62,873 nt of DNA, taken from the IMG/VR virus record IMGVR_UViG_3300009154_000059, positions 1 to 62,873 of that record, one strand, 5' to 3'. The DNA comes from a virus. Its lineage: Duplodnaviria > Caudoviricetes. Shown here piece after piece: positions 1 to 62,873 of the stretch; the stretch's first letter is position 1, and every line of letters begins with the position of its first letter. The notes beneath the pieces are model-generated. The model did not search any database and had not been told where the DNA came from. It saw only the letters and a program-made list of their open reading frames with translations. Position numbers and translations under genes: made by a program.

Positions 1-3000
1 AAAACAGAAGGTCTAAAATCTGTATAATATTCTGATGCTCTATATCCATCTCCATAAAGATTTATTTGTTTATATACATGTGCTCCTTTTTCATTAGTTA
101 AAGGAATTTTATTTCCTTTTTCATCTGGATAAGGAAGAAACACTTTTTTATATCCATAAACATCATATAGAGAATTATCTCCCTTAGATTTTCTTTGTGC
201 AAATTCTGATTTTGTCACACTCTGTCCTGTTTGCATATTAATATAATCTCCTGCAAATTCATTGTATATAACTTTAGAGATTTTTAAATACTCATCTTCT
301 ATATTATAAGAGTTATATTTTGGATCTAATAATAGTATTCTTCTATCTTTAGATTGTATTCCTATAGATTTTAAATTAGCAAAGTTAGGAGAGTTATATG
401 CATATATTTCATTTCCTAAACTATCTATTGCTATAGGAACAGGAATATCTTCTGATGATCTTGTAGAGCTATCAAAGAATCTAGGAGTGAATGTTGGCAT
501 TATGTCCTCATCTTTAAAGTTGTTTCTTTGAAACATTCCTTCTAAAAATGGATCTAGAGTTTTATCTGTTACTAATTGTTCTATTATAGGAGAAACAATA
601 TTACTATAATCTTCTATTGGAATAATGTTTTTAATAGAAATAGCAGATTGATAATTTCCTTGTAATAATGTAAGAGCTACAATATCTTTATATAGTCCTC
701 TCATTTCAGGATTATAATCTCTAAGTTCTCTCATCATTCCTGTATAGAAATTTTCATCATAAGCTGTCTTTTTATTTACATCCAGTCTAATGCTTTTAGC
801 CCCTCCTTCTATATTAGAAGTTACAGGTTGTAAATGTTTTAATATTTCTATAGAAGGGAATCTTTGTTTAGCTCTTTCTAGTTTAGAAACTACAGAGTCA
901 GCACTACTAACTAATAATTCTTTTACTCTATCATTAACTCCTGATTTTGTTTGTATAATATAATCTAAGAAAGAAGAACGTAGTTTATTAGCAATAGTTT
1001 CAAAACTATCGTTAGATAAAAATTGTTTATTTCCATATTGTCCTAATACAGAGTTTAGATAATATCTAAAAGGAGTGCTATCTAATTTCATAATAGAACC
1101 TATAGCTGAAGCTGATTTAGATAGTAGATTTTCTTTTTCTCCTATAAATGTAGTATCCATAACTTTCTTTACAGAAGAGAAAATATTGTTATTAATAGCA
1201 TTTTGTGTTCTCCATTGTTTTCTTGTAAATAAATCTACACTACTAAACTGTGTTGTATCATAGTTTGTAGCTTGAGTAAAGTTAAATAAATTCTCTGCCA
1301 TTTTAGCATACTTTAAAAACTCATCAAGTATAAGTTGTTGTTCTGCATTTTCAGATTCTGATAATTTATTTTCACTATATTTAGAAATATTATCCTCTAA
1401 AGAGTTTACATTAATAACACCTTTAGATAAAAACTCTGTTGTTGTTGGAAATGTATTTTTAATAAACTCTATGCTTTTTTTATTAAATAAGTTTTTAGAG
1501 TTTTGAGAATCTAACATTTTTAAATACTCTTCTATAATAGGTTGATTAAGAAACATAATTCCTGTTTCTCCTGCTCCTATAGATTCTAAAAACATAAAAG
1601 TAGATACTACTAAGTCTGATTTTATAACTTTTAATATAAAAGGATCTTTAGCTACATCCACAAATGCTGTAGCATAACCAGAAAGTCTTTGAGAGATTAA
1701 CTGTTTACCATCTGCTGTTTTACTTCCAGAGATAGAAACTCTACCTTCAGAATCTTTATTATGTGTTAAGATAATAGAGCCATTTCCTAATATTTCTTTA
1801 TCTCTAGCAGAAAGGTTTTCAAATTTAGAAGTGTCTAAATATATATTGGATTTTTGTCTAAGAGAAAGATTTGTAATATTAACTGCTGCAATACCAATCC
1901 ATCTTTTACCTGTAACAAAAGCATGTCTTAGAGTTGTCATATAGTTTTTATCTAAGATTCTGTTTTTAATTTTAGACTCATCTGTTCCTCTTAGTACATC
2001 TAATCTATCAGATATGTCTTTTAAACCAGCATCATCTACAGGAGAAATTAATTTTTCAAAGTTTTCTGGTAATTGTAATAGTTCTTGTAAAGAATCAAAA
2101 TATTCATTTTCTAATGCTTTAGAATACATTTTATTAACAAAATCTTTTTTAAGTTCTGCTTGTATGTTTTCATCAGAAAGAGTTTCTAGCTTTCTTTCTA
2201 TAGCATCTCTAAACTCATAAGGAGTTTCATAATCATTTTGAATAGATTTAATATACTCTCCATATTTATTTAATAAATTTTTATTATCTTCTAGTCCATA
2301 AATAAGAGTGTCTACAGCTTCTAATAACTCTGCTTTTTTAAACTGTTTTACAGCTAGAGTTTCATCAAATACTTTTGAGTAAAATTCTTTTGTTGTTTCT
2401 TCAGAGTCATAGTATTTAACTAGTTTTGGTAATCCTGTTTTATCTATATATATTGATTTTAAATATAAATTTAATTTATCAATATCAAAGTCACTTCCTG
2501 CTTTAGTTGTTATTTCAGCAGGAACAATAACTGTTTTACCCATAAATGCTGGTAAAAATCCTTTTACTTTAAAAACTTCTGCAGAAGATAAAGCTTGTGT
2601 AGGAATTCTAAATCCTATTCCATTTAATATTTTTCCTCCATCTGTAGAGTTTAAATATGCTAATAATTCTTCTTCTGTTTTAAATTTAGAAGAAGAAAGT
2701 AGTTTTTCTTTTACCCAAAAAGGAAGTAGTATTTCACAATAAGGATTTTCTTTTGTATAGAATTTTAATGTATCATCTGTTATTACTACAGATTTTTTTT
2801 CTTCTTCTGATAAAGTTTTATATTTATCTTGAGATATTTTTTGCCATCCTGTTGCTGTTTTTTGCATTAAAGCTCTATTCTTTTCAAACATTGTAACTGG
2901 AGCTTGTATATATCCTCCGCCTGTAACTGTAGGAGAGATTAAGGCTTTATTAACAAAAGAGAATAAAATGCTTCTTATTTGTGTATAAGAAGGAGAAGCT

Positions 3001-6000
3001 TCAAAAGGAAGAATAAAGTTTCCTTCTTCATCTGTTTTAATAGTGTCTTTAGCATTATCAGAAAGCTCTCTTCTCATTAGCTCATACATAAGATTTTCAG
3101 ATAATAGTGTACCATCTTCTAATTGAAAATTTGTACCCATATCTACAACTCCTAGTTTAGTTAATAAAAAGTTATACTTATCTTGTTGTAATTGATTTAA
3201 GATTCTATTATTTCTATCATAAGCTCTTTTAACTACTTGTTTTCTTTCTGGTGTTTCTCCTATTGGTTCTCCATTTTCATATAAGTCCATACTTGCCAAC
3301 TTAGTTAACTGAGAGCCCATAGTTCCTTCAGAACTAGTAGAATCTGTATCTACCTGTATTCCTAAAGATTTCCAACTAACTTTAATAGGGTTGATGAAAG
3401 GAGATTCATTAAAACTACCATCTTGGTTATATAATGAATTTGTTTCTTCTATACCAACTTTTCTACCTGACTCCATAACAGCATATCCAATATTTTCATT
3501 GAACATTTTATTATATAGTTTTTCAAGATTGGTTCCTTGCACCATTTTATAATATATAGGAAACAAAGAGTCTTTATCTAGTATTAAATCTATATTATTA
3601 GAACCATATTTAGAACCTGTTGCTATAGGTTTAAGTATGGCTAATGTATAAGAAGGTTCAGGAGTTTCTAAGAGTTTTTCATCTTGTTCTTTTAACTTTG
3701 AATTTGTGTATTCATACCCTGGCATATTTTGTCTTGTATATGCCATTTGCCATTGATGCCAAGTTTCTGCTTCATCACTCCATCTATATCCATCTTTAAG
3801 TTTAAGTTCTTTATACTTACTATCTATAATCCAGGCAGCAGCATCTGCCACTTCTGTTTTAGCATAAGCATCTCTAATTTTTTTAGGAACAGATTCATTA
3901 AAAGCAATAGACCCTACAACCACATCTGCTTTTAAAGTTATAGTTGGTATATAAGAATCATAAGTATTGTATCCTGGGTCTTTAGGAGATAGTTTTATTT
4001 CTCCTGCTTTGTTATATTGTGTATTTAAGAAATTATTAAACTCTGGAGAATCAATCATTGTTCTTCTTGGAGAAAAGAAAGAAGGAATTCTTTTTGTTTG
4101 ATCTAATTGATTTCCTTTTATTTTAAATTGATAAGGGTCTCCAAAGTATATTTTATGATATTCTATATTATTAATAACATGATTTATGTTAGTAAAGTTT
4201 AATATATTATCCAGCTCTTGTTCTGTTAAATTATTTTTATCTAGGTTTTGAGTTTTCTCAAAATTACCATCTAAAGTTTTAAAAGAAAATTTTCCATCTA
4301 ATTCTGTTATTTTATTGTTTTCTTTTAATATACTTTTAGTTACTTGAGATATAGGAGTTAAATAATTTTTAACATCTTCATTAATCTCTGTTTGATTAGA
4401 GGTTATATATTCTTTAATAGCTTCTAATGTAGAGCCATCCTCTATCATTTCATCTATTTTATTTAAATGTTTATCTCTAAGAATATCTTTAAAGAATCTA
4501 AGTTCTTTAGCTTTATTCCCTACATTAGCTAAATGAGCTCTATTATCAGCATCTAAAGCTAAGAGTATATCATCTTCTAAATATCCATTAAATATATCAT
4601 ATATTTTATTCCAGCCTTTTGTTGTTTCTAAATCTTTATAAGAAATAAAGTTTCCAAGATTGGACATCCATTCTGTAGATTTATCAGCATTAATAACTAC
4701 ATAATAATTACCATTAAGGTTTTGATTTATTTCTGTAGTAAATCTATCAGCTAAAGAGAGTTTAGCTGTAACAGTTCCTTTATTATTATCTTTATTACTA
4801 GTTCCTTGTATGTAAGAAGTTTTTAAAGATTTTATTCTATTACCTACTTTACTAAAAAAGTTTCCTCCTTGTTTTAATACTAAAGAGTTTGTAGAAAACA
4901 CATCATTTAATTCTGGTCTTGTTTGTTTTAATTCTTCTAAATCTTCAGACTCATTAAATTCATTTTCAAAAACAGATATATAGTTGTTTTCTGTATAAGC
5001 TCCTACTCTTTGTCCTTCTACTCCAAAGTATGTAGAGTCTTGATTAGGATTAGTTTTTTTATTATATAATTCTGCTAGTTTTTTTAAAGAAGAGTTTATA
5101 TCTAACACTTTACCTTTAACAGACATTATATCATTATTCTTTCCTAAATATGTTTTAATAGTGGAAACAGCTTTATTAAATTGTTCTCTTTCTGATTCTC
5201 TATTATTTCTTCCTTCAATTTTTAAAGATTTATATACATCCAATGGAAAATCAATACCAATTTCTTTTAAGAAGTTAATCATGTCTATAGGTTGTTTTAT
5301 AGGCATATTTTTTAACTTATCAGAATCAATTCTATATGTTTTAGTTGGCTGATTATATTTAATAAAAGAGTCATCAGATTGAGCCAATGCTTTCATATTC
5401 TCAATCCAATTTTGTTTTGTTTGCTCTATACTATTATATAAATTAGCAGGAGCTGTATAATATTCTCCATCAGCATTATACTGTATAAGAGCATCTGGTT
5501 TTTGTTTTGTAAATACTTGTATAAATTGTGTAAACAATCTCCAATCATCTTTTCCAAAGTTACTAGGATTAAAAGATATTGTTCCAGATTTCCAATCTCC
5601 ACCAAGTCTAGAGAATAAACTAATATAATTTACATCTCCTTTATAAAGCTCTACTAGTTTATCTATAGCTTCAGATGTTTTTGTTGTATTAGAAAGTTTA
5701 TCTAATAGAGTTGCAAATGTTTTACTAAAGTTTAATAATTTAAAACCACCTATAGAAGATAGTACTTCTTTAGGAAAATCTAAAGAAACTAAATTATCAA
5801 AATTGGTTGGTTCTCTTTCTAACATAGTAGCTAGAGTAAATCTAATAGCAAAAGAAGATTTATCAGATATAGAAAAAGGATTAGGAATATAATCATTTTT
5901 ATTAGCTCCTTCAGAGTTAATATCTACTTTATCTTCTTCATTAAAAGTTATACCAAGAGTTCTAAGATAGTCTTTTGTTTTTTCTTTTAATTCTTGCCAT

Positions 6001-9000
6001 GATTTATCTGATAATACATCTGATAAACCTGAAGCATCATATTCTTCTTTTATTTGAGAAAATAATTCTTCACTTGTTATTCTTTGTGGAGAAAACAATG
6101 TACCTTTATCTTTTTCATCAAATAATATACCTGCAGTAAGTCCAACCATATCTTGAACATACTCATGTGTTTGTTGTTCTGTTAAGTTTTCTACTGCTCT
6201 ATATTCTGGACCTGTAGGAGTAAGTTTATCTGTAACATTTTCTTTAAATCTTCCAGCATCAATTGCTTTAAACAGTTCTTCTTTTAATGATGGTTTAACC
6301 ACAAAAGATTTGAAGAAGTCCATAATAGATTTAAAGAACTTTCTAATATATTCTCCAAGAGTTCTAGCAGGAAGTTTACCAAGTCTATAATCAGCAAAAT
6401 CATCAGCTATTCTTTCTTTGACCATATTATCAGTTATAGTTTCATCACTATAACTATATTCTTTTCTAGAAGCTCTATCTGTGAATTTTCCTTTTTTATT
6501 TCTAAACTCTTCTAATATATTATTCTTTTCTTCTTCAGATAAAAAGTCTTTCCATATTCCTTCAAATACTTCATGATATTCTGTTCCTCTTAATCCTCCT
6601 TTAACAAATTTAGCAACTCCATCTTCAAATACTCCCCATGCTTTTTCTCCATCATGTGTTGTAATTATATTTTCTAATACTTCATAAGGAATACCAGGAA
6701 CATTTTTAGCATGCCATTCTTTGAATGTTTCTAAATCAGAGTCTGTCATTCTTCCTTCTTCTCCATTTGCTTTTAATCTAGTTCTACTAGCTCTATTTCT
6801 TAATGAAGTTTTTGGTTTAGGAGTTTCTTTATTTTCTAAAGCATCTAGTTCTGCATCAATTTTAGATTGATTTTTAATATATCCTTTAACATCCATTAAT
6901 ATTCCAACTACTCCCCAAGGGTTATTTGTACCAGTTTCTACTATTTTTCCATCTTTATAAATACCTGTTCTTTCTTTTTCTGCAAAAAAAGTAATTCTAT
7001 CACCATTATTAAATTGTAACTCATCATCTAAAAATTCAGTTTTGCCATCTGCTGTTTTACCACCAAAAATAGGAGTGCCTTTTGGTAATACTTTCATTTG
7101 AGTAGCTCTTGTAAAAGTATTTCTTCTTTCTATATCAGCTTTTTTAGCTTCTATATCTGTGACAGGATTTTTTTTATTTTCTAAAGTAGTTAGTTCTGTG
7201 TCATATCCACCTTTTCTCCAAGCAGCAAAAGATTGTTTATTATTACCTATTTCTGGAGCATCTGTAGTTCTATCTTTAATATATTGTAAAAGCATTATAT
7301 TCTCATTAGCTAAAAGTTTATACTTATATTGTATAAAATTCATAGCCTGATCAATTGTTATCTCTTTATTTAATATTTTTTGAATAATAGTTTCAATTTC
7401 CTTTTCTGCTTTTATTGCATCATTGCCAGATAATACACCATCTTGTTCTGTGCGTATTGGGATAAAACCTTTGTTATCTCCTCTAGTGGCTTCAGCTTCT
7501 GCTTCTTTTATATCTTTACCAAGTTGTTGCCATTCAGCCATGTTTTCTTTTGGTACAACTCCATCAGATCCTCTTAAAGAATTTCTTTTATCTTTTAAAT
7601 CTTGAACATTTTTTTCAAGTAATGCTTGTTTTTCTATATTATCTTTCTTATCTATATCTGTAATAGGTTCTTTTGTTTCTTCTACTGTGGGAGTTTCTTG
7701 TTGTTGTTTTTCTAATTCAACTATTTGTGCTGCTATTTTTTGGCTTATAAAGTTTATAACATCTTGTTTACCTACTGTGTCTGTAGAAAGAATTTGTTTT
7801 ATTACTTCTACAGATTTAGGGTTTTCTAAAACTTTATCTATTGTTTCTGTATTATTAGATTCTTTTACTATTATATCTCCATCTTTAGAAAGAGTAAATA
7901 ATATAGGACCAGAGCTTACTCCTGTATATGTATTCTCTGTTACTCCATCAGCTATATAATCTCCTATTTTAGAGGCTTCTTCTTTTGGTGTTATGGTTTC
8001 TTGTTTAGCTATAGGAGTTTCTACATTAGGGAATTCTAATGTTAATTGTAATGTAGCATATTTACCTGTAAAAGAATATGGTTTTATTTCTGTAGGTTTA
8101 GCTATAGAAGTAGTTAGAGGTGTATTATCTGTTGATCTTTTTGAAGAGTCTGGGTTAACAGAAGATAATAAATAAGTTTGGTAATTTTTCCATTCTATTG
8201 GTGTAATATTACCTTCTTTATCTGCTGTATATTCTATAAAGGGTTCATTAAAGTTTTGAGTTAATGATTTATTATTTACAGATAAATAAGCTTCTTTTAT
8301 ATCATTAAGGAGTTCTTGTTTATTAGATTCTAATTCAGAAAGAGCATAAGAGTTCTTTCCAATATTAAAAGTCATTTTATTAGTATCTATTCCTATTTGA
8401 TTAGGGGAGATTGTATCTGATTTAGATTTCCAATAAAATATATTCTCTAAAAAAGAAGAAAGTTTTTTGTTTATAACTACTTTTCCTTTTTCAGAGTTTG
8501 TAATAATTTCATCTGCTATAGATTTTATAACATAATAAATAGAGTTAGCTTCTTTATCATTAAACTTTCTATTGTTTAAAAACTCAAGAACATCTTCATT
8601 TTTAATAATAGGAACTCCTTTAGGGTATTTTAATAACTCTCCATTATGAGAAATGGTTTCTGTTGTATTAAGAGTTATAAGTCCTTGTGTATTTTCTATT
8701 TCTTCTTGAGTTGCTAATATTCCTTCTATATGATTAGATTCTCTTTTTCCTTCTACTGTATTTTTAATACCTCTTCCTTTTGATACTACAAAAGAATAAG
8801 GAGCAGTAGGATTTTCTTTTTGAAAATAGTTTTCTCTAAATGCTTTATACCCTGCTTGATTTTTTTCTGCTAGTTCTTGTTGTTGTAATCTAAATCTAGG
8901 TTGACCACTCTCTTCATAAAATAAAGAAGTGGTGGGCATAGTTTCTACTACTAGTTCATTTATATCTACAGGTTCTCCAACTTTACCTATTCTCTCTCCT

Positions 9001-12000
9001 TTAGAGTTAATATAGTATTGTTCTTTTCCTTTTACTTCAATATATAATTGAGCAAGGAATCCTTTATTAACATCATTTACATCTGGAATATCATTTACAT
9101 CAGAGTCTATTTCTCTTCCATACATAGATTGTATTAATCCATTAAGTTGTAATGTTTCTACAATTTTAGGAGTAATAAGAAGAGCTCTTATATTAAGTTT
9201 ATTTGGAAGATTTCTAAAATTATTAAATAATACTCTAGCTCTTACAACATGTGGATTTGTAATACTTTCTTCAGCAGGAGATGTAGAGGAGATAAACAAT
9301 CTATCAGCATCTTTTAACTCTCCTTGAGATTCTATTCCTTCTTTTATAATTTGTTCAGGAGAAATTGTAGGAACTACAGAAGTGTTTAATTCTATTTCTC
9401 TTTGTTGAGCATCTAGTGTTTCTTTAAACTTAGCTAATTTTTCTTCTGGAGTTTGTACTTTAGAATATCCTTGTAATCTATCAGGAGGAATATTTAATAT
9501 ATCTCCATTAATATCTTGTATTTTTACTGTACCATCCTCATTAATAGAAATTACTTTTATTTTTTCAAGATTTTTATTTTCTTTATCTAAATCTTCTGCT
9601 TCTTTTAATGCTTCTTCTTTAGAGTTTGAATAAGATACTTCTCCGTTTGATGAAGTTATTTTATATCTACTATCTTCTAGTTTTTCAACCTTTGCTTTTT
9701 TAATAAAAGAAGAAATATATTCTCTACCTTCTTCTACATTTTCTTTTTCTTTTTGTTTGTTTTTAAATACAGGTGTTTCTGTTTCATTAGAAACAGTTCT
9801 TTCATCAATATCATTATTTTCTAATTCTTTTTCTTGTTCAAAAAATCTTTTAAAACCTTTTTCACCAGAAAGAAAAGAAATAAAATCTGCTGTTTTTTGT
9901 TTAGCACTAGTAATTTTATTTATATCTGTACCATATTCTAGTAACTGCTTAATATTTCCTATATTAACAGTATCTTTACTTGTAGCATAATTTCTATTTA
10001 ATTCATAATTAAACAAATCTACTTTACCTGCAAGAGTTGGAGATTTTAACTCTAAATTAATTTTCTCAGAAGCTGTTCTTAAAGATTTAACTTCATCTTT
10101 TATAGATTTTTTAGTTTCATAAGAAGAGCTATCATTAATTGTGTTTAATAAACGTAGTGCTTCTTGTTCATATGTTTTTGATAATTCTTTTAATTGGTCT
10201 TCATTAGTAAGTTTAGAAAGCATTTCAGAGTTAATCAATGGATTAATTTTCATTAAATCCAAATCTATAGAAGAAAGTCTTTCTTTCCAATTATTTATTT
10301 GACTTGTAGAATGTATTAAGTTTAATTTATATTCTTCAAAAGTATCATGTCCTTTATTAATTAAAAAATCATCCTCTGTTTTTGGGTTAATTACAGATTT
10401 AAAAGGATTAATAAATGTAGAACTAATACTATCATGCATTTCTTTAATTTGATTAGCATGAGAAATTAAACTATTTACATATTCATTAACTGTAGATTTA
10501 TTAGATTGTGATAACTCTAAACCAAAAGTTTTTTCAAATTCATCTTTTGGAAGTTCTTTTAACAAATTTAACTGCTCTATTGTAACATCATGCATATTAG
10601 AAGGAATTCTAGAATACACAAAATTAAAAAAAGCATCATGTTGTAAATTTTTATATTTAAATACATTCCCAGATTTAGCTGCTTCTTTCATTTCTAAAGC
10701 TATACCTAATGAGTTTAATGTATTATCATATTTATTAGCAAGTATACCTGTTAATCCATATCTATTTAAAACATTTATAGACTCATTTATTTCTTTAGAA
10801 ACTCCTTCTCCTGTTTTTCTATCATAAACATTTTTACCTACATGTCCTAATAAAGCTGTAATAGCACCTGCTATCATATTTTCAGCACCCTCTGTTGTAT
10901 TAAACTGATCGTGCAATCCTTTTAATGTAGAAGTTGTCACCTCTTTTAAAGTGTTCCAATTTTCTAAATTATTTTTATTATCAGGATTTTTATATTTTCT
11001 AGTATAATAATCATAAGTTCCTCTTTCTACAGCATATTGTCCACCCTCTTCAAAAACTCCTTCAGAAAATAATTCAGGAATAACTGGTTTTGCTACATCC
11101 CATATTTTACCATAAATAGAAGAGGGTGTCTTTTTTTCAAATTCATTTAAAGAACCTTCTTTAAGTCCTATTTTACCAGATTCTGCTATTTCTCTAGATA
11201 AAGAACCTTCTACCCCTTTATTTGCACCTACAATAGATTTAAATAAGTTATCAAATTGTACAGCATTAGAAACAGTAAGCAATGCCATGTTAACACCAAA
11301 TCTAACATTCATTGCATCTGTAGCATAGTTTTCTATTTTTTGTAAATCTTCACCAATTGGTTCTTCTCCATAATGAGAACTTTTATAAGAGTTTATTAAC
11401 TCTTCTCTAACTTGTCTATAACCATCTCTAGATTCTGTACCAGATTCTGTTTGTGATGCTCCCCAAGTAACCATTCCATATCTAAGACCTGTAGTTACTT
11501 TTTGTGCAGCAGCTAAGTTTGCTAATTTTTGTATCCTATTTAAACTCTCTTCTGATTTTCCAGCAAGTTGAGCTAGTTCTAATATTTTATCTACCTTATT
11601 TGTTCCTCCTGCTAATTTATTTAAATATAAGGAAGCTTTTCCTATTTGTTCTGCTATTAATGGAAACTCACCTATACCTCCTGTAACTGCTCCTACAGCT
11701 AAATCTGTAACAGCAGAACCAAGTATAGCTCCTCCCATAAATCCTAAATTTTTAATAACAGACTCTCCCCAAAAGTTTGCAGATCCTGGAGCAAAAGGAA
11801 TTATTCCTAAATAAGGATGTGCTTTTTCTTCTCTAGAAACATAATTAGGAAGAATGTCTTCAAAGTTTTTTACCCAGTTATCTATAGTTCCTTCATAACC
11901 ATTAGGGTCTCCCGAGAGTTTAGAAACATCTCCATTTTTAATAGCAGAAATAGTGTTAGGAATATCTGTCAAAGATTGAGCAAATGTACCAACTAAATTA

Positions 12001-12359
12001 ACTCCTAGTTTTGCTAAACTATGACCCCATTGAGTCCAAGCAGATTGTTGTAATCCATATATATTTTCAAGGTCTACACCTCTTTCATACATGGGATAAC
12101 GTTTATTATCTAATAATTCTTTTCTAGAAACGGAACTAAAACTTAAATCATTTGAAGGTGCATTTTCTGATTGTAATCCTAATTCATCTAAATTAACTCC
12201 TGTTAATTGTTGTTTAGAATTATCATATAAATCCAACCCACCAAAAGAAGATAAATGTGTGTCTACTTCTGGTAAATTAGGAGTTTCTAAATAAAGATTT
12301 GGTTTTGGATTTGATCTATCTACAGATGCACCTAAAATTTCATCATCAAAAATTGGCAT
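1..12359 (-). CDS. Giant virion-packaged DNA-dependent RNA polymerase / ejection protein (crAss-like, phi14:2 gp66-type catalytic domain); 3' end truncated by window edge, >4,119 aa
   Basis: ATG at 12359 (MPIFDDEILG...). Manual translation gives ILNGIGFRIPTQALSS (~2583-2630) and TTKAGSDFDIDKLNLY (DFDIDK at 2475-2492), in frame with the ATG (12359-2492=9867, divisible by 3). The track lists no minus-strand ORF in 1-12359, consistent with one open frame without a stop. DFDID is the catalytic signature of crAss-type two-barrel RNAPs. Confidence 0.92.
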   Translation of the reverse strand, partial: MPIFDDEILGASVDRSNPKPNLYLETPNLPEVDTHLSSFGGLDLYDNSKQQLTGVNLDELGLQSENAPSNDLSFSSVSRKELLDNKRYPMYERGVDLENIYGLQQSAWTQWGHSLAKLGVNLVGTFAQSLTDIPNTISAIKNGDVSKLSGDPNGYEGTIDNWVKNFEDILPNYVSREEKAHPYLGIIPFAPGSANFWGESVIKNLGFMGGAILGSAVTDLAVGAVTGGIGEFPLIAEQIGKASLYLNKLAGGTNKVDKILELAQLAGKSEESLNRIQKLANLAAAQKVTTGLRYGMVTWGASQTESGTESRDGYRQVREELINSYKSSHYGEEPIGEDLQKIENYATDAMNVRFGVNMALLTVSNAVQFDNLFKSIVGANKGVEGSLSREIAESGKIGLKEGSLNEFEKKTPSSIYGKIWDVAKPVIPELFSEGVFEEGGQYAVERGTYDYYTRKYKNPDNKNNLENWNTLKEVTTSTLKGLHDQFNTTEGAENMIAGAITALLGHVGKNVYDRKTGEGVSKEINESINVLNRYGLTGILANKYDNTLNSLGIALEMKEAAKSGNVFKYKNLQHDAFFNFVYSRIPSNMHDVTIEQLNLLKELPKDEFEKTFGLELSQSNKSTVNEYVNSLISHANQIKEMHDSISSTFINPFKSVINPKTEDDFLINKGHDTFEEYKLNLIHSTSQINNWKERLSSIDLDLMKINPLINSEMLSKLTNEDQLKELSKTYEQEALRLLNTINDSSSYETKKSIKDEVKSLRTASEKINLELKSPTLAGKVDLFNYELNRNYATSKDTVNIGNIKQLLEYGTDINKITSAKQKTADFISFLSGEKGFKRFFEQEKELENNDIDERTVSNETETPVFKNKQKEKENVEEGREYISSFIKKAKVEKLEDSRYKITSSNGEVSYSNSKEEALKEAEDLDKENKNLEKIKVISINEDGTVKIQDINGDILNIPPDRLQGYSKVQTPEEKLAKFKETLDAQQREIELNTSVVPTISPEQIIKEGIESQGELKDADRLFISSTSPAEESITNPHVVRARVLFNNFRNLPNKLNIRALLITPKIVETLQLNGLIQSMYGREIDSDVNDIPDVNDVNKGFLAQLYIEVKGKEQYYINSKGERIGKVGEPVDINELVVETMPTTSLFYEESGQPRFRLQQQELAEKNQAGYKAFRENYFQKENPTAPYSFVVSKGRGIKNTVEGKRESNHIEGILATQEEIENTQGLITLNTTETISHNGELLKYPKGVPIIKNEDVLEFLNNRKFNDKEANSIYYVIKSIADEIITNSEKGKVVINKKLSSFLENIFYWKSKSDTISPNQIGIDTNKMTFNIGKNSYALSELESNKQELLNDIKEAYLSVNNKSLTQNFNEPFIEYTADKEGNITPIEWKNYQTYLLSSVNPDSSKRSTDNTPLTTSIAKPTEIKPYSFTGKYATLQLTLEFPNVETPIAKQETITPKEEASKIGDYIADGVTENTYTGVSSGPILFTLSKDGDIIVKESNNTETIDKVLENPKSVEVIKQILSTDTVGKQDVINFISQKIAAQIVELEKQQQETPTVEETKEPITDIDKKDNIEKQALLEKNVQDLKDKRNSLRGSDGVVPKENMAEWQQLGKDIKEAEAEATRGDNKGFIPIRTEQDGVLSGNDAIKAEKEIETIIQKILNKEITIDQAMNFIQYKYKLLANENIMLLQYIKDRTTDAPEIGNNKQSFAAWRKGGYDTELTTLENKKNPVTDIEAKKADIERRNTFTRATQMKVLPKGTPIFGGKTADGKTEFLDDELQFNNGDRITFFAEKERTGIYKDGKIVETGTNNPWGVVGILMDVKGYIKNQSKIDAELDALENKETPKPKTSLRNRASRTRLKANGEEGRMTDSDLETFKEWHAKNVPGIPYEVLENIITTHDGEKAWGVFEDGVAKFVKGGLRGTEYHEVFEGIWKDFLSEEEKNNILEEFRNKKGKFTDRASRKEYSYSDETITDNMVKERIADDFADYRLGKLPARTLGEYIRKFFKSIMDFFKSFVVKPSLKEELFKAIDAGRFKENVTDKLTPTGPEYRAVENLTEQQTHEYVQDMVGLTAGILFDEKDKGTLFSPQRITSEELFSQIKEEYDASGLSDVLSDKSWQELKEKTKDYLRTLGITFNEEDKVDINSEGANKNDYIPNPFSISDKSSFAIRFTLATMLEREPTNFDNLVSLDFPKEVLSSIGGFKLLNFSKTFATLLDKLSNTTKTSEAIDKLVELYKGDVNYISLFSRLGGDWKSGTISFNPSNFGKDDWRLFTQFIQVFTKQKPDALIQYNADGEYYTAPANLYNSIEQTKQNWIENMKALAQSDDSFIKYNQPTKTYRIDSDKLKNMPIKQPIDMINFLKEIGIDFPLDVYKSLKIEGRNNRESEREQFNKAVSTIKTYLGKNNDIMSVKGKVLDINSSLKKLAELYNKKTNPNQDSTYFGVEGQRVGAYTENNYISVFENEFNESEDLEELKQTRPELNDVFSTNSLVLKQGGNFFSKVGNRIKSLKTSYIQGTSNKDNNKGTVTAKLSLADRFTTEINQNLNGNYYVVINADKSTEWMSNLGNFISYKDLETTKGWNKIYDIFNGYLEDDILLALDADNRAHLANVGNKAKELRFFKDILRDKHLNKIDEMIEDGSTLEAIKEYITSNQTEINEDVKNYLTPISQVTKSILKENNKITELDGKFSFKTLDGNFEKTQNLDKNNLTEQELDNILNFTNINHVINNIEYHKIYFGDPYQFKIKGNQLDQTKRIPSFFSPRRTMIDSPEFNNFLNTQYNKAGEIKLSPKDPGYNTYDSYIPTITLKADVVVGSIAFNESVPKKIRDAYAKTEVADAAAWIIDSKYKELKLKDGYRWSDEAETWHQWQMAYTRQNMPGYEYTNSKLKEQDEKLLETPEPSYTLAILKPIATGSKYGSNNIDLILDKDSLFPIYYKMVQGTNLEKLYNKMFNENIGYAVMESGRKVGIEETNSLYNQDGSFNESPFINPIKVSWKSLGIQVDTDSTSSEGTMGSQLTKLASMDLYENGEPIGETPERKQVVKRAYDRNNRILNQLQQDKYNFLLTKLGVVDMGTNFQLEDGTLLSENLMYELMRRELSDNAKDTIKTDEEGNFILPFEASPSYTQIRSILFSFVNKALISPTVTGGGYIQAPVTMFEKNRALMQKTATGWQKISQDKYKTLSEEEKKSVVITDDTLKFYTKENPYCEILLPFWVKEKLLSSSKFKTEEELLAYLNSTDGGKILNGIGFRIPTQALSSAEVFKVKGFLPAFMGKTVIVPAEITTKAGSDFDIDKLNLYLKSIYIDKTGLPKLVKYYDSEETTKEFYSKVFDETLAVKQFKKAELLEAVDTLIYGLEDNKNLLNKYGEYIKSIQNDYETPYEFRDAIERKLETLSDENIQAELKKDFVNKMYSKALENEYFDSLQELLQLPENFEKLISPVDDAGLKDISDRLDVLRGTDESKIKNRILDKNYMTTLRHAFVTGKRWIGIAAVNITNLSLRQKSNIYLDTSKFENLSARDKEILGNGSIILTHNKDSEGRVSISGSKTADGKQLISQRLSGYATAFVDVAKDPFILKVIKSDLVVSTFMFLESIGAGETGIMFLNQPIIEEYLKMLDSQNSKNLFNKKSIEFIKNTFPTTTEFLSKGVINVNSLEDNISKYSENKLSESENAEQQLILDEFLKYAKMAENLFNFTQATNYDTTQFSSVDLFTRKQWRTQNAINNNIFSSVKKVMDTTFIGEKENLLSKSASAIGSIMKLDSTPFRYYLNSVLGQYGNKQFLSNDSFETIANKLRSSFLDYIIQTKSGVNDRVKELLVSSADSVVSKLERAKQRFPSIEILKHLQPVTSNIEGGAKSIRLDVNKKTAYDENFYTGMMRELRDYNPEMRGLYKDIVALTLLQGNYQSAISIKNIIPIEDYSNIVSPIIEQLVTDKTLDPFLEGMFQRNNFKDEDIMPTFTPRFFDSSTRSSEDIPVPIAIDSLGNEIYAYNSPNFANLKSIGIQSKDRRILLLDPKYNSYNIEDEYLKISKVIYNEFAGDYINMQTGQSVTKSEFAQRKSKGDNSLYDVYGYKKVFLPYPDEKGNKIPLTNEKGAHVYKQINLYGDGYRASEYYTDFRPSV

Positions 12360-12370
12360 AAAGGTTTTAT

Positions 12371-15073
12371 TTATTTTATTTGACTAACTGTTTTTGTTCC
12401 TATATTTTGTAAAGCAACTTTTATTCCTGCTTCATTTATCCATTCATTTGTATCTGCATATTTCCAAGAATTACCATCATATCTATAAAGCCTCAAACAA
12501 TAAGTATCATTAGCAGAGTTTCCATCATTAGATGGATGTCCTATAATATTAATTCTAACATTATCTTGAAATTGTGTATTTCTTAATCCAGGAATATCAT
12601 TTCCAGAGAAAAAAGCTTTAACTGCTTCTGCTCCTCTATCTGTTCTATTAGTTGGTCCAGAACATTTGTCAGCAGAAGTTCTAATTTTTGTTAAAGCATC
12701 ATCTAAAATATTCTTTTTAACATAATTAGGAAATGCCTCATTTAACATTGATGCAGGTATTTTAATTACCTGTTGACTGTCTTTTTTATCATTTGTAATA
12801 TATAATTCTCCAGAACCATCACTATATTTATTTCTTAATGTAAATGTAGTACCTGGTGTAGAAAGTAATTTATTTAAAGTTTCTATATTTCCTTGAGAAG
12901 ATTTTTGAGTATCAGGTCCTCCTAATTCTAGTTGATTAGACTTTGCTAAACTTAATATTTGTCTAACCATTTCAGTATCATGGTAAGAGGGATCATTTGC
13001 AGATGCATTTGGTTTATAAGTCAAACCTCTTTCTTTGTATTGTCTTTCAGGAGATAATTTATTAACTATTTCAGAAGTTTTTTCTTCAATTTTCTTAGAA
13101 GCTTCTTTTGCTTTTGGAGCTACCATTGAATAAATTTCATTTGCTCTATTTATAGCTACCTTTGCATTGAGAGAAATTTTTTGACCAAAATAATCATTTA
13201 CAAATGCTCTTGCTATGCCTTCTTTTGAAGTGCCTTTATATTTATTTATAAAATCATCAAATGGTGATGTTTTACTAAATTTATCAAAAGATTGTGGTAC
13301 AGGTACAACCCCACCTACAGAAGGTAAAGCTGTACTTATTTGTTTACTTAAACTATTTCCAAATTCGTTTTTCATAGTATAAAGATCTTCTGCAGTAACT
13401 AACTCTTTAGTTCCTGATGCATCTAAAACTCCTTTTAATTTTCCTATATATTGTTTTACTTCTTTATTAGCTTGTAAAATTTCTTTATCAGAATTAACAG
13501 AGTTTAATATTCCTTTTTGAGTATCAATTCTTCTTTCTAAATCTAATCTATTTCTTAAATATTCTTTTGTGTTTTTATCTGTATTTTTAGATTCTAAAAT
13601 AGAAGGATTAACTAAAAATTTATTATATAAACCATTATAATACTTATCTATTGCTTTACCTCCTTGATTAATTATTTCTTGAGGTACAACAGAATGTAAA
13701 TACTTTTCATCTAATTTTTGTTTTTCTCCTGGAGTTATTAATTCTCCATTTTTACTATACTCTCCTTCTAAAGAATTTAAATTTTTATTTATATTATCTA
13801 AAGTTAAAGGATTAACTTCTGTTGATATAGCACCAGATACTGTTAATTTTGGTGTTGTATTTTTATTAGGATCTTTTAAATCTAATTCTCTTTCTTTTTG
13901 AAAATAAGAAAGTTGAAATTCTTTAGCATCTTGATTTAATTTATCATATTTAAATTGTAGTTCTTTAGACTTATCTATTTCTTGTTGATAAGGATTTTCT
14001 TTTAATGTTTTTTTAATATCTTCATAAGCTAAGTCTTTAGATAGATTATCCAAAGTTTGGTGTGTATAAAGTTGAAATTTTAAACTATCTAAATCAGATA
14101 CACTATTAAGTTGTTCTAATTCTTTATATTTTAATTTTTCTATTTCCCCACTTTTTAAATAATCATTAGCATCTTTTACAGATGCAGATAACCTAGCTAT
14201 TTCTGATTTGGTTAAATTTTTATTTGTAGCAATTTCTAGAGCCACATCATTTATTTTATTTTGAGTATTTTTAATAGTGGATTCATATTTATTATTAATA
14301 TCATTAATAAAATCATCTCTTGTTTTATCTTTAAAGTGATAAGCACTACTTATTCTTAATTGTTGAATATCTTTTTCATCTAAAGAATCTTTAAAAGTAG
14401 AAAATAATTTAGAAGCTGACTTTCCTTTTGTATTTAACTCAAGCATAGCTTGATCTACAATAGGGTTTCCATTAGCATCTCTTTGTAATTCCATTGAATT
14501 TCCTATTCTTTTATAAGGAATATCAATAGTATTATCGTACTCATGTATTTTATCTGCAATATCTCTTAATTTTTTATTGATATCTGTATATTCTACATAT
14601 TGACCATTAAAAGATGCTTTTAAATTTTTATCATTTGCATAATTATGTACTTGTTGAGAATAAAACCAATCATTATCTGGAGAAGATTTTCCATCTTTCT
14701 TTGCTGCTTCCATATCAGCAAATCCTTTTTTTACTTTAGCTGTAGAACTAACAGCATTTAATACATTTTGATCTTTAGCTAATTGATTAGTCATTCCATT
14801 AACAGAATTGACTAATTGAAAATCAGAAAAATCTCCTGCTCCCACCCATTTTAAATTATTACCAAGTTCATTAAGTTTAGATTGTAAATATTGTTTATCT
14901 ACATCTCTATATACATCTAGTCCTGCTACATTGTCTATTGTAGATTGTATTCTTTGAATCCCTTGTTCATATTGTTGTTGTTTAGCCATTCCAACTTTGA
15001 GAGCTAAATCATTGTTTATCTCTGGAATGTACTGTGAGAATTGTATTGGGGAATTTTCGGAAAATCCAGCCAT
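12371..15073 (-). CDS. Large virion cargo/ejection protein (900 aa, helical/coiled-coil)
   Basis: Long ORF immediately upstream of the RNAP gene, the usual position of crAss-like ejection proteins. Function inferred from synteny. Confidence 0.65.
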   Translation of the reverse strand: MAGFSENSPIQFSQYIPEINNDLALKVGMAKQQQYEQGIQRIQSTIDNVAGLDVYRDVDKQYLQSKLNELGNNLKWVGAGDFSDFQLVNSVNGMTNQLAKDQNVLNAVSSTAKVKKGFADMEAAKKDGKSSPDNDWFYSQQVHNYANDKNLKASFNGQYVEYTDINKKLRDIADKIHEYDNTIDIPYKRIGNSMELQRDANGNPIVDQAMLELNTKGKSASKLFSTFKDSLDEKDIQQLRISSAYHFKDKTRDDFINDINNKYESTIKNTQNKINDVALEIATNKNLTKSEIARLSASVKDANDYLKSGEIEKLKYKELEQLNSVSDLDSLKFQLYTHQTLDNLSKDLAYEDIKKTLKENPYQQEIDKSKELQFKYDKLNQDAKEFQLSYFQKERELDLKDPNKNTTPKLTVSGAISTEVNPLTLDNINKNLNSLEGEYSKNGELITPGEKQKLDEKYLHSVVPQEIINQGGKAIDKYYNGLYNKFLVNPSILESKNTDKNTKEYLRNRLDLERRIDTQKGILNSVNSDKEILQANKEVKQYIGKLKGVLDASGTKELVTAEDLYTMKNEFGNSLSKQISTALPSVGGVVPVPQSFDKFSKTSPFDDFINKYKGTSKEGIARAFVNDYFGQKISLNAKVAINRANEIYSMVAPKAKEASKKIEEKTSEIVNKLSPERQYKERGLTYKPNASANDPSYHDTEMVRQILSLAKSNQLELGGPDTQKSSQGNIETLNKLLSTPGTTFTLRNKYSDGSGELYITNDKKDSQQVIKIPASMLNEAFPNYVKKNILDDALTKIRTSADKCSGPTNRTDRGAEAVKAFFSGNDIPGLRNTQFQDNVRINIIGHPSNDGNSANDTYCLRLYRYDGNSWKYADTNEWINEAGIKVALQNIGTKTVSQIK

Positions 15074-15096
15074 TGTAAGTTATTTTAATAGGTTAG

Positions 15097-15104
15097 CAAA
15101 TATA
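15097..15104 (-). promoter_or_regulatory. Bacteroidota sigma-A type -7 element TATATTTG
   Basis: Matches TAnnTTTG; intergenic, ~24 nt upstream of the ATG at 15073. Confidence 0.55.
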
Positions 15105-15158
15105 ACACAAATTGTTATAAGTATAAAGTTTTTAAATGATTGACAATAATTAATGTAA

Positions 15159-18100
15159 TTAGAAAGTTTTAAATGCTTTAACAATATTTCCATTTACATT
15201 TTTCTTTTTAATTGTTTTTCCTTCTTGAGATTCTTCTTTTTTCTTTTTCATTCCTTCAACTGTACCATCTTCATTATAATAATATTTAAATCCTTCTGGA
15301 GCTTGTTGTTTTTTAGAAGTATTAGAAGCCATTTTTCCAGTTACATCAAAGTCTACATATCTAGGGAGTTTAATAACTCTACCATCAGGACCAAATGTAA
15401 AATCTGGATGAAGAGCCATTCCCATGTTATAATCCATATTCTCTCTTTCATTTTGAGCTTCTTTTGCTCCCATAGATTGTAAAGCATATATTTTATCTCT
15501 TTCTGTATTAGCATCAGCCATAGATTTAAGTTTAGCTGCTTCAAAGTTATTAGCAACATTTCTAACATTAGCATCATTGAAAGAGTTAATGTTTCTATTA
15601 TATACTCCTTGATACCCTTGTTGATTAATGTTATATTCTTTACTACTCACTTGCCCTAATATATCAGCCATTTGAGCAGCAATAGCAGCTTGAGCAGCAG
15701 GGTTATTTCCTGCCATTTTAGAAGCTTGTCTTCCTTGAGAAAGAATAGCATTTCTTTCTGCATCTGCTGAATACTTATATGGAGTTTCTTGCATAGGATT
15801 TATTTTCCCTACAGTAGGAGAATAAGGTTGAGAGTTTAAAGCCATTATTTCTCCTGTTAGTTGTGTAGGAGAAAGCCCTTTATGATAAGCTGGTTGAAAC
15901 CCTCTTATAAGATTAGTAGCTAAAGATTCCCAAGGGAATTTTTGTTTAACAGGTATTTGCTCTAGCTCTGTATTATCTACTGGTTTTGCTGCAGGGGTAG
16001 CAGGTTTATTTTCTGCAGAAGTATTATATATATCATTTATCTTTGCCCAATATTGTTCTGTTCTTGGTCCAAAATAACCTTCCTCATTACTTCCTAATAT
16101 TTTAGTTGTATTTTCTCCTTTTTCTAATTCTTCTGGAGTTAATCCTAATTTTTTACCTTGATCTGTTATACCTCTATTTTTTCCTTCTTTTTGAATTATA
16201 CTAACAGCTTCTTTTGGAAAATATTGATGGAATTTTTTTTGAAACTCTTTAACATCATTTCCTTTTCCTTGTGCTTTGGCTTTTATATATTCATTCATTA
16301 ATTCTTGATATTGTTCTTTAGTTAACTTAGAACCATCAGCACCTCCACCCTCTGCTGCTTTTTTTATTGTTTTACCATTCTTAGCATTTTTAGGAAGTTC
16401 TCCTTTAGCTAATGTATGGCTTATCTCTCCATTCTTTGCAAACTTTTCTTGAGAGACTTCTTTTCCTAATAGATTGGAAAGATAGTCTGTTGTTTGGTGT
16501 ATATGGTCTTGATATGCTGCTAGTTTTTCTTTGTCTTCTGCTAGTGCTTTTAGTTTCATTGTGAGTCCTAAATGTTGTGCTTCTTTTGTTTTATCTGAAA
16601 GTGCTCCAAATACTGTATTAGAGTTAGGAGTTGTAGAAACTATTTTTTCTAACTCTTTTGTATATTTTTGTTCTTTAGGAACAATAGTTTTATTAACAAT
16701 ATTTTTTACTTTTTGATTAGCATATTCTTCTGGTAAATCAAATGATTTTAATAAATCTTTATTTGTATTAAGATTACCATATACAACTGCACCATCTTGT
16801 GTTACAGAAATAGGTTCTTGTTTTTCTATCTCTACATCTGCTTCTGGAGAATAACCACCATCTTGCATTACAGAAAGACCTATTCCTGTTCTTCCTTGAT
16901 GGTCTTTTTCAAAATGAGAATTACCATATGCATTATATGTTAATCCTTTTCCTGGAGAGAAAGGATTATAAGAAACTGGTTCTACTTCTCCTCCCCAATG
17001 AGTTTGTAGCTCTCCTCCTGTTTGATAAGTTTTTAAACCTGATTCTGATACTGGTGTATATTCTAAATCTTTTAAATGTCCTCCTGATCTATAACTAGGC
17101 ATATCTTCATGTGCATAATCATAATAGTCTTTAGCTGTATGGTCTCCAAATTTAGTTATTAATTGAGGAGTCCAATCATTAGATACATATCCTCCATCTT
17201 TCATATAACTATTATTTTGTTCTTGTATTTGTTTTCCCATAGAGTTTTGAAATATTCTATTTTGTTTTCCTTTTAAACTTCTACTAAGTCTATTAATATC
17301 TCCTGCATTACCAAATGCTTGATCTGCTGCCCCTCCTATAAAACCTGTTATTGGTTTTACAAATGTACTAGAACCTGGTACAATAAAATCTGAAAACTGT
17401 CCTGCAAACTCTCCAGCTTGATAACCTGCATTATTATTATATGCACTTCCTATAGCTGTATTACCTATATTAGCTAAAGGAGAAGCCACTGAAGAAAATC
17501 CTCCCCCATCTTGATAAGTTTTTATATTATCTGTAGAGCCAAAAGGCACATATCCTTGGTCTGAATATATATCATACATAGGACCAAAGTTATTTATTCC
17601 ATCTTGAGCTATTGGAATATATGCTCCATCTTTTGCTGCTCTTAGTATATCATATCCTGTTCCTTGAGAAGGAAATACAGAGTTAGTAGAAATAACATTA
17701 TCAAATCTTTCTTTTCTTCTTTTCTTATCTACATCTGTAGATTGACTTAGCATCTCTTGTACTCCTGCTATTCTATCTTGTTGTTGGAGTTTTTTCTTTT
17801 GTTGTTTTTCTGAATCAAAAGCATTTACAAGAGAAGGAATTTGATTAATAGCCCCAGCTAACATAGCAGGATTAAAACTGGAAGAAGAGCCAGAACCTAT
17901 TGGTGTTTCTCCTATAGTTTGTTGATTTTGACTTATAGTAAAATTAGAATCAAAATTATTATTATAAGTGGGTAACCCAGACTCTAAAGTAGGATTATAA
18001 ATAGGTTCATTAATATTTGCTCCAGGAATAGTTAATAATGCATTATCAGGACCATATTGAGGAGTTTGTAATATATTAGGTATACCTACACCACTCTGAG

Positions 18101-18221
18101 CTTTTTTAATTAATTTTTTAGCTTCAGGGTGAGCAGAGAAGAATTCTTTTTCTGTTTTATATTTTTTGTAAAAAGCAGCTTCTGATTTAACTCCTGCAAT
18201 TTTAAGAAATTGATCTTTCAT
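15159..18221 (-). CDS. Large virion cargo/ejection protein (1020 aa) with repeated phi-[QK]-x-GG motifs
   Basis: Long ORF with Gly/Ala-rich hydrophobic stretches and about 12 motifs such as AQDG, YQDGG, MKDGG, YQTGG, MQDGG, AKNG. Located in the cargo gene cluster. Confidence 0.65.
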   Translation of the reverse strand: MKDQFLKIAGVKSEAAFYKKYKTEKEFFSAHPEAKKLIKKAQSGVGIPNILQTPQYGPDNALLTIPGANINEPIYNPTLESGLPTYNNNFDSNFTISQNQQTIGETPIGSGSSSSFNPAMLAGAINQIPSLVNAFDSEKQQKKKLQQQDRIAGVQEMLSQSTDVDKKRRKERFDNVISTNSVFPSQGTGYDILRAAKDGAYIPIAQDGINNFGPMYDIYSDQGYVPFGSTDNIKTYQDGGGFSSVASPLANIGNTAIGSAYNNNAGYQAGEFAGQFSDFIVPGSSTFVKPITGFIGGAADQAFGNAGDINRLSRSLKGKQNRIFQNSMGKQIQEQNNSYMKDGGYVSNDWTPQLITKFGDHTAKDYYDYAHEDMPSYRSGGHLKDLEYTPVSESGLKTYQTGGELQTHWGGEVEPVSYNPFSPGKGLTYNAYGNSHFEKDHQGRTGIGLSVMQDGGYSPEADVEIEKQEPISVTQDGAVVYGNLNTNKDLLKSFDLPEEYANQKVKNIVNKTIVPKEQKYTKELEKIVSTTPNSNTVFGALSDKTKEAQHLGLTMKLKALAEDKEKLAAYQDHIHQTTDYLSNLLGKEVSQEKFAKNGEISHTLAKGELPKNAKNGKTIKKAAEGGGADGSKLTKEQYQELMNEYIKAKAQGKGNDVKEFQKKFHQYFPKEAVSIIQKEGKNRGITDQGKKLGLTPEELEKGENTTKILGSNEEGYFGPRTEQYWAKINDIYNTSAENKPATPAAKPVDNTELEQIPVKQKFPWESLATNLIRGFQPAYHKGLSPTQLTGEIMALNSQPYSPTVGKINPMQETPYKYSADAERNAILSQGRQASKMAGNNPAAQAAIAAQMADILGQVSSKEYNINQQGYQGVYNRNINSFNDANVRNVANNFEAAKLKSMADANTERDKIYALQSMGAKEAQNERENMDYNMGMALHPDFTFGPDGRVIKLPRYVDFDVTGKMASNTSKKQQAPEGFKYYYNEDGTVEGMKKKKEESQEGKTIKKKNVNGNIVKAFKTF

Positions 18222-18233
18222 TGTTATAATTTT

Positions 18234-21077
18234 TTATTGTGAATATTTTTCTAACCATCCTCCTTTTTGTGGAGTGTTGTAATTAGTCCAGTTAGTAAGT
18301 TGGTCTAGGTTAACTAATCCTTTTTGTTCTTGTCTTATTCCATTTTGAGCTAAAGGAGTTTCAATAACATTTTTTGTTCCTTTGCCAAATTTAATACTTT
18401 TTTGTCCAGGTTTCATTAATTTAGTTTCTCCTGTTTCTTTTGATGTTCCTATTAATGGTTCATATACTCCTTCCATTGTAATAAATGAATTAGGGTTTGA
18501 TAGGTTTATTTCTACTTGCTTTCCCCAATTATCAGGATTCCAATATCCATTATTATCTTTAATAATACTTCCTTCTTGAGAAATAGATTTAGGTTTCCAA
18601 TCAAGTCCTTCTTGATAGTATTTCATCTCTCCTCCATTCTGAAATTGTTTTCCTGTATTCTGATAATATTCTGCTTCTCCTTCTATTGAATTAAGATTAG
18701 AATATTGCATAGGATCTACAAACTTTTTAAATATTAATTCATTTGGTACTAATGAAAATTGAGGATTAATCTCTTTAAATCTTTGTACATCAATATCAGC
18801 TTCTCGTTGTTTTCTATTATGATAATTATTAAACACTTCTTCTGTAGAAGTAATCTCTGGTCTTTTTTTCAATCTTTCTTGAAAAGCATAATCAGGATTA
18901 TGTACTATATCAAAGTTAGTTCTGTTATTAGCAAATTGCCAAGCATGTCTATTTTCATGTGCTAGCGTTTTATCTTTTTCTTCTTGAGATTGTATATAAG
19001 GCATATCATATCCAAAATTAATCTCATTAGTTCTTGGATTATAATTTGTTCTTTTTATAGATTGATCATATTTTAAATTAGCAAGAATAGGGTTATTATA
19101 CATATCAATACCATTCTGTGCACTGGCTTTTGTTTTCTTTGCATACTTACCATTACTAGGGGCAGGACTATTTGTTCTTGCATATGTAAATCCTACAGCT
19201 CCTGGCATAGACATCCCTCCTTGTGCTATAGGTTTGTAAGCTACTGGATAAACATATCCTCCCATTTGATAATGAGGAGTCATTGTTCTTGTGTTATATG
19301 GCTCAAGAGCTAAATTTTGTAATGTAGATTCTCCATTAGCAGGATACCACTTATAACTTGTTTCACTTCCTCCTAGATTTTGATTCACTCTATCTGTTAC
19401 ATCATAATATTTAGGAGCAACAAACTTATCTGGAAATATAGGTAAATCAGCTTGTATATTATTGTCAGCATTATATACTACTCCTTCAGGATTTAAATCT
19501 TCTATATTATGTATATTTCTTTTTTGTAAAGGAGGTGTAGGATTATTAAAATTAATATTAGGTTTTACTATTACTGGTTGTTCTGGTTTTTTATTTTTAT
19601 TTAAATAACTTTTAGGAACACCATCCATTCCATATTGTTTAACTCTTTGTATCTTCTCTTTTTCTGTAAGTAAATCAAAAGGTTTATTTGCTATATTGTT
19701 ATAAGAGCCAAAGTTAACTATATCTGAATTTTTTACAATAGTTTTTGAAGTTTTTGGTAAAATTCTTCTGTCAAATAATTGCATAGGAGCATCAATATTT
19801 ATAGCTCCATATGCAATTTCTCTTTGAATATATTTATTTTTATCAATATTTTTTCTATAATCATTTTTTGAAATATTAATATCATACCAATTACCTCCTA
19901 TTATTTTAGAATTGCTATTAAAGTTATTAAAAGCTTTATCATTTTCTTTATGTGTATCTTCAGGTTTAATATTAAAGCTTGATAATCTTGGATAAGATTT
20001 ATACCCTTGTTTTGTTATATAAAAATCTTCTACTTTTTTACTATTATTATATAAAGCAAGACTGTCTTGTCTTGTAGCTTTTCCTCCATTTTGAAATTGT
20101 CCTCCCCAAGCTGGAGATTTCCATTGAGGACCATTAATAGTTCCTTCTCCTACAAATCCTGTAGGAAAACTTACTTGAGAATTATTATAATTTTCTTGAT
20201 GTTCTTGCATTGTTCCACCATCAGCATGTTGCTCTAACCAACCACCATTTTTTTGTTTAGGAATATCCATATATGTTTCAGCCCCAAGTGCTCCTAATAG
20301 TGCTCTATTATAATTTACTCCTGCTATTGTAGAAGGAGCAATTGCATGTGGTAATAAAGTTAATGGAATATAATTACCGCTTCTATTACCTAATGAAGCT
20401 ATTTTATCTGCTATACTACCTGGATTTGTATTATACATATTTCTTGTATAACCTGCATTCTCAATAAACCCAGGACCTATAGCACTCATAGCATTTATTG
20501 TTCCAGAACCATAATTTCCTTCAGAAAAATCATCAGCAGCTTGGTAAGCATCAATACCAGCACCTGCAATATTTCCTATTTCTCCAATTGCTTGAGCATA
20601 TGGGTGAGGAATAAAATTACCTATTTGCATTAAATCTGTAACTACATCTAGTGGAGTTAATACATTTTTTTTAAATTGTTTTTTTACTTCTTTAGCTTTT
20701 CCTTTTTCATCATCATATTTTTTTACAGCTTCAGATCTATTATCTTGAGTTACATAAGTTTGTCTTTTAGCTAAATCTTTTTGTTCATTTTTAAAAGCAA
20801 TAGATTTAGGATGTTTATTAATTCCAGTAGTATGAAATTTTTTTTCATCTTCTTGCTCTTTTTTTAATTCTTGAAGCTGTAACTCAATTCCTTTTTTTTG
20901 TCTAGAGTTTATAGTTTGTGTTCCTTCTTGAACCTGTAAAATATTATCTAGCCATCCTCCATGTTGCATATTAACATCACTCTTTCCACAATTATGACAT
21001 ATATGCATATCTTTCTGACTAGAATCAGATTTATTCCATGTGTGTCCACAACTTTGGCATGTTACTTTTTCTTTCAT
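18234..21077 (-). CDS. Modular virion cargo protein (~947 aa): N-terminal Zn ribbon, GG-delimited modules, zincin metallopeptidase module
   Basis: Start reassigned to ATG 21077 (MKEKVTCQSC...), just past the upstream stop at 21079. Contains CxxC..CxxC, HENRH at 18945-18959 with downstream EGEA, and repeated QxGG/GGWL motifs. Confidence 0.7.
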   Translation of the reverse strand: MKEKVTCQSCGHTWNKSDSSQKDMHICHNCGKSDVNMQHGGWLDNILQVQEGTQTINSRQKKGIELQLQELKKEQEDEKKFHTTGINKHPKSIAFKNEQKDLAKRQTYVTQDNRSEAVKKYDDEKGKAKEVKKQFKKNVLTPLDVVTDLMQIGNFIPHPYAQAIGEIGNIAGAGIDAYQAADDFSEGNYGSGTINAMSAIGPGFIENAGYTRNMYNTNPGSIADKIASLGNRSGNYIPLTLLPHAIAPSTIAGVNYNRALLGALGAETYMDIPKQKNGGWLEQHADGGTMQEHQENYNNSQVSFPTGFVGEGTINGPQWKSPAWGGQFQNGGKATRQDSLALYNNSKKVEDFYITKQGYKSYPRLSSFNIKPEDTHKENDKAFNNFNSNSKIIGGNWYDINISKNDYRKNIDKNKYIQREIAYGAINIDAPMQLFDRRILPKTSKTIVKNSDIVNFGSYNNIANKPFDLLTEKEKIQRVKQYGMDGVPKSYLNKNKKPEQPVIVKPNINFNNPTPPLQKRNIHNIEDLNPEGVVYNADNNIQADLPIFPDKFVAPKYYDVTDRVNQNLGGSETSYKWYPANGESTLQNLALEPYNTRTMTPHYQMGGYVYPVAYKPIAQGGMSMPGAVGFTYARTNSPAPSNGKYAKKTKASAQNGIDMYNNPILANLKYDQSIKRTNYNPRTNEINFGYDMPYIQSQEEKDKTLAHENRHAWQFANNRTNFDIVHNPDYAFQERLKKRPEITSTEEVFNNYHNRKQREADIDVQRFKEINPQFSLVPNELIFKKFVDPMQYSNLNSIEGEAEYYQNTGKQFQNGGEMKYYQEGLDWKPKSISQEGSIIKDNNGYWNPDNWGKQVEINLSNPNSFITMEGVYEPLIGTSKETGETKLMKPGQKSIKFGKGTKNVIETPLAQNGIRQEQKGLVNLDQLTNWTNYNTPQKGGWLEKYSQ

Positions 21078-21078
21078 A

Positions 21079-21945
21079 TTATTTGTAAGAGATTTGAGTT
21101 TCTTGGGTGAGGAATTGGCTGACAAGATGAATGTCAGATTTGTCGTCTAAAATGTGTCTGACTCTAGAATCTTTAGCTCTAAGAGGAGATTTTTTAAAAC
21201 TTCTAGTAGAGTAGTCCATATTACTTTGATTTACTACTTTATCTATAGATAAAGATTCACAAGATGTATTAAATAATGGTACTTGTGCAGATTTATTTAG
21301 TGCCCAGAAAGTGTTATACTGGTAAAAATTATCTGATTTAGTAAATGTTATTGTTTTAGAATCTGTGTTATATATAGGGTAGAGATTATAAGCTTGTAGA
21401 TTATTTAGAGGTTTAGCTACAAGATTAAGAACTCCTGTTGATTGTTGATTATTATATACAATAGCTTTATTAAAATAATCTGTATTTGTCTCCACTTTTG
21501 TATTATAATTAAATACTCCATCTGGTATAGAAAGATATTTAAATGCTTTTGTATAGTCTTTTACAGAGTGAAGAATCTCATCTTGATATTGATAAGAAAA
21601 TGGGTATTCTATAATATAAGGTTCTATTGTACCATAATATTTATTATAGTTTTGTATATCTGTTAAATGTCTCCATAAACATGCTGTTTGAGCTTGTACA
21701 TATTTAGCTTCTGCATAGTCTGTTATAGTAAAGGATGCTAATGGAAATGTTTTAGATGTTTTACATTTACCTGTAGAGGTAAGAGTAATTGTAGTTACAT
21801 CTTGATTTACAGAATATCCTTGTCCTAAAATTAATTGTTTTTTAGAAACATTAGTAGCTAAAGTGACATTAGTATTTGTTGTAATGTCAAAAGGTCCTGC
21901 TTGAGGACCTGCTTTAGTTAGCTTTATTACAATTTGTTTTGACAT
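21079..21945 (-). CDS. C-terminal part of tail stabilisation (muzzle, P22 gp10-like) protein, with an N-terminal small beta domain
   Basis: LWRH..NKYYG..PYIIE..FNKAIVYN resembles the C-terminal region of crAss-like stabilisation proteins. The first ~65 aa are visibly homologous to ORF 32715..32960. Confidence 0.55.
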   Translation of the reverse strand: MSKQIVIKLTKAGPQAGPFDITTNTNVTLATNVSKKQLILGQGYSVNQDVTTITLTSTGKCKTSKTFPLASFTITDYAEAKYVQAQTACLWRHLTDIQNYNKYYGTIEPYIIEYPFSYQYQDEILHSVKDYTKAFKYLSIPDGVFNYNTKVETNTDYFNKAIVYNNQQSTGVLNLVAKPLNNLQAYNLYPIYNTDSKTITFTKSDNFYQYNTFWALNKSAQVPLFNTSCESLSIDKVVNQSNMDYSTRSFKKSPLRAKDSRVRHILDDKSDIHLVSQFLTQETQISYK

Positions 21946-23417
21946 TATACTGTTGTTGTGGTAGTAGTGGTTAATGGTATTTCAGAGGAGAAACAAGTAG
22001 ATATTTGAGATAGAGTATCTGGTATATGAGCTAGTGTTATTCCTTCTACTAATGTATATGGAGAGTTTTTATCTAAACTCCATAGTTTACCTGTATCATC
22101 TATAATAAATATTGCACAATTACATTCATATAAATTACTAGGAGTTATAGTGGAAATAGTTATATCATATTCTATTGTTCCTGTTGGGTAATCATATTGA
22201 GTTAAATAATATATATTTGTGTTTGTATCTAAGTTTAAGAGAATAAGTTTTTTAGTTCCTGTATATATTAAATTACCAATAGGAACTCTATTCTCTGTTA
22301 TAGTAAATTTAGGAGTAACTGTAGATGTTGTAGTGTTGATTTCAGAAACCATTATTCCTGTATTATTAACAACTATAATTGTATCATCATCTTTTGCTAC
22401 TATTCCTGATGTTATTACTACTCCTGAAGGTATAGATATAGATCTATTAAATGTAGCTGAGAATGGTTTAATGTTTATATCCCAAATATTTATTGTAGAA
22501 GTTATACTCCATAAATAATTAGAGGTAAATGCTAAAGCTGTAGCACTTGTAAATCCTGGAATAGTAATAGAGTTCATTATTGTATCATTAGTAAAATAAT
22601 ATACATTATTATCTGTAGCAGATATTGCATCACAACAATCTGTTAATACAGGAGCAGAAGTTGTGGTGGTTGTTGTAGTATTACAATCACATGTAGCTTT
22701 TTCTACTATAACTCCTCCTTGTATATGTAATACAAATCCATTATAAACTCCTTCTTCTGTAAAATACCAACCATCTTCTACTAATGTGCAATCTGTAGAG
22801 TATTGGTCTTTATATATTATACTATTAACATTATAAGAAGCTGCTTGTACAGAGAATCCTTGAGGTACAACTTCTATAGGACCTGCTGCTTTAATTAATG
22901 TAGCTGCATTACAAGCTTCTGTAAAGTTTATAAAAGTTGTAGTAAGTACTCCTGATATTTTATATCCTGTATATAGATAGTTAAATATAAGATTAAAAGG
23001 TCTTTGGCATATAGTTGTAGTTGGTGTAGGAGGCACTGTCATAATAGCTGTAGCTTCTAAGTTGCAACTTGTTTGTATAACTGTTGCAGTTAAGTTACAA
23101 TTAGGGTTTAATGTTGTAGTTGTAGTAGTTATTGGAGGTATTATTCTTTGTGTTGTAGATGTAGTGGTTGTAACTTGTTTATTAGTATCTCCAACTAATG
23201 CTGTAAAATTACCTTCTATATCTGTACAACAACCATTAAGCCCTGAATAAAAGAAATTATTCTCTGCTATATAAAAATTAGGAATATAACTATGGAAAGA
23301 ATTCCAAGATTTTGTATTAACTCCATAAGATATAGTCCAAGACTTATTACAAAAAAAGTCTGGATCTGTTAAATAAACTTGTGTTCTAGTTTTTACTTCT
23401 ATTAAATTATCTTCCAT
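21945..23417 (-). CDS. Middle part of tail stabilisation protein plus Thr-linked beta-rich accessory domains
   Basis: N-terminal NKSWTISY..WNSFHSYIP..NNFFYS segment, then several poly-Thr linkers and a beta-propeller-like region. TAATG coupling to the next gene. Confidence 0.55.
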   Translation of the reverse strand: MEDNLIEVKTRTQVYLTDPDFFCNKSWTISYGVNTKSWNSFHSYIPNFYIAENNFFYSGLNGCCTDIEGNFTALVGDTNKQVTTTTSTTQRIIPPITTTTTTLNPNCNLTATVIQTSCNLEATAIMTVPPTPTTTICQRPFNLIFNYLYTGYKISGVLTTTFINFTEACNAATLIKAAGPIEVVPQGFSVQAASYNVNSIIYKDQYSTDCTLVEDGWYFTEEGVYNGFVLHIQGGVIVEKATCDCNTTTTTTTSAPVLTDCCDAISATDNNVYYFTNDTIMNSITIPGFTSATALAFTSNYLWSITSTINIWDINIKPFSATFNRSISIPSGVVITSGIVAKDDDTIIVVNNTGIMVSEINTTTSTVTPKFTITENRVPIGNLIYTGTKKLILLNLDTNTNIYYLTQYDYPTGTIEYDITISTITPSNLYECNCAIFIIDDTGKLWSLDKNSPYTLVEGITLAHIPDTLSQISTCFSSEIPLTTTTTTTV

Positions 23418-23418
23418 T

Positions 23419-26400
23419 TTAAGCTATTGTAAAATCACATAGTTCAAACCATGTAGACAAACTATTATTATCTGTATTTACTCCTAATACTTCTCCTTTT
23501 ATTTTTAATGTAGTGAATGGATTATCACTAGAGAGAGTTATAACTCCACTACCATTATTTGTACTCAATCCATTAGGTAGGTCTAATAAACAAGTTAATG
23601 TATTACCAGATATTACAGATTGACAAGCATCACAATTTATTATATTACAAGCTATACCATTTGTAGTGAATGTAAATAACTCTTGATATTCTAAATGTGG
23701 GTATGGTGTTCTAGGAAATACACTAGCATCTTGCTCATAGTATACACTATAATTAACTAGCCTTAGTTTAACATTATTTACAGGAACTGCAAAATTTAAT
23801 GTAAAATCTGCTTGTACATCTCCTGTAGCATTTTTACCCATATATAATGTATTAGGTCTATAAGAAGGTAAACAAGCTGGTGTTACATTAGAACCTGGGT
23901 GTAATATAACTAATTTATTAGCATCTGTAGATGTTACATTAATACTTATACCATTAACAGTAAAAGAGTTTGTAGGTAGTGGTATATTATGTACAGTTGT
24001 GCAACATTGTGAAGGTGATTGTGTTGTAGAACTAGTTGTTGTAGTTGTAGGAGTTTGTGGTCCTGGTATATATGTTGTTGTTTCTATATAAAATTCATTA
24101 GTAGATGGATCATATTTAATGTTTGGATCTAATGGAATATAATCTAATTTAGTTATAATAACTCTATCAAATTTAGAATCATAAACTCCATGTAATCCTA
24201 TACCAGTAAAATGATTGTCTATAGGCACATTAGGGAACCATCTAAGTATTTCAAAAGCTAAATGGTCAGTAAAGAATCTATTCATTCCTGATCCCATTTG
24301 AGATAGGTCTTCTATTTGTGTTCCTCTTACTAAAAATACTTGTCCTCTTTTAGCATCTATTGTTATTTGTCCTTGAGGAATTTTTAATAAAAATTTATTT
24401 TGAGAACCTACAAATCCTAAATCTGTTTCTGCAAAATCTACAGGAGGAGTATCTCCAAATATTTTAGTACCTCCTAAATAAGCAGCTTTAGGGTTAGTAG
24501 AATTCATTGTTAATAAAACATTATACAATAATGATTTATTTTCAAATCTAGCTAATATTGTTTTGTTCTCTATACCATCTAAAGATGTTAGTTTTCCATT
24601 GTTTTGAGGAAAATCAAAAAAAGCTGTTGGAGAATAACTTAACCAATTATTTACTCTTACATCTGCATTTTGATCTTGTGCATCTGAGTATATTGCTCTA
24701 AAAGGATAATTAGTGTAACATAGTTTAGACTGCCAGTCTAATGGAAGATGGGAGAAATAATTTTCTTTATTTTGTTTAGAGAAAGTTGGGTTGTAGTGAT
24801 AGGTGTTATCAAAATTAATAGATACAAAATTTTCTTGTACCCAATCATCAGGAATACCTGTTGTAACATGTGGCCAAAAATCCCCTTCTTTATTATTAAA
24901 TGCTTGTCTTAAATCTGTATTATAAGAACTCTCACAATAGAAATTAGGAATACCATAAGCAAATAAGTAAAACTTACCATCATAAAATGTACCATAAGTT
25001 CCTGCTATACCATCAGCATTAGAGTTTGCTATTGTTGCAGGATCTGATGGACAATCAAAATTATGAGCTTTTATAGATATTAAATTCTTAAAGTTTCCAG
25101 AACCTGTCACATAATCAAATAAAATAGATCTAGAAGAATGCCAATACTTAGGATAACCAATATTTCCTAACTCATCATAAAATATTTCTGCATCATCTGC
25201 TGCTCCCACTTTATTATCTGTAAAGAAAGGAACTTTTGTTTTAAATGCAAATCTTGATATATATGTATCTCCTCCAAATGCTGTAAACTCTGGTTTGTAT
25301 GTTGCAGAGTCAAATATTTGTTGTGCTCCTGTATCTATAGTTTGATAAGAGTATATTTGCCCCCATTGATTTGTAATTATATTTTTTAAAGAAGCATAGT
25401 AAGAAACTACTGTTATATCTTTTTGTCTCTCTGGTGTTGTACAATAATTTGCATCAGATATTGTATATCTTGATTTATCCTCTATATAGGGAGTTGCTCC
25501 ATTTTGTAAAGAAGGAGTTTGATTAGGATATAATAGAGCACTTACAGGATTATTGTTTCTAGTTTGTTTTGTTTTTAGATATACAGAAGTTTCTCTTTGA
25601 TAATTGTTCATAGGATTTGCTTCTCCTACAGACTGTATAGCTGAAACAATATATTGTTTATAATCTAACTCTCTTTGTTTATTTCCACTATTAGTAATAT
25701 CTGCAGAGTAGTCATAACTAGCTGTAGAGTTAAAAGAATATGCATAATTCTTTCTTGTAATACCATTAATATATATTTGAAGATATGTTTGGTAGGTTGT
25801 AAACATAGCTGTCAAACTAAAATCAGAAGTAATTGAAGCTATCTCATAAGAAGATTTTAAAGCTACTTGTTGTGCTTCTTTTGTTATAAGTCTATATTTA
25901 GCATTATTTTTAACTTCTACATGATGTCCAAACCCTCCTCCATACATTACATTCTCTAGTTTTAAAACATTTCCTAAAAAAGGTTGTCCAAAAGAAGTTT
26001 CTGGAGAATTAAATATTTGTCTATATGGTTTATTAATACTAGAATTAAAAGAATCTATTGGTGTTTCTTTACTACAATCTAATAAACTTCTTCTACCTAC
26101 TGTAGGATTTAAAAAATCTCCCCCAGGACCCCAATCAGGTGATGTTATACTACTAGAGGTTGTTTTTGTATGATAACTTTCAACAGTGCCTGGGCAAGGG
26201 TTAAAATACCCTTCTTGATGATTATTATTAAATCCTCCGCCCACATCTACTCTAATTTCTCTTCCACAACCTTTAAAACCTGGTAAACCTGCAACAAACC
26301 ATCCTGTTCCACATAAATAATCATTTTTTGGTATATATGTAGTGTTATTATTAGTACTAGGATCTTGCCAGTCTATGTTAAACCCAGAGCAATTAGTTGA

Positions 26401-28485
26401 ATTTACTCTTATAACATCATAATTACCTGGACATACATACATTGTATCAGGATAATTAGAAGTTGGTCTTGTTGGAGAACAAATTTCTCTATATTCATTT
26501 AAATGCATAGGAAAACTAGCGGTTATTCTTCCATTCTCTGCACTTGTATAATTATATGTAGGTTCTGTTCCATCTGGATTTAATTTATAACACCATATAA
26601 TCCAAGGTTTAGATTCTTGTATCCAAGCATTATTATTAGAATCTATAAAAGGATCTACACTTAAATCATTATATGGATAGTTAGGATAATAATAGTCTTG
26701 TTCTTGTCTTTTGTATGTTCCTACATTTCTAAGAATACCTTTTGCTACAATAGATTTATTTGTTCCTCTATCTCCTCTTATTAGTTTAAATCCAACTATA
26801 TCCTCTTTTTGAGATTCTGTTAAGGAAGAAGAATTAATAAGAGATTTTATTTGGTTAGAATCTACTTTTACTCCTAATGGATATACAGCATTATTTTGTG
26901 GAGATACAATATATTTACCATTTACTATTTGAGGTGTTGCACTTTCAAATGCAGGACTAACTAGTATATCTGGAAATTTATGATGTCTTATAGGTTGGTT
27001 AATTAAATCTCCCCATATATCTACAGTACAAGGATAGGTTTCTTCTGATTCCCAATAAGAAAATTCTCCATATTCAAATGGAGTTGCATTTCCTATAGGA
27101 GTTCCTTGAGCTTGTCCTAGTGAATATGCTGTATTATATATTTTCCAATAGGGAGCAGAAGTTCCACTTCCTATATAATCATCATTAGTATTATTAACAA
27201 TAGACAGGTCATTAGGTTGAGGAAGTCTTCCTGGAATATGAAAACCATCTGTTTGTTTTCCATTTCTTAAAAGAAATACAATTTCAAATGCATACACCTC
27301 ATCTCTTAAATAACCTTTAAGATTTGTAGCATTAAATTCATTAGCATAATTTTCATCAGCAGGGAGTCTATAAGACTGCCATTGTAAATGTATTTGAGAT
27401 GCTATTTGTTGATAGTTTATTCTATCTATAGATGTAAGATTATCCCAAATAAGAACATCCTGTACTGCTGTTAAATCTTGTGCTATTTCATAGTAGGGAT
27501 ATTTTTCAGATATATCTCCTAGATTTAATTTTATTGTTGTAACATCCTCTCCTGTATATGTTATTGTTTTAGAAGGAGAAGTTATAGAATATGTACCTAC
27601 TAAATCTACAGATGTAGAAGCATTAACAGTTTTAATTACTGCTAAATTAAAATATCTAAATTCTGCTGTAGTATCTAAATTATCTATTTTTACCACTACA
27701 GATTTTCCAACTTCATAATCAAAATTAAAATCTGTAATATGTGTATCTGCTATAGGGCAAGGATTTGTTACAGAATAAAAAGATGTATATCCATTTCCAG
27801 AAACATCTGAGTATTGAATAGCAAATTGTACTGTACCAGCTTTTAAGTTTCCTCCTGATACAACTTCTATAACAGATAACTCTGGAATAGTAAAGTTAGG
27901 TTGGAGTTTTATTTTATTACAATCTAGATTACCTACATCATATATAGGATTACATAAAGAAGAATTAGGTTGTAATTTCCAAGGAAGATTCTCAGGAGTG
28001 ATGTCCATATATCTTCTAGGATTATAACCATCTGTCCAATATATCTCTGTTGCACAATTACTAATTTTATGTACAGCTTTATGTATTGGATGGTTTATAT
28101 TAAAGTTTAAACACTTAGAAGAAACTAGTGTATGATAGATACAATCATTATTATCCATATATCCAATCTCACTATCTCCTGTAGTAGGATTAGTTATAAA
28201 GAATATATGTTTATTTTGTTCTGCTATAAAATGATTACCTATAAGAAAGAATCCATTAGGAAAAGATAAACAAAACTCATTAGATGGTTCATTTTGATAA
28301 GAAATAGAGTTATTATCAAAGTTCTCAACAGCTGCATTAAGAGCATAACTCACTTGACCTTTTTTAATTTGGTTAATAGAGTTATCCATATTCATACCAT
28401 AAGAAGCTACAGTATAATCTATATTACTGTTGCTTTTATCCCCATCTATGATATTTTTAATTTTATTTAACTTATCGTCAGTCAT
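23419..28485 (-). CDS. Tail stabilisation (muzzle) protein, main part (1688 aa)
   Basis: GMNMD..YALNA N-terminus, IYWTDGYNP, GGDTYISRF, DAKRGQVF and GVYDSKFDRVIITK motifs typical of crAss-like gp10-like proteins. C-terminal Thr linker plus extra domain. Confidence 0.75.
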   Translation of the reverse strand: MTDDKLNKIKNIIDGDKSNSNIDYTVASYGMNMDNSINQIKKGQVSYALNAAVENFDNNSISYQNEPSNEFCLSFPNGFFLIGNHFIAEQNKHIFFITNPTTGDSEIGYMDNNDCIYHTLVSSKCLNFNINHPIHKAVHKISNCATEIYWTDGYNPRRYMDITPENLPWKLQPNSSLCNPIYDVGNLDCNKIKLQPNFTIPELSVIEVVSGGNLKAGTVQFAIQYSDVSGNGYTSFYSVTNPCPIADTHITDFNFDYEVGKSVVVKIDNLDTTAEFRYFNLAVIKTVNASTSVDLVGTYSITSPSKTITYTGEDVTTIKLNLGDISEKYPYYEIAQDLTAVQDVLIWDNLTSIDRINYQQIASQIHLQWQSYRLPADENYANEFNATNLKGYLRDEVYAFEIVFLLRNGKQTDGFHIPGRLPQPNDLSIVNNTNDDYIGSGTSAPYWKIYNTAYSLGQAQGTPIGNATPFEYGEFSYWESEETYPCTVDIWGDLINQPIRHHKFPDILVSPAFESATPQIVNGKYIVSPQNNAVYPLGVKVDSNQIKSLINSSSLTESQKEDIVGFKLIRGDRGTNKSIVAKGILRNVGTYKRQEQDYYYPNYPYNDLSVDPFIDSNNNAWIQESKPWIIWCYKLNPDGTEPTYNYTSAENGRITASFPMHLNEYREICSPTRPTSNYPDTMYVCPGNYDVIRVNSTNCSGFNIDWQDPSTNNNTTYIPKNDYLCGTGWFVAGLPGFKGCGREIRVDVGGGFNNNHQEGYFNPCPGTVESYHTKTTSSSITSPDWGPGGDFLNPTVGRRSLLDCSKETPIDSFNSSINKPYRQIFNSPETSFGQPFLGNVLKLENVMYGGGFGHHVEVKNNAKYRLITKEAQQVALKSSYEIASITSDFSLTAMFTTYQTYLQIYINGITRKNYAYSFNSTASYDYSADITNSGNKQRELDYKQYIVSAIQSVGEANPMNNYQRETSVYLKTKQTRNNNPVSALLYPNQTPSLQNGATPYIEDKSRYTISDANYCTTPERQKDITVVSYYASLKNIITNQWGQIYSYQTIDTGAQQIFDSATYKPEFTAFGGDTYISRFAFKTKVPFFTDNKVGAADDAEIFYDELGNIGYPKYWHSSRSILFDYVTGSGNFKNLISIKAHNFDCPSDPATIANSNADGIAGTYGTFYDGKFYLFAYGIPNFYCESSYNTDLRQAFNNKEGDFWPHVTTGIPDDWVQENFVSINFDNTYHYNPTFSKQNKENYFSHLPLDWQSKLCYTNYPFRAIYSDAQDQNADVRVNNWLSYSPTAFFDFPQNNGKLTSLDGIENKTILARFENKSLLYNVLLTMNSTNPKAAYLGGTKIFGDTPPVDFAETDLGFVGSQNKFLLKIPQGQITIDAKRGQVFLVRGTQIEDLSQMGSGMNRFFTDHLAFEILRWFPNVPIDNHFTGIGLHGVYDSKFDRVIITKLDYIPLDPNIKYDPSTNEFYIETTTYIPGPQTPTTTTTSSTTQSPSQCCTTVHNIPLPTNSFTVNGISINVTSTDANKLVILHPGSNVTPACLPSYRPNTLYMGKNATGDVQADFTLNFAVPVNNVKLRLVNYSVYYEQDASVFPRTPYPHLEYQELFTFTTNGIACNIINCDACQSVISGNTLTCLLDLPNGLSTNNGSGVITLSSDNPFTTLKIKGEVLGVNTDNNSLSTWFELCDFTIA

Positions 28486-28487
28486 TA

Positions 28488-29192
28488 TTAATTGTTTAAA
28501 TATTTTAAAAAATATTTATTATCTATATTTTTTCTTAGTTTAGCTGTTAAAAAACTATAATTAATGTTATATTTTTCCGCAGCATCTTTAGCACAATCAA
28601 AAATTTCTTGTGTATTTAAATTAATTACTTTTTTAGCACTTTGATGCTTTCCTCTTTTGATTCCAAACATAGGGTGTTTTTCTCCTGTTCTACCATAATT
28701 AGGGTTTTTTTCACCAGTAGATCCAAATCTAGGATGAAGTTCTTTTGGTTTTCCTTTCCAAAATCCTATATTACCATAAGCAGGATGGTCTTTACCAAAT
28801 TTACCAAACATAGGATTATTTTTTCCAGATAAAGCTAAACTTTGTTTTTTTCTAGTCTCTTCAGAAGCTAAACCATTACTCCCAGGAAATCTAACATTTA
28901 GCATATTAAAACCTAATTCTTTAAAATATTTCCAATAATAAATTTCTTTATTATTTAATTCTTCTTGTGTTATATCTCTAGTAAAACATTCTAAAATTTC
29001 TATTTTATGGTTTTCATAACCATATTTTATTAAAGATCTATATATTTTTATTTGTTCTTCACATTTTAAATTTTTATATTTACTTTTTCTACTAGCCCAA
29101 TCTCTACTTTGTCCAATATATATTTTATTACTAGGGCTTATTATTTTATATATAACAACTAATTTTTTAGTATCTATATTTTTTGTTTCCAT
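28488..29192 (-). CDS. GIY-YIG homing endonuclease with NUMOD3-like repeats
   Basis: VIYKI..KIYIGQS..R..Y..E..N catalytic pattern and repeated G(K/E)xN/HPxF/YG units. Probable start at METKN (29192), overlapping the 3' end of the upstream gene. Confidence 0.88.
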   Translation of the reverse strand: METKNIDTKKLVVIYKIISPSNKIYIGQSRDWASRKSKYKNLKCEEQIKIYRSLIKYGYENHKIEILECFTRDITQEELNNKEIYYWKYFKELGFNMLNVRFPGSNGLASEETRKKQSLALSGKNNPMFGKFGKDHPAYGNIGFWKGKPKELHPRFGSTGEKNPNYGRTGEKHPMFGIKRGKHQSAKKVINLNTQEIFDCAKDAAEKYNINYSFLTAKLRKNIDNKYFLKYLNN

Positions 29193-30102
29193 AATATCCA
29201 TTTTGTAATTCATATTTATTAAACCTATTTAGTTCTTCCACTATTTTATTTTGTTTTTGGTAAACTGTAGATTTTTTTATTTCTATATCTGCAAGGATAT
29301 ATGCTTCATCAGAAAGTTGTTTATAGTATTGTAGTTTTTTCTCTAACTGATTAAATGTTTCATCATTAGTTTGGTTAGTTAGCATTTCAAATAATTTATA
29401 TTTAATAAATGCTTCTACATATTCTTTTATTCTATAGTTATCAGGGATTAATTGATTCTGTACTTCATCATATTCTGTTACATACATTAATAAATGAACA
29501 ACTCCACATCTAAAATTAGTTACAAATTTATTATCTCTAATATCAAAAGAATCTAAAGAAGATGCATTAGGAACATAATTATGATTATTATATTCTACAG
29601 TACAATGTTGTTTAGCTGATATATTTCCTGGTTTTAATAAAAACTCTCTTCTATATGCTCTAGGAGTAGTGTTATTAGTTTTATATACAGCTTGTATTAC
29701 TTCAGGTTGACACATTCCATCACATTGTGGATTTGTACATTGAGGATTATTACAAGGTTGCCCTCCTACAGTCATAGGAGAAACTTGTATTATATTAGTA
29801 GAAGTTTGTGTATAAAAAGAGTTAGCATCTTGATAAGAAGTTAAAGGAATCTCAGAACACATCCAAGCTTCTCTAACAGCAAAAAAGTTATCAGGAAGTC
29901 TAGCTTCAAAATCTTCAACATATAATGTTTCTTGAGATATAACATAAGAAGATCTTCCCAGCTTTCTTAAACACTTGTCTAAGTAAGTAGGTAGCATTAA
30001 ATCATCTATTGCTCCTGTATCAAAGTAACTTTTAAGTTCCTCTTTTATTATAGAGTAAATAGGTTCAGGAGAAATAAAATTATATTTATAGTAGTATGAC
30101 AT
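29167..30102 (-). CDS. Tail ring/tubular (adaptor) protein, crAss-like
   Basis: 311 aa in the tail module next to the IHF-like gene and stabilisation protein, with ARLPDNF and LIPDN..KEYVEAFIKYK motifs. Assignment from synteny. Confidence 0.55.
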   Translation of the reverse strand: MSYYYKYNFISPEPIYSIIKEELKSYFDTGAIDDLMLPTYLDKCLRKLGRSSYVISQETLYVEDFEARLPDNFFAVREAWMCSEIPLTSYQDANSFYTQTSTNIIQVSPMTVGGQPCNNPQCTNPQCDGMCQPEVIQAVYKTNNTTPRAYRREFLLKPGNISAKQHCTVEYNNHNYVPNASSLDSFDIRDNKFVTNFRCGVVHLLMYVTEYDEVQNQLIPDNYRIKEYVEAFIKYKLFEMLTNQTNDETFNQLEKKLQYYKQLSDEAYILADIEIKKSTVYQKQNKIVEELNRFNKYELQNGYYGNKKYRY

Positions 30103-30106
30103 AGTG

Positions 30107-30592
30107 TTATTCTTTTATATTCCAAGTACTGTATATGTGTTGGTATTTTTCATCAGATTTTAAATATTTTGCTAGTTCTCTTTTAGTAGTTCTAGTAGGT
30201 TGAAAAAGCCATAAATCTGAAAATTTAAACATTGCTTTATATCTAAACCATTTCCATCCAAAAAAATATCCTTCAGTATGGTGATTAAAGTTATATATTT
30301 TTTTACCTTTTTCTTTAGATTTTTTCCAATCAACAGGGAGATTAATTCTCTCTATCCCATTTGTAACAACAAGTTTTTTTCTTTTTCTTTTAACTATAGA
30401 AAATTCTCCAAAACCAAAAGGCATTTTTATTTTCTCTCCTGTTTCTAATATATAGTTTCTAAATTCTAAATTAAAACTATATAATATTTCTTTCCATTCT
30501 TTTGATGTTAGAGTAGAAGAAGGGTGTTTCTTTTTAAAGTCTAAATAAGCCTTTCTTCCTGCTGTTCTAAAGTCTATTGGAGATCTTGACAT
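30107..30592 (-). CDS. HU/IHF-like DNA-binding protein of the crAss-like structural module
   Basis: Very basic. ILETGEKIKMPFGFGEFSIVKRK resembles the HU/IHF beta-arm, followed by PVDWKKS..IYNFN.HT.GY. Confidence 0.7.
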   Translation of the reverse strand: MSRSPIDFRTAGRKAYLDFKKKHPSSTLTSKEWKEILYSFNLEFRNYILETGEKIKMPFGFGEFSIVKRKRKKLVVTNGIERINLPVDWKKSKEKGKKIYNFNHHTEGYFFGWKWFRYKAMFKFSDLWLFQPTRTTKRELAKYLKSDEKYQHIYSTWNIKE

Positions 30593-30595
30593 TTT

Positions 30596-31318
30596 TTATT
30601 CTGTTGGTTTTGTATTTGGAGCTTGGCCATCTATACCATCTGAAGTTTGATCAGTCTTTAATCTATAATAAGTGTTAAGGAGTTTTTTAGATGTAATTTC
30701 CAATGCTTGATTAATTAAATATCCTGGGAGAGCAAACTCTTTATCTAATGGATTTTTACATATATCATCTAAAGAATACTCTTTACCACAATCACAATCT
30801 GGATACATTATCTCATTAGGAACATCTTCTTCAAAAAAAGCAACAAATCTTATAGCTTGTAATTGTGGATTAGAAACATATAAATATCCATTACTAATCC
30901 AGTAATATGCTTCTTTTTTTATTATAGGGAGTTTTAAAAGATTTAAATATCTATTAACAGTTATTTCTTTTAGTTTAACTCCTTTACCTCCCAAAGCATT
31001 AATAGAGTAAACTCCTTGTATTACATACTGATAATTTCCTTCTGATATTCTAGGGAGTTTATATTTACTTCTAGCAACAGTACAATCATCAACATAATCA
31101 CAACATTCTGATATAGGCACTTCACACATTTCCAAACAAGGAATAGTAGTAAAGAGTGTATCAGTAGCCCAAAGCTTTCTAAGATTTGTTTCTCTTTTAA
31201 CTAATAAAAGAGCATTATTTCTTATCTCAGCTAGTATGGCTCTATCTGTTATTAAATTGTCAGAAGATAAAAGCTTGTGTGTACTTCTTACATCTGATAC
31301 TAATTGTCTACCTGTCAT
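30596..31318 (-). CDS. Tail ring/tubular protein (P22 gp4-like), crAss-like
   Basis: 240 aa with YYWISNGYLYV and LDKEFALPGYL motifs, adjacent to the IHF-like gene. Assignment from synteny. Confidence 0.55.
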   Translation of the reverse strand: MTGRQLVSDVRSTHKLLSSDNLITDRAILAEIRNNALLLVKRETNLRKLWATDTLFTTIPCLEMCEVPISECCDYVDDCTVARSKYKLPRISEGNYQYVIQGVYSINALGGKGVKLKEITVNRYLNLLKLPIIKKEAYYWISNGYLYVSNPQLQAIRFVAFFEEDVPNEIMYPDCDCGKEYSLDDICKNPLDKEFALPGYLINQALEITSKKLLNTYYRLKTDQTSDGIDGQAPNTKPTE

Positions 31319-31329
31319 AATAAATTATT

Positions 31330-32541
31330 TTATATTCTGCTTTCAAACTCTCCTATTTTTCCATATATATTATGGTATATAAGAACAAGTCCTGCTCTAA
31401 CATTGTTAACAAAGTTATTGTCTAAATGCCATCTATCTGTACCAGATAAGCTAGGCATTTGTTGTATTCTTACTCCTTTTACTTCTTTAGCCATGTAATG
31501 ATGTTTATCACCTGTATGTACTTCTCTGTATACAGCATTTCCAAACTGAGAAGAAGAATTATTATTAGTAGCAAATAGTAAGGGCAAATCATCTATTTTA
31601 CAATTACCATGATGGTATCCAATAAATGTATTCCCTAACACTGTATGTTTTGTAACAGAGTGTTGTCTTTGAAAGACAACTTTATTATTATTATTAAAAA
31701 ATACTTCTAAAGCATGTGCTAAATAAAATGATTTAGTTCTATCATGGTTTCCTTGTACAAGAATAACTTCAAGTTTATTACTTACTGTTTGTAAATAATT
31801 AATAGTTGTAACTAATAAATCAAATCCTTCTTCATATTCATTATCATATGATGTAAGAACATCTTGAGGGGTTAAGTTTGTAGTTTGGTTTTGGTAGTTA
31901 TCTGTATGAAAAAAATCATTTGATATAGGAAAAATTATTTTATTTATTTTATAAGAATTTCTAACCTTTTCTACTAAATCTCTAACTACTCCTAAATATT
32001 GATTTTTCTTTTCTTGTATAGTTTCTCCTTCTAGAGTTTTTTTAGCTAAATGAAAATCAGCTATTGAAACCTCTATATCCACTTCTTCTTTTTCCAACTC
32101 TCCATATACACTTCTTACAATTAACTCTGCTGGTTTATAGTTTTCTAAAAATTTAGCAAAGTCTTCAGGAGAATAATCTTTTGGTTGTTTTAATGTAGCA
32201 AATACAGAAGAAATAAAAGAACCATTAGGTTTTTGTTTTGTCCAATAATTAGAGATTTTATATTTCTTTAAATTTATTTTATGAAGTTTAGCTAGTTCTA
32301 TATCATCTTTAGGTTCAAAGCTACATTCTGTAGTAGATTTTAATGTACCTTTATCATTATTGATTTCTTTAGTTAATTCTGAAGAAAAAGTAAGTTCTTC
32401 TTGACTTAGGTTTTTTCTTTGTTCTTTTAGTTCTTTTCTAAGTGATTCAACTTCTTGTTCTGTAATTCCCAGTTTTTCAGCATAATACTGATTTGATTTT
32501 TTGTGGTGTAACAGACTTTGTAATTCTTTTAATAAATCCAT
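31330..32541 (-). CDS. Calcineurin-like metallophosphoesterase with N-terminal HTH
   Basis: Motifs ADFH, NDFFH, GNHD, HHG and GDKHH; N-terminal YAEKLGITEQEV HTH-like segment. Confidence 0.85.
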   Translation of the reverse strand: MDLLKELQSLLHHKKSNQYYAEKLGITEQEVESLRKELKEQRKNLSQEELTFSSELTKEINNDKGTLKSTTECSFEPKDDIELAKLHKINLKKYKISNYWTKQKPNGSFISSVFATLKQPKDYSPEDFAKFLENYKPAELIVRSVYGELEKEEVDIEVSIADFHLAKKTLEGETIQEKKNQYLGVVRDLVEKVRNSYKINKIIFPISNDFFHTDNYQNQTTNLTPQDVLTSYDNEYEEGFDLLVTTINYLQTVSNKLEVILVQGNHDRTKSFYLAHALEVFFNNNNKVVFQRQHSVTKHTVLGNTFIGYHHGNCKIDDLPLLFATNNNSSSQFGNAVYREVHTGDKHHYMAKEVKGVRIQQMPSLSGTDRWHLDNNFVNNVRAGLVLIYHNIYGKIGEFESRI

Positions 32542-32648
32542 ATTGATAAAGTTGGTTAAAAAATATTGTAAAGGTAAGGAATTTATTTTTTATAAAACAA
32601 ATTTTTTTAATTAGAGTTATAATTTATTATAATTAAACGTATTAAAAT

Positions 32649-32678
32649 AAAAAACTCCCCAAGAAAACTTAGGGAGTT
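32649..32678 (-). terminator. Intrinsic terminator
   Basis: AACTCCC..GGGAGTT stem followed by a T-run on the minus strand, downstream of ORF 32715..32960. Confidence 0.7.
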
Positions 32679-32714
32679 AAAATCTACAATTTAAAACCAA
32701 CAAAAAATTATAGA

Positions 32715-32960
32715 CTATCTTGTAGTAGTTGTTGTAGTTGTAACTACAGCAACATTTATATAATTTGTACATAAAGTACTTTCAGATTGTATTCTTATTG
32801 TATTAGTATAGTCTGGTACTAAAGAAGAGGAATATCCTGCTAGTAATGTTGATTTTGATACAGATGTTTCAAATGGAGTTACATATCCATCTAAATCAGA
32901 ATATAAATTAAATGGTCCAGAATCAGAACCTGCTGCTGTTAATGTTATAAATACTGTCAT
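32715..32960 (-). CDS. Small virion beta-domain protein with poly-Thr tail
   Basis: 81 aa, TAATG-coupled, homologous to the N-terminus of 21079..21945, ends in T7. Confidence 0.7.
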   Translation of the reverse strand: MTVFITLTAAGSDSGPFNLYSDLDGYVTPFETSVSKSTLLAGYSSSLVPDYTNTIRIQSESTLCTNYINVAVVTTTTTTTR

Positions 32961-33457
32961 TAGTTATATACTATTATTTCTAAGTAAAGAGCATTAAATC
33001 CTGGAGAATTAGTTCCATCAGGCCTTGTTACAGTGAAGTCTATTGTATTAGCATTTCCATTATGTATAGAAAAGAATTTATTTATAGAAGAAGAAACTGT
33101 TACAAATGTTTTAGATGTTGGAAAAGCTCCTGTTAATGTAAAATCAAATGTACCAATTCCTGTAACTGTAGCTACAGGAGTTCCTCCTAAATTATTTTCT
33201 AACTCACTTATAGTAGGAGTAGCATTTTCATTTTGATGTAATACTGCTCTATAAATTTTATAATTAGGAGTTAAAGAACATATTTTGGTTTCTATTTTTT
33301 GTAATGCTACTGTTAGTGTATCTAAATTATTTATTGTAGAACAAGGAAGATTAGGTCCAATATATTGTATTGTATTAGATGGATAAGTAACACATGTTTG
33401 GCATCCACATCCATTTGAATCAGGGTTAGTACAACTTGTATAATAATAAGGCCACAT
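32960..33457 (-). CDS. Putative fibre/decoration protein
   Basis: 165 aa. Shares a YxGPN..I..DxLx segment with 33470..34564; beta-rich C-terminus. Confidence 0.55.
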   Translation of the reverse strand: MWPYYYTSCTNPDSNGCGCQTCVTYPSNTIQYIGPNLPCSTINNLDTLTVALQKIETKICSLTPNYKIYRAVLHQNENATPTISELENNLGGTPVATVTGIGTFDFTLTGAFPTSKTFVTVSSSINKFFSIHNGNANTIDFTVTRPDGTNSPGFNALYLEIIVYN

Positions 33458-33469
33458 AGTTTTTTTATT

Positions 33470-34564
33470 TTAAGAAGGTACGTACATGATGTAATAACAA
33501 CCATAAGAAGGTTGATAATTAGCATGTGCAGAGTTTGTTGTTGAGTTATTAGATATTGTTGTTGCTACTGTAATACCTGTAGTAGAATTACTAGAAGTTG
33601 CAGTAACAAGAGGACCATCTGGATGATTATCTGCATTACCACTAGCACTACCATTTGCTGCTGGTTTTGTATATGTATGTGTATGTCCAGGATCTGTAAC
33701 TGTAGAAGTAGCAGCATGTGTATGTGCTGGTATTTGATTAGAAGTTAATTGTACTGTGTTAGTTCCATAAGCATAATTTAGTGGAATAGTAGGATTACCA
33801 GGAACTCCAGGATCTACTGCAGGATTAAATGCTCCTCCATTCATTGCTGTAGAACCTACAAGAGTTCTTCCTCTTAAATCTGGAACAAAAGAATTAGCAC
33901 CATTACATAAATAAATATCTATCCAATCTCCTGTTCCTGCTCCTGATAAATCAAAATTTGGAGAACCAGGTCCAGATAATGCTCCAAAATAAGGAACAGC
34001 TACATAAGGAATCATTTTATTCTTTACTAAATTTGTATTTGGTAAAGAAGCTAAATATGCAGCTATATAACTATTAATATTAGATATAGCTACATATGTT
34101 GCAGGAATAGAACTTATTAATGATGATAGTGAAGAATCTACAGAACATAGTTTTGTAATTACAGCTTGTAATATAGCATGTGTTCCAGAGTTTGAAGAAA
34201 CTCCTGTCAAACACCCTATAGTGTAATTACCATTTAATGTGGTTAGTGTAGAGTTAATAGAATTAACTTGTGTTTGTAAACTACAAGTTGCTTGTATTAT
34301 AGCAGTTAAAATATCATTTAAATTTAACTCTGGTTTATCTGGAAAATAATTACTAACTAAAGAACATATAAGATTTTCTGGAATTATAGGAATAATACCT
34401 GTACTATCTAATGTGGAAGTTAAAAATGTAAATATAGCTGTCTCTACTGTTAATAAGGAATCTCCTGTATTAATTCCTAAAGCTGATATATTTGGACCTG
34501 TGTATTTTACACATTGATCAGAGACTGTCTCTGTACAACCATTAAAGCAATTATTGCAACTCAT
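33470..34564 (-). CDS. Tail fibre protein with tail-collar domain and HxH metal-binding tip
   Basis: YLCNG..PDLRGRTLVG collar motif, then LTSNQIPAHTH..DPGHTH..AHANYQPSY typical of short-fibre/collar proteins. Confidence 0.8.
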   Translation of the reverse strand: MSCNNCFNGCTETVSDQCVKYTGPNISALGINTGDSLLTVETAIFTFLTSTLDSTGIIPIIPENLICSLVSNYFPDKPELNLNDILTAIIQATCSLQTQVNSINSTLTTLNGNYTIGCLTGVSSNSGTHAILQAVITKLCSVDSSLSSLISSIPATYVAISNINSYIAAYLASLPNTNLVKNKMIPYVAVPYFGALSGPGSPNFDLSGAGTGDWIDIYLCNGANSFVPDLRGRTLVGSTAMNGGAFNPAVDPGVPGNPTIPLNYAYGTNTVQLTSNQIPAHTHAATSTVTDPGHTHTYTKPAANGSASGNADNHPDGPLVTATSSNSTTGITVATTISNNSTTNSAHANYQPSYGCYYIMYVPS

Positions 34565-34830
34565 TATTTAAATTTTAAGATTTTAATTCTTGAAGCAATA
34601 CTATTTATACTAAAATTTCCAGCATAATTAGGATTGCAAGTTTTATATTGTAATATTCTTTTATAGTTTAATAGATCTAAAATAGCTGTAGAAGGAACTG
34701 ATTTATTTAACATAAATACAATGTTATTGTATAAATCAGAACTCAGCTCTGCTAGTTTACAATCTATCTCTTTTATAAGAGAAGGTATATCCTCACATTG
34801 AGGACAATTAGTTAATCTAGGATTTAACAT
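34564..34830 (-). CDS. Small structural-module protein (88 aa)
   Basis: TAATG-coupled on both sides; CxxC near the N-terminus. Confidence 0.7.
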   Translation of the reverse strand: MLNPRLTNCPQCEDIPSLIKEIDCKLAELSSDLYNNIVFMLNKSVPSTAILDLLNYKRILQYKTCNPNYAGNFSINSIASRIKILKFK

Positions 34831-34928
34831 TATTGTCTAGGTTTATTAGCACATGAAGTACATAATCCATTTGATAGCTGACAAGGACAACCATATTGTA
34901 CTCCACACTCAATACAATTTGCTTTCAT
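34830..34928 (-). CDS. Unlisted 32 aa Cys-rich micro-protein MKANCIECGVQYGCPCQLSNGLCTSCANKPRQ
   Basis: Exactly fills the gap, with TAATG overlaps at both ends (34928 and 34830). Six Cys in a CxxC-CxC-CxxC arrangement. Confidence 0.8.
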   Translation of the reverse strand: MKANCIECGVQYGCPCQLSNGLCTSCANKPRQ

Positions 34929-35491
34929 TAGTAAAAGTTATTTATATAATTAGTACCTGAACATCCACAATCATTTTTCATAAAATGTGATAACATTTTA
35001 TCTGCTTGATTGTATAGTTTGTTAGCTTCTACAATAGCACAATTATTAGCTGCTGCTATTGCTCCTTGTATAAAGAAATAAATAGTATTTAAGTCAACTT
35101 TAGATTGTGTTTTAATAGCTCTATCACATTCCATCATATCTAGTTTCATAAAAGCTTCATCAAATTTCTCTTGTAATTTATCTACTCTTATAATAGACTT
35201 CTCTACAAAGTTTACATATGCAGGAGCTATTGAATATTTAATATGATATACTCCATCAGGAAGAGGTTGTGAAACTCCAGAAGCAGTTATATTTAATGTA
35301 GCTGATGTAATTACATTGTAATCATCTACTGTAAATGGAATTACTGCTGTGTTAAATCCAGGAGGAGTTATCTCTAATGTAGGACTAGTTACAATAGGAG
35401 GAGTATTAGGATAAGTTGATGTATCAATTATTCCTAATGTTAAAGTATTATAAGTTGGAACTACTAAAAAATCTAAATGTAATGTTGGCAT
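34928..35491 (-). CDS. Structural protein (Ig-like N-terminus, helical C-terminus; possible tail hub/fibre adaptor)
   Basis: 187 aa with LPDGVYHIKYS motif, in the virion operon. Confidence 0.5.
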   Translation of the reverse strand: MPTLHLDFLVVPTYNTLTLGIIDTSTYPNTPPIVTSPTLEITPPGFNTAVIPFTVDDYNVITSATLNITASGVSQPLPDGVYHIKYSIAPAYVNFVEKSIIRVDKLQEKFDEAFMKLDMMECDRAIKTQSKVDLNTIYFFIQGAIAAANNCAIVEANKLYNQADKMLSHFMKNDCGCSGTNYINNFY

Positions 35492-35508
35492 ATTATTTTT
35501 TATTTAAT

Positions 35509-35542
35509 AAAAAAAGAGGGAGGAATAAAATTCCATCCCTCT
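35509..35542 (-). terminator. Intrinsic terminator
   Basis: AGAGGGA-GGAA..TTCC-ATCCCTCT stem with a T7 tail on the minus strand, after 35567..36706. Confidence 0.75.
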
Positions 35543-35566
35543 AGTTTATTTAAAATTAGTTTATTA

Positions 35567-36706
35567 CTAAGCTGAAGTAGTACTACTTGTTGTAGTGATA
35601 CAAGCAGCTGAATCATTAGGAATAGTTCCTAAAGCAGCAGCTAAAATAGAACCTACTAGTGATGATTCTGTTGATAAAGATTCTGCAGCTATAATAACTA
35701 TAGAGTTCATTGGAATATAATCTCCCCAAACATAGTTATCATTTCCATACTCATTAAATTTAATATAATAAGTATCATAAGCAGTACCTGGAGTTACATA
35801 GCTTTCAAAGTTTTCATTGTATCCTCCCATTCTATATAAATGTTTCAAATACCCTGCTTGGTAGCTATAAAAGTTTTTCTCTAATTGAGAAATCTCTGCA
35901 CTAGTTCCTCTAGCATAGTTAGAGGTTTGTGTAATTGCTGCTGTTGCTACAATGTTACAATTATCTGCTACAATAAAGTCTGCTGTAGTAGCTGGACCTG
36001 AATATACAAAAGTATCAAATCTTAATTTGTCATACTCTTGTGGAAAAGCAGCAACATCACATGGTTGTCCATAAATTGTTAATGGTTTTCCTTCTATTCT
36101 TAGTTTAGCATTAGCATCATTACCAACTCTTGTAAATGTATAGAATTGAGTTAAGTAAATATTGTCTGGGTTTGTACCAGGAGCATGTGCACTTAATTTA
36201 GCAATAAAAGCATCAATTAAAGCAGGTACATCTACTGTAGTACAAGGAGAACCACCACAATCACAACAAGGAGCTTTTACTGTTACTGAACGTGTAAATC
36301 CATTAAAGTATAATGTATTTAAATAAGAAGAAAATCCTCTTATTGTCAATGTTACAACATCTCCACAATATACATTCCATCCTGATACATCTGTTATTTG
36401 ATTAACTGGAGTAGGACATCCTGTTACTTTATAGAAATCTGTTACATTTGTTTTACAAGCAGCACCAGAAATACAACCAGCAATCTTATCAGATCTTTTT
36501 GATCCTTGTAAATAACGATTAGCTAAAGCTCTACCTTGAGCTACATAAAAATATGGAGAAGCAGCAATATTACCAGCAGTTGCTACAGTATAGTCGCTTT
36601 TAAAAAAGCCTACTTTTCCTGGGGTTAAATCTTGTGGAGATCCTGAGTTAGCAATACTAACACTAACAGGCACCACAAAAAGAGAGGTTAATGAGAAATC
36701 TGACAT
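35567..36706 (-). CDS. Conserved crAss-like structural protein (probable auxiliary capsid protein)
   Basis: 379 aa, beta-rich, Ala/Thr/Cys-rich, in the conserved block downstream of the MCP, followed by a terminator. Confidence 0.55.
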   Translation of the reverse strand: MSDFSLTSLFVVPVSVSIANSGSPQDLTPGKVGFFKSDYTVATAGNIAASPYFYVAQGRALANRYLQGSKRSDKIAGCISGAACKTNVTDFYKVTGCPTPVNQITDVSGWNVYCGDVVTLTIRGFSSYLNTLYFNGFTRSVTVKAPCCDCGGSPCTTVDVPALIDAFIAKLSAHAPGTNPDNIYLTQFYTFTRVGNDANAKLRIEGKPLTIYGQPCDVAAFPQEYDKLRFDTFVYSGPATTADFIVADNCNIVATAAITQTSNYARGTSAEISQLEKNFYSYQAGYLKHLYRMGGYNENFESYVTPGTAYDTYYIKFNEYGNDNYVWGDYIPMNSIVIIAAESLSTESSLVGSILAAALGTIPNDSAACITTTSSTTSA

Positions 36707-36734
36707 TTTATATTTGTTTTAAAGTTTATAATTT

Positions 36735-37463
36735 TTATTCGTTTGTTTGTATTCTATATGTTGCATTTTGTACAGCAGATTGATTTTCTGTATACATGGC
36801 AAGATTTTGTACTGTTAAATCTAAAAGTTCATCTTCTAGATAATTTTTTAATTCACAATCTTGATCCTGAGATGGAGAACCATCAAATCTTACATATCCT
36901 GTTTTATCTATTCTTAAAGGGTATCTAAGATAAGATAGATAAAGATATTTTGGTGTAAATGTTCCATCTGTAAATATAGATATATTATCGGATGAAATAA
37001 AGTTAAAAGTTTCTTGGTATTCAAAAGATGGTTTATAATTTTCATTGTTTAAACAAAATTGTAAATCACCATGCTTTGCAAGATCTCTATTAATCCATAT
37101 TTTTCTGTCTTTACATCTTCCTTTATCAGCAGTTATATAACTGTCAATATAGAACATGTATCCTGGACTAATATTAACTAATGTTGCTCCCCATTTATTT
37201 AATTGTGAATCTTCTAGTATTAATGGCAATGCATGGTTTTCATAAGGTTCTACAAATTTTTGTAAATCTTCATATCTCTTTTTAAAAGAGTCAAGCCCTA
37301 AGCCATTTGCTGTAGCACCATCCAGTTTTTGTTTTATCAACTTTATCTGAGCTTCATTTAGAGCTAAGATTTTATCTTCTAACTGAATTTGTTGGTGCTC
37401 ATTAGTTGATAGTTTATTTAACCTTTGGTCTATTTTATATAATAAACTATCTACTGAAATCAT
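36735..37463 (-). CDS. Head-tail ring/adaptor protein
   Basis: 242 aa with LNEAQ, YLRYP and CEL..LEDELLDLTV motifs typical of crAss ring proteins. Synteny. Confidence 0.55.
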   Translation of the reverse strand: MISVDSLLYKIDQRLNKLSTNEHQQIQLEDKILALNEAQIKLIKQKLDGATANGLGLDSFKKRYEDLQKFVEPYENHALPLILEDSQLNKWGATLVNISPGYMFYIDSYITADKGRCKDRKIWINRDLAKHGDLQFCLNNENYKPSFEYQETFNFISSDNISIFTDGTFTPKYLYLSYLRYPLRIDKTGYVRFDGSPSQDQDCELKNYLEDELLDLTVQNLAMYTENQSAVQNATYRIQTNE

Positions 37464-37472
37464 GTTTTATAT

Positions 37473-38441
37473 TTATGTTGAAGCTATTTTTTTAACTTTT
37501 AATTTTTGTTCAAGAGTAATTAAATCTTCTTGGTTATCATCATCCATTAAGAATTTAATTAGTTCTTCTTCATCATGGGCAACTTCATATTCTCCTTCAT
37601 AAATTTTACCATTAGGTTTAGCTCTATATATAGAATGTGATACAGCTTGTTTTACTAAATCTTTTACATGTAGTAAATCATCTTTCATATCTGCAAATCT
37701 ATTAAATACCTCTACAGGATTTAATGAAGCATATTTACCAGATTTAAACTCAGTTTGTTTTAATAAATTATCTACTAAGTTATATACTACTTCTTCTTTA
37801 GTATCTTCTGTTACAGAGAGTCCTAATACTCTAGCTATTTTCTTTTTCTTGTCAGGAGACATACTATCAAACTTAACAATAGCTTTGTTAATCAATTGTT
37901 TCTTTTTAAACACAACTGCATTTTCAATATCTTCATCCACTACATAATATTGTGTATCTGCTGGATATTCTCCTCTTTCCCATGCTTGGTAAGAAGATGC
38001 AATTGTTGGGTGTACTCTAAGCCAAGAAAAAGCTATTTCTTGAAAAGGAATAGATAAATCAAAAAAGTTATCTCCATCTAAAAGTTTATATGGTTGAACA
38101 TGTGTTTCATCTGTTGTAGATGTAGAAAGTCCATAATTCCAAAATTTAGATCTAGGACCTAAATCAATATCTCCTAAAAGTGATTCTAGTTTTTCACGAA
38201 GTTTTGTAACTCTTTCAATCTCTAGTTGTCTTTCTGTTGGATCTTGAATTCTCTTAATATAAGAAGCATTAGCATCTAACCCTGTTCTATATTGACCATC
38301 AACTTCTTTATAAGGATATTTAATTACTCCTGTACCAGGAATTCTTGTCATACCTTCTCTAGCTAAATTGCTGTCCATTGTTTGCAATTGTGAGCTATTA
38401 AATTCTCTTTTGATAGTGGAAATTTTTCCTAATTTTGCCAT
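37473..38441 (-). CDS. Conserved crAss-like capsid-module protein of unknown function
   Basis: 322 aa, directly downstream of MCP/HNH. Confidence 0.55.
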   Translation of the reverse strand: MAKLGKISTIKREFNSSQLQTMDSNLAREGMTRIPGTGVIKYPYKEVDGQYRTGLDANASYIKRIQDPTERQLEIERVTKLREKLESLLGDIDLGPRSKFWNYGLSTSTTDETHVQPYKLLDGDNFFDLSIPFQEIAFSWLRVHPTIASSYQAWERGEYPADTQYYVVDEDIENAVVFKKKQLINKAIVKFDSMSPDKKKKIARVLGLSVTEDTKEEVVYNLVDNLLKQTEFKSGKYASLNPVEVFNRFADMKDDLLHVKDLVKQAVSHSIYRAKPNGKIYEGEYEVAHDEEELIKFLMDDDNQEDLITLEQKLKVKKIAST

Positions 38442-38475
38442 GATTTAGTTAATTTATTTTTGGTTTATAATTTGC

Positions 38476-38596
38476 AGAGTGTTCCCATTGAAAGGAATGC
38501 AATACAGACATGTAGTCTAATATTCATCACTCTAATTTTGAAAAGAACCCCTCTTAGGTGGGAGAGAGGATTGGGTTCAGAGGGGGAGTCTTTTCA
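38476..38596 (-). other. GC-rich structured intergenic element (three-way junction plus long hairpin/terminator)
   Basis: Pairings AGAGTG/CACTCT, TTCC/GGAA, AATA.AGAC/GTCT..TATT, TGAAAAGA/TCTTTTCA and CCCCTCT/AGAGGGG. Confidence 0.5.
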
Positions 38597-38630
38597 GGAA
38601 TTGTTTGTTATTTTTATTATTAGAATAATA

Positions 38631-39104
38631 TTATTTCTTTATTAGATTTACTACACGTTTTACATGAGTCATATCCATTTGAGGATTATGTAATTCTCTG
38701 TGACAATTAGAACATAAAAGCATACATTTTAAAGCTTCATTTAGAATTTCATCATCGTTTTTATATTTTAGCATTTGAACTTTAATTTCAAAACTTTTTT
38801 CATCAGGGTTTATATGATGAAAATCAAAAGCTGCTATATTTTTATCATATCCACATTTTTCACATTTTCCTCCAAATAATTCTATTAATTCTAGTTTCTT
38901 TTGGATTCCTTTGATTGTATATAGATTAAGACCATGAATATCTTTAAATGCTTTATTATTTTTAGAAGACTTTTTATATTTAGCAGCATCATGACATTTC
39001 TGATCACAAAACTTTTTATCTCTTCTAAAGTTTTTCTTACCTTCTTTTTGCTCAAGTTTTTTATTACAAAACTCGCAGTATTTATCTTCTAAAGAAGTTT
39101 CCAC
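38631..39104 (-). CDS. HNH endonuclease with N-terminal Zn finger
   Basis: CEKC..FDFHH..CSNCHRELH; N-terminal CEFC..FCDQKC. GTG start overlaps the MCP stop (TAGTG). Confidence 0.85.
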   Translation of the reverse strand: METSLEDKYCEFCNKKLEQKEGKKNFRRDKKFCDQKCHDAAKYKKSSKNNKAFKDIHGLNLYTIKGIQKKLELIELFGGKCEKCGYDKNIAAFDFHHINPDEKSFEIKVQMLKYKNDDEILNEALKCMLLCSNCHRELHNPQMDMTHVKRVVNLIKK

Positions 39105-40663
39105 TAAAATTGTGGAATCTCTTCTATCAATACTGTTCTAGATAAATCTTCAATGAATACATCACATCTGTCTTTCATCCAGATTTCATATCCAGGGAAT
39201 TTATTAGCTGAACTCATACCTTGAGATTTAGCAAATCCTAAGTGATGTCTTGTACCATCAATATAACCCCATGTCATTGAAGGAGCACCTTTCATTCTAA
39301 CTTCTCTAATGTTATTAACCATAGATCCATCAGACATTGGAGACACATCAAATACAAAGAATACAGGAGTTGATTTTTTGTTTTGTCCAAACTCTAAATT
39401 AGTTTGTGGTAAATCTAATTCTTTTAAGTGAACTAATTCAACTCTACCTGTTTCTCTTGTAACCATTGCATCAAATGCAAAGTTATAAGTGATGTGTTGT
39501 CCTTCTCCTTGCATATATCTGTTTCCAGAATCTGCCATGAAAGTTAAACCAGAGTTTAATGCATCATTTTTTAAAGCTTGTTGGAATACATCAAAACCTG
39601 CCTCATTAGTGTACATTTTAACTCGTCTATCTTTAACATCTACTCTTCTATAGAATAAATCTCCAAATACTGAACGAATTAAGTTAGCAGAAAATTCACC
39701 TCTATTATATTGTACTAAGTTACCATTGTTTCTCATTCTATGGTAAACACCAGCAGATGTACGTTTTAAGTTTTGTTGAGAACCATTAGTTTTAACTGTA
39801 GCTGGTTTAGCCCAGATCATACGTTTAACTTTTAATTCTAACATTGATTTTCTCATCCAGAATTCCACAAATGGCTCCCATTTAACATCATTACGAGTTA
39901 AAGGTAATTGGTTTCTTCTTTGTGGAGCATACACTAAAATATCTAGTGGTTTTCCAGAAGCATCAACCATCATTTTATCATCTGCCCATTCAGTGATTTT
40001 GTGCTCATAACCATATCCTGAACCTAATGATTCAAACATAGTAATTTGCTCACCTAATCTTGGAAGTCCTAATAAGTCTTGGTCAAACTCTCCAATTGCA
40101 GCATCTACTAATTCTAACTCTACTCCTACTTTCAAGAATGGAGAATTTGTTGGTAAATAATCAACAGTTGGATTATCTGTTAGAAGAGTGAATGTATATA
40201 AGAATCCCATGTTCCATGGTTGAGGATCTTTAATTACATAAAGTCTTGGACCATATTGTCTAGTTCCTACTGATACAATTGCATTTTTAGAAAACTCATT
40301 AGAGTCAATTACTAATGTAAACTCTTGTCCATCAATTCCAATTCTAGAATTATTAAAAGTGGAATTAGGAATATCAATAATTTTAGGGAACTTGTAAGGA
40401 ACAGCAATTTGCCATTTCCAAGCATCACTATTATTATCAATGTAATAAGGAGTTGACTTATTAATCATGTCTAAAAAGTCATTGCTATACAATGAACTTT
40501 GTGTGTACAAGCTGATTATTTTTTTATCATAGTCAGCTGGTTCTGTAGAGTGAAAAGACTCTAAGTGATTTGAGTCAGTTAATTTTCCTACTGCACGCTT
40601 ATCCATAGAGGCTACTCTTGCGTAGGTAAAACCAGTTAACCCTGGAATAGTTTGAATACTCAT
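39104..40663 (-). CDS. Major capsid protein (crAss-like, HK97 fold)
   Basis: 519 aa after portal and scaffold-like genes; LTDSNHL, MYTNEAGFDVF and C-terminal DRCDVFIED motifs; codon usage suggestive of high expression. Confidence 0.85.
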   Translation of the reverse strand: MSIQTIPGLTGFTYARVASMDKRAVGKLTDSNHLESFHSTEPADYDKKIISLYTQSSLYSNDFLDMINKSTPYYIDNNSDAWKWQIAVPYKFPKIIDIPNSTFNNSRIGIDGQEFTLVIDSNEFSKNAIVSVGTRQYGPRLYVIKDPQPWNMGFLYTFTLLTDNPTVDYLPTNSPFLKVGVELELVDAAIGEFDQDLLGLPRLGEQITMFESLGSGYGYEHKITEWADDKMMVDASGKPLDILVYAPQRRNQLPLTRNDVKWEPFVEFWMRKSMLELKVKRMIWAKPATVKTNGSQQNLKRTSAGVYHRMRNNGNLVQYNRGEFSANLIRSVFGDLFYRRVDVKDRRVKMYTNEAGFDVFQQALKNDALNSGLTFMADSGNRYMQGEGQHITYNFAFDAMVTRETGRVELVHLKELDLPQTNLEFGQNKKSTPVFFVFDVSPMSDGSMVNNIREVRMKGAPSMTWGYIDGTRHHLGFAKSQGMSSANKFPGYEIWMKDRCDVFIEDLSRTVLIEEIPQF

Positions 40664-40700
40664 TTTGTTATACTTTTTGTTATTATTAAATTAAGATTGT

Positions 40701-41933
40701 TTATTGTAAAAACCAAGATGTTGGATTTGTTTTATTATTAGAAGTAAAAGATTTATCTTTTGAAGTTTGTCTAGCCACTTCAGAAAATAATGTATCTGTT
40801 TTTTTAGTTACTCCTGTTTTTTGTATAGTTGATAATGTTGGGTCTTTTTCTAAAATTTTTAATAAAAGTCCAACTTTAACTTTTAGAGCATGGTTTTCTG
40901 GTTTCTTTAAATCTAAAATAGTTCTATCAAAATCAGAAAGAGTTTCTCCTGTTGGAGTTTTCCATTTGTCTACTAAAAGAAAATCTTGCAATTCATTTAC
41001 AAGTTTAGGATTTAATGGAATACCATCAAATTCTTTTGCTTTAAGTTTATCATTCAATACTTCTTGTACATTTTTAATGTATTGACTTTTAACTTGCATT
41101 TTATATTGTAATTCTGCTTCTGCTTTTTGTTCTAAGTCTTGAAGTTTTTCTGCTTCTTTTTTAACTAAAACTTTATGGTGTTTTGTAGCTACAGTTTCAA
41201 GGTCTCCATAATTTTGAATTCTTTCTACTTCTGTATCTATGTCTTCAGGATCAAATCCTTGATTAGCTAAAGCTTGTTTTACTACTTTAATTTGATTTGC
41301 TTCTTGGGATAAATCCATTTCAGCAAAATTTACTATTTGATTATAAGTATTAAAGTATTCTTTTGGATTAGCTCCTTTTACAAATATGGCATCAAATGCA
41401 TTTTGATAATCTTCTCCAAATTGTGAAATAAAGTTTTGTACTATTTCAGAAGCTCCTTTTTTCTTTTCTTGATTAAATCTTTCTAAGAATTCTTCAGGAG
41501 TTGTAATGTTTATACTTTCTTCATCTTCTTCTTTATTAAATACTCCTAGTTTAAATAGGTCATTTGCTAAAGCAGTAAATTGAGTTCCTTGAGAAGTTTC
41601 CTCTTCTTCTGTTGTTTGTGAAACAGGAGTTTGTTTAGTTTCTTCCTCTTCTTCTTCATCATCATTACCTAAAAAATCTTTTAATGCTGCTTGATCTTTT
41701 TGTTTATCATCAGCATTCTCTGGTAGAGGAGTAATCTCTTTTCCTTTAGGTTTATCTGTAACAGGAGGAGTTACTTGTTCTGCTTCTTTAATAATAGGAG
41801 TGATTTCTTCTGGAGATGTTGTAGAAGTTTCAGGAGCAAATAAATCATTTAATAATTCAGCATTTCCTGCACCATATTCCATAGTATCTTGAATACTAAA
41901 TCCATTTGAAGGGATTTCAATATTATCAGCCAT
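40701..41933 (-). CDS. Acidic scaffold-like protein
   Basis: 410 aa, acidic low-complexity N-terminus plus coiled coil, between portal and MCP. Confidence 0.65.
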   Translation of the reverse strand: MADNIEIPSNGFSIQDTMEYGAGNAELLNDLFAPETSTTSPEEITPIIKEAEQVTPPVTDKPKGKEITPLPENADDKQKDQAALKDFLGNDDEEEEEETKQTPVSQTTEEEETSQGTQFTALANDLFKLGVFNKEEDEESINITTPEEFLERFNQEKKKGASEIVQNFISQFGEDYQNAFDAIFVKGANPKEYFNTYNQIVNFAEMDLSQEANQIKVVKQALANQGFDPEDIDTEVERIQNYGDLETVATKHHKVLVKKEAEKLQDLEQKAEAELQYKMQVKSQYIKNVQEVLNDKLKAKEFDGIPLNPKLVNELQDFLLVDKWKTPTGETLSDFDRTILDLKKPENHALKVKVGLLLKILEKDPTLSTIQKTGVTKKTDTLFSEVARQTSKDKSFTSNNKTNPTSWFLQ

Positions 41934-42072
41934 AATTTAGTTTGTATTAATATTTTGGTTTATTTTCTTTGTAAAATTATATAAGATATATTTAACTACA
42001 AAATTTTATTTTGTATTTTAAAAAAGTTTTTGAGATATATATAGCATTAAGTGTTTTTCTTATTAAAGTTTG

Positions 42073-44649
42073 TTACAACTTTTTAGGTCTTTGTCTTAGT
42101 TTTGCTATTTCTAAGTCATTTGCCATCTTCTCTCTTTCTGCTTCTATCTTATCTTGTTCAATAGCAATTTTAGAATCAAATTGTTTATTTTTAGATTGCA
42201 TATCTGCCATTTTTAATTGATAGTCTTTTGTAGCTTTATCTTGTTCATGTGTTAATTTAGAAAGCTCTAATACATCTGGAACTTGATTACTGTTAACATC
42301 TTCAGATTGTACTTTACCATAACCTGTTGCAGATATGATAGCTATCTTCTCTTTAGAATCTCTATCAAGTTGTTTTTGATAATCATCATGTACAAGTTGC
42401 TCTTCATGTTGTTGTTGAGCTTGTTGCATTTGTGTTTGGAATTGTTCATTTTGTTGATCAAGCTCTTGTTGTTTTTGTTGCATTTGTTGTTGTTGAAGAG
42501 CTTGTTGTTTATCTCTAAGATCTCTAAACACTTTCTTCATTTCTCTCATAGATTTAGTAGAGTATAATTCAATAACATCATATAATGATCCACCATTCTG
42601 CATTAAAGGTTGTGCAAGTTGTCTTAGTTCATTAAACATTTGTGTATCCTCTGGTCTATTTGTAGGGAACACTTTTAAATCTCTAAATTTTAAATCTGTA
42701 CCATTCACTTGTATAAATGCTGATTCTCCTTCTGATGTAATATAAGAAAGAGTAGATTGTGGTTTTTGAGATTCTATATATTGTGAAGCATCAATGATAG
42801 CTTGATATAATTGACCCATTGTATAATCATGAGCTACAAATAATGGTTCTGTTTGAGAATAAGATTGTTGTATAGCTGTATTAGTTCCTGTTGCTGTTTC
42901 TGATGCAGAAATAGAACCAAGTCTTTGTTTAGACATACCTACTAACTCCCAACATTCATTTTTCATTTGTTGAGCTAAAGTATATCTAGATTGTATCTCT
43001 TGTGTTCTTGTCATATCAATATCTCTAAATTGATTAAAAGAACTTGGAGATTTAAGATTTTCAGGGCTATCATCTATAAATACAACTCCTCTATTTCTAG
43101 CTTCCATTTCCCACATATCTAATGCATCTTGTGCATCTCCATCTTTAGGAATAGGAATATGTCTAATAGACATAAGTTGTACTTTACCTATTTCTTTTTC
43201 AAGTAGTTTATATAATTGATTCATACAAACATTATATATAACTTGAAAAGGTTTCATCATATCTACTAAGCTTCTTGCTTCTGTATTTTTAACCTCATGG
43301 GTTAGTCCTATTATAGGGCAATAATTAAATAGATTAAATGGTTTAATGTGATAGATGTCTGGACCAATTTTAATACCTTGATACCATTGATTAACCCAAC
43401 CCCATTCTAATGATTGTTGTGTTGGTATTGTTCCTGATTTATAATTCTCATCAACAAGTGTAGATTGTTCATTTCCTAATTCATCAAGGTAGATTAGTTT
43501 TCCTATTTTCTTTTTAGAAATCCAATAGGTTCTAACCACTACATATTTATAACCAAAAGAAGATACATTAGAAGTTAGTCCTAAGAAGTCTTTAAGTCCA
43601 TCATTATTCTCTTTCATTTCTGATTCAATAATCATTCTTGTTTGAAGAACTAATGGATCATATGTATCATATGTAACAGAGTCTATACCTGGTGATATAT
43701 TAGGATTTCCTAAATTAGATTCTCTAACATTAATAAGGCCATAATCTTGTAATGAAGATCTAAGGTGATCTATCTCTTCTTTTGTTAAATCTGGAATTGC
43801 TTCTATTATTTCAGAAAGTTCCATTACTTGTACAGTTCCTGCAGCATAAGCTCCTTGTGCTCTTCCTGTAGGATCTGAAATCCATTTTCTATCTGGAGTG
43901 GTAAGAAAGAAAGTGTTTTTAGGATTAACTACTTCTATATTAAATCCAACCTTAGAGTTATCTTCATATACATGATAGAACTCTCTTCCTGATATAAGTA
44001 AATCTCTAAAAGCATCTTCTCCTTTTTCTTTAAGATTAAAATCTGCTTTATTACAAGTAAGCACTCTATTAGCCCATTTTTCTGCTACAGATGTATAAGA
44101 ATCTAATTGATCCTTAACTTGCTCCATAGTCATTTTCTGTAAATCTTCATCAGAAAGCTCTTGTCCTTGTATAGATGCTTTTTGTATAATCTTTTCCTTA
44201 GCTTGAGCTACAATAAATTGTTGAAGGAGTTCTGTTTTAAATTGTAACTCTTCAGCTTGACTATCTTCATCAAAAGCTTTTACTCTATATGTATCTGGTC
44301 TTTTAGAGACTTCTCCTATTAGTTCATTAATAGGAGTTGTTATAATAGAATAATGTTTTACATATTTAGGGAGTCCTACATTCTGTTCTAATATCTCTGT
44401 AAAAGATTTTACATCTGGTTCTTGGTAAAAATCTTCTTGATCTAATATACCTTTAACCAAATCATAATTTTTAACAAATGTATCTCTATTCTTTACATAT
44501 TCAGCATAAGCTTTATTTGCAAAGTAGTCCATTGTATTTTTTATCCAGCTTTCATCCTTCTTTTCTTTCTCTGTTTTAAATTGATCAGGAAAGATATTAA
44601 GATAGGCATATCTGATTGTTGCATCCTTAGTATATCTAATTATTGGCAT
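42073..44649 (-). CDS. Portal protein
   Basis: 858 aa after TerL; HYSIITTPINELIGE, SLVDMMKPFQ..YN and GMSKQRLG motifs; Q-rich coiled-coil C-terminus. Confidence 0.88.
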   Translation of the reverse strand: MPIIRYTKDATIRYAYLNIFPDQFKTEKEKKDESWIKNTMDYFANKAYAEYVKNRDTFVKNYDLVKGILDQEDFYQEPDVKSFTEILEQNVGLPKYVKHYSIITTPINELIGEVSKRPDTYRVKAFDEDSQAEELQFKTELLQQFIVAQAKEKIIQKASIQGQELSDEDLQKMTMEQVKDQLDSYTSVAEKWANRVLTCNKADFNLKEKGEDAFRDLLISGREFYHVYEDNSKVGFNIEVVNPKNTFFLTTPDRKWISDPTGRAQGAYAAGTVQVMELSEIIEAIPDLTKEEIDHLRSSLQDYGLINVRESNLGNPNISPGIDSVTYDTYDPLVLQTRMIIESEMKENNDGLKDFLGLTSNVSSFGYKYVVVRTYWISKKKIGKLIYLDELGNEQSTLVDENYKSGTIPTQQSLEWGWVNQWYQGIKIGPDIYHIKPFNLFNYCPIIGLTHEVKNTEARSLVDMMKPFQVIYNVCMNQLYKLLEKEIGKVQLMSIRHIPIPKDGDAQDALDMWEMEARNRGVVFIDDSPENLKSPSSFNQFRDIDMTRTQEIQSRYTLAQQMKNECWELVGMSKQRLGSISASETATGTNTAIQQSYSQTEPLFVAHDYTMGQLYQAIIDASQYIESQKPQSTLSYITSEGESAFIQVNGTDLKFRDLKVFPTNRPEDTQMFNELRQLAQPLMQNGGSLYDVIELYSTKSMREMKKVFRDLRDKQQALQQQQMQQKQQELDQQNEQFQTQMQQAQQQHEEQLVHDDYQKQLDRDSKEKIAIISATGYGKVQSEDVNSNQVPDVLELSKLTHEQDKATKDYQLKMADMQSKNKQFDSKIAIEQDKIEAEREKMANDLEIAKLRQRPKKL

Positions 44650-44661
44650 AATTATATTTTG

Positions 44662-46683
44662 TTATGTAAACAGTTTACGTTTTTTGTTATTGAATATTCC
44701 TTTGGAAGGAGTAAATAATGTATTCTTTTTTTGTGAAGAAAACATAGCTGTAACTCTATCATCTTGTTTGCTTCCTATAGATCCATATAAAGGATCCATT
44801 TTCATAGCTAGTGCTATTGCTAATTCTGCTGCTACAATACGGTCAAAGTTTCCTTCTTCATTATATTGTATCATTTCTTCTAATAGTACAGGGTCTAATA
44901 TTTTAGATACTCCTTTTATTTCAGATATAGTTTTTCCTTCTTCATCTGTTTCTTTAAATATAACTCCTTCTGAGTATTTTTTTAAACAACCATGTAAAAA
45001 GTCTCTAATCTTTTCAGCAGACCTGTGTATACCAAATTCTCTCCTCACTGTAGTATTTGGAACTATTTCTGTAAGCCATTGTGGTTGTCTTTCTAAATAA
45101 TGAGAATCTCCTTTTGAAATCATATAATCTATAAAAGATATTTCATCATTCTCACATAGAGTTCTAGCATTATAATATTTAATAAGATAGCGAGCTTGTT
45201 CTTCCCATGTTTCTTTTTTATCTGGTCTAGCACAATAAGAAGCTACAAACATATCTTGGTATTTTTCTCCTGATATAGAATGCATACGCTTATATATATA
45301 AACAGATCCTAATGAGCTTGAATATGCAGACTTACCTTGTCTATAAGGGTCAACTCCTGCTACATATAATCCATAAGGAGGGTTTGCTATAGGAAACTCA
45401 TATATAACTACAGGAGCATCTTTTCTATCTGTATTTTTTAATGGAAAATTAGAAATAGGAAGTTTATCTGTAAACTCATGTTTAACTCCTTCTCCATCAT
45501 CATATAATATAACAGGAGTTCCTGTTTTTTCTTCTGAAAGTAATTTTGATTTTTGTCTTTTAGCAGCTTCTATATCAAAAATGTTTGTATCTTCATTTAA
45601 AAATATATCATCCACTTCTTGAGGATAATACATTTTTTCTTTTAAATAAGCAAGTCTATCTCCTGCTTTTCTAAGTCTTTCTAAATTATCTTCTGTTATT
45701 TTTGTAGCTAATTCTTCATTAGAAACCATCATTTCTACTTGATATAATGAAGAGTTTTTAGGAGCATTTATATAATCACCAAGAGAAGACTTTTCTTTAG
45801 CCTCCATTCTATATTTATGGGAAATAAATAAACCATGAACTTTCTTTTCATCCTTACTGTTATTGTATGTTAGAAAATTAAAGTTATCTACATCAAACAT
45901 TAATGATTTAGCATCCATAAATTTCTTCATATCTCCACCTGTACCAGTAAGTATAGGAGAGCATCCCCAACCAAAGGGAGTTGTAAATCCAGGAACTGCT
46001 GCTTGAAACCCTCTAAGAAAATTACCTTTTCCTATCTCATCAATAATAAGTCTTCTAGGTTTTGTACCTGCAATAGCTTCCTCATTATTTCCTTCATCAA
46101 GGTTACGAATTATTATTTGAGAAAAAGGAATTCTCTCTCCTGATTTTGTTTTAATTCCTAATGTAACTTGGTTCTTCCAATTATCTTCTACTCTCTGCCA
46201 TCTCCAAGCTTTTGGAATAAAGTTTAATCCTTTATCTATTTTATCTGTAATAAGTTTTATATCTGGAGCATTTAATCCTGCTATAATATTCTGTGAGTTT
46301 TCATCAAACGTAGCTCCATGAGCTATATAAGAAGCTTCTATAACACTTTTAGCAAACCTTCTTATACCTAATATAACTAAACCTTTTTTCTCTTTGTGAG
46401 CTCTATCTATTTCATTTGTAACAAGCCATTCATTATCTCTCAATAAAGGATTGGCATATTTTTGGTTTATTCTTCCATACTCATCTACATAATCTACTTC
46501 TGTGTTCCAAAAGTTTAAATGCCACAATAAAAAAGGATTAATATATTGTCCATCCATCATTGCTCCATTAGTACAAAGTTCTTTATGAAAATTAAAGAAT
46601 TGTTTATACTCTAGGGAGGTTTCATCAGGAATTCTTTTTTGATTAATAAACCAATCCTTATACTCTATATTATGTAATTGCAT
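44662..46683 (-). CDS. terL: Terminase large subunit
   Basis: Walker A-like RRFAKS, Walker B LIIDEIG, coupling motif TGTGG, RNase H-like nuclease motifs AGVDPY and NFDRIVA. Confidence 0.92.
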   Translation of the reverse strand: MQLHNIEYKDWFINQKRIPDETSLEYKQFFNFHKELCTNGAMMDGQYINPFLLWHLNFWNTEVDYVDEYGRINQKYANPLLRDNEWLVTNEIDRAHKEKKGLVILGIRRFAKSVIEASYIAHGATFDENSQNIIAGLNAPDIKLITDKIDKGLNFIPKAWRWQRVEDNWKNQVTLGIKTKSGERIPFSQIIIRNLDEGNNEEAIAGTKPRRLIIDEIGKGNFLRGFQAAVPGFTTPFGWGCSPILTGTGGDMKKFMDAKSLMFDVDNFNFLTYNNSKDEKKVHGLFISHKYRMEAKEKSSLGDYINAPKNSSLYQVEMMVSNEELATKITEDNLERLRKAGDRLAYLKEKMYYPQEVDDIFLNEDTNIFDIEAAKRQKSKLLSEEKTGTPVILYDDGEGVKHEFTDKLPISNFPLKNTDRKDAPVVIYEFPIANPPYGLYVAGVDPYRQGKSAYSSSLGSVYIYKRMHSISGEKYQDMFVASYCARPDKKETWEEQARYLIKYYNARTLCENDEISFIDYMISKGDSHYLERQPQWLTEIVPNTTVRREFGIHRSAEKIRDFLHGCLKKYSEGVIFKETDEEGKTISEIKGVSKILDPVLLEEMIQYNEEGNFDRIVAAELAIALAMKMDPLYGSIGSKQDDRVTAMFSSQKKNTLFTPSKGIFNNKKRKLFT

Positions 46684-47015
46684 TATTTTCTATTTTTAAG
46701 AAACTCTTCTGCCATACTCCCTAATTGTACATCTCCTCTTATGGCTACAGATTTAGCTTCTTCTTTTTCTCTTAATTTATCTACAACTTCTAATAATTGT
46801 AAATACTTAGTAAGAGTATCTTGTACACATTTAATTTGTGCTTCTTTTGTAGCAGTTACTACCCAAGCATATCCTCCTTTAGGCATTTCTTTTTTACCCC
46901 ATCTATCTTCCACTTTATCTACAGGATTTGCTTCTATATAATCTCTCCATTGTTTTAAAGAGTTTTCTGCAAAATCTAATTCTGCTGATATGTAACTATT
47001 TTTTTTTACTGCCAT
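46683..47015 (-). CDS. Hypothetical protein, candidate terminase small subunit
   Basis: 110 aa, helical, TAATG-coupled to terL. TerS call is positional only. Confidence 0.45.
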   Translation of the reverse strand: MAVKKNSYISAELDFAENSLKQWRDYIEANPVDKVEDRWGKKEMPKGGYAWVVTATKEAQIKCVQDTLTKYLQLLEVVDKLREKEEAKSVAIRGDVQLGSMAEEFLKNRK

Positions 47016-47358
47016 TTTTAGTTAGTTTTAAAAACTTTAACACTTTATATTTAAAGCTAGTTTTATATTTATATTGTCTATAATTATCATATTCAACAAT
47101 ACCAGCCATAATTTTATTATATCTAAGCTGTTCTTCAGAATCTGCAGGAAGTCTATTTGCTAAAGCATATTCTTTATTTTTTTTACGAGTTAATATTTCC
47201 TCATATTCTTTAAGTACCTCTAAATAATAAGGACATATAGATTCTTGCATACCTTCTATATGATAACTTCTTATTGTAAAAAGTTGATTTGGATTATTAC
47301 CTACACCGATTATTCTTTTAGGTTCAATAATTTTTTTACCTTCTTCTGTTGTTTCCAT
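46996..47358 (-). CDS. Hypothetical protein
   Basis: 120 aa ORF in the operon. Confidence 0.6.
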   Translation of the reverse strand: METTEEGKKIIEPKRIIGVGNNPNQLFTIRSYHIEGMQESICPYYLEVLKEYEEILTRKKNKEYALANRLPADSEEQLRYNKIMAGIVEYDNYRQYKYKTSFKYKVLKFLKLTKNGSKKK

Positions 47359-47382
47359 TATGTAGTTAGTTTTATTTTTTTT

Positions 47383-47652
47383 TTATTCTTCTTCTTCTTC
47401 TTCTTCTTCTAAGAGCTTATGAAGATTCATTCCTCCCTCTATTATTTTATCTATATCTTCATCATGCTGAATATCTGAATCTAATTCTGATAAATAGTCT
47501 TGTAGATTTTCATAGAAAGCTTTATCTGAAAGATTCTCTATATTATATTCATTAAAGCTTGTAGAGAGGTGTTTTCCTAATGTTATATTAGGATATTGAA
47601 TATTTAATTTTTTTAATAGAGCTAAACACTCTTTATAATAATTTTTTTTCAT
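47383..47652 (-). CDS. Hypothetical protein with poly-Glu tail
   Basis: 89 aa, ATGA-coupled. Confidence 0.7.
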   Translation of the reverse strand: MKKNYYKECLALLKKLNIQYPNITLGKHLSTSFNEYNIENLSDKAFYENLQDYLSELDSDIQHDEDIDKIIEGGMNLHKLLEEEEEEEE

Positions 47653-47897
47653 ATCAAATCGTCTAAATCTTCTTCTGATAATTTAACATCCGAAGGATTT
47701 TTAGGAAGAACTTCATCTTCTTCTAAAGCCTCTGGAGAAAGATATTCTGGTCTAATAGAAAGATATATTGTGTCTTGATTTCCTTCAGGATCTATTCTTC
47801 CTTTAAAATCTACATAATCATATCCTGCTTCAAATAAAGAATTAAGAATGTCTAACATAGACTCTATAGGAATCATTTTTATTTTTACATTATCCAT
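47649..47897 (-). CDS. Hypothetical acidic protein
   Basis: 82 aa, overlaps both neighbours. Confidence 0.7.
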   Translation of the reverse strand: MDNVKIKMIPIESMLDILNSLFEAGYDYVDFKGRIDPEGNQDTIYLSIRPEYLSPEALEEDEVLPKNPSDVKLSEEDLDDLI

Positions 47898-48174
47898 GGC
47901 TATTAAATATTTCGTTGTTTTGTTCTTCTGTTAATTCCTCTTTCCATTTTTCTTTAGGGCAAGAAGAAGAAAGGGATTTTGTTTTTGTTATTAAAGGACA
48001 TCCACAAGATGTACAATGTTCATCCTTTCTCATTGTATTATGTTTGCTAGAATGAAAAGGACATTCTCTACATATAGAAAGTCTATAATTAGACACCTCT
48101 TCTATCTTCTCTTTTAGTTTTTCTGAAGGGAGTAAATGATTTTTCCACCCTTCATATATATGAAATAAATTCAT
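47890..48174 (-). CDS. Small Cys-rich Zn-binding protein
   Basis: RLSICRECP..CTSCGCPL..KTK..SCPKEKW. Confidence 0.75.
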   Translation of the reverse strand: MNLFHIYEGWKNHLLPSEKLKEKIEEVSNYRLSICRECPFHSSKHNTMRKDEHCTSCGCPLITKTKSLSSSCPKEKWKEELTEEQNNEIFNSHG

Positions 48175-48506
48175 AGTAATTTTGGTTTTAATATTTCTAT
48201 TTCTTTTTTTACAGAATCTAGTTTTTTATTTAATGTATTTAATTCTTTTTCTTCTGTAACTTCAGGGAGTCTATTATTATAACTCTCTAATATATTTAAA
48301 TATTTAGCATATAATTTATTTGCTCTAGCTTGAGAAAATTTAAACTTTCCAAATCCAGAAATCTCTACACTATTATACTTAACCATAGCCTCCACTAAAC
48401 TAGAAAATTGATGAACTATAACTTGATCAATAATATGCTCTGAATATTTATCTGAAGCTATTTTAGAAACCAAAAACTCTCTAACAGATTTATTATTGGG
48501 AATCAT
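48171..48506 (-). CDS. HU/IHF-like DNA-binding protein
   Basis: Helix followed by NSVEISGFGKFKF, the HU family signature. Confidence 0.65.
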   Translation of the reverse strand: MIPNNKSVREFLVSKIASDKYSEHIIDQVIVHQFSSLVEAMVKYNSVEISGFGKFKFSQARANKLYAKYLNILESYNNRLPEVTEEKELNTLNKKLDSVKKEIEILKPKLL

Positions 48507-48837
48507 GTAATAATGTAATTACTAAAGAAACATCTTTTTTAAAATTAAGAGAAAGAAGAGGATTGATTTTTATTTTCCCATCCATCTTAACTAACACCTT
48601 AACCTTTTTAAGCTTTGAAATCATATTATTAATAGTGGGAATAGAACTATTATATAAAGAACAAAACTCCTCTTTCAAATGCTTATAAGAAATATTTCCA
48701 TGTAAAGCTGTATAAGCTACTAATTGTATTTCTCTCTCTGTCATTCCCAAATCATTAATAGTAGATATAATACTAAAATATCTCTCAGCTATTTTAAAAT
48801 CCTCTTTAAACTTTTGGTTTATCTTCTGAACTAACAT
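48493..48837 (-). CDS. Winged-helix DNA-binding protein
   Basis: MTEREIQLV..SIPTINNMISKLKKVKVLVK..KIKINP wHTH pattern; first gene of the operon. Confidence 0.65.
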   Translation of the reverse strand: MLVQKINQKFKEDFKIAERYFSIISTINDLGMTEREIQLVAYTALHGNISYKHLKEEFCSLYNSSIPTINNMISKLKKVKVLVKMDGKIKINPLLSLNFKKDVSLVITLLHDSQ

Positions 48838-48851
48838 GTAATTATTTTTTA

Positions 48852-48859
48852 CAAATGTA
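48852..48859 (-). promoter_or_regulatory. Bacteroidota -7 element TACATTTG heading the packaging/structural operon
   Basis: Exact TAnnTTTG, 14 nt upstream of ATG 48837. Confidence 0.6.
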
Positions 48860-49001
48860 TAAATAATATTTTATATAACATATATATAAAATAAAAATTA
48901 TTATATCCCCTAATAATACACCCCACCCACCCTCCAAAATTAGTACATATTTTTTACATAAAAAAATTTTTTTATTTTTATATACTACTTTATACACATA
49001 A

Positions 49002-49043
49002 CCCCCTATACAATAATATAATTATAAGACTCCCCCTATACAA
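49002..49043. repeat. 12 bp direct repeat CCCCCTATACAA x2
   Basis: Copies at 49002-49013 and 49032-49043. Confidence 0.75.
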
Positions 49044-49137
49044 ATTATTTGGGATTGTTTTTGTTGTGTAGAATTTTATTTTTAAAAATTTTTTATGTAG
49101 AAAGGATCTTTGGGGTATGCAACATATACATACCCAA

Positions 49138-49998
49138 CTATGTTATTCTTTTAAAATAACATCCCCTATGTTTATATTTACCATATTCATTATTAATACA
49201 TTTAATAATTTTAGCTTTTAAAAAATATTTAGAAGCCTCTTGTATAGAAGAATAAACCCTTTCTTCTTTTTTCTTTATATCATAAACTAATACTTTTGAT
49301 CTTTTTATATTTCTTTTTTCATAAGGAATAATATCTTCTAGATTTTTTTTAATATATTTTTTATAGTTGTAATCTTTCCAAGTTTTTCTTTTTTCTTTAA
49401 GAACTCTTTTAGTAAAATTAATATAATCAAAATTTGGATTATAATTTTCTTCTTTTATAATTAACCAACTTTTAAAAGATTTTCTAACTTTTTGTAAATC
49501 ATTAGTCCAATAAGAGCAATAATCTGATATTTTATTTATAGGACATTTTGTTATAACATGCACTTCTTTATAAGATTTTGTTTGTATTATTTCTTTAGTT
49601 ATTGAATTAATAACAACGCAACTAATTTCTTTTTTTAATCCCCTTTCTATCCCATTATTAATACTATTATTTTCAACTGTAATAGACCCTGGCAATACTT
49701 TATTATACCCATAGTCTTTTTCTAATGTTTTAAAAAACATTATCCATTTAGTCTCTATTTGTTCAAATTCTTTATTTGTTAAAGAATTGTCTAAATATTC
49801 TAGCATTGTATATTTAAAATTATCGAAACCATATTTATTAAAAGCACTTTGTAGATGTTGATTTGGGTGTATATTTTTCTTTAAATTAAATCTATGATTT
49901 TGCATCCTTCTAATGCAATTTCTAGAATATCCAATATATCTTTTATTATCAATTAAAGATATTATACTATAAACTCCAGGAACTTTTTTATTTGTCAT
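49138..49998 (-). CDS. Free-standing GIY-YIG homing endonuclease with C-terminal NUMOD1-like HTH repeats
   Basis: GVYSI..RYIGYS..R..H..HPNQHLQ..E..GYN; C-terminal YSSIQEASK. Confidence 0.9.
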   Translation of the reverse strand: MTNKKVPGVYSIISLIDNKRYIGYSRNCIRRMQNHRFNLKKNIHPNQHLQSAFNKYGFDNFKYTMLEYLDNSLTNKEFEQIETKWIMFFKTLEKDYGYNKVLPGSITVENNSINNGIERGLKKEISCVVINSITKEIIQTKSYKEVHVITKCPINKISDYCSYWTNDLQKVRKSFKSWLIIKEENYNPNFDYINFTKRVLKEKRKTWKDYNYKKYIKKNLEDIIPYEKRNIKRSKVLVYDIKKKEERVYSSIQEASKYFLKAKIIKCINNEYGKYKHRGCYFKRIT

Positions 49999-50023
49999 TT
50001 TATTTATTTTTTAAATTATTTTA

Positions 50024-50031
50024 CAAATATA
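50024..50031 (-). promoter_or_regulatory. Bacteroidota -7 element TATATTTG upstream of the GIY-YIG gene
   Basis: Exact TAnnTTTG, 25 nt upstream of ATG 49998. Confidence 0.55.
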
Positions 50032-50260
50032 AGGGATACTTACCTATTTACAAAATAAAATTTTAAAATTTTAAAATCTTTTAAGTAGAAAAGTACTTAG
50101 TCCACAGCTCACCAAGACCCCACACACATTTTGGAGGAGTAGGGTACCTCCCTATGGTTAGCTCTGACAACTAGCAATTGTCATCTTCCCAAAACCCTTT
50201 TTAACATTTGGAGTAAATTAAGCTCAATATATTATTAACAATTTAAAAGTAAAAAAGAAA

Positions 50261-50650
50261 ATGAAAACAAAAACTTTAACAAGTGGAAATTTTAGTGCTA
50301 ATGGTAATTTTAGTGGTTATGATGCACAAGGAGAAAGATGGTTTGTTCACGGTAGAGCAATGGAGGCTTTAGGAATAAAAGCAGACTCTGATTTAAAAGA
50401 TGTTTTTCCATTGTATGCTATGGTAACTGAAAGAGAGATTCAGAGTAGAGATGAAAATGGGGAGTTATCAGATACTATGGTAGTTCGTAAACAAGCTACT
50501 ACAGTATTTAGAACCATTGATGAATTGGTTAAAGCTAAAAATGCTGACATTGCTCTAGAGATTGCAATCAAAGCTGATTTAGAAGCTACAGTTAGTAAAT
50601 CAGGATTGACAGAGGCTTCTGTTAAAGCTCTATTAGAGGCTTCCATCTAA
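50261..50650 (+). CDS. First gene of the rightward arm, hypothetical (129 aa)
   Basis: A-rich leader, good coding composition, followed by its own terminator. Confidence 0.8.
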   Translation: MKTKTLTSGNFSANGNFSGYDAQGERWFVHGRAMEALGIKADSDLKDVFPLYAMVTEREIQSRDENGELSDTMVVRKQATTVFRTIDELVKAKNADIALEIAIKADLEATVSKSGLTEASVKALLEASI

Positions 50651-50661
50651 TATTAAGGAAT

Positions 50662-50697
50662 AAGGAGAGAGTGATTAAGTTTGCTCTCTCTTTTTTA
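50662..50697 (+). terminator. Intrinsic terminator
   Basis: AGGAGAGAGTGA..TTGCTCTCTCTT followed by a T-run. Confidence 0.8.
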
Positions 50698-50699
50698 TT

Positions 50700-51075
50700 C
50701 TATATATATGGGTGGGATTTATCCTTAAATCTATAGGGTGGGAAATACTATATCTTTTTATACATATATATATATAGGTATAGAATTTATCTTTTTATAC
50801 CTATATATTATATACTAATATTTATACCTATATATAGGAGTAAATATGTATATATATATAGGAGAATATTAAATTCTTACAAAATTGAGAATTTATTGTT
50901 TATCTGTATAGGTGGAAAAGTATATAAAATTGTATTTTTCAAGAAGTATTCTTACAAAAACTGTTAAAATATTCTTTAGAAATTCTTACAAAATAAATAA
51001 ATGTATTTATATCTATATATAAGAGTAATCTAATAGCATACAAAAATGTATGCAAAAGATACAAAAATGTATATA
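50700..51075. repeat. AT-rich repeat cluster, candidate replication origin
   Basis: ATTCTTACAAAA x3 (50873, 50948, 50982), ATACAAAAATGTAT x2 (51038, 51059), GGGTGGGA x2, inverted repeat ATATAGGTATA/TATACCTATAT and (TA)n tracts; no ORF. Confidence 0.5.
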
Positions 51076-51325
51076 GTGAGGTTTTGAGCCTATATAATAT
51101 AAACATATATATTAAGGAGAATACAAATTAATAGTAATATGGAATATATTCAAATAAATTTATCTAAATTGAGTGTAACTTATTGATTTTGTGGAGATAA
51201 TGATGGTAGTATAACACACTATTCCTTCTAAATAGCCTTACATCTTTCCTAAATATCCTTAGATTATTCCTCATTAATTATAGCATTATCCTTAACAAAC
51301 TAACAAACTAACATTTATATATATT

Positions 51326-51565
51326 ATGACTATACCTATTAATGATAATCTATATTCTGGAGATTGTGGATTATGGTATGATGTTATTAAACTAGAGAAT
51401 AATAAAACAATACATTGTGTATGTCCTTATTCTGAGTGTAAATCTTTTGATGATGCTATAGAGTATTATTTTAAGAATTTTCATAGAGAGAATAGTTTTC
51501 CTATTGTTGTAGAGCATCATAAAATATCAAAGAAATCATTAGAAGCACTAGCATTAGCATGTTAA
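51326..51565 (+). CDS. Hypothetical early protein
   Basis: 79 aa, ATT-ATG start context. Confidence 0.65.
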   Translation: MTIPINDNLYSGDCGLWYDVIKLENNKTIHCVCPYSECKSFDDAIEYYFKNFHRENSFPIVVEHHKISKKSLEALALAC

Positions 51566-51608
51566 AATAACAACACAATTATTAACTAATTAAAAAATTA
51601 ACAACATT

Positions 51609-51857
51609 ATGAAAACTATTAAAGTATTAGTAGAAATTAAAGTAGATGAAGAAAATATAACAGAATTATATCCTAATTATAGTATTAATTATGATGATGT
51701 TGATACATTTATTGAGTCTATTATTAATGATTTAGAAACTCCTATGGAGGAAGATGGTTTACCAACTGATTATTTAAAAGAGTTTGGTTATTCTGTTAGA
51801 GTTTTATCAAGAGAAGATGCTAAACTATTAGATATTGATCTTTTAAATAACAATTAA
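51609..51857 (+). CDS. Hypothetical acidic early protein
   Basis: 82 aa, Asp/Glu-rich. Confidence 0.7.
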   Translation: MKTIKVLVEIKVDEENITELYPNYSINYDDVDTFIESIINDLETPMEEDGLPTDYLKEFGYSVRVLSREDAKLLDIDLLNNN

Positions 51858-51870
51858 AATCATAAACATT

Positions 51871-52101
51871 ATGAATCAAGTTACAATAAGTATAACATCT
51901 CTATTGATGTATATATTTGGGTTTATTATTATATACTGTCTTGTGTATAAACAATATACAAAAGAAGACTCGGAGTCTTGGAAAAAAGAGAATAAATTAG
52001 GTCTTTTTGTATTTTGTGCTCTTGCTTCTTTAGGTATATTAATTATAATTACAGGATTTATAGAGATATTATTAACAACAAAGTTTATATTTACATTATG
52101 A
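51871..52101 (+). CDS. Small membrane protein (2 TM)
   Basis: Two hydrophobic segments. Confidence 0.65.
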   Translation: MNQVTISITSLLMYIFGFIIIYCLVYKQYTKEDSESWKKENKLGLFVFCALASLGILIIITGFIEILLTTKFIFTL

Positions 52102-52400
52102 AAACAATGTATATTCTTATACCACTTAGTTTTATTATTGCTTTTTTACTTACATTATTATACAAATATATAGATTCTAATTTTTCAGATAAAGGTAGAT
52201 TGATTATATATTCTAGTATATGTTTTATATTAATTATAGTATTAATAGTTTTAATATCAAAACTTAAAATTAAAAAGTATGACTATAAACTCAATCTAAG
52301 AAAAGATTATAGAGTAGAGCTTATAGACTCTGATAATAATATCATACAGACAACAACATTAGATAGTATTCCTTATTATATTAATCAAGATAATAAATAA
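52098..52400 (+). CDS. Small membrane protein (2 TM plus soluble tail)
   Basis: Probable start MKTMYIL at 52098 (ATGA overlap with the previous stop). Confidence 0.65.
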   Translation: MKTMYILIPLSFIIAFLLTLLYKYIDSNFSDKGRLIIYSSICFILIIVLIVLISKLKIKKYDYKLNLRKDYRVELIDSDNNIIQTTTLDSIPYYINQDNK

Positions 52401-52406
52401 AACATT

Positions 52407-52523
52407 ATGATAACATTATGTATTCTTCCTAATTTTAGAGGAACAAGAAGAGAACATTGTAAAGCATTATTAATCTGTATAGGATTAGATATGTTATATA
52501 TTGTTCCATTATTATTAACATAG
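52407..52523 (+). CDS. Unlisted 38 aa hydrophobic peptide
   Basis: AACATT-ATG context; MITLCILPNFRGTRREHCKALLICIGLDMLYIVPLLLT. Confidence 0.5.
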   Translation: MITLCILPNFRGTRREHCKALLICIGLDMLYIVPLLLT

Positions 52524-52594
52524 AGAGAATTATTATTATATTTTCTTTAAATTTGTGACAACAATATTATAGCATTAACTAATTTTTTACAATT

Positions 52595-52771
52595 ATGAAC
52601 ACATTATATATTATTATATTTATTGTATTATTCTTTTGTTTATGGAGAATAATATATTTAGGATTGAGAAAATATCCTATAGCTAATGTTACAACAGATT
52701 TAGTTCTCTCTTTCTGTTATACATTAGTAATGTATTTTTTAACAACATTATTAGCATTATTTATTAACTAA
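52595..52771 (+). CDS. Unlisted 58 aa membrane protein (2 TM)
   Basis: ACAATT-ATG context; MNTLYIIIFIVLFFCLWRII...LLALFIN. Confidence 0.6.
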   Translation: MNTLYIIIFIVLFFCLWRIIYLGLRKYPIANVTTDLVLSFCYTLVMYFLTTLLALFIN

Positions 52772-52883
52772 CATTATTTTAACAAGTCCTAGAACATCAG
52801 GATGTAGTACATATATGACTTCAAAATATAAAGGGTTTCTTAGAAAGAATAACTACTTAAAATAATTTAACAATTTAACAATT

Positions 52884-52970
52884 ATGAAATACATATTTAT
52901 ATGGATTGTATATGAGTTTGTAAGGAGTAAAATAATAAAACTAATCTATTATATATTAAATAAAAACTAA
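52884..52970 (+). CDS. Unlisted 28 aa amphipathic peptide
   Basis: ACAATT-ATG context; MKYIFIWIVYEFVRSKIIKLIYYILNKN. Confidence 0.45.
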   Translation: MKYIFIWIVYEFVRSKIIKLIYYILNKN

Positions 52971-53060
52971 TTATGAAAAAACCAGAAAAAATAATTATTG
53001 TATGTGCTATTGTATATACAATATGTATATTGTCTTATATTAATTATAACTTTTGATATT

Positions 53061-53204
53061 ATGCTAACTATAGAGTATCAAATCATATATTGTAATCTTA
53101 TAATAGATAGACAATATACAATAAAAGAACACGAGGATATGTTAAATACATATAATACAATATATCCTGGACAATTAAAAACTAAAATAATAAATTTATG
53201 TTAG
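53061..53204 (+). CDS. Hypothetical protein (probable start 53061)
   Basis: ATG start within track ORF 52998..53204, just after a short 52973-53056 ORF. Confidence 0.45.
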   Translation: MLTIEYQIIYCNLIIDRQYTIKEHEDMLNTYNTIYPGQLKTKIINLC

Positions 53205-53398
53205 TAATTTATTTTTTGTCTATTTTAATTAGTAGACAGTTGTGTTTGTTGTTAGTGAATGAGCAGAGAGTGAAAGCTCTCTGTTTTATTCCAATAATAA
53301 ACTTATATTATGTATTAATAATTTATTCTAAACTCTTAATTAAAAAATATGAACAGCAACATTCACAATGTACAAGAAATGGTATTAATTATGTATAA
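53198..53398 (+). CDS. Small membrane protein
   Basis: Hydrophobic, with a FIPIINLY motif. Confidence 0.5.
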   Translation: MLVIYFLSILISRQLCLLLVNEQRVKALCFIPIINLYYVLIIYSKLLIKKYEQQHSQCTRNGINYV

Positions 53399-53516
53399 TG
53401 TATTACCAGAAGAAGCCTCTTTAGAGCAAATATTAGAAGCTACAAGAGCTTTAATTAAAGAAGAGGATGTTATTCCTCATAGAAGAAAAACAATTGATTG
53501 GGAGGACTTAATTTAA
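53349..53516 (+). CDS. Unlisted 55 aa protein
   Basis: MNSNIHNVQEMVLIMYNVLPEEASLEQ...IDWEDLI. Confidence 0.6.
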   Translation: MNSNIHNVQEMVLIMYNVLPEEASLEQILEATRALIKEEDVIPHRRKTIDWEDLI

Positions 53517-53528
53517 AAAATAATAATT

Positions 53529-53774
53529 ATGAAAAAAATAAAAATAGCAATAGTAAACTTTTTAACTCCACAACCTGAAATAAAAGAGGATTATGTGGAT
53601 AAAGTAGTTTATCTATTAAGAAGAGATTTTACAACTACAGAGCAAAATGAAATTGTAATATCTATTACAAAAAAGTTAGCAGATTTAAGAGAACAAGATA
53701 TGACTAGAATGTCAAAAGAATATGAACTCTTACAAAATGATCATTTAACTCTTAAACAAGCAATATTATGTTAG
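53529..53774 (+). CDS. Hypothetical protein
   Basis: 81 aa, helical. Confidence 0.7.
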   Translation: MKKIKIAIVNFLTPQPEIKEDYVDKVVYLLRRDFTTTEQNEIVISITKKLADLREQDMTRMSKEYELLQNDHLTLKQAILC

Positions 53775-53932
53775 AATATTGTATAGTTTGTTATCTTGTA
53801 GCATTTGGAATTTTACTAAATGAACATGAAGAATTACATCAATGGACAAACAATGACATTATATGTTTTATATTTGCTCCTTTTTGTATTCCTGTTATAT
53901 TTGGAATGTATTTAAATGATAAAAAGAAATGA
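53768..53932 (+). CDS. Unlisted 54 aa membrane protein
   Basis: MLEYCIVCYLVAFGILL...FIFAPFCIPVIFGMYL. Confidence 0.6.
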   Translation: MLEYCIVCYLVAFGILLNEHEELHQWTNNDIICFIFAPFCIPVIFGMYLNDKKK

Positions 53933-54079
53933 GAAAAAGAATCCCAGCTAAAATAGTTGTTGGGCAATTAGTAGGCTCCACAAACCCTGTGCAATTATCT
54001 TGTATCAGGGTTTTACACATTGAACATCATTATAATTATACAAATTATAATAGAATAAAAAGATTAGTTAACCATAATA

Positions 54080-55291
54080 ATGACAATTATGAAATTTCAA
54101 AATAGAAAAATATGGATAGGAGATAATCCTGATCTATGTAAAAAAGTACAAGAAAAGTTATTTGAATTAGGATGTAAATGGTATAATGGAAAAATAGTAG
54201 ATTTAAAAGCTGTTGTTTTATTCCTTGATGATACTGGTACTTTAACTTTACATAGTAGTCGTGATAAAGATTACTATGTAGGGCATCCTAATCATGAACT
54301 AACACTAGAAGAACTAGGAATAGAAGAAGAAAAAACAGAGTTTGTTGTTGGTAAATGGTACAAGTATAGAGATTGGTATATTAAATATCAAGAAACTAAT
54401 AACAATGGTATTTTTATATCTTCAGAAAAAATTGATAATGACAAAAGATATTATAAAGCTTTTGGTAAATTTGGAGATGATGATTCAAATAAAATATTAT
54501 TAACAGATCTTTCAGAAATTCAAGAATATTTACCTTTAGGACATCCTGATTTAATACTTAAAGAAGAAGAAGATTTAACAGGTAGATATATTAAAGCTCT
54601 TGTTGATAAACCTGATGGAGGAAGTGTTTTAGAAGGAGAAGTAGGTTTAATTACTAGTGAAGAAGATTATATTTATGTAGACTTTTCATCACAAAATTGT
54701 TATGCTATTAGAAAAGAAAACATTGGTTATAGATATGAACTTCTTCCTAAAGATTATTCTCCTGAAGATAGTAGTATACCTGAATATGTAGAGTGTATAA
54801 CAGATGAATTTATTCTTATAGATTTAGGTAAAATTTATGAAACACAACCCAACTCAACTGATACAAGTTATCTCTTGAAAAAAACAGGTGGAAATTGTTA
54901 TAGTCCAGAACATTTTAAACCATCTACTAAAGAGGCATATGAACAACAAAATTCTAAATCAGATATGAAAGCTATTCAAAAAGAATGTAAAAGAAGATTT
55001 CCTATAGGTTGTAAGTATAAAGTTGTAGGATTTAAATATGAATCCATTTTAATAAATGATCATGTTACATATTCTATCCATGGAGATGAAATATACACTC
55101 ATAATGGAGGAGGATGTTTGTATTTAAATGGAGAATATGCAGAATTAGTATCTTTACCTAAAATAACAGAATCATATAATCCTTCATTATCTGAAGAAAA
55201 AGAAACTAAGAAACCATTAATAGAAAAAGTACGGACTATTAATGTTAAACTACGTACAAAAACTAATATTAACACATTAAAATTAAATTAA
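54080..55291 (+). CDS. Modular hypothetical protein (string of small beta domains)
   Basis: 403 aa; several SH3-like units (FVVGKWYKY, LTGRYIKAL, IPEYVECI, RFPIGCKYK) separated by acidic linkers. Confidence 0.7.
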   Translation: MTIMKFQNRKIWIGDNPDLCKKVQEKLFELGCKWYNGKIVDLKAVVLFLDDTGTLTLHSSRDKDYYVGHPNHELTLEELGIEEEKTEFVVGKWYKYRDWYIKYQETNNNGIFISSEKIDNDKRYYKAFGKFGDDDSNKILLTDLSEIQEYLPLGHPDLILKEEEDLTGRYIKALVDKPDGGSVLEGEVGLITSEEDYIYVDFSSQNCYAIRKENIGYRYELLPKDYSPEDSSIPEYVECITDEFILIDLGKIYETQPNSTDTSYLLKKTGGNCYSPEHFKPSTKEAYEQQNSKSDMKAIQKECKRRFPIGCKYKVVGFKYESILINDHVTYSIHGDEIYTHNGGGCLYLNGEYAELVSLPKITESYNPSLSEEKETKKPLIEKVRTINVKLRTKTNINTLKLN

Positions 55292-55292
55292 A

Positions 55293-55643
55293 ATGTCAGT
55301 AAACAAAGCAAAAAGTTTTATTAAAGAATTTGTAAGCATTATTAAAGGTGATGAAGCTGAAGCAACAGCACAAAAAACATTAAGACAAGCTGATTCAGCT
55401 TTTAAAACTCAAATTGCATCTCTTACAGGAGATACAATATCTCATGAAGATAGAGTGGAAGAAGCTAAAGAAGCTTTAAGGCTTGCTAGATTGAATAATG
55501 GTAAACTTATTCAAGATAGAACAACGTACATTGAGAATCTATTAGAGGCTCAAAACTCCTTAAATGAAGCTGAAGAATCTTTAGCTAATCATAATGCTAC
55601 ATTAGAATTCTTAAAACAACAAGCTTCTTTATTAGAAGACTAA
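55293..55643 (+). CDS. Coiled-coil hypothetical protein
   Basis: 116 aa, heptad-like. Confidence 0.75.
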   Translation: MSVNKAKSFIKEFVSIIKGDEAEATAQKTLRQADSAFKTQIASLTGDTISHEDRVEEAKEALRLARLNNGKLIQDRTTYIENLLEAQNSLNEAEESLANHNATLEFLKQQASLLED

Positions 55644-55664
55644 TAAAAAACCAAATTTTATTAT

Positions 55665-55697
55665 AAAGCTCTGGTATTAATTTATCAGAGCTTTTTT
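55665..55697 (+). terminator. Intrinsic terminator
   Basis: AAAGCTCTGGTA..TATCAGAGCTTT followed by Ts. Confidence 0.8.
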
Positions 55698-55726
55698 ATT
55701 TAACAACAAATACAATAGAAAAAAAA

Positions 55727-55879
55727 ATGAAAACATTAGAATTAGAACCAACAGCATTTGTTTTGTTTAAGCAAAGAGCTCATGAATTTAGAATCTCCTT
55801 TATGTGTGCTCTCCAAAAAGGAATATATAAAATAGAAGCACAAAAAGAAGATTTAGAAAAATTAGGTTATGTTGATTAA
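55727..55879 (+). CDS. Unlisted 50 aa protein
   Basis: A-rich leader; MKTLELEPTAFVLFKQRAHE...KLGYVD; lies between two terminators. Confidence 0.65.
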   Translation: MKTLELEPTAFVLFKQRAHEFRISFMCALQKGIYKIEAQKEDLEKLGYVD

Positions 55880-55887
55880 TTAGTTTG

Positions 55888-55930
55888 AAATTAGCTCTCT
55901 TTATTCATATATTTGAGAGCTAATTTTTTT
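55888..55930 (+). terminator. Intrinsic terminator
   Basis: AATTAGCTCTC..GAGAGCTAATT followed by a T-run. Confidence 0.7.
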
Positions 55931-56056
55931 AAAATTATATTATTATGAAAATAACAAACGAAGAAAAAGATATACTATTATCAGCTCTTTCAAAACTTGA
56001 AGAGTATTATGATGAAAAAGAAAAAATACTTAAAGAATTATAAAAATTTAAAAAAT

Positions 56057-56578
56057 ATGAGTTATATAGTAGTAGATGTAGAATCAGATGGTCCTTTATT
56101 AGGAGTAAATTCAATGGTATGTTTTGGTGCAGTATTAATAGATAAAGAAGGTAAATTAGAAAAAACTTTTTATGGACAAATAAAACCAATAAGTAAAGAA
56201 TATAATCCAGAAGCATTATCTATTAGTGGTTTTACAAGAAAAGAGCATGAAAATTTTGAAGAACCTGAACAAGTTATGACAAGATTTGCAGATTGGTTAG
56301 AAAATAATTCAGAAAATAGTCCTGTTTTATTATCTGATAATAATGGTTATGATGCAAGTTGGATTAACTATTACTTTTTAAGATTTTATGGTAAAAATCC
56401 TTTTGGATGGTCATCTAGAAGAATAGGAGATATGTTTTGTGGATTTTTTAATAATGGAAAATATTCTTGGAAAAAACACAGGAAAACTTCTCACACACAT
56501 CATCCAGTTGATGATGCAAAAGGAAATGCAGAGGCATTGCTTTATTTGATTAATCAAGGATATAAACTAAAATTATAA
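56057..56578 (+). CDS. DEDDh 3'-5' exonuclease (RNase AS / DnaQ-like)
   Basis: Start MSYIVVDVESDG (ExoI DxE), NGYD (ExoII), HHPVDDA (ExoIII). Confidence 0.85.
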   Translation: MSYIVVDVESDGPLLGVNSMVCFGAVLIDKEGKLEKTFYGQIKPISKEYNPEALSISGFTRKEHENFEEPEQVMTRFADWLENNSENSPVLLSDNNGYDASWINYYFLRFYGKNPFGWSSRRIGDMFCGFFNNGKYSWKKHRKTSHTHHPVDDAKGNAEALLYLINQGYKLKL

Positions 56579-56922
56579 TGAAAAATAAAGAAACACTTGA
56601 AGAAACTGCTGAAAAACAGGCACAATTATCTTATTATGGAGATGAAGTAAATGCTTTTGTTAGGGGTAGCGTATTTGGTGCTAAATGGCAAAAAGAACAG
56701 TACACAATAGAAGAACAGCACGTTGGACATACTATTGATGAACTTAGTAAAGAATATATTAAAGGATTTAATGAAGGTTCAGCTTGGCAACAAGAAAGAA
56801 GTTATAGTGAGGAAGAAGTAAGTGAATTGGTTTATAATATCATTGGACAATATGCTAATCAAGTTAACATTATGATTGATGGAGATATAATTAATAGGTT
56901 ATTTGAACAATTTAAAAAATAA
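56578..56922 (+). CDS. Hypothetical protein with internal repeat
   Basis: GAKWQKE / GSAWQQE repeats. Confidence 0.7.
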   Translation: MKNKETLEETAEKQAQLSYYGDEVNAFVRGSVFGAKWQKEQYTIEEQHVGHTIDELSKEYIKGFNEGSAWQQERSYSEEEVSELVYNIIGQYANQVNIMIDGDIINRLFEQFKK

Positions 56923-56925
56923 GTT

Positions 56926-57231
56926 ATGAAAACAGCAATAGAACATTTAGTAGAGCAGTTGAAAGAGCAAATTCACAAATCTTTAAATAATGAATTAGGA
57001 ACTCAAAGAACAGGAGATTATAGAATTGGATTAACTAAAGCTATTGAATTAGCTGAACAAGCCAAACAACTAGAGAAAGAGCAGGCAGATAATTTTGCTA
57101 TTGAGTTTGCAGAGTGGTGTACTATAAATTATCCTAATCAAAGAAAGTTTTTATTAAAGCAAGGAAATTTAAAAGGTTTTTATACAACAAAAGAACTATT
57201 AGAAATCTATAAAAAAGAAAAAGAATTATGA
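56926..57231 (+). CDS. Hypothetical protein
   Basis: 101 aa, MKTAIE..FAIEFAEW. Confidence 0.7.
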   Translation: MKTAIEHLVEQLKEQIHKSLNNELGTQRTGDYRIGLTKAIELAEQAKQLEKEQADNFAIEFAEWCTINYPNQRKFLLKQGNLKGFYTTKELLEIYKKEKEL

Positions 57232-57659
57232 AAAAATACAAACACAAAAAACTAGGATGGGTTGCAGAATTTGACACAGATAATTTTTATACAACTGAAG
57301 ATTATTATATCCCCAAAGAACTAATCGAAAATTCAGAAGATTGGAAAGAAATTAAAGAACCTATTTTAACCACAGAAGATGGAGTAGAATTTTTTGAGGG
57401 GGATCTAGTAATTCCTGTTGAAATAACTGCTTTTAAAATAATGGTAAATTATATTGTTGATGTAAATATTTTTAAAAATCTACCTAATAAGTATTATAAA
57501 TTTTTCGCTAAAATAGAAAACGCAGAAGAATATGTACTAATGAATCAGAAGTTGTTGAGTTTGCAGGATTTGATTGATGTAACAGAATTTAAAGATTTTA
57601 AAGATTATATAGGGTTTTATATGTATAAACAAAAAGCAATTAAAAATAAAGAGATATGA
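57228..57659 (+). CDS. Hypothetical protein
   Basis: 143 aa, ATGA-coupled, TTEDGVEFFEGD. Confidence 0.7.
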   Translation: MKKYKHKKLGWVAEFDTDNFYTTEDYYIPKELIENSEDWKEIKEPILTTEDGVEFFEGDLVIPVEITAFKIMVNYIVDVNIFKNLPNKYYKFFAKIENAEEYVLMNQKLLSLQDLIDVTEFKDFKDYIGFYMYKQKAIKNKEI

Positions 57660-57982
57660 AAACACTAAACAAAACAATGATGCAATATGTGTTGGAAGTA
57701 GAAAAGACGAAATATTTAAAAATGATGGATAAGTTAATTAAAATTAATGATTATGCAAAGTTTATATCTCAACCTCCAACAATAGAAATGTTTATTGGAG
57801 ATAATAAGATTTTTGAAGGGTTTTTAGCTGATGAAGAAGAAACTTGTATCTTTTTAGTAAGTGCAGATTTAGATTTAGTTTATAATAGACCAACAAAAAA
57901 ATTCTACACTTATTCAGATATGCCAATCAATACCCTAGAAGATTTAATACCTTATAATTTAAAATTAAATAAAGAGATATGA
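57656..57982 (+). CDS. Hypothetical protein flanked by 21 bp direct repeats
   Basis: 108 aa; AAATAAAGAGATATGAAAACA at 57644-57664 and 57967-57987. Confidence 0.7.
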   Translation: MKTLNKTMMQYVLEVEKTKYLKMMDKLIKINDYAKFISQPPTIEMFIGDNKIFEGFLADEEETCIFLVSADLDLVYNRPTKKFYTYSDMPINTLEDLIPYNLKLNKEI

Positions 57983-58016
57983 AAACAGCAACAATTGAAA
58001 TTGTAAAAGCTATGTT

Positions 58017-58196
58017 ATGACAGAATCTCAAATCTTAGAGAAAAGAATATGGAATATATTTAATATGGAGGATATAAAAAAGTCTGATGTTAAGGAGGCA
58101 AATAGTTTAATTAAGAATTGGAAGTTTTTAAATAATCGGGAAGAGGATGATATTTATCCTTTAATAAATGATGTATTAGATAATGAAATAAAATAA
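58017..58196 (+). CDS. Unlisted 59 aa protein
   Basis: MTESQILEKRIWNIF...VLDNEIK, fills the gap before 58199. Confidence 0.6.
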   Translation: MTESQILEKRIWNIFNMEDIKKSDVKEANSLIKNWKFLNNREEDDIYPLINDVLDNEIK

Positions 58197-58198
58197 TA

Positions 58199-58606
58199 AT
58201 GTATAAATATGAAGCAGAGCTCTGTTTTAGGAGTTATATTCCTGATAAATTAGAAAAAGGAATGTTATTTATGGAAATGTTATGGAATCAAGAAAAGAGT
58301 TTTTTTAAATTAGAATCTATTCCAGAAGACAAAGAAGAGTTTATGTCTAAATATGGAACTCCTATAGAGCTTTTTATAGCAGATGAAGAAGGAGAAATTC
58401 TTGCTACTCCTAATGAAATAGGATGGATGGAGATTGAAGAAGAAATAAGGGAGATAACAGTTGAAGATTTAAACTATATAGTTAATGTATGTTTAGGATG
58501 GATTGAAATAGAAATATATGAAGAATTTTTTGATGAAGATGAATCTATTATTCCTAATTATATAGAAGAAAAAGTTATAATTAGTTTTTTAGAAGGAGAA
58601 GAATAA
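58199..58606 (+). CDS. Highly acidic hypothetical protein
   Basis: 135 aa, very Glu-rich. Confidence 0.7.
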   Translation: MYKYEAELCFRSYIPDKLEKGMLFMEMLWNQEKSFFKLESIPEDKEEFMSKYGTPIELFIADEEGEILATPNEIGWMEIEEEIREITVEDLNYIVNVCLGWIEIEIYEEFFDEDESIIPNYIEEKVIISFLEGEE

Positions 58607-58607
58607 T

Positions 58608-58615
58608 TATATTTG
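58608..58615 (+). promoter_or_regulatory. Bacteroidota -7 element TATATTTG upstream of the DNA polymerase
   Basis: Exact TAnnTTTG, intergenic, 20 nt upstream of ATG 58636. Confidence 0.55.
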
Positions 58616-58635
58616 TTACATAAAAATAAAAACTA

Positions 58636-60654
58636 ATGAATTACATTATAACAAAAAACATTAAGCACTATCAAAAGATAGGAGAATATAATTATTGTAA
58701 ATTAGAAGATATGATTCTTCCTGATTTATTAGCAGTGGATAGTGAAACCACAGGTATTCAATCTAGACATAATGATATGTTTTGTTTACAAATTGGAACA
58801 GGGGAGAATAATTATATAATTGACTTTTATACTAGTGAAGATGCTTATACATTTAAAGATGTTATTCCTTATTTAGAGAATAAAGAATTAATATTTCATA
58901 ATGGAACATTTGATTTACAATTCTTTTATAAGCATGGATTTTATCCTGAAAGAGTTAGAGATACAATGATTGCTTCTAAAATTCTTTATAATGGAGATAT
59001 AGAGAATTTAAAAAATGATTTTGGAACAGTTATGCAAAGAGAGCTTAATGTATATTTAGACAAATATGAACAGAAGAATATACATATAGTTAAACTTTCT
59101 CAAGCTAGTACAATAGAGTACTCTTTTAATGATGTAGATAGGCTTATAGAGTTACATGAAGTGTTGTGTAATAAAATTGATTCTGGAGGTTATAGAGAAA
59201 CATATGATTTACATTGTAGATATATTAGAGCTCTTGCTTATATGGAGAGTTGTGGTCTTCCTATTAGTTCTAAATTATGGAAAGATAAGATGGATGAAGA
59301 TTTAATTAATGCTACTAAATGGAGGAAAAAAATAGAAGAATATATATATGACAATATTCTAAAATTTGCTGATCAACAATTAGATATGTTTGATACAGAA
59401 AAAAGAATATTAGTTAATATAACTTCTCCTATACAAATGGTTAAAGTGTTTAAAGAATTAGGAATTAATACTTGGGATAAAAAAGAAGAAAAAGATAGTA
59501 TTAATGAGTCTATTATATCTAAATCTAAACATGAGTTTGTAAAACTATGGCTTGATTTTCAAGAAGCAAACCACAGAATAAGTACATTTGGTCAATCTAT
59601 ATATGAAAAAATAGAGAAAGAACGTATATATACTAATTTTAATCCTATGGTAGATACAGCTAGACTCTCTACTAGAAAAGGATGTATTAATTTTTTAAAC
59701 TTTCCTTCAGATTCTATTACTAGAAAATGTTTTATTGCTAATAAAGGAAATGTAATGGTTGTATGTGACTATTCAGGACAAGAAAATTTTGTTGCTGCTG
59801 ATTTATCTGGAGATGCTGCTATGACAGCTTCTGTTGTTAATGGAGATGATTTACATTGTGCTTTTGCTAGAGTTTTATATCCAGAGTTAAAAGATTTAAG
59901 TGATGAAGAAATAATTAAAAACCATAAAGCAAAAAGACAAGCAGCTAAAAGTCCTAGATTTGCATTTGCTTATGGTGGTAGTGCATATACTATTCACTTA
60001 AATGAAGGAATTCCATTAGAAGAAGCTTATAAAATAGAAAACTCTTTTAAAGAATTACATGAAGGATTGTATACATGGGGAAATAAAGTATTTGAATTAG
60101 CTATTAAAAAAGGATATATAGAATCTGCTGATGGTTGGAAATTAAAACTCCCTAAGTTTGATAAGTTTGTAGAATATAAAGCTAAAGTGGAAGAACTCTC
60201 TAAAGAAGATTGGCAAATATATAAACAAGGAAAATTAGATTATAAAAAGAAAATCAGTGAAAAAGAAAAAGGAGTAGAATATAACTATGAGTATCCTAAA
60301 TCTGTAAAATTTTATAAATCTAAAAAAGATATAGTTTCTACATTCTTTAAACTTAAATCAGAGTATCAAAGATTAGCACTCAACAACCCTGTGCAAAGCA
60401 GGAGTGCCCACCAATTAAAGCTAGCCACAACTATACTTTTTGATTGGATTTTGGCTAGTAATAATATTAATAAAATTAAAATCGTTAACACTGTACATGA
60501 TGAAATAATTGTAGAATGTCCTGAAGAGTTAGCAGAAATAGCCAAAGAACAAGTTGAAAAAGCTATGTTAGAAGGAGGAAATTATTATTTAACTAATTTA
60601 AAAATCAAAGCAGACGCTAGTATAGGAAATAGCTGGGGATCTGCAAAAAACTAA
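58636..60654 (+). CDS. polA: Family A DNA polymerase with 3'-5' exonuclease
   Basis: Exo motifs DSET, HNGTFD, YSFND; polymerase motif A DYSGQE, motif B RQAAKSPRFAFAYG, motif C VHDEI. Confidence 0.95.
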   Translation: MNYIITKNIKHYQKIGEYNYCKLEDMILPDLLAVDSETTGIQSRHNDMFCLQIGTGENNYIIDFYTSEDAYTFKDVIPYLENKELIFHNGTFDLQFFYKHGFYPERVRDTMIASKILYNGDIENLKNDFGTVMQRELNVYLDKYEQKNIHIVKLSQASTIEYSFNDVDRLIELHEVLCNKIDSGGYRETYDLHCRYIRALAYMESCGLPISSKLWKDKMDEDLINATKWRKKIEEYIYDNILKFADQQLDMFDTEKRILVNITSPIQMVKVFKELGINTWDKKEEKDSINESIISKSKHEFVKLWLDFQEANHRISTFGQSIYEKIEKERIYTNFNPMVDTARLSTRKGCINFLNFPSDSITRKCFIANKGNVMVVCDYSGQENFVAADLSGDAAMTASVVNGDDLHCAFARVLYPELKDLSDEEIIKNHKAKRQAAKSPRFAFAYGGSAYTIHLNEGIPLEEAYKIENSFKELHEGLYTWGNKVFELAIKKGYIESADGWKLKLPKFDKFVEYKAKVEELSKEDWQIYKQGKLDYKKKISEKEKGVEYNYEYPKSVKFYKSKKDIVSTFFKLKSEYQRLALNNPVQSRSAHQLKLATTILFDWILASNNINKIKIVNTVHDEIIVECPEELAEIAKEQVEKAMLEGGNYYLTNLKIKADASIGNSWGSAKN

Positions 60655-60661
60655 TAAATAT

Positions 60662-60910
60662 ATGAAAGCAAAATTAATATTTGATTTTTCAAAACCAGGA
60701 GATGATTTAATTTATAGAAGAACTAATAAAGCACTTGATTTATCATTAGCTATATTTGATATTCTTCAAATTAGAAGAGAATTAACTAAAGAATGGGAAT
60801 CTAAAGAAGAATTAAATAATGAATATATAAATGGAGTTAATAGATTTTCAGAAGAAATAAAAAATATATTAGAGGCATATAATATAAATATAGATGATTT
60901 AATAGAATGA
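60662..60910 (+). CDS. Hypothetical protein
   Basis: 82 aa, MKAKLIFDF. Confidence 0.7.
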   Translation: MKAKLIFDFSKPGDDLIYRRTNKALDLSLAIFDILQIRRELTKEWESKEELNNEYINGVNRFSEEIKNILEAYNINIDDLIE

Positions 60911-60979
60911 ATTATAAAGAAGGAAATAAAACTCTAATTATATCTTTTATAATTAGTATAATAGTAATATGTATTATAT

Positions 60980-61231
60980 ATGGACATTTTAATTGATTGG
61001 GAGTATGAATATAATAAAGATTATATTTATGCTTTAGAAAGACAAAAAGATATTGAAAACTCTTGGAGAGAATTTGAAGAAAGACAACCAGCTAAAATAA
61101 TTATAAATGAAATTAAACCTAGAAGTAGAACATTTTATAGAGCTACAAAAAAAATCTTACAGCTTAGATCACATCTTTTTACTAAAACTAATTCAAGAAC
61201 AATTAGACATAACACAAATATGTTTAGATAG
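60980..61231 (+). CDS. Hypothetical protein
   Basis: 83 aa; 3' half overlaps the next gene. Confidence 0.5.
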   Translation: MDILIDWEYEYNKDYIYALERQKDIENSWREFEERQPAKIIINEIKPRSRTFYRATKKILQLRSHLFTKTNSRTIRHNTNMFR

Positions 61232-61709
61232 TGTTAAGATAAATACTCTATATAGTTCTCTTATTAGAAAAGGATTAATAAGTGAGGATAATAAACTAAC
61301 TTTACTGGGAGAAGAAATGTTAGAGTTTATAAATACAGAAGGAGAGAATATTAAACTCAATAAAAAAGTTGTTAATGTAAATGATTTTGATTTGTGGTGG
61401 GAAACATTTCCTTCTAATAATGGATTTGATGTATTTAAAGCTACTAGAACTTTTAAAGTGAAGAAAGATGATTGTAAAACTCTTTTTAATAAATATGTAA
61501 ATGAAAAGAAATATACAGCTAAAGAGATTATAGATGCTACTAAGTATGATGTAGAAATAAGAAAAGAAAACTCTATAAAGAAAAGAGAAAATCAATTAAC
61601 ATTTTTACAAAACTCTCACACTTATTTATATCAAGAATCATTTCAAGGATTTATAGGACTAGAGATAAAAGAAAACAAAAAAGAAGATTATGATGGAATC
61701 AACGTTTGA
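61107..61709 (+). CDS. Putative replication initiator / helicase loader (wHTH plus DnaD-like C-terminal domain)
   Basis: SSLIRKGLI..LTLLG wHTH; FDLWWETFP..KDDCKTLF..NSHTYL; directly upstream of the helicase. Confidence 0.55.
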   Translation: MKLNLEVEHFIELQKKSYSLDHIFLLKLIQEQLDITQICLDSVKINTLYSSLIRKGLISEDNKLTLLGEEMLEFINTEGENIKLNKKVVNVNDFDLWWETFPSNNGFDVFKATRTFKVKKDDCKTLFNKYVNEKKYTAKEIIDATKYDVEIRKENSIKKRENQLTFLQNSHTYLYQESFQGFIGLEIKENKKEDYDGINV

Positions 61710-62799
61710 TAAACTCAATCAAGATATATTAGATGGAATAGCAGGAAAAAACGAAGGAATACCAATAGGACTTCCTAAACTAGGTAGATATATGAATATT
61801 AGAAAAAATATTCTAACTCTTATATTCTCTACTACTGGTGCAGGTAAATCAGCTATGGTGGATACTATTATTCTTAATGCTTGTGATTATCATATGAGTT
61901 ATAGTTCTAAACTTAAACCAGATTTTCAGTTATTTTCTATGGAGAGAGCTTCTAAAATTAGAATAGCTAAATGGTTATGTTTTATTATATTTAATAAAGA
62001 AGGGGAAGAAATTCAGTTAGCTAAAATGATGGGATGGTGGGATGAAAAACTCTCTAAATCTGAACACTCTCTTATACTTAAATATAAAGACTATATTGAT
62101 TGTTTATTAAATGATTATGTTTCTATACATGAAGGAGCTAAAACTCCAAATGAAGTATTTAAAGCGATGAAAGATCACTTTGAAAATAAAGGAGTGTATG
62201 ATACAAAAATAATAATAGACCCTAAAACAGGGAAAGAGAGAAAAACAAAAATTTATATTCCTAATAATGAAAAAGAAATAGTTATTCCAATATTTGACCA
62301 TGGTAATCTAACTAAAACAACACAAGCTCTTCCTTCTAAAAAAGCAGCTATAGACAAACTAGTAGAAATGGTTCAAGAAATGAGGGATTTAGAATCTTGT
62401 GCTCCTATATGGATAAGTCAAGTTAATAGATCTATTTCTGGAGTTTCTAGACAAAAAGATGGAGAGCATGAATTAACACTAGAAGATGTTAAAGAATCAG
62501 GTGATATAGTAGATGCTTGTGATATTGCTCTAAGTATATTTGATCCTCTTAAATATAAACAAAGCTCTAAAACAGGATATGAACCTATAGACTTTGTAGA
62601 TAAATCTAATGGTAATAATTACTTTAGGAGTGCTCAAATACTTAAATCAAGTTATGGAGCAGACTCAATTAGAATTCCTTTAGCTTTCAATGGTTTTGCA
62701 GGACAATTTAAAGAATTGCCTAAAAGAAATGATATGTCTGAAAAAGAATATAAAGAATTAATAGATGATGTACTAACAAAAAAATACTTTTTAAAATGA
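61690..62799 (+). CDS. dnaB: DnaB-like SF4 replicative helicase
   Basis: Walker A TGAGKS, FSME, IFDH, ISQVNR, DVKESGDIVDACD. Confidence 0.88.
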   Translation: MMESTFDKLNQDILDGIAGKNEGIPIGLPKLGRYMNIRKNILTLIFSTTGAGKSAMVDTIILNACDYHMSYSSKLKPDFQLFSMERASKIRIAKWLCFIIFNKEGEEIQLAKMMGWWDEKLSKSEHSLILKYKDYIDCLLNDYVSIHEGAKTPNEVFKAMKDHFENKGVYDTKIIIDPKTGKERKTKIYIPNNEKEIVIPIFDHGNLTKTTQALPSKKAAIDKLVEMVQEMRDLESCAPIWISQVNRSISGVSRQKDGEHELTLEDVKESGDIVDACDIALSIFDPLKYKQSSKTGYEPIDFVDKSNGNNYFRSAQILKSSYGADSIRIPLAFNGFAGQFKELPKRNDMSEKEYKELIDDVLTKKYFLK

Positions 62800-62873
62800 A
62801 AAATAAAATTCAAGAAATTAACGATTACTTTGTAAATAAAATTATAACAAAAGATTATGAAATTGTAAAAACA
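62796..62873 (+). CDS. Partial ORF truncated by window end
   Basis: ATGA overlap with the helicase stop; MKNKIQEINDYFVNKII... Confidence 0.55.
   Translation, partial: MKNKIQEINDYFVNKIITKDYEIVKT

What the first reader, a model, noticed from the sequence alone, without database searches (positions are those of the whole stretch)
15159..21077. Cargo proteins punctuated by about 25 phi-[QK]-x-G-G motifs: candidate GG-cleaved polyprotein or encapsidation-tag system
Seen in 18234..21077: MQHGGWL, VQEG, QKNGGWL, HADGG, FQNGG (x2), YQMGG, AQGG, AQNG (x2), YQEG, SQEG, QKGGWL. Seen in 15159..18221: AQSG, AKDG, AQDG, YQDGG, MKDGG, YRSGG, YQTGG, MQDGG, AKNG (x2), AAEGG, SQEG. The motifs fall at boundaries between compositionally unrelated modules and are not evident in the neighbouring 900 aa protein. 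Known: double-glycine sites are processing signals for adenovirus protease, ASFV polyproteins and C39 leader peptidases. Inference: these genes are concatenated payloads either cut at the motif during maturation or tethered by it to the capsid/scaffold, giving a plug-in effector delivery system.
Basis: partly seen in the sequence, partly recalled or inferred. Interest (0 to 1): 0.8.

Follow-up and report, generated by a model that had tools for sequence, protein, structure and literature searches.

The report
Gly-Gly seam motifs in crAss-like cargo
Two proteins that this uncultured crAss-like phage probably carries in its particle and injects are punctuated by a short, strongly conserved peptide ending in Gly-Gly, which marks the joints where enzyme modules are swapped in and out; whether the joints are cut is still unknown.

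Summary
All 25 motif strings are at the stated places, and all lie in G columns conserved in homologues. The strict form [YFMW][QKR]xGG occurs 5 and 4 times against 0.17 and 0.13 expected, and 0 of 5000 shuffles reach that.

In 80 related loci its density is 1.9 and 3.1 per 1000 aa in these two families and 0 to 0.05 in every neighbour.

- **15159-18221:** this gene is the homologue of crAss001 cargo protein C1/gp45. The fold match to 7qog_M has Z 8.3 with 118 of 126 residues aligned.
- **18234-21077:** this gene is a polyvalent carrier. It has a mostly disordered core of about 230 aa, with three modules, one an ArdC-type zincin, inserted exactly at the motifs.

The plug-in reading is supported for the 947-aa protein. 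Cutting is not shown, and several results lean against it:
- HExxH is present in only 18 of 57 carriers.
- No conserved protease was found.
- 109 of 125 carriers end in a GGWL tail.
- The one solved copy, gp45 425-435, lies inside a modelled chain.

My best reading, at 0.45, is uncut hinge-and-docking seams of a beads-on-a-string cargo. This scan found the same motif before in at least ten other crAss-like genomes. I found no paper that describes it.

The parts
18234..21077 (-). P2, a 947-aa polyvalent 'carrier' cargo protein. It starts at the ATG at 21077, directly after the stop of the upstream 288-aa gene.
   Evidence: The homologue consensus starts MxGKVxCTCGWSW. The gene lies between the muzzle pieces and the C1 homologue in 78 of 80 related loci, and is fused to P1 in the other 2.
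20970..21077 (-). P2 aa 1-36: zinc-ribbon N-module (CxxC...CxxC). In relatives it is replaced by a helical module or is absent.
   Evidence: three alternative N-modules, all joined through GG-WLD.
20952..20969 (-). Seam 1, MQHGGW(LDNILQVQEG), at aa 37-52.
   Evidence: pLDDT<50 segment 34-56. 62 HSPs end at aa 45.
20268..20942 (-). P2 aa 46-270: insert V1, predicted helical. About 100 of the 119 homologues lack it.
   Evidence: Coverage profile. Architecture '1-45 then 276-...' in many homologues. Helices 58-199.
20058..20255 (-). P2 aa 275-340: core block B. It contains QKNGGWLEQHADGG ... SPAWGGQFQNGG (seams at 20238-20252 and 20082-20096).
   Evidence: Invariant A323 W324 G325 G326 F328 G331 G332, yet pLDDT<50. 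HSP starts at aa 276 (78) and ends at aa 332 (30).
19272..20057 (-). P2 aa 341-602: insert V2, with a confident alpha/beta domain at 331-500 and a beta unit at 556-604. Function unknown.
   Evidence: No family found and no useful Atlas hit.
19110..19271 (-). P2 aa 603-656: core block C, YQMGG-YVYPVAYKPI-AQGG-MSMPGAVGFTYART...KAS-AQNG.
   Evidence: Invariant G626 Y632 R634 S641 G643 T649 S652 A653. pLDDT<50 over 605-655.
18645..19109 (-). P2 aa 657-811: insert V3, a zincin module with HENRH at aa 707-711.
   Evidence: Fold likeness to the ArdC metallopeptidase 6sna_A: Z 6.5, rmsd 2.5, 62 aligned; Foldseek prob 0.69, E 1.0. About half of the homologues cover it.
18237..18644 (-). P2 aa 812-947: core block D. 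It reads FQNGG-EMKYYQEGLDWKPKSI-SQEG, then a small beta domain (841-910), then AQNG-...-NYNTPQKGGWLEKYSQ (C-terminal tail; seam at 18255-18269).
   Evidence: 96 HSPs end at aa 945. 109 of 125 representatives end in such a tail.
15159..18221 (-). P1, 1020 aa, homologue of crassvirus cargo protein 1 (C1, gp45 of crAss001).
   Evidence: - Model residues 414-584 match 7qog_M residues 425-552: Z 8.3, rmsd 3.4, 118 of 126 aligned, rank 2 of 48,161 chains.
- The chain is 'Cargo protein 1 gp45'.
- Weak colinear profile matches exist.
- Synteny agrees.
18090..18221 (-). P1 aa 1-44: conserved helical 'head', ending in KKAQSG.
   Evidence: pLDDT 79-89. Invariant L6 K7 Y18 F27 K40. 62 of 67 long P1-like ORFs start with it.
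17016..17675 (-). P1 aa 183-402: seam-rich, mostly low-confidence stretch. It holds AKDG, AQDG, YQDGG (17502-17516), MKDGG (17190-17204), YRSGG (17079-17093) and YQTGG (17013-17027), plus a Gly-rich helical part at 255-341.
   Evidence: The GG pairs are invariant or at least 90% conserved. Part 255-345 matches gp45 112-183, which includes its predicted membrane helix (E 3e-4 in a small database).
16470..17015 (-). P1 aa 403-584: domain like the portal-binding domain of gp45. It begins ELQTHWGGEVEP, and the MQDGG loop lies at 16854-16868.
15219..16439 (-). P1 C-terminal half: long helices, the AKNG/AKNG/AAEGG cluster (16374-16439 and nearby), and the SQEG-KTIKKK...IVKAFKTF tail (15219-15230).
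21079..28485 (-). Context: the muzzle protein in three ORFs (23419-28485, 21945-23417, 21079-21945). None has a motif.
   Evidence: PF25731 crAss_MUZ. p490 and p288 match the C-terminal ends of phrog_37948/15100.
3..15073 (-). Context: a 900-aa protein in the position of C2, and a giant ORF of at least 4119 aa in the position of the virion RNA polymerase proteins. Both are nearly motif-free.
   Evidence: p900 shows no BLAST likeness to gp46, so the C2 label rests on position only.

Best explanation
The motifs are uncut seam peptides of cargo that is stored and ejected as beads on a string. Each seam is a Gly-Gly (or Asn/Asp-Gly) hinge set between hydrophobic anchor residues. The consensus is phi-[QKR]-x-G-G-x-[LIVM], often followed 4 to 11 residues later by A-[QK]-x-G. 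A second form is GG-WL[DE]xYxx-GG.

P1 is the C1 cargo protein. Its seams lie in the extended stretch that, in crAss001, runs from the tail barrel through the portal to the portal-bound domain.

P2 is a small, mostly unfolded carrier encoded right behind the muzzle gene. Its conserved, non-globular segments between the seams are the parts that are held somewhere in the particle, either in the tail or portal lumen or on the next cargo protein. The seams are the points where the chain can loop out. A folded enzyme can therefore be inserted there without disturbing storage or threading, and each insert brings a second seam so that both neighbouring segments keep their ends. This window's P2 carries three such inserts, one of them an ArdC-type zincin.

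Shown:
- The motif is enriched, conserved and specific to these two families.
- It sits at insert boundaries and in low-confidence linkers.
- P1 has the C1 fold.
- A minimal core exists.

Inferred: that the seams stay uncut, that they dock, and where they dock.
For: 1. Specificity and conservation. GG pairs are among the invariant residues of P1 although they lie in pLDDT<50 stretches. Position +2 after the GG is L/I/V/M in 96% of P2-like copies and about 75% of P1-like copies. That is more constraint than a plain flexible linker needs.
2. All 6 strict or GGWL copies of P2 lie in pLDDT<50 segments between confident domains. 0 of 16 Pfam domain hits in 15 homologues contain a motif (I chose those 15 because they had Pfam hits).
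3. Minimal carriers of 226-265 aa have 2 to 4 strict copies and no payload, so the motif belongs to the core and not to payload release.
4. The core blocks B and C are the most conserved parts of the family but are not predicted to fold alone, as expected of segments that fold on a partner.
5. 109 of 125 representatives end in GGWLxxY plus 0 to 6 residues, and W, L and D after the GG are invariant at both ends of the core. The residues behind the GG therefore matter, which a C-terminal cut would throw away.
6. In crAss001 gp45, AFGGWLNTQGG (425-435) are the first residues of the portal-bound domain, which is modelled from 425 to 552 with 126 residues in 7qog_M (passages of PMC10172136 read). 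GG 209-210 lies 4 residues before the tail-barrel-bound segment 214-245.
7. Two related loci, L058 and L059, encode a natural P2-P1 fusion. It lacks both the P2 tail and the P1 head, while 46 of 53 unique unfused pairs have both by a strict pattern and 4 more have near-variants of the tail.
8. A beads-on-a-string storage form, and one ejection protein following another through a contact, are proposed for phage N4 (passages of PMC13434306).
Against: - No binding partner is identified, and no contact was seen in any model.
- The preference for phi and Q/K before the GG would also suit a protease site.
- This window's P2 carries a zincin, which Iyer et al. 2017 (PMC5512222, passages) predict to process polyvalent proteins.
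- Neighbouring virion proteins hold fewer strict copies than composition predicts: 10 observed against about 20 expected. That would fit avoidance of a cleavage site, although the proteins are related and the test is weak.
- The gp45 argument rests on the deposited residue range and the paper's text. I did not inspect the coordinates, and 2 of the 128 positions are not modelled.
- GG is frequent in gp45 (21 pairs in 842 aa), so its nearness to the resolved segments could be chance.
- L058 and L059 may be a single evolutionary event.
- Head and tail show no visible covariation.
Confidence: 0.45

Rival explanations
1. Maturation cleavage sites. A protease cuts at or next to the GG during assembly or after ejection, freeing the modules and the short core peptides, as in adenovirus, ASFV or the phiKZ and T4 head proteins. 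The protease could be the zincin in P2, a zincin in another cargo protein, an unrecognised phage protease or a host enzyme.
For: - The motif is short, sequence-specific, in accessible linkers and on both sides of each insert.
- P2 here has an HExxH module with ArdC-type fold likeness.
- Iyer et al. predict such processing.
- HExxH also occurs in the giant protein of two complete relatives, at 4244 of 4320 aa in G002 and at 912 and 1962 in G001. The end of this window's giant ORF is not in the record.
- The motif is mildly depleted in neighbouring proteins (10 against about 20).
- ZnR-less carriers start MAK-WLDKY, the terminus that a cut after GG would give.
Against: - HExxH is in only 18 of 57 unique complete carriers and 31 of 125 representatives, while 55 of 57 and 125 of 125 carry the motif.
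- Peptidase_C48 was found in 0 of 6 records.
- The PHROG 'protease' family 20754 is in 1 of 5 relatives.
- Pfam on 91 of the 97 ORFs of 90 aa or more of the 100%-complete relative G002 gave only an M15 wall peptidase. P1, P2, the muzzle, the giant and two further ORFs were not scanned.
- Minimal carriers would be cut into peptides of 30 to 60 aa.
- A cut at the usual C-terminal tail would remove 5 to 8 conserved residues.
- phi lies at P5, not P4 as in adenain sites (recalled consensus).
- The gp45 GGW copy lies inside a modelled chain.
Confidence: 0.2
2. Seams that are passive at the protein level. The Gly-Gly points are only flexible hinges that let domains unfold and pass the tail one at a time. 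The conserved flanks persist because these are the places where cassettes recombine, helped by the homing endonucleases that flank the gene.
For: - Modules are gained and lost exactly at the seams.
- HNH, GIY-YIG and EndoVII homing endonuclease genes lie between p288, P2 and P1: 15 of the 21 intervening ORFs scanned matched such families, and there are three in this window.
- The two FQNGG copies of P2 share 17 of 18 bases.
Against: - The motif is conserved at the amino-acid level with varied x positions and in insert-free minimal carriers.
- In the colinear P1 family, which shows no cassette exchange, the GG pairs are invariant.
- About 15 bases of similarity is little for homologous recombination.
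Confidence: 0.2
3. The motifs act after ejection. The aromatic-Gly elements (GGWLxxY, AWGG, YQxGG) would bind the host envelope (peptidoglycan, membrane interface) or drive refolding of the chain outside the tail, as Ca-binding Gly-rich repeats do for RTX proteins.
For: - Relatives carry wall-cutting modules (SLT, amidase + LysM, lysozyme).
- Tandem units of about 9 residues, phi-x-x-G-G-x-phi-x-[ST], occur in some P1 homologues.
- gp45 and P1 share a Gly-rich segment that includes the predicted membrane helix of gp45.
Against: There is no likeness to a known wall-binding or RTX repeat family in Pfam. The copies are mostly single and dispersed, not arrayed.
Confidence: 0.1

Closest known systems
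Cargo protein 1 (C1, gp45) of Bacteroides phage crAss001 (Bayfield et al. 2023, PMC10172136; PDB 7QOG chain M)
   Same: - P1 lies in the same block behind the muzzle gene and before the giant polymerase-associated gene(s).
- It has the fold of the portal-bound domain (Z 8.3, 118 of 126 residues).
- It shares a Gly-rich segment like the one holding gp45's predicted membrane helix and a long helical C-terminal part.
- gp45 has two GGWL elements of its own and several aromatic-GG pairs.
   Different: - Sequence likeness is marginal: no PDB hit at E<=1 with the family profile.
- P1 has a conserved helical head that gp45 lacks.
- The strict phi-[QK]-x-GG form is not evident in gp45.
- crAss001 has no gene like P2 between muzzle and C1.
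- The paper does not mention the motif or any cleavage ('cleav' and 'proteoly' occur 0 times).
Polyvalent proteins of phages and conjugative elements (Iyer, Burroughs, Anand, de Souza, Aravind 2017, PMC5512222)
   Same: P2 and its relatives string unrelated effector domains in one virion-associated polypeptide. These include ART-PolyVal, SprT-like and ArdC-type zincins, and wall hydrolases.
   Different: - Here the domains are inserts in one small conserved carrier.
- Every joint carries a defined peptide motif.
- The paper's text has 0 occurrences of 'linker' or 'glycine' and proposes processing by the zincin, which most of these carriers lack.
Double-glycine and Gly-Gly-X processing sites (adenovirus protease, ASFV pS273R, C39 leader peptidases)
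   Same: A short motif ending in GG, preceded by a hydrophobic residue, and recurring in proteins packed in a virion.
   Different: - The hydrophobic residue is one position further from the GG than in the adenain consensus (recalled, not from a call).
- No clan CE or C39 protease was found in the records searched.
- No cleavage evidence exists.
Ejection proteins of podoviruses: N4 gp50/gp51/gp52, and T7 gp14-16 (PMC13434306 passages for N4; T7 recalled)
   Same: Large proteins stored in the particle and threaded through a narrow tail. [quoted passage not shown] Wall-cutting modules on an ejected protein are also known from T7 gp16 (recalled).
   Different: No conserved linker motif is described there, and there is no slot-wise exchange of payload modules.

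Membership tests
Crassvirales cargo protein C1 (gp45-like) | Portal-binding domain fold (gp45 residues 425-552) | tested here: met
   P1 model 414-584 against 7qog_M 425-552: Z 8.3, rmsd 3.4, 118 of 126 aligned, 17% identity, rank 2 of 48,161 chains. The rows around it are helical hairpins at Z about 8, so the weight rests on the near-full coverage of a mixed beta/alpha domain.
Crassvirales cargo protein C1 (gp45-like) | Detectable sequence homology to gp45 | tested here: inconclusive
   - hhalign of P1 836-880 to gp45 682-730: E 4.5e-4, probability 33%.
- hmmsearch of P1 255-345 to gp45 112-183: E 3e-4 in a small database.
- The beta domain gave E 1.6.
- The A1 profile against PDB gave no gp45 hit at E<=1.
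Crassvirales cargo protein C1 (gp45-like) | Gene position between the muzzle gene and the polymerase-associated giant genes | tested here: met
   Window order, crAss001 order and the same order in 80 related loci. P2 is interposed.
Crassvirales cargo protein C1 (gp45-like) | Presence in virions, bound to portal and tail barrel | not testable with these tools
   Uncultured phage; no proteome or map.
Polyvalent proteins (Iyer et al. 2017) | Several unrelated effector or enzymatic domains in one polypeptide of a phage or plasmid | tested here: met
   For the family, (30 of the 120 listed homologues scanned, chosen for length or a precomputed Pfam entry) found:
- ART-PolyVal in 4;
- SprT-like in 3, all below Pfam's cut-off;
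- DUF6973 in 5, all below the cut-off;
- SLT in 2;
- Amidase_2+LysM in 1;
- Phage_lysozyme2 in 1.

For this window's P2, only the zincin is recognisable; V1 and V2 have no family.
Polyvalent proteins (Iyer et al. 2017) | Zincin-like metallopeptidase (MPTase) domain | tested here: inconclusive
   HENRH at aa 707-711. Match to ArdC 6sna_A: Z 6.5, 62 residues aligned; Foldseek E 1.0, prob 0.69. No Pfam hit for this P2.
Polyvalent proteins (Iyer et al. 2017) | Delivered into the host together with the DNA | not testable with these tools
   Inferred only from the position next to C1 in the cargo block.
Protease-processed virion polyprotein (adenain-, pS273R- or C39-type GG sites) | A cognate protease encoded by the element | tested here: inconclusive
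   - PF02902: 0 of 6 records.
- phrog_20754 'protease': 1 of 5.
- Pfam over 91 of 97 ORFs of complete G002: only Peptidase_M15_4.
- Pfam over 51 of 115 ORFs of G001: none.
- HExxH in 18 of 57 carriers.

An unrecognised protease or a host protease is not excluded, and the window is only 54% of a genome.
Protease-processed virion polyprotein (adenain-, pS273R- or C39-type GG sites) | Site geometry (M/I/L)-X-G-G|X or a leader ending in GG | tested here: not met
   The logo from 124 + 131 copies puts phi three residues before the first G, which is P5 if the cut follows GG, and a conserved L/I/V/M two residues after the GG. The adenain consensus is recalled, not from a call.
Protease-processed virion polyprotein (adenain-, pS273R- or C39-type GG sites) | Mature termini at the motif | not testable with these tools
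   No proteomics. The only structural datum is gp45 425-552, modelled through its GGW.

The most novel reading that the evidence does not exclude
The seams are a coupling code. A peptide of 7 to 13 residues (phi-[QK]-x-GG-x-phi, GG-WLxxY-GG) is recognised by fixed sites in the tail and portal lumen and by the head domain of the next cargo protein. Cargo proteins would then be chained tail-to-head in gene order (P2, then C1, then the rest) and leave in that order. Any enzyme flanked by two seams would be loaded into the particle and injected. That would make this a natural, programmable protein-delivery slot used by thousands of crAss-like phage lineages.
Probability: 0.15. Interest if true: 0.85.

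Novelty: new variant of a known kind. Interest (0 to 1): 0.6.

Why it matters
Crassvirales are among the most abundant phages, and how they store and inject megadaltons of protein is an open question (PMC10172136; PMC13434306 says the crassvirus ejection proteins still need to be resolved).

This family is large. The carrier core alone finds 4103 representatives at 50% identity (1194 at E<=1e-30), 244 to 2433 aa long. About 137 of the best 150 match the core in 2 to 6 separate pieces, which means they carry inserts (stretches counted by eye from the table).

A defined seam peptide that tells where payloads can be inserted has three uses:
- It gives a concrete, testable handle on cargo loading and ejection order.
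- It gives a rule for finding injected effectors, such as anti-defence or wall-cutting enzymes, in metagenomes.
- If the seams are docking handles, it offers a possible way to load foreign proteins into phage particles.

If instead they are cut, this would be a polyprotein maturation system in a phage group where none is known.

Tried and rejected
- **GenBank phages:** tblastn of P2, P1 and a minimal carrier against INPHARED gave no match. The family is known only from metagenomes.
- **PDB by sequence:** P1, P2, p900 and the profiles A1 and A2 gave nothing meaningful.
- **Foldseek on the whole models:** nothing at E<=0.001.
- **Complex prediction:** P1 residues 1-60 with P2 residues 895-947 returned 'no answer' (score 0.10, mark 0.32). 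This counts neither for nor against binding.
- **Head and tail covariation:** none visible over 51 unique pairs; both are simply conserved.
- **P2 beta domain against the P1 portal-binding domain:** hhalign found no homology. The only P1-P2 likeness is the motif itself, GQFQxGGxIPxAQ to KxYxxGG (14 columns, E 0.004).
- **p900 against gp46 (C2):** BLASTP found no likeness, so the C2 label is positional only.
- **Pfam on the P1 head, the P2 tail, the alternative head of L058 and the small basic ORFs:** no family.
- **ESM Atlas on P2 331-604:** no useful lead.
- **Protease searches:** Peptidase_C48 and a PHROG 'protease' family were not found as conserved genes.
- **Depletion of the motif in neighbours:** 10 against about 20 expected. 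I judged this too weak because the proteins are related.
- **Aromatic-GG enrichment in gp45:** I estimated this by hand only and it is not significant, so I do not claim it. The two GGWL copies are the unusual part.
- **GGA-GGA codon pairs:** 8 of 12 GG pairs give a Shine-Dalgarno-like GGAGGA. I took this as codon bias and did not pursue it.
- **Literature searches for a description of the motif** returned nothing relevant.


Full report
**Context.** The window is a 62,873-base IMG/VR virus record, estimated 54% complete, with about 28% G+C. Its minus strand carries a crassvirus structural block:
- terminase, 44662-46683;
- portal, 42073-44649;
- Crass_capsid major capsid protein, 39104-40663;
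- ring proteins 2 and 1, 30596-31318 and 29167-30102;
- the muzzle protein, 23419-28485 (PF25731).

Two further ORFs of 490 and 288 aa match the C-terminal ends of muzzle-type PHROG families, so the muzzle gene is split in three here. Then follow the two genes of the finding: P2 (947 aa, 18234-21077) and P1 (1020 aa, 15159-18221). After them come a 900-aa gene and an ORF of at least 4119 aa that runs off the record. The same order holds in 80 related IMG/VR loci.

**The observation.**
- The strict form [YFMW][QKR]xGG occurs 5 times in P1 and 4 times in P2, against 0.17 and 0.13 expected. 0 of 5000 shuffles reach either count.
- The loose form phi-[QK]-x-G is only 2- to 3-fold enriched.
- Each of the 25 sites nonetheless sits in a G column conserved among the homologues that have the column. 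The alignments are A1 (58 of the 120 listed P1 hits, chosen for full coverage) and A2 (56 of the 120 listed P2 hits).
- The enrichment is a family trait and is specific to these two families. In the 80 loci the density is 1.86 per 1000 aa in P1-like and 3.06 in P2-like ORFs, against 0 to 0.05 in muzzle, ring, p288, p490, p900, giant and unclassified ORFs.
- It recurs in 125 further representatives at 50% identity or less (2.56 per 1000 aa).
- A logo from 124 + 131 copies reads phi(F/M/Y)-[QKR]-x-G-G-x-[LIVM].
- A second element is GG-WL[DE]xYxx-GG.

**What P1 is.**
- The AlphaFold model has mean pLDDT 61.6. It shows a confident helical head (1-44), low-confidence stretches (44-129, 183-261, 335-402), a beta-rich domain from 403, and long helices.
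- Searched against 48,161 chains without a Foldseek prefilter, residues 414-584 match chain M of 7QOG over its residues 425-552: Z 8.3, rmsd 3.4, 118 of 126 residues, rank 2.
- That chain is 'Cargo protein 1 gp45' of crAss001.
- In the passages I read, Bayfield et al. state that residues 425-552 form the domain bound to the portal wing inside the capsid. They also state that residues 214-245 of the same protein are bound in the tail barrel, and that the roughly 179 residues between are thought to bridge the two.
- Weak, colinear profile matches and the gene position agree.
- P1 is therefore the C1 homologue.
- Four of its five strict motifs (236, 340, 377, 399) lie in the low-confidence stretch just before the portal-binding-like domain. 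The fifth (452) is in a loop found only in its 12 closest aligned relatives.
- The family is colinear, so here the motifs are fixed linker features, with extra tandem copies in some members.

**What P2 is.**
- Homologues share only four blocks with it (aa 1-45, 275-340, 605-660, 815-945). The parts between are present in about a fifth to a half of them.
- In many relatives block 1 runs straight into block 2 through a single GGWL.
- The shortest carriers (226-265 aa) consist of the blocks alone. Their layout is an optional zinc ribbon, then GGWLD, then ...SPAWGGQFQMGG, then SxPGAVGFxYART...ASAQNG, then xEMxYYQxGLDxKPKSIS, then a small beta domain, then AKNG...NFTNYNKPQPGGWLxKY.
- In this window three inserts sit right after GGWLD, FQNGG and AQNG. 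Each is followed by a second motif copy.
- 76.8% of 641 inner alignment boundaries fall within 6 residues of a motif G, against 19.1% for random placement.
- The AlphaFold model (mean pLDDT 59.6) has confident domains at 331-500, 556-604, 660-810 and 841-910. It puts every strict or GGWL copy in a pLDDT<50 segment.
- The highly conserved blocks B and C are themselves not predicted to fold.
- The third insert has HENRH and resembles the ArdC metallopeptidase (Z 6.5; Foldseek prob 0.69).
- Relatives carry ART-PolyVal, SprT-like, DUF6973, SLT, Amidase_2+LysM or phage lysozyme modules. None of these 16 domain hits has a motif inside it.
- P2 is thus a polyvalent protein in the sense of Iyer et al. 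2017, but built as a slot-bearing carrier.
- The carrier profile finds 4103 representatives, 1194 of them at E<=1e-30.
- Motif number rises with length (Spearman 0.60 over 57 unique complete carriers).

**Cut or not.** Results that lean against cutting:
- HExxH is present in 18 of 57 complete carriers and 31 of 125 representatives, while the motif is in 55 of 57 and 125 of 125.
- Other candidate proteases are not conserved:
  - Peptidase_C48 was found in 0 of 6 records.
  - A PHROG 'protease' pair with a trypsin-like GDSGS is in 1 of 5 relatives.
  - Pfam over 91 of 97 ORFs of a 100%-complete relative, whose 239-aa carrier has 4 strict copies, found only an M15 wall peptidase.
- Minimal carriers have nothing to release.
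- 109 of 125 representatives end with GGWLxxY plus a few residues. W, L and D behind the GG are invariant at both ends of the core.
- In gp45 the string AFGGWLNTQGG is the start of the modelled portal-bound domain.

Results in favour of cutting, or that leave it open:
- The motif is sequence-specific, exposed and on both sides of inserts.
- This P2 has a zincin, and the giant proteins of two relatives have HExxH at varying places. The end of this window's giant ORF is missing.
- Neighbouring proteins hold about half the strict copies expected from composition (a weak test).
- Some carriers without the zinc ribbon begin MAK-WLDKY.

I put cleavage at about 0.2.

**Docking.**
- Earlier notes of this scan suggested tail-to-head tags (e1-6027295, e1-6104624).
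- In L058 and L059, P2 and P1 are one ORF that lacks both the GGWLxKY tail and the P1 head. The joint reads NFTNYNTM-AKNG-KALKKAQRG.
- Among 53 unique unfused pairs, 46 have both the tail and the head by a strict pattern. Four more have near-variants of the tail, two have an extra module behind it, and one is an ORF-calling problem.
- This fits a tail-head contact that a covalent link makes unnecessary. It may be one event, and I saw no covariation.
- The complex prediction gave no answer (see Tried and rejected).

**Mechanism I commit to (0.45).** The motifs are uncut hinge-plus-anchor seams of cargo stored as beads on a string. This is the form proposed for the N4 virion polymerase, where one ejection protein is also thought to follow another through a contact (passages). 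In this reading:
- The conserved unfolded segments between seams are held in the particle.
- The seams are where the chain may loop out, so they are the only places that tolerate inserts.
- The GG-WLxxY-GG elements are handles at chain ends and joints.

Shown: the motif statistics, its conservation, its position at joints and in linkers, the C1 fold and the carrier-plus-insert architecture. Inferred: that the seams are not cut, and that they bind anything.

**Novelty.** The parts are known kinds: a crassvirus cargo protein and a polyvalent protein. The seam motif and the slot-bearing carrier are not described in the two key papers. 'Linker' and 'glycine' occur 0 times in PMC5512222, and 'cleav' and 'proteoly' occur 0 times in PMC10172136. 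My five literature searches also returned nothing relevant. The library lacks most subscription journals. This scan has met the same motif in at least ten other crAss-like genomes, with the same open question.

Noticed in passing
window 21079-28485 (minus strand): The muzzle gene appears split into three ORFs of 1688, 490 and 288 aa. The two small ones match only the C-terminal ends of muzzle-type PHROG families 37948 and 15100. In related loci without the 490-aa ORF, the muzzle ORF is longer (about 1900-2030 aa against 1480-1750).
   Followed up: partly
window 28488-29213, 38631-39104, 49138-49998; relatives e.g. L003:9472-9996, L016:13699-14322, L018:6526-7194: Homing endonuclease genes (NUMOD3/phrog_314, HNH, GIY-YIG, EndoVII) are scattered through the structural block. 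In relatives they sit directly before or after the carrier gene: 15 of the 21 intervening ORFs scanned matched such families. They may drive the cassette exchange.
   Followed up: partly
L058:9719-13456 and L059:9827-13396: These are natural fusions of the carrier (P2) and C1 (P1) into one ORF of 1245 and 1189 aa. The fusion lacks the P2 tail and the P1 head and carries a different helical N-module (MAKKLTS...FFGAIAGG). That N-module also replaces the zinc ribbon in some stand-alone carriers (L030, L031, L045).
   Followed up: partly
L086:17325-18002 and L086:19429-19755 (complete relative G001, 93325-94002 and 95429-95755): Small lysine-rich ORFs of 225 and 108 aa lie outside the cargo block. 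The first has four copies of M/A-K-S-G-G-x-M-K-K-A-[KQ]-x-G, the same composite seam. They lie next to a DUF6321 ORF in a late-looking minus-strand block. The equivalent region is not in this window.
   Followed up: no
L087:2455-3741 and L087:3755-5023 (G001): Two adjacent paralogues match PHROG 20754 'protease'. One has a trypsin-like TNNHV ... GDSGS pattern. They are present in only 1 of 5 relatives searched.
   Followed up: partly
window 3-12359 (minus strand): A single ORF of at least 4119 aa is open at the record's end, where crAss001 has three genes (gp47, gp49, gp50). Relatives have 4320 and 4390 aa, with HExxH motifs at different places (4244 in G002; 912 and 1962 in G001). None is present in the part visible here, and Pfam finds no family in it.
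   Followed up: partly
window 15159-21077: 8 of the 12 GG pairs of the strict or GGW motifs are encoded GGA GGA, giving Shine-Dalgarno-like GGAGGA strings inside the genes. This is probably codon bias of an AT-rich genome.
   Followed up: no
L090:4749-7043, L088:70-3279, L090:9923-12013 (complete relative G002): The relative encodes a 764-aa protein with collagen triple-helix repeats, a 1069-aa DUF285-repeat protein, and several glycosyltransferases near its fibre genes.
   Followed up: no
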